35,255 nt of DNA from Candidatus Fermentibacterota bacterium (GTDB taxonomy: Bacteria; Fermentibacterota; Fermentibacteria; Fermentibacterales; JCC-6): positions 1 to 35,255 of the forward strand of contig JAUWJE010000001.1 in NCBI GenBank assembly GCA_030607835.1. Reading direction: 5' to 3'. Position numbers and translations under genes: made by a program. Shown one piece after another: positions 1 to 35,255 of this stretch; positions within the stretch are counted from its first letter, which is position 1; every line of letters starts with the position of its first letter. The notes under the pieces are model-generated. The model made no database searches. It had not been told where the DNA came from and saw nothing but the letters and a program-made list of their open reading frames with translations.

Positions 1-2
1 CT

Positions 3-587
3 TTCTGCAGAAACCTGGATCGCTTCCAGAAGCTTGCATGTTCTTTCTCTATTCCTCAACCTGTTGGATTCAGGGCTCCCAGTTTCTCAATGACTTCCGG
101 AACAAAATGGGTTGTTGATGAAATTGTTGCCCGTGGTTACAAATATGACAGTAGCGTTTATCCCATGTTCAGGCATCGTTACGGCACACCATGCGCTCCA
201 CTCTTTCCATTTGAGCTGGAGGGCGATAAGCGATCAATTCTTGAATTACCCCTGGCTTCCATTCAATGTATGGGAGTAAAGCTGCCGGCAGCAGGCGGAG
301 CTTACATGAGATTCTATCCAGGCATCTTTCACAGAATTATTATCAGAAGTATCTCCAGAACTGGCAGAATCCCTGTTCTTTATTTCCATCCTTGGGAAAT
401 TGATTCTTTCAATGTCTCCAATAGGATGAGTGCTCTCCAACGCTTCAGACAACATCACAATTCTGGTGAAAAGACTACTGAACGGCTCAAACGAATACTC
501 AGAATCTACCGCGGTGTTACGCTTGACGAACTTGCATGTGAAATGAAAGATGTTAATCTGTTTAAACTCGAGTCCCTTGGTGAATAA
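3..587 (+). CDS. Polysaccharide deacetylase family protein, C-terminal part (DUF3473-like). The 5' end lies outside the window.
   Basis: The frame of the 90..587 ORF stays open back to nt 3 (...LDRFQKLACSFSIPQPVGFRAPSFSMTSG...). GFRAPSFS, YDSSVYPM, HRYG and FHPWE resemble deacetylase/DUF3473 proteins as I remember them. The stop is at 585-587. Confidence 0.6.
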   Translation, partial: FCRNLDRFQKLACSFSIPQPVGFRAPSFSMTSGTKWVVDEIVARGYKYDSSVYPMFRHRYGTPCAPLFPFELEGDKRSILELPLASIQCMGVKLPAAGGAYMRFYPGIFHRIIIRSISRTGRIPVLYFHPWEIDSFNVSNRMSALQRFRQHHNSGEKTTERLKRILRIYRGVTLDELACEMKDVNLFKLESLGE

Positions 588-601
588 AGGAAGTGAAGAA
601 G

Positions 602-623
602 CCCGGAATTTCTTCATTCCGGG
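602..623. terminator. Bidirectional intrinsic-terminator-like hairpin between convergent genes
   Basis: CCCGGAAT-ttcttc-ATTCCGGG is a perfect 8-bp inverted repeat followed by TTT. It sits between the stop codons at 587 (+) and 653 (-). Confidence 0.55.
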
Positions 624-652
624 TTTCTATATATACTTGAAGGGTTATTAGA

Positions 653-820
653 TCAGGGAGCGTCTATTGCTCCAACAGGACATGCGGGAACACATGCTCC
701 GCAATCTATGCAGGCATCCTGATCTATCGTGTACTTTTCTCCTTCGCTGATGGCGTCAACGGGACATTCCGGCATGCATGCTCCGCAGGCAATACAATCG
801 TCATTAATGGTGTGTGCCAT
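653..820 (-). CDS. 2x[4Fe-4S] ferredoxin, 55 aa (below the ORF-track size cut-off)
   Basis: Minus-strand ATG at 820-818 and TGA at 655-653. My own translation is [55 protein letters not shown]. It carries two CxxCxxCxxxCP cluster-binding motifs typical of clostridial-type ferredoxins. Confidence 0.85.
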
Positions 821-877
821 TCTTTTCCTTTCCTTTTCCGTATACAGACTTCTTCTCTTAACAATTACAGGTAAGCG

Positions 878-906
878 ACTATATCTATTGCTAAATAACC
901 GGTCAA
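878..906 (-). promoter_or_regulatory. Sigma70-like promoter for the ferredoxin gene
   Basis: The minus strand reads TTGACC (906-901), a 17-nt spacer, then TATAGT (883-878). This lies about 55 nt upstream of the ferredoxin ATG, immediately downstream of the parB stop codon (911-909). A purine-rich AAGGAAAGGAAAAGA precedes the ATG. Confidence 0.5.
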
Positions 907-908
907 CT

Positions 909-1787
909 TCATTGAACGCTTCTCTTTGCTCCGGATCTTATGAGATCAAGTATTCTATCCAGCTCATCAAGGCTATGGTAACTTATTTCAATTCTACCCT
1001 TTTTTCCTGTGCCCCTGATTCTCACTCTTGTTTTAAGAAGTCGCTGGAGAGTTTCCACCAATTCCTTTTCCTCCGGAGATGTTGCTCCTTTCATTGCTGC
1101 AGGTTTCCGCTTTGGTCCTGCAACAAGCAGTCGGATTTTTTCTTCAAGCTGTCTTACTGACATGCTTCTCTTTAACGCTACAACCGCTGCCCTCTGCATG
1201 GCTGATGAATCATTAAGACCAAGAAGAGCTTTTCCGTGCCCCATTTGAAGCTGCCCTTCCCTGAGCATTTTCTGGACTGAATCTGGCAAATCAAGCAGTC
1301 GCAAGAAGTTAGCAACAGAGGATCTGTTCATACCCACTCTATTTCCCATGTCCTCCTGAGTAAGATTAAACTCGCTCGACAGTCTTTTGAAGGCTTCCGC
1401 TTTTTCCATGGGTCCAAGATCCTGGCGCTGGATATTCTCTACCAGAGCAAGAGCAAGCATCTGCTCTTTGTTAGCCTCTCTGACAATTACAGGAACTCTA
1501 TTAAGACCTGCTTCTCTGGCTGCGCGCAGACGCCTTTCTCCGGCAATCAGCTGGAATCTTTTTCCCTCTTTTCTCAGAATAAGAGGTTGTATAATTCCCT
1601 GCGATCGAATTGAAGCTGCCAGCGAAGCGATTTCTTCAGGTTTCCATTCCTTTCTCGGCTGGAAAGGATTTGGATCTATAAGATTGATATCAACTTCCAT
1701 TGACTTAATGGTATAACTTTCATCGTCGATTTCCGGGAATATTTCTTCAAGTCCCTTGCCAAGAGCTTTGCGCTTCCGTGTTGTCAC
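909..1787 (-). CDS. parB: Chromosome partitioning protein ParB/Spo0J
   Basis: 292 aa. [17 protein letters not shown] and an HTH region ([23 protein letters not shown]) are classic ParB motifs. GTG start in a GTGA overlap with the parA stop. Confidence 0.95.
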
Positions 1788-2545
1788 TTTTGCAGTACCT
1801 CCTTCGCCAGATTGAGATAACTTGCGGCCCCCTTCGATCTAGCATCATAAAGAAGTGCTGGCATACCGTAACTTGGTGCCTCGCCAAGCTTTACATTTCG
1901 CGGAATACATGTGTTGTACAAAATTGAACCAAGGTGCTCTTTAACATCCTCAGCAACTTCTCGACTGAGTTTCAGGCGGCTATCATACATTGTCAGCACA
2001 ACACCGTTTATTGAAAGATTCGGATTCCAGCGTTCCCGAATGTTCTTTACTGTATTCATCAAATGGGAAAGACCCTCTAGTGCATAATACTCGCTCTGCA
2101 ACGTAATCAGCACTTCTGTTGCCGCAACAAGAGCATTAATTGTAAGCAGTCCCAGTGACGGAGGACAGTCAATAAGCACATAATCGAATCTGTCTACACT
2201 GCCCTCCAGAGCTTCTAAGAGAACGTACTCTCTTTCCTCTGCTCCTGCGAGCTCGATCTCGATACCCGCAAGATCGCGAGATCCCTGCACGAGAAAAAGT
2301 CCTTCCACTTCTGTTGTTGTTATCACCTCATCCAGACTGTGCTTTCCGAGGATAAGTGAACAAATATTCTTTTCCGAATCGTTGTCCAGACCAAATCCGC
2401 TGGTGGCATTCGTCTGAGGATCAAAATCAATCAGCAGGATTTCTTTGTTATTCATTGCCATGCTCGCGCCAAGGTTGATGACTGTAGTTGTTTTACCAAC
2501 ACCGCCCTTCTGGTTTGCTACAGCGATGATGCTGGTTTCATTCAT
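1784..2545 (-). CDS. parA: Chromosome partitioning ATPase ParA/Soj
   Basis: 253 aa. It has the deviant Walker A motif NQKGGVGKTTT and ParA-type motifs (IDFDPQ, LIDCPPSLG). It sits directly upstream of parB. Confidence 0.95.
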   Translation of the reverse strand: MNETSIIAVANQKGGVGKTTTVINLGASMAMNNKEILLIDFDPQTNATSGFGLDNDSEKNICSLILGKHSLDEVITTTEVEGLFLVQGSRDLAGIEIELAGAEEREYVLLEALEGSVDRFDYVLIDCPPSLGLLTINALVAATEVLITLQSEYYALEGLSHLMNTVKNIRERWNPNLSINGVVLTMYDSRLKLSREVAEDVKEHLGSILYNTCIPRNVKLGEAPSYGMPALLYDARSKGAASYLNLAKEVLQK

Positions 2546-2598
2546 ATACAGCCCTTTTCAAAACTAAACCCCGTCAGACAGTGTATACTTATTCAATA

Positions 2599-3219
2599 TC
2601 AGGAACAGGTTCGATACTGCACCAGAAATCCTGGTCGGTCAAGCGGAGGACAATGCAAATTTATATACTTATTTCCTTTGATCAGCTCTTTATCAGGTGG
2701 TATCCTGTAAACCAGTATTGACTTTTCGTCTGTTTTCTTCCGAATCATTGAAAGAAGAACTTCCGGTGGTGCCACTGTTCTTGCGACGAATTGATTTCCA
2801 AGAATGTCCGGATTGACATTTTCCATTCTGACAGGAATTGCTTCCGTATCTGCCAGGCCGAGTTGTTTAATCACATCAGATAGAAACTGATGTCTTTTTC
2901 TTCTTGGTTCCAGAAGGGTCATATCCATACCAAGAATTCCCAGCACAAGCCCTGGAAATCCCGCGCCGCTGCCTATATCAACAACTTTGTGGTTCCATTC
3001 GAGAAGTGGAATATATGATATTGATTCCAGAATATGTCGTCTCCATAACCTGTTGATTTCGAGGGGTCCTATCAGATTTGTTTCCAATGATCTCCTCGAT
3101 AGAATGTCTGCATATTCCATCAGCAATTCCGCCTGTTCATCTTTTAGATCAAACTCAAGCAATCCGCAGTCATTCTTCATCCTGCTCTTCGTGGGAAAGG
3201 ATTGTGTCAGGTAAGTCAT
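2599..3219 (-). CDS. rsmG: 16S rRNA (guanine527-N7)-methyltransferase RsmG (GidB)
   Basis: SAM-binding motif DIGSGAGFPGLVLGI. I prefer the ATG at 3219 (MTYLTQ...) because it forms an ATGA overlap with the mnmG stop. The track ORF extends to 3252. Confidence 0.88.
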   Translation of the reverse strand: MTYLTQSFPTKSRMKNDCGLLEFDLKDEQAELLMEYADILSRRSLETNLIGPLEINRLWRRHILESISYIPLLEWNHKVVDIGSGAGFPGLVLGILGMDMTLLEPRRKRHQFLSDVIKQLGLADTEAIPVRMENVNPDILGNQFVARTVAPPEVLLSMIRKKTDEKSILVYRIPPDKELIKGNKYINLHCPPLDRPGFLVQYRTCS

Positions 3220-3244
3220 CTCTCTGTTCCCTTTTTGGAGGAAC

Positions 3245-3260
3245 TGTTCCACGTGGAACG
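3245..3260. promoter_or_regulatory. parS-like ParB binding site
   Basis: TGTTCCACGTGGAACg contains the perfect 14-bp palindrome GTTCCACGTGGAAC. It matches the Firmicutes-type parS consensus tGTTNCACGTGAAACa at 14 of 16 positions, or 15 of 16 against the symmetric form built from two TGTTCCAC half-sites. Confidence 0.75.
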
Positions 3261-4475
3261 CTTTCCTGCAAGATACAGCAGGAGACCCTCCAGATCGGTT
3301 GGTCTAATTCCGGGAATTCTTCCTGCGTCAGCAAGTGTTTGAGGTTTCGCTATTTCCAGTACTTCTCTGGCTTCCCAGCAGATCTCCTTTATCTCCATAT
3401 ATGATGGAATACTGCTCAGACTGACTGATGAGGCTCTTCTTCTTGACTCATCCCGTTTCAGGCTTCGTCTTATATAGCCGCTGTATTTCTCATCAAGCAT
3501 TATTGAGAAGATTATATCTTTGTTGAACGATGCAAGCTCTGGAATCAGTTCAACCAACCGTTCTGCTTCCGCTCCTGGTCTTCTGCACCACAGCGCAGCC
3601 TGACATCCTTCAATAACACTCTTATCAAGCACTTTCTCTATCTTAACCGCTTCATTTATGTTGCCCTCGAGCAGTATCGATTTTCTTTCTGACAGAACAC
3701 CTATCGATTTACCGAACTCATAAAGGCGTCTGTCGGCATTGTCCTGTCTTAAATGCAATCTGTTTTCTGCTCTGGAGGAAAACAGTCTGTAAGGCTCGTC
3801 CGTTCCCTTTGATACTATATCATCTATCATAACACCCAGGTATGAATTGCTTCTCAAGGGAATAAGCAATTTTTCACCTTTTCCAGCCCTTGCAGCGTTT
3901 GCTCCAGCAAGAAGCCCCTGTGCTGCAGCTTCTTCGTATCCTGATGTTCCGCACATCTGTCCGGCGACAAATACATTTTCAGTTCTTCTCAACCTTAAAG
4001 CTGGTGTTATTTCTGTATGATGAATAAATGAATACTCCACAGCATAGCCATAGTCAGCGATAATCGCTTCTTTGAAACCTGGCAGCGTACGAACCATCTT
4101 TTCCTGTGCTTCTGCAGGCAGACTGCTTGAAAGCCCATTCAGATAAACATCCTTGACCTGTAACCCATTGGCTCAACGTAGATATTGTGCTGTTCTCTTT
4201 CCGGAAATTTGACTACTTTATCTTCATAACTCGGGCAGTACCTTGGTCCTTTTCCATCAATTCGTCCGGCAAGCAGCGGTGAAAGATGCAGATATTCTTC
4301 TGCCGCTATCTTCGTGTTTCTGTTCGTTTTTGTTAAGTAGCATATTTCATGGTTAGTTGATCGATCACCTCTGTCGAAGCTGAATCTGAAATCTGTCTCT
4401 TCCTGCTCCTGGATACAGAGATCTCTGGTATCTACGGATGTTCTGACTATCCTGGGTGGTGTTCCGGTTTTGAAA

Positions 4476-4491
4476 CGTTCCACGTGGAACA
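4476..4491. promoter_or_regulatory. parS-like ParB binding site
   Basis: cGTTCCACGTGGAACA carries the same perfect 14-bp palindrome as 3245-3260, 1231 bp away. Both sites lie inside mnmG, close to parAB. Confidence 0.75.
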
Positions 4492-5058
4492 ATCGTCTTC
4501 TTATGTCTTCCTCGAGGTTATCAGCGGCAATATCCCCTATTCTTCCGCCGCTCCATTCACACTGCCCTCTGAAGAGTCTTCCCCTGAGAAAAGTGCCCAC
4601 AGCAAGAACCACTGTTCTTCCATAAATCGGGCCGTTCTTTCTGCACCTGATTCCCTCAGGCCTATCTGTGTACCCTTCCAGCGCCATAACTTCATCTTCA
4701 ATGATTCCAATTCCTCTGTTGAACAGATTCTGCCTCTGATAATGAGCGTAAGCGGCTGCATCCGACTGCACTCTCGGACCCCATACGGCCGGACCTTTTC
4801 TTCTGTTAAGCATTCTGAAATGAAGTCCGGTAGCATCAGCTGCTTTCCCCATGGATCCATCAAGAGAGTCTATTTCACGGACAAGTGTTCCCTTCGCTAT
4901 ACCGCCTATTGCCGGGTTACATGACATTTCACCAATTCTGTCATACTTCGCCGTTATAAGAAGGACGCTGCAACCCATTCTTTCAGCGGCAAGGACAGCT
5001 TCTATTCCCGCGTGACCTCCGCCAACAACTATTACATCAACAGGATTTTCAGAATTCT

Positions 5059-6360
5059 TCATTTTCCAACGCACATGCTTGAAAGAGCTCTTTCCACGCT
5101 TAGAATCAGATTCTCTCCTTTTCCAAGGATACTTCGGATCTCCCTTTCAGCCTCATTAAGATGCTCGGATGCTATGGCGAATTCATCTCCAATTACAAAT
5201 TCCTCAGCCGTTTGCAGATGGTTCACTATTCTGTCTATTGCCCCGACGAGTGACATGTTTCCAGGAGATGTAGAAATCCATTCTTTTACTAGAGAGAGCC
5301 CTTCTCCGGTTACGGAAGACAGTCTTCTTATCTTATTATGTTCTCCGAGGTGCTGTGTGGAAACAGGATTCAAATCACATTTGCTTGCTATTTCCAGGAT
5401 TTCAGGAGATTTTTCTTTAAGTTCTTCAGGAGGGCTTATTCTACCTTCCAGCGACATCCATACGACTTTATCGCATGATTGTATTTCATGCAACACCATT
5501 TTAGATGCCTGCAGATCAAGCCCTTCTCCACCTGTTCCAGCTGTGTCACACAGGAGAATTTTCCGTCCCCTGATCTCTATATTTTCTCTTGTTCCATCCC
5601 TTGTTGTTCCTGGACTATCTGACACAAGAGCTTTTCCTCCTCCGACCAGTATATTGAAAAGTGTCGATTTGCCGGAATTGACTGGACCCATCAAAAACAC
5701 CTTCTGGCCAGCTTCTATGCTGCCTGCTCTCAGCGCAAGTTTCTCTGCCGCTTTAAGTAATGACGAAAGCTCCTTAAGAATTATCATTCTCTCTGAATCA
5801 AGATGAGGTTCCCCGAATTCTATATCCCCCTCAAGTAGCTCTTTTGCTTTTTCAATTAGAATAATGAATTCTTCGCATTCCATGCCGAATCTTCCTGAAA
5901 TATTTCCTGGTTCACTTTTTGCATTCCAGATTGATGCAAGTGCCATAATCTGTAATGCTTTGAGCTTCCCTGATATGAACGCTCTCCTTGTAAATTCACC
6001 CTTATCTGCTTTCCCAGCTCCATGTCTTATGAGAAGATCCATAATCCTTCTGACGATTTCCGGAACTCCGTGACATGTAATCTCGACCATTTCCTCTCCT
6101 GTGTAACTTCTTTCAGCCGGCCATGAAAAAGCTACGACTTCATCAATAACCTCTCCATTTTCAGAAATGATCCCCAATTTCCTTCTCATTCCACTGAGTC
6201 TTCCGGGTTGCAGCAACATAATTTTCTCTATAAGGTCGAAGGATCCGTTACCGCTCACTCTTATAACTGCAAGCGCTGAATATCCTTCGGGTGTGGCTGG
6301 AGCGCATATTATCTCAGGAGAGATATTACGCGCTGTATCCTGACTATTTTCTATTTGCAT
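5059..6360 (-). CDS. mnmE: tRNA modification GTPase MnmE (TrmE)
   Basis: 433 aa. G-domain motifs GPVNSGKST and DTAG are present, and the C-terminal ...CVGK matches the conserved MnmE C(I/V)GK end. Confidence 0.95.
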   Translation of the reverse strand: MQIENSQDTARNISPEIICAPATPEGYSALAVIRVSGNGSFDLIEKIMLLQPGRLSGMRRKLGIISENGEVIDEVVAFSWPAERSYTGEEMVEITCHGVPEIVRRIMDLLIRHGAGKADKGEFTRRAFISGKLKALQIMALASIWNAKSEPGNISGRFGMECEEFIILIEKAKELLEGDIEFGEPHLDSERMIILKELSSLLKAAEKLALRAGSIEAGQKVFLMGPVNSGKSTLFNILVGGGKALVSDSPGTTRDGTRENIEIRGRKILLCDTAGTGGEGLDLQASKMVLHEIQSCDKVVWMSLEGRISPPEELKEKSPEILEIASKCDLNPVSTQHLGEHNKIRRLSSVTGEGLSLVKEWISTSPGNMSLVGAIDRIVNHLQTAEEFVIGDEFAIASEHLNEAEREIRSILGKGENLILSVERALSSMCVGK

Positions 6361-6413
6361 ATTGATCCGGCAGCCTTAATCTTCCGCGGTGGTCTGGATG
6401 AATCCCTTTCCGA

Positions 6414-8024
6414 TCAGGCTTCTTCCTTCTCCAGCTTTCGTTTGATCATTTCCTGCTGGGCAATCGTCAGCAGATTATTAGTAAACCAGTAAAGAGTCAA
6501 ACCTGCTGGAAAGCGCATGAACAGGAATGTCATGAATATCGGCATCATGTACATCATGCCTTTTTGCTTCTGATCTGTCATTGTCATTTTCTGCTGGAAG
6601 AACATTGCCAGACCCATCAGCACTGCCAGCAGTCCAAGGCCATGAAGGCCCAGAATAGGGGGTTGAAGTTTGATGAGAATTTCAGGATGTGAAAGGTCCT
6701 GAATCCACATCATGAAGGGAGCTCCTCTAAGTTGAACCGAATTAGCAAGTACTCTGTAGAGGGCAAAGAAGACCGGCATCTGCATCAGCATCGGCAGACA
6801 TCCGCCCAGTGGGTTAACTCCCTCTTCCCGGTAGAGTTTCTGCATTGCAGTCTGGAGCGCTTTCGGGTCATTCTTGAATTTCTCCTGGAGCGCTTTCATC
6901 TTAGGTTGAACCTGCTTGAGTTTCGCCATTGATTTGAAACTCTTGTTTGTAAGCGGCAAAAGAACCAGTTTCAGCGCCAGTGCAAGCACTATTATCTTTA
7001 TTCCCCAGTTACTTACAAAAGAAATTACGGTAGTACAAAACCAGAAGAGTAGTCTTCCAATTTCCCTGATGAATGGCCATCCGAAATCCACCAGCCTGCT
7101 GGTGTCTCCTCCCAGTCTCCGTAATCTTCCATAGTCAAGGGGTCCAGCGAAAACTTTTACTCTTGTATCCTGAATTCCAATTGATGGAGATTCTTCAGGT
7201 CCTGATGGGAGAATGTATCCGTATGCTCTTTCGAATGATTCCGGTATCAGAATAATCGCGAAGTAATGAGATCTTGCGGCAATCCACCTGACATTTCCCA
7301 CTTGCTCTACTTCGTTGATATCATCGGATTTCCTGTCTTTTACCTTCTCCGCATTCCACTGCGCCTTGAAATATCTTGAAGCATTAACGTTCTGTTCACT
7401 CACCGGAAGCACACCCGCAGGAATGCTTACCATCTCATCAAACCCGACTGACTCAACACTGAATCCGTAATGATCAGGTGTAAATGTATACCTTACTTCT
7501 CTTTCATCATCTGTGAACAGTATCAATGTTTGTGGCTGTTCATCGATTATCAGAGTGTCTTGGGAATCAGTGGCAAACGCTATACCTCTATCAAGCCAAT
7601 TGCTTCCATTGAAGTTAATACTTCTTCCTTCTCCTGCGCCCGGCATATCTTCGAATTGAGGAAGTTCCCAGCTTCTGATCGCGCCGCCATGCGTTGTTAC
7701 TTCTGCATATACCAAATCCTCGCCATTACCCCTGATTATTACTGTTATTACTCTTTCATCTGGCTCATCCAGTGTTTTTTCAGTAACATCAGTTGCAAGT
7801 GTATCTTCATATACTTTCACCGACAGAGTATCCACCGGAGGAGTTTTAACCACCTCTGAATCTTCCGGAACAGTTATTTGTTCAGGAGGGATTTGAGCTG
7901 TAACAGTTGTCTGTGTATTCACCGAATCGGTTCCCGAGCCGGTTTTTCCCATGAATTGCCAGCTGATAAACAACACTGCCGCCATTAGAACTGCCGCTAC
8001 AAGTAGCCTTTTTTGATCACTCAT
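6414..8024 (-). CDS. yidC: Membrane protein insertase YidC
   Basis: An N-terminal TM segment and a large periplasmic domain, then the conserved C-terminal 60-kDa insertase core (GWPFI..., GCLPMLMQMPVFFALY, LYWFTNNLLTIAQQ). I prefer the ATG at 8024 (MSDQKR...) because it forms an ATGA overlap with the yidD stop. The track start is 8039. Confidence 0.9.
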   Translation of the reverse strand: MSDQKRLLVAAVLMAAVLFISWQFMGKTGSGTDSVNTQTTVTAQIPPEQITVPEDSEVVKTPPVDTLSVKVYEDTLATDVTEKTLDEPDERVITVIIRGNGEDLVYAEVTTHGGAIRSWELPQFEDMPGAGEGRSINFNGSNWLDRGIAFATDSQDTLIIDEQPQTLILFTDDEREVRYTFTPDHYGFSVESVGFDEMVSIPAGVLPVSEQNVNASRYFKAQWNAEKVKDRKSDDINEVEQVGNVRWIAARSHYFAIILIPESFERAYGYILPSGPEESPSIGIQDTRVKVFAGPLDYGRLRRLGGDTSRLVDFGWPFIREIGRLLFWFCTTVISFVSNWGIKIIVLALALKLVLLPLTNKSFKSMAKLKQVQPKMKALQEKFKNDPKALQTAMQKLYREEGVNPLGGCLPMLMQMPVFFALYRVLANSVQLRGAPFMMWIQDLSHPEILIKLQPPILGLHGLGLLAVLMGLAMFFQQKMTMTDQKQKGMMYMMPIFMTFLFMRFPAGLTLYWFTNNLLTIAQQEMIKRKLEKEEA

Positions 8025-8263
8025 TTGCGATTCTCCCATTTGTCAGGAACGGGATCGTATCCGCCTTTTTTGAATGGATGACATTTTAGAATCCGCAGAA
8101 CAGACAGCCATCCTCCTCTTATCGCTCCGAACCTTGTTAATGCTGTTTCCGCATATCTGCTGCAGGTTGGTGTGTAAATGCAACTCTGAGGAAACAATGG
8201 TGAAATAAGTTTCCTGTAAACCTTAACAAAGGCAATAAGAAGGACTGATACGCTTATTTTCAT
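8021..8263 (-). CDS. yidD: Membrane protein insertion efficiency factor YidD
   Basis: 80 aa. YRKLISPLFPQSCIYTPTCSRYAETAL and GGYDPVP are hallmark YidD motifs. ATGA overlap with the rnpA stop. Confidence 0.9.
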   Translation of the reverse strand: MKISVSVLLIAFVKVYRKLISPLFPQSCIYTPTCSRYAETALTRFGAIRGGWLSVLRILKCHPFKKGGYDPVPDKWENRK

Positions 8264-8664
8264 TCCGGTTGACTTTTCTTTGTCGACTGATCCGTTACCT
8301 CGTTACTCTTTTTTCTTATCTGTCTATTTTCCTGCCTGTTTTTTCTGGTTTCCTCTATTTCTACAAGCAGTTCCACAAAATCTTTCTTTATTCTCTCCCA
8401 GTTATTTTTCAAAAGCTTACCCTCAGGCAATATAACAACGTCTGCGCCAGTGTCTGCTCCTTTTTCTCTTGAAAGATGCCGCAGTCTTCTTCGTATCAAA
8501 TTTCTCTTGACAGCGTTGCCGCTCTTTGCGGACAATGAAAACCCCAGGCGAATAATGCCCAGGGAATTCAATCTGTATACCGCCCTGAAAGATGTTCCTC
8601 TGAAAGCACTGCCATTCCTCAGGATCCTTCTGAACTGGTATCCCTTCCTCAGGGTATTCTTCAT
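8260..8664 (-). CDS. rnpA: Ribonuclease P protein component RnpA, with a roughly 35-aa Lys/Arg/Glu-rich C-terminal tail
   Basis: Located between rpmH and yidD. It is basic and contains the RNR-like motif AVKRNLIRRRLR. Confidence 0.85.
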   Translation of the reverse strand: MKNTLRKGYQFRRILRNGSAFRGTSFRAVYRLNSLGIIRLGFSLSAKSGNAVKRNLIRRRLRHLSREKGADTGADVVILPEGKLLKNNWERIKKDFVELLVEIEETRKNRQENRQIRKKSNEVTDQSTKKSQPE

Positions 8665-8675
8665 TTCAGATAATA

Positions 8676-8810
8676 TCAGGGAATCAAATTCTTTCTACCC
8701 TTACGTCGTCTTGTATTAAGTACTTTCCTGCCATTCTTACTTGCCATTCTCGCTCTGAATCCATGTCGTCTTGCTTTTGAAATATTGCTTGGCTGAAATG
8801 TTCTTTTCAT
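8676..8810 (-). CDS. rpmH: 50S ribosomal protein L34 (not in the ORF track)
   Basis: My own translation is [44 protein letters not shown] (44 aa). It is near-identical in pattern to bacterial L34 and sits in the canonical rpmH-rnpA position. Confidence 0.95.
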
Positions 8811-9054
8811 TTTCTTCACTCTCTCCGGAAAACCAGACTTGACGCAGTCAGGATTCCTCCATCAGTATCACCAGTAAGTATAAATATTGATTTCAATGTT
8901 CAGCGATTATGAAAGTTAGCCAATAGAATGCTTTCTGTCAAGTATTTGCAGTAAACACTAATTGTCTGAAAAAGGTTTTCAACATTATGTTGACTATATT
9001 TACAGGGTCATTCTTCATATGTTTGTGTGTCAGTAATTTATGATACTCTTTTTC

Positions 9055-9075
9055 TGTGGATTCTCCTGTGGATAT
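9055..9075. promoter_or_regulatory. Two DnaA-box-like 9-mers in the rpmH-dnaA divergent intergenic region
   Basis: TGTGGATTC (9055-9063) and TGTGGATAT (9067-9075) compare with consensus TGTGGATAA. A weaker TTTTCAACA lies at 8976-8984. The region marks the gene-strand switch point. Confidence 0.5.
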
Positions 9076-9126
9076 ATGTGACAAATTGCTGCAAGTTATA
9101 GCGTTAGACTTTCGCCAACGATTGGA

Positions 9127-10476
9127 ATGAAGATGGACAGTTTCAAACCTGACGAGTTATGGATTCAATGTCTCAGTGAAGCGGAAAAATCCCTTGAATC
9201 AACTGAATTTGAAGCCTGGCTGAAGAACTCCAGTTTCGAAGATCTTAATGGCAGTCTTCTCGTAATCCGTTTTCCAAACTCATTCGTTGCTGGTCATGCA
9301 AAATCCAGATTTGGTGAATTCCTTGAGGAACTCATTCGGGATATCTCCGGCAGAAAGGATCTTGCTCTTCAATTTATCGGTGACCCTGCGAAACCAGGTC
9401 CATCATCTTCGATTTCTATTTCCGCCAGGCGATCTTCAAATCAATCTGATACGGTTTTTCTTCGTTCAAACTATACTTTCGATCACTTTGTCGTTGGCCC
9501 TAATAATCAGCTTGCTCACGCAGGAGCACTTGCTGTAGCCCGTGGCAGTAATTCTGCCAGTTATAATCCTCTCTTTATCTACGGTGGTGTCGGACTTGGT
9601 AAAACACATCTTATCCAGGCAATAGCACATCACCTGCGTCAGGACGGAAGAGGTCGAACCTTTCACTACCTTTCCACAGAACTGCTGGTTGATCGATATA
9701 TTAAATCTGTATTACAGAATGACTTCTCAAAATTCAGGAAGCTGTTCCATAATATTGATTTTCTACTGATGGACGACATTCAGTTTCTTAAAGGAAAAGA
9801 GCAGACTCAGGAAGAGTTCTTTCACCGATTCAACGAGCTCCATCAGAACGGTAAACAGATTGTTCTTACTTCAGATAGACCTCCACATGAACTTCAGGAT
9901 CTTCATGAAAGGCTGATCAGTCGTTTTCAATGGGGACTCGTAGCGGATATAAAACCTCCGGAGTACGAAACACGACTTGCTATTCTTCAACTGCTATTTC
10001 GCGATGAGAAATTGGATATTTCACATGATGTCCTCGATTTTATCGCATCTTCTATCAGAAAAAATGTTCGTCAGCTTGCTGGTGTAGTACACAGACTCGC
10101 TGCAATCTCCCGTTTAACAGACTGTGATATAAATATGGATCTTGCCCAGAGAGAGATTCGCTCCTCACTCGGTTCTATAACAAGAAGACTTACAGTGGGA
10201 AACATAACTTCCGCGGTCGCTGAGGATTTCAATGTTTCACCAGGACAGCTTAAGGGAAAACAGAGGAAACGAAGTATTCTTATTCCAAGACAGGTTGCCA
10301 TGTCTCTTATAAGAGAGCTTACCTCTATGTCACTAAAGGAAATAGGTTCGTTTTTTTCTGGTCGTGATCATTCAACCGTTCTAAATTCTATTGACAGAAT
10401 TGATGAACTGAAGAAACAGGATCCTGAACTGGAAAGAACTATAGAAGATTTGAGAAGGAAACTTACTTCAATCTGA
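9127..10476 (+). CDS. dnaA: Chromosomal replication initiator protein DnaA
   Basis: 449 aa. It has the AAA+ Walker A motif GGVGLGKTHL, box VII, and the C-terminal DNA-binding domain (RSILIPRQVAMSLIRELT..., GRDHSTVLNS). Confidence 0.97.
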   Translation: MKMDSFKPDELWIQCLSEAEKSLESTEFEAWLKNSSFEDLNGSLLVIRFPNSFVAGHAKSRFGEFLEELIRDISGRKDLALQFIGDPAKPGPSSSISISARRSSNQSDTVFLRSNYTFDHFVVGPNNQLAHAGALAVARGSNSASYNPLFIYGGVGLGKTHLIQAIAHHLRQDGRGRTFHYLSTELLVDRYIKSVLQNDFSKFRKLFHNIDFLLMDDIQFLKGKEQTQEEFFHRFNELHQNGKQIVLTSDRPPHELQDLHERLISRFQWGLVADIKPPEYETRLAILQLLFRDEKLDISHDVLDFIASSIRKNVRQLAGVVHRLAAISRLTDCDINMDLAQREIRSSLGSITRRLTVGNITSAVAEDFNVSPGQLKGKQRKRSILIPRQVAMSLIRELTSMSLKEIGSFFSGRDHSTVLNSIDRIDELKKQDPELERTIEDLRRKLTSI

Positions 10477-10478
10477 TA

Positions 10479-10619
10479 TGTGGAAAATTATATAGATAAT
10501 TTGTTTAAAAATAGTTGTTGTTGAAAACTCATCATTCACTGAACTGTTTTCCACATTTATTCAACAACCCTAAATGAACATGTGTTCTTAATAACAGGTG
10601 ACATGTCTACATATCCACA
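10479..10619. promoter_or_regulatory. DnaA-box cluster plus an AT-rich stretch in the dnaA-dnaN spacer (candidate oriC/DUE)
   Basis: TGTGGAAAA (10479-10487), TTTTCCACA (10547-10555) and ATATCCACA (10611-10619). The stretch 10488-10530 between them is strongly AT-rich (ttatatagataatttgtttaaaaatag...). Confidence 0.6.
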
Positions 10620-10680
10620 TGTATAATAACTATCATTATTGTTCTCTTATAATTGTTTTCATAAAGCTGGAGGAAAACGT

Positions 10681-11817
10681 ATGATCAAGCTTCTTGTTAA
10701 TCATTCCGATTTGCTGAAAGGTCTGAACTGTGTAGCAACAGCGCTTCCTGCCAGAAGCAGTCTTCCATATCTGACCAATGTTCTTCTTGAGACAGTGGGA
10801 GACAGGTTGAAGCTATCAGCAACTGATCTGGATACTACAGTAATAACCACCATTCCTGCATCAATAACAACAGCTGGTTCAATAACACTTCCTGGAAAAA
10901 AGCTGCATGAAATTGTACGTGAATTACCTGAGGAAGAAGTAAGAATGAGCGCTACAGGTAACAGAATAACCATAAACTGTGGCCAGGGATCATTTGCTCT
11001 AAGCGGCAGTTCAAGTGAGCAATTCCCTTCACTTCCTTCAAAGAGCAGTACGGATCCATGTATCGTTCCTGTAAGTGTTTTGTCTGACGCCATAAGAAAG
11101 ACTTCTTATGCGGTAGCGAGAGATGATTACAGAGCGACGTTGAATGGAGCGTTGCTTGAAATAGGTGAAAACGGATTTGAAATGGTTGCTACAGACGGGC
11201 ACAGATTGAGCTGTATCAGTCTTGGAAGTATAAAATCAGATAACAGTATCAAGGCCCTTATAACGCAAAAAGCTCTTAATCTTTTCGCAAAACTCTCCTC
11301 TGCTGGTGATGTAAATATACGTTTCAAGGGTTCGCAGATATCATTTGAATTTGATAATACGATGATATTCAGTCGAACTATAGATGGTGAGTATCCTCCT
11401 TACAAGAAAGTTATTCCCAAAGAAAACGACTGTATTCTCCACACTGATAGAGAAAATCTTATATCTGTACTGAGACGTGTTAAAACAATGGCTAATCCAT
11501 CAACACATCAGGTTAAGTTTTCACTTGAAAAAGATTCCATTGTAATTCAGGCGGAAAGTGCGGATGCCGGAGAGGCAAAAGAAACACTTGTCTCTGAGTA
11601 TGAAGGAAATCCGTTCCAGATAGGTTTCAACTGTAATTTCCTTATGGAGATTCTCCGTAACATGCACTGTGAAAGAATAATAATGAGAATGAAGGATAGT
11701 AATACAGCTGTACTCATTAACGACGAAGAAGAATCAGAAGGAAATGATGCATACCTCGCACTGATTATGACCGTTAAACTCTCTAAAACACTGGAAAATC
11801 AGGTGGAAAGAGATTAA
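10681..11817 (+). CDS. dnaN: DNA polymerase III beta sliding clamp DnaN
   Basis: An ATG at 10681 is preceded by GGAGG (10668-10672). MIKLLVNHSDLLKGLNCV... shows the three-domain clamp pattern. The track ORF begins at an upstream TTG (10639), which I reject. Confidence 0.95.
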   Translation: MIKLLVNHSDLLKGLNCVATALPARSSLPYLTNVLLETVGDRLKLSATDLDTTVITTIPASITTAGSITLPGKKLHEIVRELPEEEVRMSATGNRITINCGQGSFALSGSSSEQFPSLPSKSSTDPCIVPVSVLSDAIRKTSYAVARDDYRATLNGALLEIGENGFEMVATDGHRLSCISLGSIKSDNSIKALITQKALNLFAKLSSAGDVNIRFKGSQISFEFDNTMIFSRTIDGEYPPYKKVIPKENDCILHTDRENLISVLRRVKTMANPSTHQVKFSLEKDSIVIQAESADAGEAKETLVSEYEGNPFQIGFNCNFLMEILRNMHCERIIMRMKDSNTAVLINDEEESEGNDAYLALIMTVKLSKTLENQVERD

Positions 11818-11862
11818 GGGCAATAAGGGTATAATGGTGCGCTTTGTGAATAATTGATACTA

Positions 11863-14101
<2,239 letters not shown>

Positions 14102-14135
14102 AAAATTTAGAAATAAAGCATAATTATTACCTAAA

Positions 14136-16607
14136 ATGCTTGGAGGCGGACATTTGAGCGGCAGCACAGGTAAGATAATAGATATCATAGACATAGAAGA
14201 GGAGATGAAACGCTCTTATATGGATTATTCCATGAGCGTTATAGTCTCGAGGGCACTTCCCGATGTCCGAGATGGGTTGAAGCCTGTACACAGACGAATT
14301 CTGTATTCGATGTACGAACAGAAACTTACGCACAGGCGACCGTATAAGAAATCCGCTGCAGTAGTGGGGGATGTTCTTGGAAAATATCACCCGCATGGTG
14401 ATAGCGCTGTCTATGACGCAATGGTACGGATGGCGCAGGATTTCTCGCTGAGACACCCTCTGATAGATGGACAGGGAAACTTCGGATCGGTAGATGGAGA
14501 TCTGGCAGCAGCGTACAGATATACGGAAGCAAGAATGTCCAGAATTGGCGAAGAACTGCTTCGAGATATCGATAGCGAAACAGTCGATATGACCCCCAAT
14601 TTCGATGATCGCCTGAAAGAACCGTCCATCCTGCCCGCCGGCATGCCACATCTTCTCGTTAATGGATCATCTGGAATTGCTGTTGGTATGGCCACGAATA
14701 TACCGCCACATAATCTCAGAGAAGTTGTAGAAGCCTGCTGTAGAATCATAGAGAACCCCGACCTGTCAGATGAAGAGCTTTATGAGATCATCAAGGGGCC
14801 GGATTTTCCAACAGGAGGAATAATCTCGGGACTTCGGGGAATCAGAAATGCTTACAGTACCGGAAAGGGATTAATTCATGTCCGCGGTAAAGTGACTACT
14901 GAAGTAACACCAAAAGGCAGGGAAGCAATCATAATTGTGGAAATTCCCTATCAGGTAAACAAGACGTCACTTATCGAATCTATAGTAGATCTTGTCAAAC
15001 ATAAGAAGATAACGATGATAGCTGATCTTCGGGATGAGTCCGACAGAGATGGCATGAGACTGGTAATAGAACTTAAGAAAGATGCTGTAACTGAAATAGT
15101 CCTTAACCAGCTTTACAAACACACCACGCTTGCAAAAACATTCGGAGCCAACTGTCTTGCTCTTGCTTCCGGAAGACCATTAAGGCTAAATCTCCGACAG
15201 ATGATTGATTACTACATTGAACATCGTCATGATGTCATTGAGAGAAGGATAGCTTTCGACCTGAAAAAGGCGGAAGCAAGATCACACATTGTCGAAGGTC
15301 TGCTAAAGGCTCAGGATGTGATAGAAGAAGTAATAAAAGTTATTAGAGAATCTGGAAGCAGCGAAGAAGCAAAGAAAAAACTTATAGAAATATTTGATTT
15401 CTCCGAAATACAGGCTCAAGCCATTTTGGAAATGCGCTTAAGAAAACTTACCGGACTTGAGCGGGAAGAACTGGAAGTAGAGTTTGAAGAACTCCGGGTT
15501 CTCTTGGAAGGACTTCGAATAATGGCCTCGGATCGCTCAGAACGCATGAAGGTTGTGTCAGAGGAACTAAGGGAAGTTGCCGAGATATATGGAGAAGACA
15601 GGAAAACGGAAATAGAACCTTATGCAGCAGATGAATTTGATATTGAAGATCTTATACCTGATGATGCAATGGTAATTACCCTCTCTCGTGAAGGATACGT
15701 AAAGAGGCTTTCAACAGATACTTATAGAAGTCAACACAGAGGTGGAAAAGGAATTACTGGAGCGAGAACGAAGGAGGAAGATTCAATTGATCAGATTTTT
15801 GTATCCTCCAACCATAGTTATATACTGTTTTTCACCAATCAGGGAAGATGCTACTGGTTAAAAGTTTACAAGATTCCTGAAGTTGGAAGAATCAGCAAAG
15901 GGAAAGCTATAGTGAATCTTCTGGATCTCGAACCGGAAGAACGTCCTGTCGCGAACGTATGCGTAAAAGAATTCGATGAAAACCGCTTTATCCTGATGGC
16001 GACCAGCAATGGATTAATTAAGAAAACCCCTCTTTCCAGTTACAGCCATCCTCGACGGAACGGCATATGGGCGATCAAGCTTGATGAAAAGGCAGAACTC
16101 GTCAGTGCTTCATTGACAAACGGAAACAGCCGGGTTCTGCTTGCACTGGCAAACGGGAAGGCCAATAGATTCAGTGAAAAAGAAATACGTTCCATGGGAA
16201 GATATACAAGAGGAGTAAGAGGAATAAACGTTACTGGAGATGACCGCCTCGGTGGAATGGTTATCATGCATGTGCCAGGAAGCATGCTCACAGTGACCGA
16301 GAACGGGTTTGGAAAGAGAACGTGGTCTGAGGATTACAGACTTACTCACAGGGGAAGCGCCGGTGTTATTAACATCCGTAATATTCAGCGGAATGTCCGT
16401 GTAATTTCAATAATGCACGAGGCAAAAGAACATGAGTTAATCCTAGTTTCAGCCCTCGGCATGATAAAACGGTTACAACTCGAACAGATTAGAGAAATGG
16501 GTAGAAGCACTATGGGTGTAAGACTTATGAATCTGCCGGATAACGACAGAGTTGTTGACGCTGCTGTAGTCCAACCGGAGGATGAACAGGTTCCAATAGA
16601 GGAGTAA
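14136..16607 (+). CDS. gyrA: DNA gyrase subunit A
   Basis: 823 aa. Motifs include [12 protein letters not shown], the [14 protein letters not shown], the catalytic [11 protein letters not shown], and C-terminal beta-pinwheel repeats. An in-frame TTG at 14154 sits 7 nt after GGAGG (14142-14146) and is an alternative start. Confidence 0.97.
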
Positions 16608-16876
16608 AAATAAAAGTAAGTGAAATAGTCCGAGAGATAGAATCCTGGAGCAAAGAGAACAAGCTCTATTCAGCTCGCCCTCCGGAAGTTGGAAAAGGTT
16701 TTTCTCTACCCGCAAAATCACTGAACAAATCTGTTATCACGCCAGAAGCAAGAGACAGCATATTCAAAATAGACCTCTTCTCAAAGGACTGGCCAGAAGC
16801 GGGAGAAATTCTTGCGTACCTTCTTTCAAAAATAAAAGAAAGTGATGGTCGGATTCTTCTCGAAAATCTATCCAGT

Positions 16877-19800
16877 ATGAATGAACCTCCTCCTGTGGAA
16901 CAGGATATGGCAACGAAATGGTTCTCCGCAGTTAGTAACCTTCCGTCTTCTGCTGTTGTTGTAGCCGTCCTCGAATTCTTCCAGTTGAGCTGGACATGGA
17001 ATCAGATAGGACCGAGTACAGGATTAACATTTAATGAATTCCTCAGCCTGTTATATCGAGTGTTTCAGGTACTTGCAGAAACGCAAGGAGATATATCTCT
17101 TGTTCGGAGCCTGATACAGATGGGTTCTAACTGGCCTGAACGTTTCGGATTTATCCTCGAGAGAACGAGAATCGGCGGAGGAAATGTCATACACGCTCTG
17201 GAGAAAGCACAGGAACTGATACCTGAAATACCACATGTTTCTGAAAATTCTCTTGTTGATTTCGCTCTGGAAACAGGATGGTATCTTCTCGGAAACGAAA
17301 GCCTCCCTGTATGGAGAGCTGTTGGTAGAAATGGAGAATCTCTTCTGAGAAAGCTGCGGGGATTTTCAATACAGATGGAGTCAATAAAGGTTCTTTCAGG
17401 ATTTCTTGGTCGACTGGAGGAGACGGATCAGCTTCAAAATCTGCTTGAAGATTCAATTCCAGATGAAATAGAAAAAATAGTCGGCTCACTCGAAGAAACC
17501 CTGCTTTCAGAAGTGCTTGAACTGCTTTCAGAGGAAGCGATCAGAGCGCTTAAAAGACGATCTGAAAGAGATATGTGCCTGGAAATCATAGGCATTCCCG
17601 CACGGGACTGTTCTCATTATGAATACGGACAAGCCATAGCCGAGATAATGTTGTTCAGGAGTAGAGGGAAAGCGGAGAGAAAGGTATTTATAGAGGTTTG
17701 TGCCTGTTGCGCGACAAACGAAAACGCCTGTCCTCTTATTGAAATCGCTAAACTGTCGGCTGAACGCAGGGAAACACCTTTTTATGATTCGATAAAGACA
17801 GAGCACTATTTTCGATTCATACCAATCGCTCTTTCGATTCTTGAGGGCAAAGAAAAATCTCCGGAATACAGGCGAGTTACTAATTCCATAGGTCGACTTA
17901 TGGATGCAATACTGAGTCAGGATGATCCAGTCATATCACTGGAATCACTTGAGAAGTTAATGGCGGAATCAGAAATCAATTTCGATAAGCTTCTTCCGGC
18001 TATGATCCTGTTGCTTCGATCAACCAATGAATCATTGAAACATGAGCACGTTATCAAGAGCGAGATATTCGTCTCGATACTTGATCTGTTTGATGAAAAT
18101 TACCGCCGAAGAATTCTTGAAGGAGAACACACAGACTGGCTTGCTCCCCTTGCTAATGGAACCATTGATTCCTGCACGAAGGTTGTTGAGGCGCTTGGGA
18201 GAATTTCAAACCGATCTCTCCGAAGTCGCTTTATGGACAAAGTGATAGCTCCTCTCTTTCAGGAGATAGGATCGGAGGAGTTAATATTTAGCGAGTTAAT
18301 CACTTCGGCCGTCTCCACATACAACAGAGATATGAATTTGGAACAGCTCAGAAATGAAGAAACAAGTATCCTTGGTCAACTATTCAGAGCAGAAGACAGG
18401 AGCAAAGCGCTTAAGGTCTCAATGAATCGACTCCTGCGGATACCTGGCATAGAGGAAAAAAGCGCAAACGATCTTATTTACTGCGCCCGTAATCTTTGTG
18501 AGACTCTTTCACAGCAGGCGGTCTGGCTGGAGAAATCAGGTCACAGGATCTTCAGCAGGTTCCTCTCAAGAGGATTGACGGCTTTTGTTAAAACTCTGGT
18601 TGAGTATCCTGAGGTTTCGGAACACCTGACAAGCGGTAACCTGATGAGAGAATTGCTGACCAGACTGATTCCTTCAAAGGAAATGGAAGACAGCAATGTA
18701 GCTCTATGGCAGCTGAAAACCGCTTCGGTGTTTTTCGGTGAGACTATTCCATACTCGGTGGAAATACTTGCAGGCCGACCTGATTTAGTTGTTTCATATC
18801 TTCGAGATATTACAGAACTTGCTGTTGGCTCGATGCATGGTGAACTTGCAGGAGCTACTTTCCTTTCCTGGATGTCGAACAGACTTGAGAAAAGACTCAT
18901 AGAAGAATATGCACGAAAACTTCATAGCAATTCAATTCTTACAGAACTGCAGAATGATATTGACGGATCACAGTTAATGAATGCCTGGAGAGGTGTTCGA
19001 AACAGCTCGTCAACAATACTGAGAGATGCAGTTGATTCACTGAAAGTTGTAACCCAGCAGATACTTCACAGAAAAATTGTAATAAGAGAAGGAAGAAAAC
19101 TAGTTGAAGGTTTTATAGAAAATGGATCTGAGGAACTTATTTCAAAAGTCTCTGTGTCTCCGGACAGAAAAGAGGTTACAGAGCTGCAAAAAATTGCGGG
19201 AGATTTCGAGCTGATAGATATTTTCAGAATCATGGAGGGAAGAGAACCGCCTGGAAAGAAAAAACAGCTTCCTGCGAACTTAGAGCAGTTTTTCTATTCG
19301 CGCGAACGTGACCGCGAGTGTCCTCCGGGAGAGAATCCCAGCAGGTACTGGAGGAGCAAAGCCTTCTCTACTCTGGAGAATGTACTTATTGACATCATTC
19401 TGCTCTATACAAGCAATGAAAGCCTATCGAAGATTGAACAGATGATGGATGATTTTATCGAGATTGTTGGTTATCTTGGTGCCGATGAAGTCTTCAGACC
19501 GGAAATAATTTTTACAGCATTGGAAAAATCCCTTTCAAAGACGGAAAGAGGAAGAAAGCTGACCGTTCAGACTGTGGAGAAAAAGCTTGAGAAAAACATT
19601 TACAGGCTCATGTGGCGCAGAAAAGCAACGAGCAAAACAGCCGAATCTGTAAGAGGATTGATTCCGGAGAAAAAAATAACCAACATGCTTTTTGATAGAA
19701 TTACCAGAGAAAATACATCAAGAGAACAGATTCTCTTCACAAAGAAATACGCAAGAATATTCGCATCGATTGAAAGCATAATCATGAAGCACAAGGACTC

Positions 19801-20275
19801 GGAGATACAATCTGCCAGATCGGTTCTTCAACATATCTGGATATTTAATTCGGAAGCGGTCAGACCCTCTTCAACGGTCGAAACCGCAAGAGACGCAGTA
19901 GAAACAATAACCCAGTTCTTCCTCGAAATAGGAGCCAGAACAGGGGCTGTAACCGCGCTTGAAGCCGGTACGATAAGCCTGGGCATGAGACGTAAATACA
20001 GAGATAACGCCAACACAGTTGCCATACTGATCAGATGGACGCAGGACTCATCCAGGGGAGACCTTCTTGCGCTTGTTGAAGCGCACCACCCTCTTCTTGA
20101 AGCAGTAAGCCGAGACAGCGAATTGATTCAGCTTATTGATGATATGTGGGATGACGGTAAGGCACGGTTATACATCAGGTCACTCGCGGATCGACCGGAC
20201 AGACTGAAAGACCGTTTGCTTCATCATATCGGAATGAAGTCCAAATGGAACATCAATGGCATCAGATATGTCTGA
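16877..20275 (+). CDS. Large (1132 aa or more) hypothetical protein. It looks all-helical, with no motif I can assign.
   Basis: A long uninterrupted ORF with coding-like composition. There is no terminator after gyrA, and its 3' end overlaps the asparaginase ORF by 20 nt. I see no Walker A motif, TM segment or signal peptide. The same frame is stop-free back to 16586. Confidence 0.8.
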   Translation: MNEPPPVEQDMATKWFSAVSNLPSSAVVVAVLEFFQLSWTWNQIGPSTGLTFNEFLSLLYRVFQVLAETQGDISLVRSLIQMGSNWPERFGFILERTRIGGGNVIHALEKAQELIPEIPHVSENSLVDFALETGWYLLGNESLPVWRAVGRNGESLLRKLRGFSIQMESIKVLSGFLGRLEETDQLQNLLEDSIPDEIEKIVGSLEETLLSEVLELLSEEAIRALKRRSERDMCLEIIGIPARDCSHYEYGQAIAEIMLFRSRGKAERKVFIEVCACCATNENACPLIEIAKLSAERRETPFYDSIKTEHYFRFIPIALSILEGKEKSPEYRRVTNSIGRLMDAILSQDDPVISLESLEKLMAESEINFDKLLPAMILLLRSTNESLKHEHVIKSEIFVSILDLFDENYRRRILEGEHTDWLAPLANGTIDSCTKVVEALGRISNRSLRSRFMDKVIAPLFQEIGSEELIFSELITSAVSTYNRDMNLEQLRNEETSILGQLFRAEDRSKALKVSMNRLLRIPGIEEKSANDLIYCARNLCETLSQQAVWLEKSGHRIFSRFLSRGLTAFVKTLVEYPEVSEHLTSGNLMRELLTRLIPSKEMEDSNVALWQLKTASVFFGETIPYSVEILAGRPDLVVSYLRDITELAVGSMHGELAGATFLSWMSNRLEKRLIEEYARKLHSNSILTELQNDIDGSQLMNAWRGVRNSSSTILRDAVDSLKVVTQQILHRKIVIREGRKLVEGFIENGSEELISKVSVSPDRKEVTELQKIAGDFELIDIFRIMEGREPPGKKKQLPANLEQFFYSRERDRECPPGENPSRYWRSKAFSTLENVLIDIILLYTSNESLSKIEQMMDDFIEIVGYLGADEVFRPEIIFTALEKSLSKTERGRKLTVQTVEKKLEKNIYRLMWRRKATSKTAESVRGLIPEKKITNMLFDRITRENTSREQILFTKKYARIFASIESIIMKHKDSEIQSARSVLQHIWIFNSEAVRPSSTVETARDAVETITQFFLEIGARTGAVTALEAGTISLGMRRKYRDNANTVAILIRWTQDSSRGDLLALVEAHHPLLEAVSRDSELIQLIDDMWDDGKARLYIRSLADRPDRLKDRLLHHIGMKSKWNINGIRYV

Positions 20276-21269
20276 CCACATTGAATCTCCAGTTAAAGAA
20301 ATAGCTCTTGTTTCTACTGGAGGTACTATTGAAATGATGACCGGTAGAAGAGGACTGGTTATTACAGACGGCATTAATCAGTATCTACTTGATGGAGACG
20401 TTATTCCTGCCAATATCAATGTCACAAAAATTGAATTCAGCAGTGTTCCCAGTCCACATATTACTCCTGCTAGAATGAGAGAACTCTGTCTCAGGCTTGA
20501 AGAGCTTGCAGCCTGCGGAAAATATGATGGAATTGTCGTAACTCACGGAACAGATACACTGGAAGAAAGCGCTTTTCTTGCGGATATATATTTGAATGAA
20601 CAGGTGCCAGTTGTCTTTACAGCAGCAATGCGAAGTTATGCTGAGATGGGAGTTGATGGACCGAGAAACCTTAGAGGGGCTTTGCTTGTTGCTGCAAATC
20701 CTGAAGTTCATAAGTTGGGAGTTACAGTAGTTCTTAACGACGAGATTCACGCCGCAGGAAGGGTCACTAAGACGTATACAAGTAATGTAAGCAGCTTTGC
20801 GTCACCAGGCTATGGCCCTCTTGGCTTTGTGGATCAGGATAGGATTCTTCTGCAGAGAATGCCTTTATGGAGACTTCATCTGCCGCCCGGAGAACTTATT
20901 ATGAACAGAAGAATAGGGCTTGTCAGAATAGCGTCTGGTTTTGGCGCAAGAGAAATCAGATTCAGTGCGGATTGTGAAGACCCTGGGCTGGTAATAGAGG
21001 CATTCGGACGGGGTAATGTTCCGGTAGATGTTGCGCTCGCGATTGAATATGCGGTAAACAAAGGCACAATAGTCTGTGTATCAAGCAGATGTTACATTGG
21101 AAGAGTGCTTGGTGTTTACAACTATTCAGGGGGTGGTGTTGATCTGGAGCAGAAAGGTGCAATCTTTGCAGGAGATATTCAGGGACACAAGCTGAGATTG
21201 CTGCTTATGGCATGTGTTGGCATGAAGTGCGACAGTCAGGAAATCAGAGAACTGCTTAAGGGACTTTGA
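20256..21269 (+). CDS. ansA: Type I (cytoplasmic-type) L-asparaginase
   Basis: 337 aa. It has the STGGTIEM (TGGTI) catalytic threonine motif, HGTDTLEE, and a size typical of the family. An alternative start lies at 20268. Confidence 0.85.
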   Translation: MASDMSDHIESPVKEIALVSTGGTIEMMTGRRGLVITDGINQYLLDGDVIPANINVTKIEFSSVPSPHITPARMRELCLRLEELAACGKYDGIVVTHGTDTLEESAFLADIYLNEQVPVVFTAAMRSYAEMGVDGPRNLRGALLVAANPEVHKLGVTVVLNDEIHAAGRVTKTYTSNVSSFASPGYGPLGFVDQDRILLQRMPLWRLHLPPGELIMNRRIGLVRIASGFGAREIRFSADCEDPGLVIEAFGRGNVPVDVALAIEYAVNKGTIVCVSSRCYIGRVLGVYNYSGGGVDLEQKGAIFAGDIQGHKLRLLLMACVGMKCDSQEIRELLKGL

Positions 21270-21347
21270 CAGTGCCGGACTTTATTGACAAACAAGAACT
21301 CATAGGTTTAGTTTACCGCATGCGGCGGAGGAACAGGCTGGTTTTAT

Positions 21348-21695
21348 ATGCCTGAGAAGGGTTTTACTGCGACTTTCATTTCTAATTCGGGTAAAACACA
21401 CCATCAGTTCAATATAAGCGGGTGGAAGCTTCATCTGAGCAGGGTAATACTGGCGCTATTTGTGCTTATTGTGTCTGCCGCGGTAGTAATTGTTGCTTTA
21501 GGGTTGATTGAGACTGGAGAAACAGACAGACTCAGAGAAGAAATTTCCAGTCTGCAGGATTCCCTTGTAATAAGGCGGAATATTGAAGCACGCCTGGAGA
21601 ATATTGAAGAGAATCTTGAACAGTTAGGAAGTTTCAGACAACGAATCGAAAACATCGCGGGTATTATTTCACCGCAGTTGGATTCTCCAGAGTAA
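21348..21695 (+). CDS. Single-pass membrane coiled-coil protein resembling the N-terminal anchor of M23 (LytM) peptidases but lacking the peptidase domain
   Basis: 115 aa. GFTATFISNSGKTHHQFNISGWKL is followed by the TM segment ILALFVLIVSAAVVIVALGLI and then a coiled coil (LREEISSLQDSL...LENIEENLEQL). The stop comes 38 nt before the bactofilin gene. Confidence 0.6.
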   Translation: MPEKGFTATFISNSGKTHHQFNISGWKLHLSRVILALFVLIVSAAVVIVALGLIETGETDRLREEISSLQDSLVIRRNIEARLENIEENLEQLGSFRQRIENIAGIISPQLDSPE

Positions 21696-21733
21696 TAATG
21701 CGATAGAGAATAAGAAAAGAGGAAACAGGAATC

Positions 21734-22090
21734 ATGTCCAAAAAGGAGTTTTCGTCCACCATGGATTCCATTCTTGGATCCGGCAGCACTTGCAGGGGTT
21801 CACTGAAAGTAGAGGGAGGGCTCAGAATAGATGGTACCGTGGACGGAGAAGTTATAGTATCCGGTACTCTGACTGTAGGTCGAGAAGGATTAATTTCAGG
21901 TGATGTAACGGTGAACCAGGCGATTGTTGGCGGAACAATACAGGGAACAGTGAGAGCTGAGCAGCAGCTTGAGCTTCAAAGTGGATCCAGGCTTGAGGGA
22001 GATATTTTTACACGCTCTCTTGTCATTGAAGATGGCGTCTTCTTCGAGGGTAGTTGCAAAATGAGCCATGGCAACGAGTCAGGGTCTTGA
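21734..22090 (+). CDS. Bactofilin (DUF583 polymer-forming cytoskeletal protein)
   Basis: 118 aa. It has the repetitive beta-helix pattern (G.L.VEGGLRIDGTVDGEVIVSGTLTVG..G.ISGDV....AIVGGTIQGTV.A...LEL.SGSRLEGDI....LVIEDGVFFEG). Confidence 0.9.
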   Translation: MSKKEFSSTMDSILGSGSTCRGSLKVEGGLRIDGTVDGEVIVSGTLTVGREGLISGDVTVNQAIVGGTIQGTVRAEQQLELQSGSRLEGDIFTRSLVIEDGVFFEGSCKMSHGNESGS

Positions 22091-22196
22091 TGTGGAAAAT
22101 GTGGAAAAGATTGCTAAACTGTGGAAAACTACCTAACTATATGATATTCAAAAGCATACATAATCACTTAAAGTAGTTTCATAAGTTGTATCCACA
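22091..22196. promoter_or_regulatory. Dense DnaA-box-like cluster upstream of the V-type ATPase operon
   Basis: TGTGGAAAA occurs at 22091-22099, 22100-22108 (directly abutting) and 22120-22128, with GTATCCACA at 22188-22196 in inverse orientation. The same 9-mer variant is used at 10479 and 10547. Confidence 0.6.
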
Positions 22197-22293
22197 ACAG
22201 ACACTGTCATGGAGGTATAGCGCTGTTCCCGGTTGTTTCAATGCCTGGAAGACCGATGTTCCCAAGTTGATTAATCGAAAGGCTGGTATTCAA

Positions 22294-22614
22294 ATGGCGA
22301 AGCTCGACATACTCCGCGAGGGCGAGAAGCAGGCCAGACAGGTACTGGAGAACGCTAAAAAAGATGCCCGGCGGATAACACAGAGCATTCCAGAGATGAT
22401 TGAGGAATTGAAACGGAAGAATGACGATTATCTTGGAAAAGTTGCGACCGAAGCTGAAACGGCTGTGGATAAGATTGTAATTCAGCTGAAAGAAAAGCTC
22501 GAAGGAAAGACAGACAGGAAGCTCGAATTACTGTCGGAGTATACCGTGAATCTTGAGAAGACCGCAACTGAGAGTCTTCGTGAACACATACTCAGGGGCG
22601 GGAAAGAGGACTGA
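22294..22614 (+). CDS. A/V-type ATPase peripheral-stalk subunit (H/G-like)
   Basis: 106 aa from the ATG at 22294 (MAKLDILREGEKQARQVLENAKKDARR...). It is an all-helical charged protein in the first position of an H-I-K-E-C-F-A-B-D operon. I reject the upstream TTG extension (22186) in the track. Confidence 0.55.
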   Translation: MAKLDILREGEKQARQVLENAKKDARRITQSIPEMIEELKRKNDDYLGKVATEAETAVDKIVIQLKEKLEGKTDRKLELLSEYTVNLEKTATESLREHILRGGKED

Positions 22615-24650
22615 TGAGCCTTGATGCGATATCGAAGATAGAGGTTCTATGTCATGCTCAAACCCGTGAGAAAGTCCTTGAGAAGATAGAGTCCTCCGGA
22701 AAAGTCCACCTGATAAATATGTCGGAAATTGAGCAGTCGGAAGACATGAGATTTCTCAAACCCGCGACGTTGAATACCGATGACCTTTCCGATAAGATAT
22801 CGAGTCTGAAGAAGGCAATTCAATTTCTCGAAGACGAAGCAGCCGGAGAGATGAATCAACAGCCTTCAATACCACCATCCCTTTCTGAAAAAGAGCTAAT
22901 GGCGCTGTCAGAAGACGAGAATCTTCTGGAGAAAGCTCGAAGAGCATGGTTTATAGCAATCCGGAAAGCCAAGCTTGAAGGCACGGAAAAGGAACTTGAA
23001 CAGGAGAGAAATTTTCTTATTGAATGGGAAGGACTGCCGGTTCCATTTGAAGATCTTAGAAAGAGTGAATCTTACCTGCTTGTTGCAGGCACTATTGAAA
23101 AAGAAGGAATTCAGCAATTGCATGAACTGGTAAATGAGAATCCTCTTTTTCATCTTGAAGTAATTCAGAAGAAAAAAAAGCTCGAGCGGGTTATCGCGGT
23201 CTTTCACGAATCCGTATCCAGAGAAGTATTGCAGTCTCTCGGAGAACTTGGATTCTCTCAACAGGACTTCGGATCCAGACAGGGGATGGTGAAAGACAAC
23301 CTGAAAGAAATCTGTCGTGAGCAGAAACTTGTTGACAGCAAAATGAGATCGCTACATGAAGAAGCTGTGAAACTGTCTGCGGAGATGAAACGATTCCGAA
23401 TTCTTCTTGACGCTGCTGGGCTGCTTCTTGAAAGGCTGAATGCAACAAGAACAGCGCGCGCCAGTACCAGTGTATTCATGTTCAGAGCATGGAAACGCAC
23501 AAGAGATCTCCGCAGCTTGAGAAAGAACCTTGCGCAGCTGGGAGAAGTGGCTGTTGAGGAAATTGAACCTGAGAAAGACGAGACCCCTCCTTCTCCAATA
23601 ACTGAAACCACAGCGGCTTCACCATATACGCTATTAACGGATATGTACGGTCAGCCCACGAGAAGAGATCCCGACCCGACGCCCCTGATAGCACCTTTTT
23701 ACGCCCTTTTCTTCGGTATCTGTATCGGTGATGCGGGATACGGAATAGCTCTTGCTCTTGGATCCGCATTAGGCTGGTATCTTGTGCGCAGAAGACACGG
23801 AAATCCAAGGTTATTCCAACTTCTGTTCCAGGGGGGATTAGCGAGTATTCTGGTCGGAATCTTCCTCGGAGGCTGGTTCGGAATTTCCTTTGACAGTCTT
23901 CCAGGTTTTCTTCAGGCTCCGGCCCTGATGCTTAATAAGCTTGTGCCCGGATATCAGGTGGGTGAGGCCGGACAGGAAGGTTTCGGAGTATCGAAGCAAT
24001 TTCTCTATTTAACACTTGCTCTGGGGCTGGTGCAGCTCACGGCGGGCATAGTTATCAATCTAAGGAAACGCTGGAGAGCAGGAGAGAAATTCGCAGCCGT
24101 TGTAGATCAATCCGGATGGTTGCTTGCCACTGCAGGCCTGTTCCCATGGCTGTTCAATCATTACCTGCTCAACGGTTCTCTCTATAACGTTAATGGACCG
24201 CTTGATAAAGTATTTACCACGATGCTTGCCGCAGGTGCTTTGCTCATATTCATAATGGGAGGAAGGGAAGCAAAGGGATTCGGAAAGATCGGAACTGGAG
24301 CTTATGCCCTGTACGGCATAGTGAATCTTCTCGGAGACGTACTATCGTATTCAAGACTGTTTGCCCTTGCCCTTTCGAGCGCAATAATCGCTCAGGTGAT
24401 AAATCAGATGGCCGGAATGCTGGTCAACGAACTTGGAATACCGGTAGTCGGAGTAATTCTGGCCATAATGGTTGTTGTCGCTGGGCATATCTTTAACATG
24501 GCAATGGCAGCTTTAAGCGGTTTTATTCATACGGCAAGGCTGCAATTTGTAGAATTCTTCGGGAAATTCTACGATGGTACAGGAGTACCGTTCAAACCGC
24601 TGAGATATGAACCGAAATTTGTGCATATTGAGAGAGAAAATAGTAAATAA
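22614..24650 (+). CDS. atpI: A/V-type ATPase subunit I (membrane a-subunit)
   Basis: 678 aa. It has a cytoplasmic N-terminal half and a multi-TM C-terminal half, with the conserved LSYSRLFALALS (essential Arg) and HTARLQFVEFFGKFY motifs. Confidence 0.9.
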   Translation: MSLDAISKIEVLCHAQTREKVLEKIESSGKVHLINMSEIEQSEDMRFLKPATLNTDDLSDKISSLKKAIQFLEDEAAGEMNQQPSIPPSLSEKELMALSEDENLLEKARRAWFIAIRKAKLEGTEKELEQERNFLIEWEGLPVPFEDLRKSESYLLVAGTIEKEGIQQLHELVNENPLFHLEVIQKKKKLERVIAVFHESVSREVLQSLGELGFSQQDFGSRQGMVKDNLKEICREQKLVDSKMRSLHEEAVKLSAEMKRFRILLDAAGLLLERLNATRTARASTSVFMFRAWKRTRDLRSLRKNLAQLGEVAVEEIEPEKDETPPSPITETTAASPYTLLTDMYGQPTRRDPDPTPLIAPFYALFFGICIGDAGYGIALALGSALGWYLVRRRHGNPRLFQLLFQGGLASILVGIFLGGWFGISFDSLPGFLQAPALMLNKLVPGYQVGEAGQEGFGVSKQFLYLTLALGLVQLTAGIVINLRKRWRAGEKFAAVVDQSGWLLATAGLFPWLFNHYLLNGSLYNVNGPLDKVFTTMLAAGALLIFIMGGREAKGFGKIGTGAYALYGIVNLLGDVLSYSRLFALALSSAIIAQVINQMAGMLVNELGIPVVGVILAIMVVVAGHIFNMAMAALSGFIHTARLQFVEFFGKFYDGTGVPFKPLRYEPKFVHIERENSK

Positions 24651-24684
24651 TACTCTTTCCGTTTAAAGAGAAAGGAGATATTGA

Positions 24685-25134
<450 letters not shown>

Positions 25135-25141
25135 TCAGAAG

Positions 25142-25729
25142 ATGTCTCTCGAAGCAATCCTTTCAAAGATAGAGGCAGATGCGAATGAAGAAGCCGCAAT
25201 CATCCGCAGGAAAGCGCTAGATGAAAAAGAGAAAGAAAGAGATAAGCAGACCGGAGAGATTGAAGAAAAGCGAAAAAGAGATCTGGACAGGATCAAGGCA
25301 AGGGTTCAGGATATGCAGAAGCGAAAGGAATACCACGTTCAAAGAGAAGCTGTCAGACAGCTGATGAACGCCCGGAGAACTCTTATGGATGAAGCAATCC
25401 GGAAGGCTGTTATTAACCTTTCCTCTGAGAACGAGGAAAATTACCTTTCAATGATAGCATCGCTTCTTAACAAATGTGATATTGAGGGGGAGGTCGAAGT
25501 TCTGATCTCTTCTGCGGATGAATCACGCATAACTGCAAAATTCCTTGAAAGGCATTCCACAGATTCCAAGAAATATATCCTTTCAGATAACAGGCACAAT
25601 GAAACAGGTGGAATCATCTTCCGGGCTGGCAGGATAAGCCAGAACGGAACGTTCCCTATGATAGCAGAACTGATTCATGAAAGGCTGGTGATTGAGCTTT
25701 CTCAGATTATACCTCTGGAGAAAGACTGA
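25142..25729 (+). CDS. atpE: A/V-type ATPase subunit E
   Basis: 195 aa from the ATG at 25142 (MSLEAILSKIEADANEEAAIIRRKA...). It has a charged N-terminal helix and a globular C-terminus. The track's upstream extension (25034) lies inside atpK and is rejected. Confidence 0.85.
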   Translation: MSLEAILSKIEADANEEAAIIRRKALDEKEKERDKQTGEIEEKRKRDLDRIKARVQDMQKRKEYHVQREAVRQLMNARRTLMDEAIRKAVINLSSENEENYLSMIASLLNKCDIEGEVEVLISSADESRITAKFLERHSTDSKKYILSDNRHNETGGIIFRAGRISQNGTFPMIAELIHERLVIELSQIIPLEKD

Positions 25730-25732
25730 AAC

Positions 25733-26707
25733 ATGTCGGATAGCTTCATATATGCTAATGGAAGAATTAGCGGCAAGGAAACAACGCTGCTGGACGATAG
25801 AATGTGGCAAATGCTAATGTCCGCACAGAATGAAGAAGAAGTGCTTCGATTTCTGGGAGACACCTGGTATGGAGGCTTCATGCAGCATCATAGTCTTGAG
25901 GACTGCTTCATCAATGCCATGGAAGTTACAGAGGAAGAACTTCTTGAGCTTTCAGAAGATGAAAGACTGGTCAGAGGGCTTCTTCACAGAAGAGATGTCA
26001 GAAATGCCAGATATATCTGGAAGAACCTGCTTTCCGTTAAGAAATCTCCTGAGGAAATAGAAATTGAGCGACCTGGATTAATATCTGTGGATACACTGGA
26101 AAAGGCAGTGCTCTCCGCTGAAGCAAGGGAAGAACTGCCAGATCTGTTCAGAGAGACTCTTGAGGAGCTTCTCGAAACGGAGGGGATCAGTGGTCCCGAT
26201 CTGGATCGTTTAATGGATAATCTTGCTGCAGAGGTTGAATATGAAGAACTTCCCTGCATAAGCTCCGGGTTCAGGACTTTCGTAATGACAAGACTGGAGC
26301 AGAAGAATTTCCTTACCGCCGGTCGATGCAAACTTGCAGGATCTTCAAAACAGGAAGCTCAGGAACTGCTGCTTCATGGCGGATACCATTCCGGGGAGGA
26401 GATTGCCGAGGCATATCAGAGGAATACACTTCCCTTGCTCATTGCAGAGAATCCAGGCTTTGAAGAACCTGCCAGGGCATTTGCGGATGCCCTTGATTCC
26501 GGATCGTTCTTCTCCTTCGAAAAGGAATGCGACAGACAGCTTCTGGAGCTTCTTGAAAAAGGAGCTTTCCCTGTTTTCGGCCCATCCCCGCTGGCAGCAT
26601 TCATTATTAGAAGGGAGATGGAAATTAAACATCTCAAACTTCTGGTCGCTGCAAAAACCGCCGGAGTAGATTCGAGCAGGCTTCAGGAACGCCTGCCCAG
26701 GGGATAG
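25733..26707 (+). CDS. atpC: A/V-type ATPase subunit C (eukaryotic d homologue)
   Basis: 324 aa. The operon position and the N-terminal YANGRISGKETTLL pattern are typical of this subunit. Confidence 0.85.
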   Translation: MSDSFIYANGRISGKETTLLDDRMWQMLMSAQNEEEVLRFLGDTWYGGFMQHHSLEDCFINAMEVTEEELLELSEDERLVRGLLHRRDVRNARYIWKNLLSVKKSPEEIEIERPGLISVDTLEKAVLSAEAREELPDLFRETLEELLETEGISGPDLDRLMDNLAAEVEYEELPCISSGFRTFVMTRLEQKNFLTAGRCKLAGSSKQEAQELLLHGGYHSGEEIAEAYQRNTLPLLIAENPGFEEPARAFADALDSGSFFSFEKECDRQLLELLEKGAFPVFGPSPLAAFIIRREMEIKHLKLLVAAKTAGVDSSRLQERLPRG

Positions 26708-26716
26708 GAGCGCAGC

Positions 26717-27046
26717 ATGTCGCAAGGTGGAATAGCATTTCTTGGAGACGCTGACAGCGTTCTTGGTTTCAGGGCTCTTGGAGTCGAAACGATTGTACCG
26801 GATGACGCTGATGATGCTAGAAAGCAATTTGAAAGATTAGTGAAGCAGGAAACATCGGTTATCATGATTACCGAGAAAATGATGGATTATCTGCAGGAGC
26901 AGATGGAAGAAGTAGTGCATATGGCCGTTCCAGCCGTCGTGGTTCTTCCGGGTATTACCGGAACGCTGAAACGCGGTGAGGATACTATCAGAGAACTCAT
27001 AATCAGGGCTGTTGGAGTGGATTTGATGTCGGATGAGCAGAAGTAG
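26717..27046 (+). CDS. atpF: A/V-type ATPase subunit F
   Basis: 109 aa. IAFLGDADSVLGFRALGVE is a typical subunit F N-terminus. Confidence 0.85.
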   Translation: MSQGGIAFLGDADSVLGFRALGVETIVPDDADDARKQFERLVKQETSVIMITEKMMDYLQEQMEEVVHMAVPAVVVLPGITGTLKRGEDTIRELIIRAVGVDLMSDEQK

Positions 27047-27082
27047 GCTCAGGGACCGGGTAAAACCTGCCGGAGGCGATGG

Positions 27083-28852
27083 ATGATAAAAGGAACAATC
27101 GATAAAATTGCGGGTCCGCTGGTTGTCGCGGACGGAATGAAAGACGCCAGGATGTACGACCTGGTCTATGTGTCAGACTACGCTTTGATAGGTGAGATCA
27201 TCGAATTGAAGGGTGACAGGGCATCTATTCAGGTGTACGAAGAAACCGGAGGACTTAAACCTGGAGATCCTGTTGTAGCTACAGGAGAACCCCTTTCGGT
27301 TGAACTTGGTCCGGGTCTTCTTACGGCTATTTACGACGGTATCCAGCGCTCACTGGACGAGATACGCAAAGAGGCCGGAGACTGGATCACAAGAGGAATT
27401 ACCATAAGGGGTCTGGATCACAAGAAGGAATGGGATTTCAAGCCCGTTGCGGAAACAGGCATGGAAGTCTCCGGGGGTGAGGTTGTGGGCGAGGTTCCCG
27501 AAACTGAAGTAATTATGCACAGAGTTATGGTTCCCCCTGGCGTAAAAGGGGAAATAACCTGGATGATAGATGAGGGTTCTTACAATGTCGATACTATCAT
27601 AGCAAAGGTTAAGGAACCTTCCGGGGAAACAAGGGAACTTCAAATGTACCATAACTGGCCTGTTCGGAAACCACGTCCGGTAGCTGAGAAAAAAGCTCCC
27701 GAAGAACCTCTTTTAACCGGCCAGAGAGTTATCGATGCTTTCTTCCCGCTTGGAAAAGGTGGAACGGCCTGCGTTCCAGGACCGTTCGGCAGCGGTAAAA
27801 CCGTTATTCAGCATCAGCTCGCTAAGTGGGCTGACGCGGAAATAGTCGTTTACGTTGGGTGCGGCGAGCGGGGAAACGAAATGACAGACGTTCTTCAGGA
27901 ATTCCCTGAACTTGAAGATCCCAAGACCGGCAAGCCTCTTATTCTCAGAACCGTACTTGTTGCAAATACAAGCAATATGCCTGTTGCCGCGCGAGAGGCA
28001 AGCGTTTATACAGGCATAACCATCGGTGAGTATTTCCGGGATATGGGTTATTCAGTTGCCCTTATGGCTGATTCCACAAGCAGGTGGGCTGAAGCGATGA
28101 GAGAGATGTCCGGAAGACTCGAAGAGATGCCCGGAGAAGAAGGATACCCCGCATACCTGGGAACGCGGATTGCTGAGTTCTACGAACGGGCCGGGAATGT
28201 GAAGTGTATCGGAGGAGACAGGAGCGGAGCACTCACAGTTGTCGGCGCCGTCAGTCCTGCCGGCGGAGATCTTTCTGATCCTGTTGTACAGGCCACACTC
28301 AGAGTTGTTAAGGTCTTCTGGAGCCTTGAGGCGAGACTTGCATACGCAAGACACTTCCCCGCCATTGGATGGCTTGACAGCTATTCTCTCTATACCAACA
28401 ACCTGAAAGAGTACTACAACAGGGAGCTTGGAGATGAATGGGTCTTGATGATGAAAGAAGCCATGGCACTGCTTCAGCGTGAAGCGAATCTTCAGGAGAT
28501 AGCCCGTCTGGTTGGAGCAGAATCTCTTTCCCCTGAGGACCAGCTGATTCTATATACGGCAAGATCTCTGAGGGAGGATTTCCTTCATCAGAACGCCTTC
28601 CATGATGTTGATACTTTTACTTCCATCACAAAACAGAAGATCATGATGGAAGTAATAATGCACACACACAGTGAAATGGAAAAGGCGCTGAACACCGGTG
28701 TATCTCCCCGGAAACTGTTCAGCCTGCCTCTGAAAGAGGAAATAACCAGAATGAGGTATATCCATGAGGATAATATCTCAGACATTTCTGCAATCAAAGA
28801 ACATGTAACTTCACAGATCAACGGTCTGATCGAGAAGGAACAGACCGCCTGA
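27083..28852 (+). CDS. atpA: A/V-type ATPase catalytic subunit A
   Basis: 589 aa. It has the P-loop [16 protein letters not shown], and the non-homologous insert typical of A subunits. GGAGG lies upstream. Confidence 0.97.
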
Positions 28853-28866
28853 GGGGGCATAGGGAT

Positions 28867-30273
28867 ATGATCAGAGAATACACAACAACCGTTGAGATAT
28901 CCGGCCCTCTGATGCTTGTTGACGGCGTTGAGGGTGTAGCGTACGAAGAACTGGTGGAAATAGAGCTTCCCACTGGAGAAATCCGTAACGGGAAGGTTCT
29001 TGAGATAGACAGCCGCATGGCGCTTGTACAGCTCTTCGAAGGGAGCAGCGGTACGGATATTTCCAGAAGCAAGGTTCGCTTCCTCGGGAAACAGGTCGAG
29101 CTTGGTGTTTCGGAGGAGATGCTTGGCAGAGTGTTCGATGGGCAGGGGCGTCCAAGAGCTCCGTTTGATACAGCTCCTCCTATAGTTCCCGAAAAGATGG
29201 TGAATATAAACGGAGCCCCCATCAATCCTTACGCAAGGGACTATCCGGCCGAGTTCATTCAAACCGGATTCAGTTCTATTGACGGAATCAATACGCTGGT
29301 GAGAGGGCAGAAGCTTCCAATCTTCAGCGGTAACGGACTTCCGCAGTCCATTGTTGCGGCTCAGATCGCGCGTCAGGCGAAAGTGCGTGGAAGTGAAGCA
29401 AGCTTTGCTGTCGTCTTTGCTGCGATGGGAATTACATTTGAGGAAGCCGATTACTTCATCCGTGATTTCCGTTCGACAGGAGCCATGGACAGGGCAGTTG
29501 TTTTCATGAACCTTGCGGATGATCCTGCCATTGAGCGTATCTCAACACCGAGAATGGCGCTGACAGCAGCGGAATACCTTGCTTACGAGAAAGACATGCA
29601 TATCCTTGTTATTATGACAGATATGACTAATTACTGTGATGCTCTCAGAGAGATAGCCGCTGCCAGAAAAGAAGTTCCCGGAAGGCGGGGTTATCCCGGT
29701 TACCTTTACACAGATCTTGCATCGATTTACGAACGGGCGGGAAGAATCAAGGGGAGAAAAGGATCGATTACACAGATCCCTATTCTTACAATGCCGGAAG
29801 ACGACAAGACTCATCCAATTCCCGACCTTACCGGTTATATCACTGAGGGTCAGCTGATCCTCAACAGAGAGCTTCACAAGAAGGGGATCTACCCTCCCAT
29901 GGATGTTATGGAATCTCTTTCGAGACTCAAGGATAAAGGTATTGGGGAGGGGAAGACGCGCGGAGACCACGCAGATCTTTTCAATCAGCTCATGGCAGCC
30001 TACTCGGCCGGAAAGGATGCAAGAGAACTTGCAGTTATCCTTGGCGCGGCAGCGTTGAGCCCGCTTGATCAGAAGTACCTTAAATTCGCTGGGGAATATG
30101 AAAAGCTGTACATCAGCCAGGGAGAACATGAAAACAGGAATATTGACGAAACTCTGGACCTTGGCTGGGAACTTCTGAAGCTTCTCCCAAGGGAGGAAAT
30201 GAAACGAATTGATCCAAAACGCCTTGATAAATACTGGCCTGTGAGCGACAGGGCAAAAGCAGCGGGAAGCTGA
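28867..30273 (+). CDS. atpB: A/V-type ATPase subunit B
   Basis: 468 aa. Conserved motifs include [22 protein letters not shown] and [30 protein letters not shown]. Confidence 0.97.
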
Positions 30274-30911
30274 TGGCGATAAAGGTTCGTGCCACCAGAA
30301 TGGAGCTTCTTCAGCTCCGGAAAAAGGTAGGCCTGGCTCAAAGGGGTCATAAGCTCCTGAAGGACAAACTTGACGAACTGATGCGCCAGTTCAAGATATT
30401 GATAAAGGAATATGAAGGAGCCAGGAGCGAACTCGAAAAGGAACTCAGCATTGCTTACGGCGAGTTCCTTTTCGCGAGGGCCGCAATGACGGAACCTGGT
30501 CTTCTCGATGCTCTTCGATATCCCGGAGCCGTAGCAAATGTGCAAACCTCCAAAAGGAAGATCATGAACCTGATTCTACCCGTATTTGAGGTGTCCATAA
30601 AGGGGAATGTTCGTAATTACGGAATGTTCGACACGCCCGTGGAGCTGGATGAAGCTCTGGAGGTTTATAAAAGGATACTGCCCCACATCGTGAAGCTGGC
30701 GGAACAGGAAAAGGCTATAAGCCTGCTTGCCAGGGAAATCGATACCACCAGGCGTAGAGTCAACGCTCTTGAATACAAGCTGATCCCTGAACTTCAGGAA
30801 GCCATAAGGTCTGTTAGATTGAAACTGGACGAAATGGAACGCGGAAATCTTACGCGGCTTATGAAGGTGAAGGAAATGGTTGAGGAAAAACGCAAGAAAA
30901 ACCGCGCCTAG
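30273..30911 (+). CDS. atpD: A/V-type ATPase subunit D (central stalk)
   Basis: 212 aa. TRMELLQLRKKVGLAQRGHKLLKDKLDEL is the canonical subunit D N-terminus. There is a 1-nt stop/start overlap with atpB. Confidence 0.92.
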   Translation: MAIKVRATRMELLQLRKKVGLAQRGHKLLKDKLDELMRQFKILIKEYEGARSELEKELSIAYGEFLFARAAMTEPGLLDALRYPGAVANVQTSKRKIMNLILPVFEVSIKGNVRNYGMFDTPVELDEALEVYKRILPHIVKLAEQEKAISLLAREIDTTRRRVNALEYKLIPELQEAIRSVRLKLDEMERGNLTRLMKVKEMVEEKRKKNRA

Positions 30912-31034
30912 GCAGACTAACCTTTCTTTCGTGATCAGACCGGGAAATGCTATATTATATGTCTCCATACAGTCAGAACTAATTATTTCAAAAATACAGC
31001 CTTGATATTCCGTCTCGAATGATTTATCAATTAA

Positions 31035-31673
31035 ATGATGAAATTGATTTTCAAGTTTAAACAGGGAAGGGAAATATTGAAAATTATATTTATGCTTTTT
31101 GTGGTCTTTTCATTCTCCAAGATAACGAGCGCTGATTATACGGTAAACTACGGCTGGGAAAGTACAGACACCATTCTGGGTATGCGTCCTGCCGATTGTG
31201 TAATAGCTCAAATTGCCACCGATCCTGTACACGGAGGTTCCCAGTCGCTTTATCTTGAACGAGTTTCTGATGATACTCCCCAGGCATACATAGCCTGGAT
31301 TGTAGGCCTTCAGGATGGCGATGAGATTACTGTCAGCGTATGGTTTTACGATGATACGCCGGGATCAGCCCCAAGAGGAAGAACCTGGGCACACTGGAAT
31401 GACAGCCCCGGAGATGTGAACGTTTACAGCGGGAGTGCAAGCGGTCCTGGCTTTTTCACAACAGGTATAGGCTGGGAAGAAATAGAATGGACATGGACTG
31501 TTGTAGACAGTCATACCGGTCTTGTTATTGAAGCAAGGATATACTCAAATCCGGGTGATGCTGTCTGGATCGATGATATGACCGTCACCGTTCCCGATCA
31601 TGCTACCATTTATACTCCTGGAACCGTCGCTCTTGAAAACAGCACCTGGGGTGACATAAAAGCGGCATTCTAG
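31035..31673 (+). CDS. Secreted hypothetical protein, possibly a beta-sandwich/CBM-like fold
   Basis: The signal peptide is ...KIIFMLFVVFSFSKITSA|DY. The mature part is rich in W, G, D and T, as in jelly-roll binding modules. An in-frame TTG at 31077, preceded by GGGAAGGG, is an alternative start. A promoter-like TTGATA-17-TATCAA (31002-31030) would place the TSS after the 31035 ATG. Confidence 0.6.
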   Translation: MMKLIFKFKQGREILKIIFMLFVVFSFSKITSADYTVNYGWESTDTILGMRPADCVIAQIATDPVHGGSQSLYLERVSDDTPQAYIAWIVGLQDGDEITVSVWFYDDTPGSAPRGRTWAHWNDSPGDVNVYSGSASGPGFFTTGIGWEEIEWTWTVVDSHTGLVIEARIYSNPGDAVWIDDMTVTVPDHATIYTPGTVALENSTWGDIKAAF

Positions 31674-31742
31674 TTTATTGACATGCACGCTCTGGTGCGT
31701 GTCCCCAAAGAGCATGACTCTCTGGTGCATGTCCCCTCTTAG

Positions 31743-32393
31743 TTAGAAAAGCTCACCAAGTTTCTCAACCATATTTACAGCGCCCTCGAAAACTTCTGCA
31801 GGTCCATTCGCAAGCATATATGCGGGAGTTGTGACAATCTTTCTATCCCTGTCCACAATGGAATCATTGACAGGGCAGTTCACATGAACTGCGCCCATGG
31901 AATTAATGGCATCAGCTGTTTCAGGATGAGAGCCGATAGTCAGTCTTGCTCCAGGGATTGTTCTGGCCAGTATTACAGGAGCAATACACATCGCCGCAAT
32001 CGGCTTACCGTTTTCCAGAGCTTCATCGATCAGTTTTCTGACATCCTGATTTACGGAGCATTCAGGTCCATCCTTCGCGAAGGAGCAGAGCGTCAGCGCC
32101 GCGCCGAAACCTCCAGGGAAAACAACAGCATCGTAATCATCAGTCGAGAGATCCGCCAGAGGCCTTATTTCACCCCTTGCAATTCTTGCAGATTCCACGA
32201 GAGCGTTTCTTGATTCACGTTCCGGTTTTTCTGTGCAGTGATCAACAGCAGCTGACTGCTCTATATCCGGAGCAGTGAATATTATGTCGTAACCTGCTCT
32301 GTCCAGAGCGATAAGAGCGGAAACAGCTTCATGAATCTCCGTGCCGTCCTTTACACCGCACCCGCTTAGAACAAATGCAACTTTTCTTCTCAT
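31743..32393 (-). CDS. elbB: DJ-1/PfpI superfamily protein, ElbB-like (isoprenoid biosynthesis/glyoxalase-type)
   Basis: 216 aa from the ATG at 32393 (MRRKVAFVLSGCGVKDGTEIHEAV...). DAVVFPGGFGAA and the nucleophile elbow AAMCIAP match ElbB-type proteins. AAAGGA lies 7 nt upstream of this ATG. Confidence 0.85.
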   Translation of the reverse strand: MRRKVAFVLSGCGVKDGTEIHEAVSALIALDRAGYDIIFTAPDIEQSAAVDHCTEKPERESRNALVESARIARGEIRPLADLSTDDYDAVVFPGGFGAALTLCSFAKDGPECSVNQDVRKLIDEALENGKPIAAMCIAPVILARTIPGARLTIGSHPETADAINSMGAVHVNCPVNDSIVDRDRKIVTTPAYMLANGPAEVFEGAVNMVEKLGELF

Positions 32394-32535
32394 TTGAATT
32401 CCTTTCATAATGTACAACCGTGTGAATCTAAATGAACAGATACTACATCAGGTACAACCAGTCCAGCGGGCTGCGGGGTTTCACGCGAACGGTCAGTAGA
32501 GTATCTTCGTAAAGAATTATTCAGGAGGGTTAAAC

Positions 32536-33207
32536 ATGTCCAGATTACTTTTTCCATTTCTTGTTCTTCTGATGATGCTTTCATCATGCTACTATGGAGC
32601 CATGCAGGGCGCGCACACACTTGGAGAGGATCACCTTACAGTAACAGGAGGCGTGACCCTTCCAGCGTATTTCTCAGCTGAATCGAAAAAGGAGGCTGAA
32701 GACAGCAGAGTAGATTTCCTTCAGGTATATCCATCGTTAAGTATTGCCACAGGGGCAACAGACAGGATTGATCTTGGAGCATCGTCTTTCGGATATGGCG
32801 TTGGACCCTTCATCAAATACAACCTGATGCCGCCTTCGAACCCAACCGCAATATCGGCACTATTGAACATGAACTACATTATTCCCATGCAGGTTATGCT
32901 GCCTAGAATATCCCTCAGTGCAGGACACCGTTTTGACCGTGATCTTGAGATATTCATAGGATGTGACGCTGGATACGGACCTGATCTCGCTAATATCCCC
33001 AGAACGCAGGACGGCGGACATGACTGGGATTTAGTGGAGAATTCATTTTTTTCCTGCATACGAACCGGCTGCATCTATGAATTGAGAGGTCCGGGCAGTC
33101 CGAACGCAAACAGGACGTACATACCTGAATCCATCATGTTCCAGTTTTCCATTCCACTTGATCTTACAAGGGGTATGATACTTGCCGGGCTTGCTGTCAC
33201 ATATTAA
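32536..33207 (+). CDS. Putative lipoprotein, possibly an outer-membrane beta-barrel
   Basis: The signal peptide has the lipobox LSS|C (MSRLLFPFLVLLMMLSSC). There is an alternating beta-strand-like pattern and a C-terminal aromatic residue (...GLAVTY). Confidence 0.6.
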   Translation: MSRLLFPFLVLLMMLSSCYYGAMQGAHTLGEDHLTVTGGVTLPAYFSAESKKEAEDSRVDFLQVYPSLSIATGATDRIDLGASSFGYGVGPFIKYNLMPPSNPTAISALLNMNYIIPMQVMLPRISLSAGHRFDRDLEIFIGCDAGYGPDLANIPRTQDGGHDWDLVENSFFSCIRTGCIYELRGPGSPNANRTYIPESIMFQFSIPLDLTRGMILAGLAVTY

Positions 33208-33222
33208 GGTGTTCCTCAGGAG

Positions 33223-33240
33223 TATTCCTAAGCAGGAATA
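33223..33240 (+). terminator. Weak terminator-like hairpin after the lipoprotein gene
   Basis: TATTCCT-aagc-AGGAATA forms a 7-bp stem 16 nt after the stop. No U-tract follows. Confidence 0.3.
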
Positions 33241-33282
33241 ATGCACGCAATCCAGATATAGACATGATAGAATGTTACCGGA

Positions 33283-34125
33283 ATGTATTATTCAGAAGGG
33301 AATTTCGGGTTGATACCAATAACTGATATGCATGTTCATACAAGCGACTCTCCCGATGCCGATATTCCAGCGCGTGAATTGGTCGCACGAGGCCTGAATA
33401 TGAATCTTGCCGGAATCGGTTTTGTCGCTCACGTTGATCTAGATCCGGAGGATTACTGTTATGGAGGATTCAAGGAAAACACTTACAATCGATCCATAGA
33501 GCTTGCCAGGAGGGAAGCAGCCAACAGAATACTCGTTCTGAAAGGAATAGAAGTTGGGGAACCCCATATTTACGAGGAACAGGTGAAGGAGATAGTCGAT
33601 TACTCAGCATATGACTTCATCACAGGTGCTATACATTCAGTTGAGGGAGCAGGTATGATTCTGGGGAAGTCGGCTTACGAAAACGCGAATCCGCTTGAAA
33701 TTGTGGAGCGGTATTACACTGAAACGCTGCAAATGGTTGCAGAAGCGGATATGGACATACTTGCGCACATGGGCCTTTTCAGAAGAGGACTGGCGCTTGC
33801 CGGGCTCGAGCATGATTTCAACGAACTGGAGCTGTGGCCCGATACAATTCTTCGTATTCTCGAGATCATTATAGACAGGAACATCTCACTTGAACTGAAC
33901 ACATCCGGTCTGCGCCGCAGGGAAAATATCACATACCCCACGCCTTGGATTCTCGAGTTATATCACAGGATTGGAGGAACACTTATTACCATCGGGTCAG
34001 ATACTCACCGTGAGCCATATGTTTTCTTCGGTCTTTTCGATGGCAGACAACTCCTGATTGAATCGGGATTCAAAGAAGTTTTCTGCTTCGAAAACAGAAT
34101 TCCGAAGAGAATGTCACTGGTTTAA
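33283..34125 (+). CDS. PHP-domain phosphoesterase (HisJ-type histidinol-phosphatase family)
   Basis: 280 aa. The N-terminal DMHVHTSDSPDA metal-binding motif, later HS...A.MDILAH, and GSDTH near the C-terminus fit the PHP/HisJ pattern. Confidence 0.75.
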   Translation: MYYSEGNFGLIPITDMHVHTSDSPDADIPARELVARGLNMNLAGIGFVAHVDLDPEDYCYGGFKENTYNRSIELARREAANRILVLKGIEVGEPHIYEEQVKEIVDYSAYDFITGAIHSVEGAGMILGKSAYENANPLEIVERYYTETLQMVAEADMDILAHMGLFRRGLALAGLEHDFNELELWPDTILRILEIIIDRNISLELNTSGLRRRENITYPTPWILELYHRIGGTLITIGSDTHREPYVFFGLFDGRQLLIESGFKEVFCFENRIPKRMSLV

Positions 34126-34139
34126 TAATTCTATCTCCC

Positions 34140-34168
34140 TTTACATTACTGGAATAAGTCGTAAGAAT
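34140..34168 (+). promoter_or_regulatory. Possible sigma70-like promoter for the riboswitch leader
   Basis: TTTACA (34140-34145), a 17-nt spacer, then AAGAAT (34163-34168). This lies just upstream of the first aptamer. Confidence 0.3.
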
Positions 34169-34185
34169 ATTACCCGGCGGTAGAG

Positions 34186-34277
34186 CACCGCCATGCAAAC
34201 CGGAAGAGATTCCGGGACGCAAAGCCACGGATCCCAGCCGCTGTTTGGGGATGGCGGAAGGAAAGCCGGGTTGCCGT
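34186..34277 (+). promoter_or_regulatory. c-di-GMP-I (GEMM-I) class riboswitch aptamer, copy 1
   Basis: GCAAACC, then the CCGGAA-GAGA-UUCCGG hairpin (GNRA loop 34206-34209), then GGGACGCAAAGCC (34214-26), then a second stem, then GCCGGGUUGCCG (34265-34276). This aligns segment by segment with the V. cholerae Vc2 aptamer core (GCAAACC-hairpin/GAAA-GGGACGCAAAGCC...GCGGGGUUACCG), recalled from memory. Confidence 0.8.
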
Positions 34278-34366
34278 TTGACCATTGCAAACCGGAAGAG
34301 ATTCCGGGACGCAAAGCCACGGGTCCCAGTCCGGGAAACCGGGAAGGACAGCCGGGTTACCAGACG
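34278..34366 (+). promoter_or_regulatory. c-di-GMP-I (GEMM-I) class riboswitch aptamer, copy 2
   Basis: It has the same core as copy 1. The 44 nt from 34286 match 34194-34237 with one mismatch. P2 is GUCC...CCGG-GAAA-CCGG...GGAC, and the 3' element is GCCGGGUUACC (34351-34361). A GCGG-GAAA-CCGC hairpin (34368-34390) follows, then the SD GAGGAGG. Confidence 0.8.
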
Positions 34367-34408
34367 TCCGTTGCGGGAAACCGCTGACGGATTGAGGAGG
34401 TGCTCACG

Positions 34409-34678
34409 ATGAGGTGGATACCACTGCTTATGGTTGCACTTCTACCGTCGGTTCTGCTGGCAAGCGTGACTGTATCAACCAGCATTGCCAATGCTGACAC
34501 TTTTGTCACCATTGCGCGAGATGCCATGGATGATGGAGATTACGTTACCGCTTTTGCTCTTTATGAGTGTGCTCTTCGAAGAGAACCCCACTCTTCAGCA
34601 GCCCTTGCAGGTCGCCTGGCGGCCAGGGCGCATTTGGAGGAGTGCATTGGAACAGAGCTAATGGTAGCGTCACGCTGA
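34409..34678 (+). CDS. Small exported protein (89 aa) downstream of the tandem riboswitch
   Basis: The ATG at 34409 sits 8 nt after GAGGAGG (34394-34400). The signal peptide is MRWIPLLMVALLPSVLLASVTVSTSIANA|D. The mature part is a TPR-like helix pair (DGDYVTAFALYECALRREPHSSAALAGRLAA). The track start at 34400 is a GTG inside the SD. Confidence 0.6.
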   Translation: MRWIPLLMVALLPSVLLASVTVSTSIANADTFVTIARDAMDDGDYVTAFALYECALRREPHSSAALAGRLAARAHLEECIGTELMVASR

Positions 34679-34699
34679 ATGCAGGCCGTCAGTGCACAC

Positions 34700-34725
34700 G
34701 GGACGGGCTCTTCGGAGTCCGTCCC
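34700..34725. terminator. Strong hairpin between convergent genes (UUCG tetraloop)
   Basis: GGGACGGGCTC-ttcg-GAGTCCGTCCC forms an 11-bp stem with one G-U pair. It lies 22 nt after the small ORF stop and 2 nt after the serS stop. There is no clear U-tract on either strand. Confidence 0.5.
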
Positions 34726-34727
34726 GC

Positions 34728-35255
34728 CTAACCCAGAATTGCCGTTCCGGTTATTTCAGCAAGAATTCTCGGCAATACAACTTCTCCGGATTTGGTCTGA
34801 CCGTTCTCGATCAGCGCGGCGATGATCCTCGGGAGAGCCAGCCCCGAACCGTTCAGTGTGTGTACGAATTGAGGTTTGCCACCACCTGCTGGTTTGTATC
34901 TGATCTTTCCCCGTCTTGACTGAAAATCTCTGAAATTGGAGACAGAAGAGACTTCCAGCCACTTTTCCTGGCCGGCTGACCACACTTCGAAATCGTAGCA
35001 TTTTGCCGCAGCAAAGCTGAGGTCTCCCGTCGCTAGAATGGAGATTCTGTAGGGAAGTTCAAGGAGAGAAAGCATCTTCTCGACGTGTGCAACCATTTCT
35101 TCGAGGGCGGTTTCTGAGCGATCAGGATGTTCTACTCTTACCATCTCCACTTTTTCGAACTGATGAACCCTGTTGAGTCCTCTTGTATCCTTCCCGTAAC
35201 TCCCGGCTTCCCTTCGGAAACAGGGTGTGTAACCGAATAACTTCACCGGAAGGTC
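34728..35255 (-). CDS. serS: Seryl-tRNA synthetase, C-terminal catalytic part. The 5' end lies outside the window.
   Basis: It has the class II aaRS motifs TPCFRREAGSYGKDTRGLNRVHQFEKVE and TLNGSGLALPRIIAALIENGQ. The reading frame runs off the window end. Confidence 0.95.
   Translation of the reverse strand, partial: DLPVKLFGYTPCFRREAGSYGKDTRGLNRVHQFEKVEMVRVEHPDRSETALEEMVAHVEKMLSLLELPYRISILATGDLSFAAAKCYDFEVWSAGQEKWLEVSSVSNFRDFQSRRGKIRYKPAGGGKPQFVHTLNGSGLALPRIIAALIENGQTKSGEVVLPRILAEITGTAILG

Follow-up and report, generated by a model that had tools for sequence, protein, structure and literature searches.

A large all-helical protein encoded directly after gyrA in the Fermentibacterota: a putative gyrase partner with a proposed AUA start codon

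Introduction

What kind of protein is encoded by a very long gene that sits directly behind gyrA, where does its coding sequence begin, and does its position hold a clue to its function? The gene in question, referred to here as X, is found in a Candidatus Fermentibacterota bacterium (NCBI GenBank assembly GCA_030607835.1, contig JAUWJE010000001.1). The analysis described below started from a stretch of 35,255 nucleotides of that contig, hereafter the window, and was extended to the relatives of X.

Results

Gene model

The open reading frame that begins with the ATG at position 16877 (16877..20275, + strand) runs for 1132 codons without interruption; no other frame in the window is longer, as an earlier sequence-only reading had claimed. 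The start coordinate given in that reading was wrong, however, for the frame is open upstream as far as position 16586, and the 89 codons preceding the ATG (16610..16876, + strand) are conserved in all relatives of X. There is no ATG, GTG, or TTG among these 89 codons, and the extension was overlooked by the ATG-based ORF call. Its dN/dS ratio is 0.18-0.49 versus 0.17-0.32 in the following 300 codons, and within the clade to which the window belongs the ratio is that of the remaining X gene. Judged from these ratios, the 89 residues of the extension are under purifying selection. Residues 3-16 are modeled by AlphaFold2 as a helix, with blocks having mean pLDDT values of 91-92, and the extension supplies the first confident helix of the N-terminal domain.

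X is a genuine, conserved gene. Its coding sequence opens ∼267 nucleotides 5' of the annotated ATG, either on an ATA at position 16610, the likely start, or no more than a few codons away from it; additional in-frame ATA codons are located near the 5' end at positions 16625 and 16637. So revised, the coding sequence (16610..20275, + strand) consists of 1221 codons plus a stop, and the protein has a molecular mass of ∼139 kDa and a pI of 5.8. The misplaced start represents a systematic annotation error in that X has been shortened by 20-90 residues by gene callers in most genomes.

The gyrA-X junction

The gyrA gene extends from 14136 to 16607 on the + strand, and its product matches the Pfam families DNA_topoisoIV (E 3.5e-160) and DNA_gyraseA_C. 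Its stop codon, TAA (16605-16607), lies two nucleotides ahead of the proposed start of X, a noncanonical AUA codon (16610..16612, + strand). Every core-clade locus has an in-frame ATA here. In about 30 of these loci it shares letters with the gyrA stop, giving ATAG or ATAA; in four loci the junction is TGA-G-ATA, and in the window it is TAA-AA-ATA, with a gap of +2 nucleotides. At the same alignment position the deep-branch relatives display ATGA, GTGA, TGATG, or an ATG positioned a few nucleotides past the gyrA stop. Almost every core-clade locus carries a GGAG-type motif 5-8 nucleotides 5' of the ATA. In the window it takes the form of a GAGGAG (16599..16604, + strand) within the 3' end of gyrA, five nucleotides ahead of the ATA, which reads as a Shine-Dalgarno-like sequence. 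The last gyrA codon is variable (GAA, AAA, ACA, CAA, AGA, or ATA), with a final letter that is always A. At one other column of the alignment, occupied by an invariant isoleucine, ATA is found in 25 of the 26 sequences, and it accounts for 46% of isoleucine codons. Since ATA is so frequent elsewhere, the identity of the codon alone is not decisive for its assignment as the start.

A coupled gene pair is defined by a same-strand stop/start overlap of four nucleotides or one, or by a gap of a few nucleotides, and such is the arrangement of gyrA and X. The overlaps of -4 and -1 nucleotides are the classic signatures of translational coupling (PMC12548453, PMC6728339). That the stop/start overlap between gyrA and X has been kept in varied forms (ATGA, GTGA, TGATG, ATGCCTGA, ATAG, and ATAA) argues that coupled expression, and not simply proximity, has been under selection. 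The efficiency of AUA as an initiator in E. coli is some 1-2% that of AUG (bioRxiv 10.1101/063800). Within the window there is no terminator-like site on the + strand between gyrA, X, and the asparaginase-family gene that follows, in agreement with the previous observation that none is visible after gyrA. An RNA hairpin masking the X start was also considered and rejected, given that the junction RNA displays no significant structure (z = -0.63).

Distribution and gene neighborhood

The label of orphan, under which X was first described, is inexact: 38 close homologues are present in the database, there are deeper relatives, and the distinct loci number about 60. The narrow lineage range that had been suggested was, on the other hand, borne out. 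The gene is carried by about 60 Fermentibacterota loci, always as gyrB-gyrA-X, and gyrA is directly 5' of X in each one for which the upstream DNA is present. Thus the linkage to replication genes, originally noted in one contig, was not refuted by a survey of gene neighborhoods, with X directly after gyrA in every Fermentibacterota locus examined. The next gene is usually that for the asparaginase-family protein. Indeed, the entire order dnaA-dnaN-dciA-gyrB-gyrA-X-asparaginase-hyp-bactofilin-hyp-V-ATPase is invariant across the ∼60 loci, and collinearity extends over the whole 16 kb between dnaA and the V-ATPase operon in each Fermentibacterota locus. Because the whole block is collinear, the adjacency of gyrA and X within the phylum is by itself weak functional evidence. 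Compared with the housekeeping genes around it, X changes much more rapidly, its sequence identity dropping to 24-32% while that of GyrA holds at 63-68%. A tblastn search against 72,556 plasmids revealed no match to X. The X family is undescribed and confined to the Fermentibacterota, with the C-terminal two-thirds of the protein being remotely related to proteins elsewhere.

Sequence searches

No X family was found in Pfam, NCBIfam, PADLOC, or PHROGs with the whole protein, five sub-segments, or the distant homologues as queries. With Pfam, the whole protein matched no family at E<=1, and the five sub-segments matched nothing relevant at E<=10; the best matches of this type, for example to ribosomal protein S13 (E 0.013) and, in one homologue, to SMC_hinge (E 0.016), are noise. 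As for a role in defense or in mobile elements, PADLOC gave 0 matches and PHROGs only one, to a family without an assigned function (E 0.029). The sequence-only reading had reported no P-loop, transmembrane segment, or repeat in X, and all three statements held. A regular-expression search for the Walker A motif [AG]xxxxGK[ST] found none, nor was there a Pfam match to AAA, SMC, or ABC proteins. The highest 19-residue hydropathy value is 1.46, and thus no membrane segment is indicated. When all pairs of 120-residue profile segments were compared with hhalign, no internal repeat was detected, and the idea was rejected on the basis of a best probability of 3.8%. The residues that are invariant family-wide are mostly tryptophans, glycines, prolines, and leucines.

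Two local features were likewise set aside. The cysteine cluster that had been singled out in the window is present as the translated peptide EVCACCATNENACP (17693..17734, + strand), but it is not conserved, with homologues reading EVYALCEKNKNTD, EAYSIAIETDDNN, and the like at the corresponding columns. Being specific to the window sequence, it was rejected as a metal site. A C-terminal tail, DG[IL]x[YF][VI], was examined as a possible docking motif, and its conservation is limited to the core clade.

Searches of sequence profiles against the PDB with three alignments led only to designed repeat proteins and to weak matches with RadA and NusA. The latter define a helix-hairpin-helix-like motif, LLRIPGIEEKSANDLIYCAR (18431..18490, + strand), which is a weak lead only. 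The motif aligns with the RadA stretch LTDIEGISEKAAAKMIMAAR in the RadA N-terminal domain (E 0.07), and NusA chains some 70 residues long were matched at E 0.7-0.9; the matched regions of both proteins we take to be helix-hairpin-helix regions. Of the pattern h-x-x-h-x-G-h-G-x-x-x-A, the segment IPGIEEKSA has the first glycine and the alanine. Unlike the motifs of the RadA/Rad51 N-terminal and NusA C-terminal regions, its second G-h-G glycine is replaced by a glutamate. In the full-length model a loop at this site connects two helices, residues 572-586 and 597-617. The remote homologues lack the motif, Pfam shows no helix-hairpin-helix match at E<=10, and the assignment is statistically insignificant.

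Predicted structure

The AlphaFold2 models of X are all-helical, as had been anticipated from the sequence. The N-terminal domain (16610..17659, + strand) is composed of 350 residues folded into 20 helices and is predicted with a pLDDT of 92.4 and a pTM of 0.88. It is the best-conserved part of X within the Fermentibacterota, and within the core clade it displays many invariant polar and glycine residues, which could form a putative binding or active site. A Foldseek search with the model of this domain against the PDB and BFVD revealed no natural structural neighbor. At E<=0.001, neither this domain (PDB and BFVD) nor the full model (PDB) gave any match. By fold or profile, X matches designed helical-repeat proteins alone, namely 8eoz_B in the profile search (E 2e-5) and 7upp_B in the Foldseek search (E 8e-3, TM 0.34). 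The original impression that X belongs to no recognizable family has accordingly stood, since neither profile nor structure searches gave a confident match to a characterized one.

Remote homologues

The C-terminal two-thirds of X (17837..20266, + strand) is common to two remote homologues, P0056 and P0058, both of which were matched in the profile search. An hhalign comparison of A2 with A4 yielded a probability of 97.3% and an E of 1.9e-11 over 777 aligned columns. The remote relatives of this part of X belong to Candidatus Coatesbacteria and one unplaced lineage. Like X, P0056 is encoded after gyrA (locus L033), in a gene context different from that of the Fermentibacterota. In that locus a terminator-like hairpin and about 200 nucleotides separate gyrA from the X homologue, and there is no asparaginase gene nearby. 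P0058, from Candidatus Coatesbacteria, begins three nucleotides past a true gatD, the latter scoring 514 bits where the cut-off is 310. When distant members served as seeds, two word-indexed protein searches returned just two proteins and one, respectively; scanning metagenomes with the remote clade as the seed gave nothing useful.

Discussion

The lack of a catalytic signature, the predominance of tryptophan, glycine, proline, and leucine among the invariant residues, and the fast divergence together suggest that X is most likely a nonenzymatic helical scaffold or adaptor. The reading that we favor, with a probability of roughly 0.4, is that this scaffold is set in a low and constant ratio to GyrA by AUA reinitiation and is a putative partner of gyrase. 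Ribosomes finishing gyrA would reinitiate at the near-cognate AUA of X, such that X would be made only alongside GyrA and in much lower amount. An ancestral ATGA overlap may have been converted into ATAA by a single G-to-A change, which would spare the gyrA stop (TGA to TAA) and weaken the X start (ATG to ATA). The most likely partner would be DNA gyrase itself or the gyrase-bound chromosome near the origin, and the asparaginase-family enzyme may be a second, dispensable partner. A role at the nucleoid or in replication, as raised in the sequence-only reading, may be read from this context. Counting against the favored reading are the collinearity of the whole block, the hairpin and spacing in L033, the frequency of ATA codons, and the invariant polar and glycine residues of the N-terminal domain. 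We are considerably more reserved about the specific proposal that X is a new gyrase accessory subunit or regulator, with its ratio to GyrA hard-wired by AUA reinitiation at the overlapping gyrA stop and its start fixed clade-wide after a single ATGA-to-ATAA change.

A lesser but appreciable chance is given to the idea that X is a scaffold particular to this lineage, with a structural or housekeeping role, cytoskeletal or envelope-related for example, which is functionally unconnected with both neighbors and merely resides in a frozen origin-proximal block. In favor of this idea, the gene order that is invariant over ∼60 loci includes pairs without an obvious shared function, X evolves quickly, and its fold resembles nothing specific. 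Two observations speak against it. The gyrA/X stop-start overlap is kept in several forms, and both of the remote homologues found adjoin either gyrA or gatD in otherwise unrelated contexts, an outcome that is very unlikely to have arisen by chance.

The proximity to gatD in Coatesbacteria brings up a further possibility, which we regard as unlikely, namely that X and the asparaginase-family amidohydrolase form a two-protein complex and that the position after gyrA is inherited and meaningless. The complex would follow the logic of GatD-GatE, the archaeal Glu-tRNA(Gln) amidotransferase, with a glutaminase/asparaginase subunit attached to a large substrate-holding partner. As in that system, the gene for an asparaginase-fold subunit adjoins that of a larger protein. 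In the window, the asparaginase-family gene (20256..21269, + strand; Pfam Asparaginase and Asparaginase_C) overlaps the 3' end of X by 20 nucleotides, as previously reported, or by eight if the second ATG at position 20268 is used. There is an eight-nucleotide overlap in L001 and L032 and a one-nucleotide gap in L029 and L036, and in most loci the two genes overlap or nearly touch. The enzyme of the window keeps the TGGT and HGTDT motifs and fits no known subfamily, its scores lying below all NCBIfam subfamily cut-offs (150.9 versus 314 for type II, 120 versus 260 for type I, and 106 versus 310 for GatD). Yet the gene is missing beside X on two independent contigs (L021 = L058; L038) in which gyrA-X is kept, and from the vicinity of the gyrA-adjacent homologue in L033. 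Furthermore, domains of the GatB or GatE type are absent from X, as is a Walker A motif. Unlike GatE and GatB, neither X nor P0058 contains a GatB_N cradle or a GatB_Yqey tail domain according to Pfam, and the models are all-helical; unlike GatD, the Fermentibacterota enzyme is without the GatD N-terminal domain.

It is highly improbable that X has no initiation of its own and is joined to GyrA through a -1 ribosomal frameshift immediately ahead of the gyrA stop. In favor of such a fusion, the X frame is open across the final gyrA codons, a canonical start is lacking in most core-clade loci, and one junction (L007) contains an A-rich run, CAAAAATAA. There is, however, no conserved slippery heptamer (TCGGAATAG in most loci), on which ground a programmed frameshift was rejected, and the junction RNA is without significant structure. 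Moreover, in most core-clade loci the open stretch of the X frame reaches only about 7-8 codons back from the ATA, and in the deep-branch relatives X has an ATG of its own that follows or overlaps the gyrA stop, preceded in L030 by a Shine-Dalgarno-like AAGGGGAG.

If X does act with gyrase, as we favor, this 139-kDa all-helical protein encoded in the gyrase operon would represent a novel type of topoisomerase partner, and a core gene near the origin in an uncultured phylum would for the first time become accessible to functional study. Whatever the role of X, the gyrA-X junction is an apparent natural experiment in translation, in which an ATG inside a stop-start overlap has been degraded to ATA. 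Despite the proposed ATA start, the X frame has stayed under purifying selection clade-wide. The junction bears on how strict the choice of start codon is during reinitiation.

Comparison with known systems

With respect to architecture, X is similar to the alpha-solenoids (HEAT, ARM, and designed repeats) in being all-helical and built of short helix-turn-helix units. It differs from them in having no Pfam HEAT or ARM match, no detectable repeat, and no match to a natural solenoid among the Foldseek results at E<0.01. The ARM/HEAT-like label applied to X in the sequence-only reading thus received no positive support.

Coupled gene pairs with -4 (NTGA) or -1 (TGATG/TAATG) overlaps are read by termination-reinitiation (PMC6728339, PMC10666635, PMC12548453), and they often encode the subunits of a single complex (PMC10666635). 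The deep-branch gyrA-X pairs have exactly these -4 and -1 overlaps, and those of the core clade keep the -4 geometry and the upstream GGAG. They depart from the known pairs in that the core-clade start is ATA rather than NTG (ATAG/ATAA), a feature retained clade-wide, and in that a two-nucleotide gap replaces the overlap in the window.

A conserved weak start is also known from E. coli infC, which begins with AUU and is autoregulated through IF3. By contrast, the proposed X start codon is AUA and is sited at the stop of the upstream gene. A conserved AUH start points to initiation that is deliberately low or sensitive to conditions; the efficiencies of near-cognate starts have been reported (bioRxiv 10.1101/063800, PMC5499595).

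Finally, X may be compared with the proteins that modulate gyrase by binding to it. YacG (PMC2490753) and PprA (PMC4863600) are two of these. Like both of them, X has DNA gyrase as its putative partner. The same holds in a comparison with GyrI/SbmC and MfpA/Qnr, which are further gyrase-binding modulators. To our knowledge, the known gyrase modulators are small proteins whose folds are established, and a position immediately behind gyrA with a coupled start is not known for any of them. X, in contrast, resembles no PDB entry in sequence or fold and is an all-helical protein of 1221 residues.

Neighborhood of the X Gene

The plus-strand reading frame placed at 16877..20275 by an earlier, sequence-only reading is present and, at 1132 codons, is the largest in the window. 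Its product, a large protein encoded directly 3' of gyrA, is referred to here as X. As that reading had it, gyrA (14136-16607, plus strand) lies directly upstream and an asparaginase-family gene (20256-21269) directly downstream. No plus-strand terminator-like site separates the three genes. The genes preceding X are, in order, dnaA, dnaN, dciA, gyrB, and gyrA. The DciA-family gene (11854-12207) between dnaN and gyrB overlaps the called gyrB start, and its placement is conserved in all related loci reaching that far upstream. DciA is a helicase-loading factor that substitutes for DnaC or DnaI.

The sign of the GC skew switches near 9-10 kb of the window, and DnaA-box-like sites cluster around dnaA, which places the gene block at the replication origin. 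The AT-rich dnaA-dnaN spacer (10477-10638) contains three such sites, and another lies at 9067 upstream of dnaA; the region 9067-10640 is likely oriC. Overall, the window has 16 DnaA-box-like sites versus 7.5 expected. Three copies of the DnaA-box-like TGTGGAAAA (22091, 22100, and 22120), which on the minus strand differs from TTATCCACA at a single base, share a spacer with a further site, GTATCCACA, at 22188. This spacer separates the genes for bactofilin and a 142-residue protein, the latter heading the V-type ATPase operon, and the sites (22091-22196) may mark a promoter under DnaA control or constitute a second cluster for DnaA binding. In nearly all loci the asparaginase gene is followed by a conserved trio encoding a 115-residue protein, the bactofilin, and the 142-residue protein (21348-22611 in the window). 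The 115-residue protein has no family match, and the 142-residue protein weakly matches the SpiroCoCo/LA_3659 coiled-coil family (E 4e-4).

The N-Terminal Extension

The start previously assigned to X at 16877 is incorrect: the frame remains open as far back as 16586, and the 89 codons ahead of that ATG read like protein. Searches with the extended sequence retrieved 38 homologues, many spanning the extension, and X is thus not the orphan it was taken to be. All named sources are Candidatus Aegiribacteria or Fermentibacteria, and none of the sequences compared comes from a cultured member of the phylum. The extension is conserved in the alignment wherever gene callers had included it, and in each of 25 species-representative genomes tblastn alignment starts at residue 1 of the extended query. 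An in-frame ATG, GTG, or TTG is absent from the extension in most of these 25 loci, and no canonical start precedes the ATG in the window's own clade (the window and related loci L004-L007 and L010). Within this clade dN/dS is 0.18-0.49 for 88 extension codons versus 0.17-0.32 for the next 300. This agreement, with no canonical start at hand, indicates that the extension is translated. The AlphaFold2 model of residues 1-350 has a pLDDT of 92.4 and a pTM of 0.88. It places the first helix, residues 3-16, within the extension, where the blocks concerned average a pLDDT of 91-92.

In the database records compared (P0001-P0005, P0022, P0024-P0027, P0030, and P0032), public gene calls begin at varying internal ATG or GTG codons and yield 1122-1212 residues, so that most entries of the family are N-terminally truncated by 20-90 residues. 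That the X gene is ∼89 codons longer than annotated is well supported.

The gyrA-X Junction

In every core-clade locus an in-frame ATA lies at the head of the conserved X region; where the deep-branching relatives (22-34% identity) align with this ATA, they carry a canonical start. The proposed ATA start in the window, at 16610 on the plus strand, is 2 nt past the gyrA stop, TAA (16605-16607), and 5 nt past GAGGAG (16599-16604). In nearly all core-clade loci, a GGAG-type motif precedes the ATA by 5-8 nt. In ∼30 loci the ATA shares bases with the gyrA stop, giving ATAG or ATAA, and the junction reads TGA-G-ATA in four. Note that the last gyrA codon varies (GAA, AAA, ACA, CAA, AGA, or ATA), with its final base always A. 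In the deep-branching relatives the junction is ATGA or GTGA (-4 overlap), TGATG (-1), ATGCCTGA (-8), or an ATG 4-38 nt past the gyrA stop. Overlap lengths of -4 and -1 nt are the usual hallmark of translationally coupled genes (PMC12548453, PMC6728339).

The gyrA gene of the window stops two codons before that of its closest relatives (16599-16613; GAG GAG TAA AAA TAA versus GAG GAG CAG AAA TAA), and the old stop persists in frame behind the new one. Through this earlier stop, the ancestral ATAA overlap has turned into the 2-nt gap. The simplest history of the core-clade junction would be a single G-to-A change, ATGA to ATAA, which would preserve the gyrA stop while making the X start ATA; ATAG junctions would have arisen later from ATAA.

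In Escherichia coli, AUA initiates at ∼1-2% of the AUG level (bioRxiv 10.1101/063800), and it is usable as a start given a good initiation context (PMC5499595). No significant RNA structure was observed at the junction (z = -0.63). ATA accounts for 46% of the Ile codons in these genes, and another invariant Ile column is also ATA in 25 of 26 sequences; codon identity alone therefore does not make the case for the start, which depends on all the evidence taken together. An in-frame ATA at 16625 or 16637 could instead be the actual start. That the start is non-canonical and located at the gyrA stop is well supported. An AUA start conserved within such an overlap of stop and start is unusual and lends itself to direct tests.

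Conservation of Linkage

The nucleoid- or replication-associated role first suggested for X was drawn from gene context. Linkage to gyrA is conserved: the order gyrB-gyrA-X is found in every Fermentibacterota locus with sufficient flanking DNA (∼60 distinct genomic and metagenomic contigs). All genes from dnaA through the V-ATPase operon keep one collinear order, so that adjacency of gyrA and X inside the phylum is by itself weak evidence. X might accordingly be a scaffold unrelated to either neighbor in a frozen gene block, a tentative but serious alternative. Linkage gains weight from the maintenance of gyrA/X stop-start coupling in several sequence forms and from the position of the only two remote homologues beside the same two neighbor families.

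Among 1.84 billion representative proteins, profile searching recovered only 23 relatives, two of them remote: P0056 (1475 residues; locus L033, Logan SRR28093593) and P0058 (1380 residues; locus L034, Candidatus Coatesbacteria GCA_016927185.1). Both share the C-terminal two-thirds of X (hhalign probability 97.3%, E 1.9e-11) and lack its N-terminal domain. P0056 is encoded downstream of gyrA, with a clear terminator-like hairpin and ∼200 nt in between, and P0058 begins 3 nt past a true gatD, the gene for an asparaginase-fold protein (equivalog score 514 bits against a cut-off of 310). The gene contexts are otherwise unrelated. Downstream of the homologue in L033 (5098-13558) lie DUF1257, DUF2997, a 764-residue protein that matches nothing beyond a faint TPR, and a PatA_N protein. 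L034 (8669-14143) carries a full-length GatD in a bacterial genome, preceded by an 887-residue GlnD-like nucleotidyltransferase, and the gene after gatD is the remote homologue, not gatE.

A complex of X with the asparaginase-family enzyme is an unlikely, although not negligible, alternative. The gene for this enzyme comes directly after X except in two independent contigs (L021 and L058, which are one contig, and L038), and both retain X. The window enzyme keeps its TGGT and HGTDT motifs, but its scores reach none of the NCBIfam subfamily cut-offs (type I, type II, and GatD). A second ATG at 20268 would yield an 8-nt overlap, ATGTCTGA, as in the related locus L001. A GyrA-X fusion by frameshift is highly improbable, given that a conserved slippery site was not found at the junctions.

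The X Protein

Revised X contains 1221 residues (∼139 kDa, pI 5.8). Whole or in segments, it has no match in Pfam, NCBIfam, PADLOC, or PHROGs. Profile searches of the PDB gave only designed helical repeats and insignificant RadA and NusA chain matches, both at one motif, LLRIPGIEEKSANDLIYCAR (18431-18490). The full-length AlphaFold2 model is all-helical (pLDDT 74.9, pTM 0.49), as had been expected, and Foldseek found no natural neighbor for it in the PDB, or for the confident N-terminal domain in the PDB or BFVD. No confident profile or structure match to a characterized family emerged from these searches. Neither a Walker A motif, a hydrophobic segment, nor an internal repeat was detected in X, again in accord with the first description. 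The Cys cluster noted there is present (17693-17734) but missing from homologues, and it carries no weight.

Across the family, the invariant columns consist mainly of Trp, Gly, Pro, Leu, and Phe, polar residues being scarce among them, and X diverges far faster than its neighbors (24% identity between the window and related locus L032, versus 63% for GyrA and 58% for the asparaginase). Together with the missing family match and the all-helical model, these features favor a scaffold over an enzyme. The C-terminal sequence DG[IL]x[YF][VI], a possible docking tail, is restricted in its conservation to the core clade and reads NGIRYV in the window (20252-20272). Its Tyr and Val codons also hold the ATG of the next gene in some loci.

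It is well supported that X is a genuine gene and that its family is undescribed. We infer that it is a non-enzymatic helical scaffold acting with gyrase or on the origin-proximal chromosome; reinitiation after gyrA would produce it at a low, fixed ratio to GyrA. The gyrA-X junction and the possible gyrase partnership are concrete, tractable questions. "Helical scaffold" is a generic description, and X fits into no known family, fold, or system.

Follow-up and report, generated by a model that had tools for sequence, protein, structure and literature searches.

What does an aptamer of the c-di-GMP-I (GEMM-I) class recognize when its position 20, a G in c-di-GMP-binding members and an A in the cGAMP-sensing subclass, is occupied by a pyrimidine, and how can two such aptamers in immediate succession act on a single gene? 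Both questions are raised by the 5' leader of a small gene in the window, that is, the whole analysed stretch of 35,255 nucleotides; positions are counted from its first letter, and features lie on the plus strand unless stated otherwise. The host, Candidatus Aegiribacteria (Fermentibacterota), is uncultured and is assigned to the FCB group according to the NCBI placement of Ca. Aegiribacteria. The regulated gene (34409..34678) codes for an 89-aa protein with a signal-peptide-like segment at its N-terminus and one weak TPR-like match (Pfam TPR_19, E = 0.0015, under the family cut-off). It starts at GTG 34400 in the ORF list; the ATG at 34409 is found 8 nt past GGAGG. A PHP protein is encoded upstream of the leader. 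No gene for a GGDEF, EAL or HD-GYP protein is present within the 35-kb window, and the local context is thus uninformative on the ligand.

Two aptamers of the c-di-GMP-I fold

In a covariance search with the c-di-GMP-I model of Rfam (RF01051, curated gathering score of 35 bits), two matches that span the full model were obtained at 34184-34278 (60.2 bits, E 1.5e-9) and 34279-34364 (63.6 bits, E 2.2e-10), and there is no further Rfam match in the 35-kb window. Both copies exceed the gathering score, and the proposal of the first-pass annotation, a tandem riboswitch of this class in the leader of an exported protein, therefore stands. The repeat has a period of 92 nt, with G21 at 34195 and 34287. 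As had been noticed in the annotation, the 5' halves of the copies, comprising position 20 through the first P3 strand, are nearly identical: 34194-34237 and 34286-34329 differ in one of 44 positions (A34231 versus G34323), and the distal P3 stems of the two copies differ.

The elements that define the class are largely in place. Aptamer 1 (34194..34275) comprises U20 (34194), P2 (34195-34220, with a GAGA loop), A47 (34221), P3 (34223-34272, with one A-A mismatch, 34231/34263, in the window copy) and C92 (34274). In aptamer 2 (34286..34361), the corresponding parts are U20 (34286), P2 (34287-34312), A47 (34313), P3 (34315-34358), C92 (34360) and C93 (34361). As in RF01051 and in Vc2 from Vibrio cholerae, P2 is capped by a GNRA tetraloop (GAGA in both window aptamers), P3 carries the receptor, and both aptamers retain the unpaired C and G of the C44-G83 contact. 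The J2/3 adenines A47-A49 are kept as well; the GACGCAAAG junction is found in both copies and is invariant in 17 orthologous tandem leaders. The position of the aptamers in a 5' leader, with the downstream gene in the same orientation, is also typical of the class. The alignment to the covariance model bears out the retention of C92 in both copies (C34274 and C34360, invariant across the 17 leaders), as well as the more unusual claim that the base in the Vc2 G20 column is U: U34194 and U34286 fall into model column 11, which has G as its consensus and adjoins the G21-C46 pair on the 5' side. The posterior of this placement is high in copy 1 and ~0.5 in copy 2; the latter value is solely due to gap placement in the unpaired 5' flank, and the adjacency of U to G21 is unambiguous. 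Among the class-conserved bases of the pocket and the tertiary contacts, position 20 is the sole one that deviates in both window aptamers.

A 64-aa ORF is listed across both aptamers (34193..34387), which had been regarded as spurious. Its AUG is A19-U20-G21, the start is gone in relatives with C, A or G at position 20, and its frame is interrupted by indels and stops in relatives; the loss of the start and the frame breaks rule it out as a protein-coding gene.

The structure of the leader is not a product of chance, since ~20 related contigs conserve the whole leader and its helices covary. In the alignment of the 17 tandem leaders, which was compared with slid alignments and 500 shuffles as controls, the proportion of paired cells is 97.0% versus 26-49% in the slid controls, and 13 pairs are changed on both sides versus 6.2 +/- 1.6 in the shuffles, none of the 500 reaching 13. 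The 5' hairpin P0 (GGCGGU-AGAGC-ACCGCC, 34176..34192), in which 99% of the cells are paired in the 17 leaders, has one compensatory change from G-C to A-U (L139) and several wobbles. P2 and P3 of both aptamers show compensatory changes across the leaders. Three compensatory pairs are found in the hairpin UCCGU-U-GCGG-GAAA-CCGC-UG-ACGGA (34367..34391), located between aptamer 2 and the Shine-Dalgarno (SD) sequence; the shorter GCGG-GAAA-CCGC element (34373-34384) is the inner part of it.

The candidate P1 helices of the two aptamers are dissimilar. For aptamer 2, the predicted fold and the 17-leader alignment both suggest a 6-bp helix of CGUUUG (34275..34280) and CAGACG (34361..34366), which is 97% paired in the 17 leaders but invariant, with zero covariation. 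In Vc2, the apex pair of P1 is G14-C93, and J1/2 consists of nt 15-20, 6 nt ending in G20 (PMC3764141). The candidate helix of aptamer 2 reproduces this arrangement: G34280 pairs with C34361, the equivalent of C93, and a six-base J1/2 (34281-34286) ends in U20. The helix is consistent with a putative P1 of aptamer 2. Its first base directly follows C92 of aptamer 1, so that the aptamers are without a linker, which leaves just 11 nt between this C92 and U20 of aptamer 2. Aptamer 1 lacks a local P1 whose strands both adjoin the pocket, and its C93 is predicted to pair in P1 of aptamer 2. A canonical-style alternative for aptamer 1, GGCG (34176-79) with CGUU (34275-78), was set aside: it comprises only 4 bp, two of which are G-U pairs, J1/2 would have to be 15 nt long, and the same bases are claimed by P0 and by P1 of aptamer 2.

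Relatives, the duplication and position 20

Relatives of the leader were sought by two routes. In a GTDB scan in which each species was represented by one genome, the U20-specific core pattern TGCAAACC-N12-GGGACGCAAAGCC gave 35 stretches. The whole window-type leader is present in 15 of them, from MAGs of Candidatus Aegiribacteria or Candidatus Fermentibacteria or MAGs with the same leader; 13 of these loci have two abutting RF01051 matches, one has a single aptamer (L122) and one is cut by the contig end (L144). When metagenomes were scanned with the aligned downstream proteins as the query, 8 more loci emerged, several of which are the same contigs as MAG loci; all have the leader, which is tandem in 7 and contains a single aptamer in L162. 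In total, the leader, together with the same ~89-aa gene, is present in ~20 contigs of Ca. Aegiribacteria/Fermentibacteria. Orthologs of the gene lie downstream of every related leader, the order of leader, small gene and convergent serS is syntenic in many related loci, and the regulated proteins of the relatives are only 40-83% identical to the window copy. At the nucleotide level, L137 and L126 match the window over 34130-34724 with identities of 91% and 89%, respectively. The mean column identity of the 17 distinct tandem leaders is 85%, and aptamer 1 scores 54-68 bits against RF01051 in all relatives.

The high similarity of the 5' halves had initially been attributed to a recent duplication with subsequent divergence of one helix. 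This part of the first-pass annotation had to be abandoned: the tandem is common to Aegiribacteria/Fermentibacteria genomes that have diverged at the species level, and the 5' halves are homogenised in each genome. Over the 32 bases past position 20, the two aptamers differ by 1.41 bases on average within a genome versus 2.74 between genomes, and 0 of 10000 permutations gave a within-genome value as low (p<1e-4). On the basis of this permutation test, a recent duplication was rejected and concerted evolution preferred. Since the leader and the gene are conserved across the ~20 related contigs, the duplication is taken to be old; the likeness of the 5' halves within a genome is attributed to gene conversion.

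The two aptamers follow different rules at position 20. In aptamer 2, the base is U in 16 of the 17 tandem leaders and A in the remaining one (L160), and this U20 persists in spite of differences in length and sequence elsewhere in J1/2. In aptamer 1 of the same leaders, all four bases occur (C in 8, U in 6, A in 2 and G in 1); A20 is found in both aptamers of L160 and in aptamer 1 only of L130. The single-aptamer orthologs have U20 (L122) and G20 (L162), the latter controlling the same gene. In all six cases of U20 in aptamer 1, the window included, the P2 hairpins of both aptamers match exactly within the genome; the 33-nt cores are identical in four of these genomes and differ in one base (G50) in two. 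For U20 in aptamer 1 of the window, conversion from aptamer 2 is the simplest explanation.

U20 in combination with C92 is also found outside the clade, in Pengzhenrongella, Pirellulaceae/Stieleria, Peribacillus, Paenibacillus and Sporomusa, as well as in a Clostridiaceae MAG, a Steroidobacteraceae-like gammaproteobacterial group (six species) and a Geobacteraceae MAG (L131). All of these outside sequences pass an Rfam clan model except L129 (a Ruminiclostridium MAG), for which there is no match. The genes behind them, where inspected, encode pilus (PilM-like) or adhesin-like (RTX-like) proteins, a chemoreceptor (MCP) or a sensor. As a baseline, 42 unique GEMM-I-like sequences from viral contigs, a small set, have G in 36 cases, A in 6 and a pyrimidine in 0; a loose GEMM pattern mostly matched coding sequence in these contigs and was hence combined with a P2-stem filter, and tighter patterns gave few matches. 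In the description of the class, G20 is among the highly conserved positions, the seed-alignment figure shading columns that are >95% conserved (PMC3764141).

Expression platform and direction of control

A promoter-like site (TTTACA, 17 nt spacer, AAGAAT; 34140..34168) precedes the leader. Its 9/12 match in the promoter scan is, alone, no better than chance; the same spacing of the CCCTTTACA...(A)TAGAAT/TAAGAAT block is kept in related loci. A transcript initiated from this site would start at ~34175, just ahead of P0. At the distal side, a G+C-rich hairpin in the gap that separates the small gene from the convergent serS (34700..34725, read by eye from the sequence and assigned to no strand) is likely to mark the end of the regulated transcript; it has a U-tract on neither strand and is not called by the terminator scan.

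Within the leader (34170-34408), the terminator scan gave no terminator-like site, in agreement with the earlier remark that a U-tract is lacking, and control by transcription termination was discarded for these reasons. Between the aptamers, a terminator, an SD or a start codon was searched for and none was found; the interval is made up only of a P1 strand of aptamer 2 and its 6-nt J1/2, and a single expression platform follows downstream. This platform comprises the SD GAGGAGG (34394-34400) and the spacer GGUGCUC (34399-34405), together 34394..34405. GGAGGUGCUC is almost invariant in all leaders, and the bases right behind it vary. The complementary strand, GAGCACC-G-CC (34183..34192), is found at the 5' end of the leader and forms, with GG-A-GGUGCUC (34396-34405), a long-range anti-SD:SD helix that encloses both aptamers. 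The helix is part of the minimum free energy structure of the window leader, with a pair probability of 0.91 for a representative pair, and is recovered independently in the RNAalifold consensus of the 17 leaders. It is 98.7% paired in these leaders; the changes in it are one-sided only and none is compensatory, and L160 has an A-C mismatch. The helix, whose segment 34183-89 with 34399-405 is the candidate P1 of aptamer 1, stops 5 nt short of G21, in the place expected for the first strand of such a P1. The single-aptamer leaders L122 and L162 retain P0, the post-aptamer hairpin and GGAGGUGCUC, and the anti-SD:SD helix is the only one that is able to enclose their aptamer.

P0 and the anti-SD:SD helix are mutually exclusive, since the anti-SD strand is located in the loop and the 3' arm of P0. 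When either state was forced in 20 leaders, the difference between the P0 state and the anti-SD state ranged only from -5.0 to +2.7 kcal/mol, which makes the two states similar in predicted energy, and the nearest-neighbour model predicts the SD to be sequestered without ligand in most leaders.

These elements could control the gene at the level of translation, via the accessibility of the SD, in the following manner: The transcript would open with P0, the loop and 3' arm of which are complementary to the SD and spacer (34396-34405). In the closed form, the anti-SD:SD helix would take the place of P1 of aptamer 1, and aptamer 2 with its own P1 and the 34367-34391 hairpin would be nested within J3/1 of aptamer 1. 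If both aptamers bind their ligand, this closed form may be stabilized and the SD thereby hidden, which corresponds to an OFF state. Without ligand, P0 would hold the anti-SD strand and leave the SD open. The lowered affinity for c-di-GMP that is discussed below would suit a switch that is ruled by the binding equilibrium. We give a little better than an even chance to the complete model, a translational switch with two aptamers and a single platform that is turned OFF by its ligand; this ligand would most likely be c-di-GMP, at a lower affinity than in G20 aptamers.

The direction is probably OFF upon ligand binding, but the same architecture can be read with the opposite logic. If the ligand stabilized compact aptamers together with P0, the anti-SD strand would be locked and the SD free, and the switch would be of the ON type. 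The sequestered SD is the ground state of most leaders when the nearest-neighbour model contains no ligand term, as would be expected of an ON switch, which is equally easy to draw; moreover, a single nt lies between the end of P0 and position 20, and P0 could stack beneath the aptamer 1 pocket. However, P0 occupies the bases that match J1/2 of aptamer 1, which are unpaired and line the pocket in Vc2 (PMC3764141), and both aptamers can fold while the anti-SD:SD helix is present, so that aptamer folding alone leaves this helix closed. The ON switch is a fairly unlikely alternative in our view. Far less credible, to the point of being almost negligible, is an arrangement of two independent, pseudo-cooperative riboswitches with one platform each. 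Such an arrangement has the precedent that c-di-GMP-I riboswitches are the most frequent homotypic tandems, with 347 doublets and 12 triplets, and are listed under multiple expression platforms, being classed as pseudo-cooperative with separate platforms (PMC9481103). It is nevertheless difficult to accommodate here, where a P1 strand of aptamer 2 directly follows C92 of aptamer 1 and the 11-nt gap to the next U20 contains none of the signals that a platform of its own would need.

Ligand, known systems and significance

In the pocket of the class, G20 contacts G-alpha at its Hoogsteen edge, C92 forms a Watson-Crick pair with G-beta, and A47 intercalates between the bases of the ligand. Smith et al. 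in 2010 reportedly found other bases to be more conserved than G20 and C92, and many pocket mutants to retain a biologically useful affinity. The effect of substitutions at position 20 is known in part: Vc2 G20U still binds c-di-GMP, its affinity being in the low micromolar range (PMC4686816), A20 is the determinant of the cGAMP subclass (GEMM-Ib) and Vc2 G20A binds both ligands (PMC6140456), and G20U/C92U serves as a binding-dead control (bioRxiv 10.1101/617340). As G20 touches the ligand directly, its replacement by U in aptamer 2, or by any base in aptamer 1, may mean a different ligand or an aptamer 1 that does not bind. Across the orthologous leaders, U20 does not appear to mark the entire leader as a sensor of one new ligand, given that aptamer 1 takes all four bases and that a G20 ortholog controls the same gene. 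The earlier idea of a specificity unlike that of both known subclasses is thereby weakened for aptamer 1. The pattern points to relaxed or tuned recognition, and the simplest reading of the ligand, on the same two grounds, is c-di-GMP at lowered affinity.

Two alternatives to this reading concern the pocket itself. In one of them, U20, at least in aptamer 2, forms a Hoogsteen pair with adenine while C92 pairs with guanine, so that 3',3'-cGAMP or another A-containing dinucleotide would be recognized; aptamer 1, which often has C20 that is possibly protonated, could sense c-di-GMP, resulting in two-input control in some genomes. Several observations would fit such an altered specificity: G is never found at position 20 of aptamer 2 in the 17 leaders, the consensus of the RF03168 variant couples U20 with U92, as expected if U20 accompanies a change of the ligand base, and a U20/C92 aptamer occurs in the Geobacteraceae MAG, from a family in which cGAMP riboswitches are common (PMC8835794). 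In addition, the cGAMP determinant A20 shows that the same position can decide on the ligand, and protonated bases at position 20 of the GEMM-I pocket are documented (PMC6140456). Against it stand the free variation in aptamer 1 within one orthologous family, where U was gained only in those genomes in which gene conversion homogenised the 5' halves, the G20 ortholog L162 on the same gene, and the typical c-di-GMP-regulon genes (PilM-like, RTX-like, MCP) that follow other U20 aptamers; we regard it as unlikely. A stronger version, somewhat less likely again, would make pyrimidine 20 a triplex-style Hoogsteen reader, with U20 for adenine and protonated C20 for guanine, and aptamer 2 a sensor of 3',3'-cGAMP or an A-containing dinucleotide that is coupled to aptamer 1 in a cooperative or two-input fashion. 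The coupling would be physical, with P1 of aptamer 2 lying directly against the aptamer 1 pocket, inside a single SD-sequestering helix that surrounds both aptamers. We know of no cGAMP-type (A-containing dinucleotide) signalling in the phylum. In the other alternative, aptamer 1 is a structural relic without ligand binding and aptamer 2 the sole sensor, as could be concluded from the unconstrained position 20, the A-A mismatch in P3 of the window copy and the missing contiguous P1. Yet all other class-conserved bases of aptamer 1 (A47-A49, C92, the GNRA loop, C44 and G83) are kept, its model scores are well above the gathering score in all relatives, its helices covary, and it is the 5' context of aptamer 1 that the natural single-aptamer leaders L122 and L162 retain; a relic is, in our estimate, quite improbable. 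Weakened binding of c-di-GMP remains the preferred reading.

A comparison with known systems places the leader between established types. It departs from the c-di-GMP-I consensus by U instead of G at position 20 in both window copies, by an aptamer 1 that lacks a pocket-contiguous P1 (aptamer 2, with its 6-bp candidate P1 and 6-nt J1/2, resembles Vc2) and by a platform in which an SD-sequestering long-range helix would compete with a 5' hairpin. With the GEMM-Ib c-AMP-GMP (3',3'-cGAMP) riboswitches of Geobacter (Gs1761, Gm0970) it has in common that only position 20 departs and C92 is kept, and the ortholog L160 even shares A20 in both aptamers; the window has U20 and not A20, and no gene context of the Geobacter type is known there. 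The variant c-di-GMP-I-UAU (RF03168) has U20 and A47 in its model consensus as well, but U92 (consensus UUGUC) where the window has C92, and the best clan match of the window is RF01051; in terms of the three pocket bases, the 'UAC' of the window falls between the canonical 'GAC', the 'AAC' of cGAMP aptamers and the 'UAU' of Rfam. As in tandem c-di-GMP-I riboswitches, one of which, the triple tandem Bc3-5 of Bacillus thuringiensis, has been characterised (PMC4759541), two aptamers of the same class are found in one leader, from which a sharper dose response is expected. Whereas the described tandems are serial complete riboswitches with their own terminators, the window aptamers abut and would share a translational platform. 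In this regard they are reminiscent of the glycine riboswitch, which also has two homologous aptamers, a short linker and one platform, and in which a closing helix adjoins the pocket of the other aptamer; fold and ligand differ, and contacts between the aptamers are only proposed here.

Judged by its conservation and predicted structure, the leader of this gene for a small exported TPR-like protein contains a riboswitch with two aptamers of the c-di-GMP-I (GEMM-I) structural class. The fold and the tandem arrangement are already known; what sets the region apart is the pyrimidine at position 20 in the presence of C92 and the abutting aptamers on one platform. Knowledge on GEMM-I specificity consists mostly of the switch between G20 and A20, c-di-GMP versus cGAMP, and the clade described here keeps a pyrimidine instead (U in aptamer 2, C or U in aptamer 1), with further U20/C92 aptamers scattered in Actinomycetota, Planctomycetota, Bacillota, Gammaproteobacteria and Geobacteraceae. 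They are natural test RNAs for the questions of whether position 20 tunes affinity or changes the ligand and of what the orphan 'UAU' variant binds. Abutting aptamers with one translational platform would be a compact dual-aptamer example in a class that is otherwise listed under multiple platforms (PMC9481103). Should the RNA simply be a weak binder of c-di-GMP, it would be well conserved but otherwise an ordinary case in a class that is very common. For Aegiribacteria, the leader would mark the small secreted protein as a member of a cyclic-dinucleotide regulon.

Variant leaders and an alternative pairing

Some orthologous leaders have a single c-di-GMP-I (GEMM-I) aptamer instead of a tandem of two. 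One such aptamer, which carries U20, precedes the small-gene ortholog at L122, a locus from our genome scan (positions 380-469); another, with the canonical G20, is located ahead of the ortholog at L162, a locus from the metagenome scan (337-425). The 5' hairpin and the post-aptamer hairpin are retained in both leaders, as are the CAGACG/CAAACG tail and GGAGGUGCUC. The single aptamers could be true deletions, ancestral forms, or the product of a repeat collapsed in assembly. The tandem ortholog of locus L160 (2245-2430) resembles the GEMM-Ib subclass in having A at position 20 of both aptamers. Here, the anti-SD is altered to GAGCAUC and the SD spacer to GGCGCUC, introducing an A-C mismatch into the long-range helix.

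RNAalifold favours pairing of GACG in the junction of aptamer 1 (window 34216-34219) with CGUU at 34275-34278, just 3' of the C92 of this aptamer, over formation of P1 of aptamer 2. The pairing could represent a ligand-free alternative structure; both strands are invariant and thus provide no covariation for or against it.

U20/C92 aptamers in other lineages

GEMM-I aptamers combining U20 with C92 were found repeatedly across unrelated lineages (loci L121, L123, L124, L127, L128, L131, L133-L135, L140-L143 and L149-L154). Among the carriers are Pengzhenrongella, Pirellulaceae/Stieleria, Peribacillus, Paenibacillus, Sporomusa and Clostridiaceae, as well as one Actinobacteria and one Geobacteraceae MAG. 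A gammaproteobacterial group of six species has such an aptamer with CCCGC-U 5' of GCAAACC, and two more Gammaproteobacteria MAGs (L135 and L152) also contain one. The genes 3' of those aptamers that were inspected include PilM-like, RTX-like and MCP genes.

Genomic surroundings of the leader

The region 909-16607 of the window is a chromosomal origin neighbourhood: parB, parA, gidB, gidA, trmE and yidC on the minus strand are followed by dnaA, dnaN, gyrB and gyrA on the plus strand, and the gap at 8040-9126 might accommodate oriC, rnpA and rpmH. The gidA/mnmG gene (3216-5074, minus strand) is broken into two ORFs, one matching positions 1-297 of the Pfam GIDA profile (4139-5074), the other positions 316-390 and the C-terminal domains (3216-4097); a frameshift or a stop accounts for the split, unless the sequencing or the assembly is at fault. 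A V/A-type ATPase operon (22614-30911, plus strand; subunits I, E, C/AC39, A, B and D) lies upstream of the riboswitch locus. The 1132-aa ORF at 16877-20275 (plus strand) has no Pfam match at E <= 0.001; ORFs 31035-31673, with a hydrophobic N-terminus, and 32536-33207 also lack Pfam matches.

The small exported protein

The small gene converges with serS; a strong G+C hairpin (34700-34725; GGGACGG...CCGUCCC, inner UUCG loop) lies between the two and has no U-tract on either strand. In most orthologs of the small protein, a lipobox-like V-S-S-C is found C-terminal to the hydrophobic segment. The window protein (34409-34678) and its closest relatives, L126 and L137, have S-T-S without Cys at this site; judging from this substitution, this clade may have exchanged a lipoprotein for an exported protein that is soluble.
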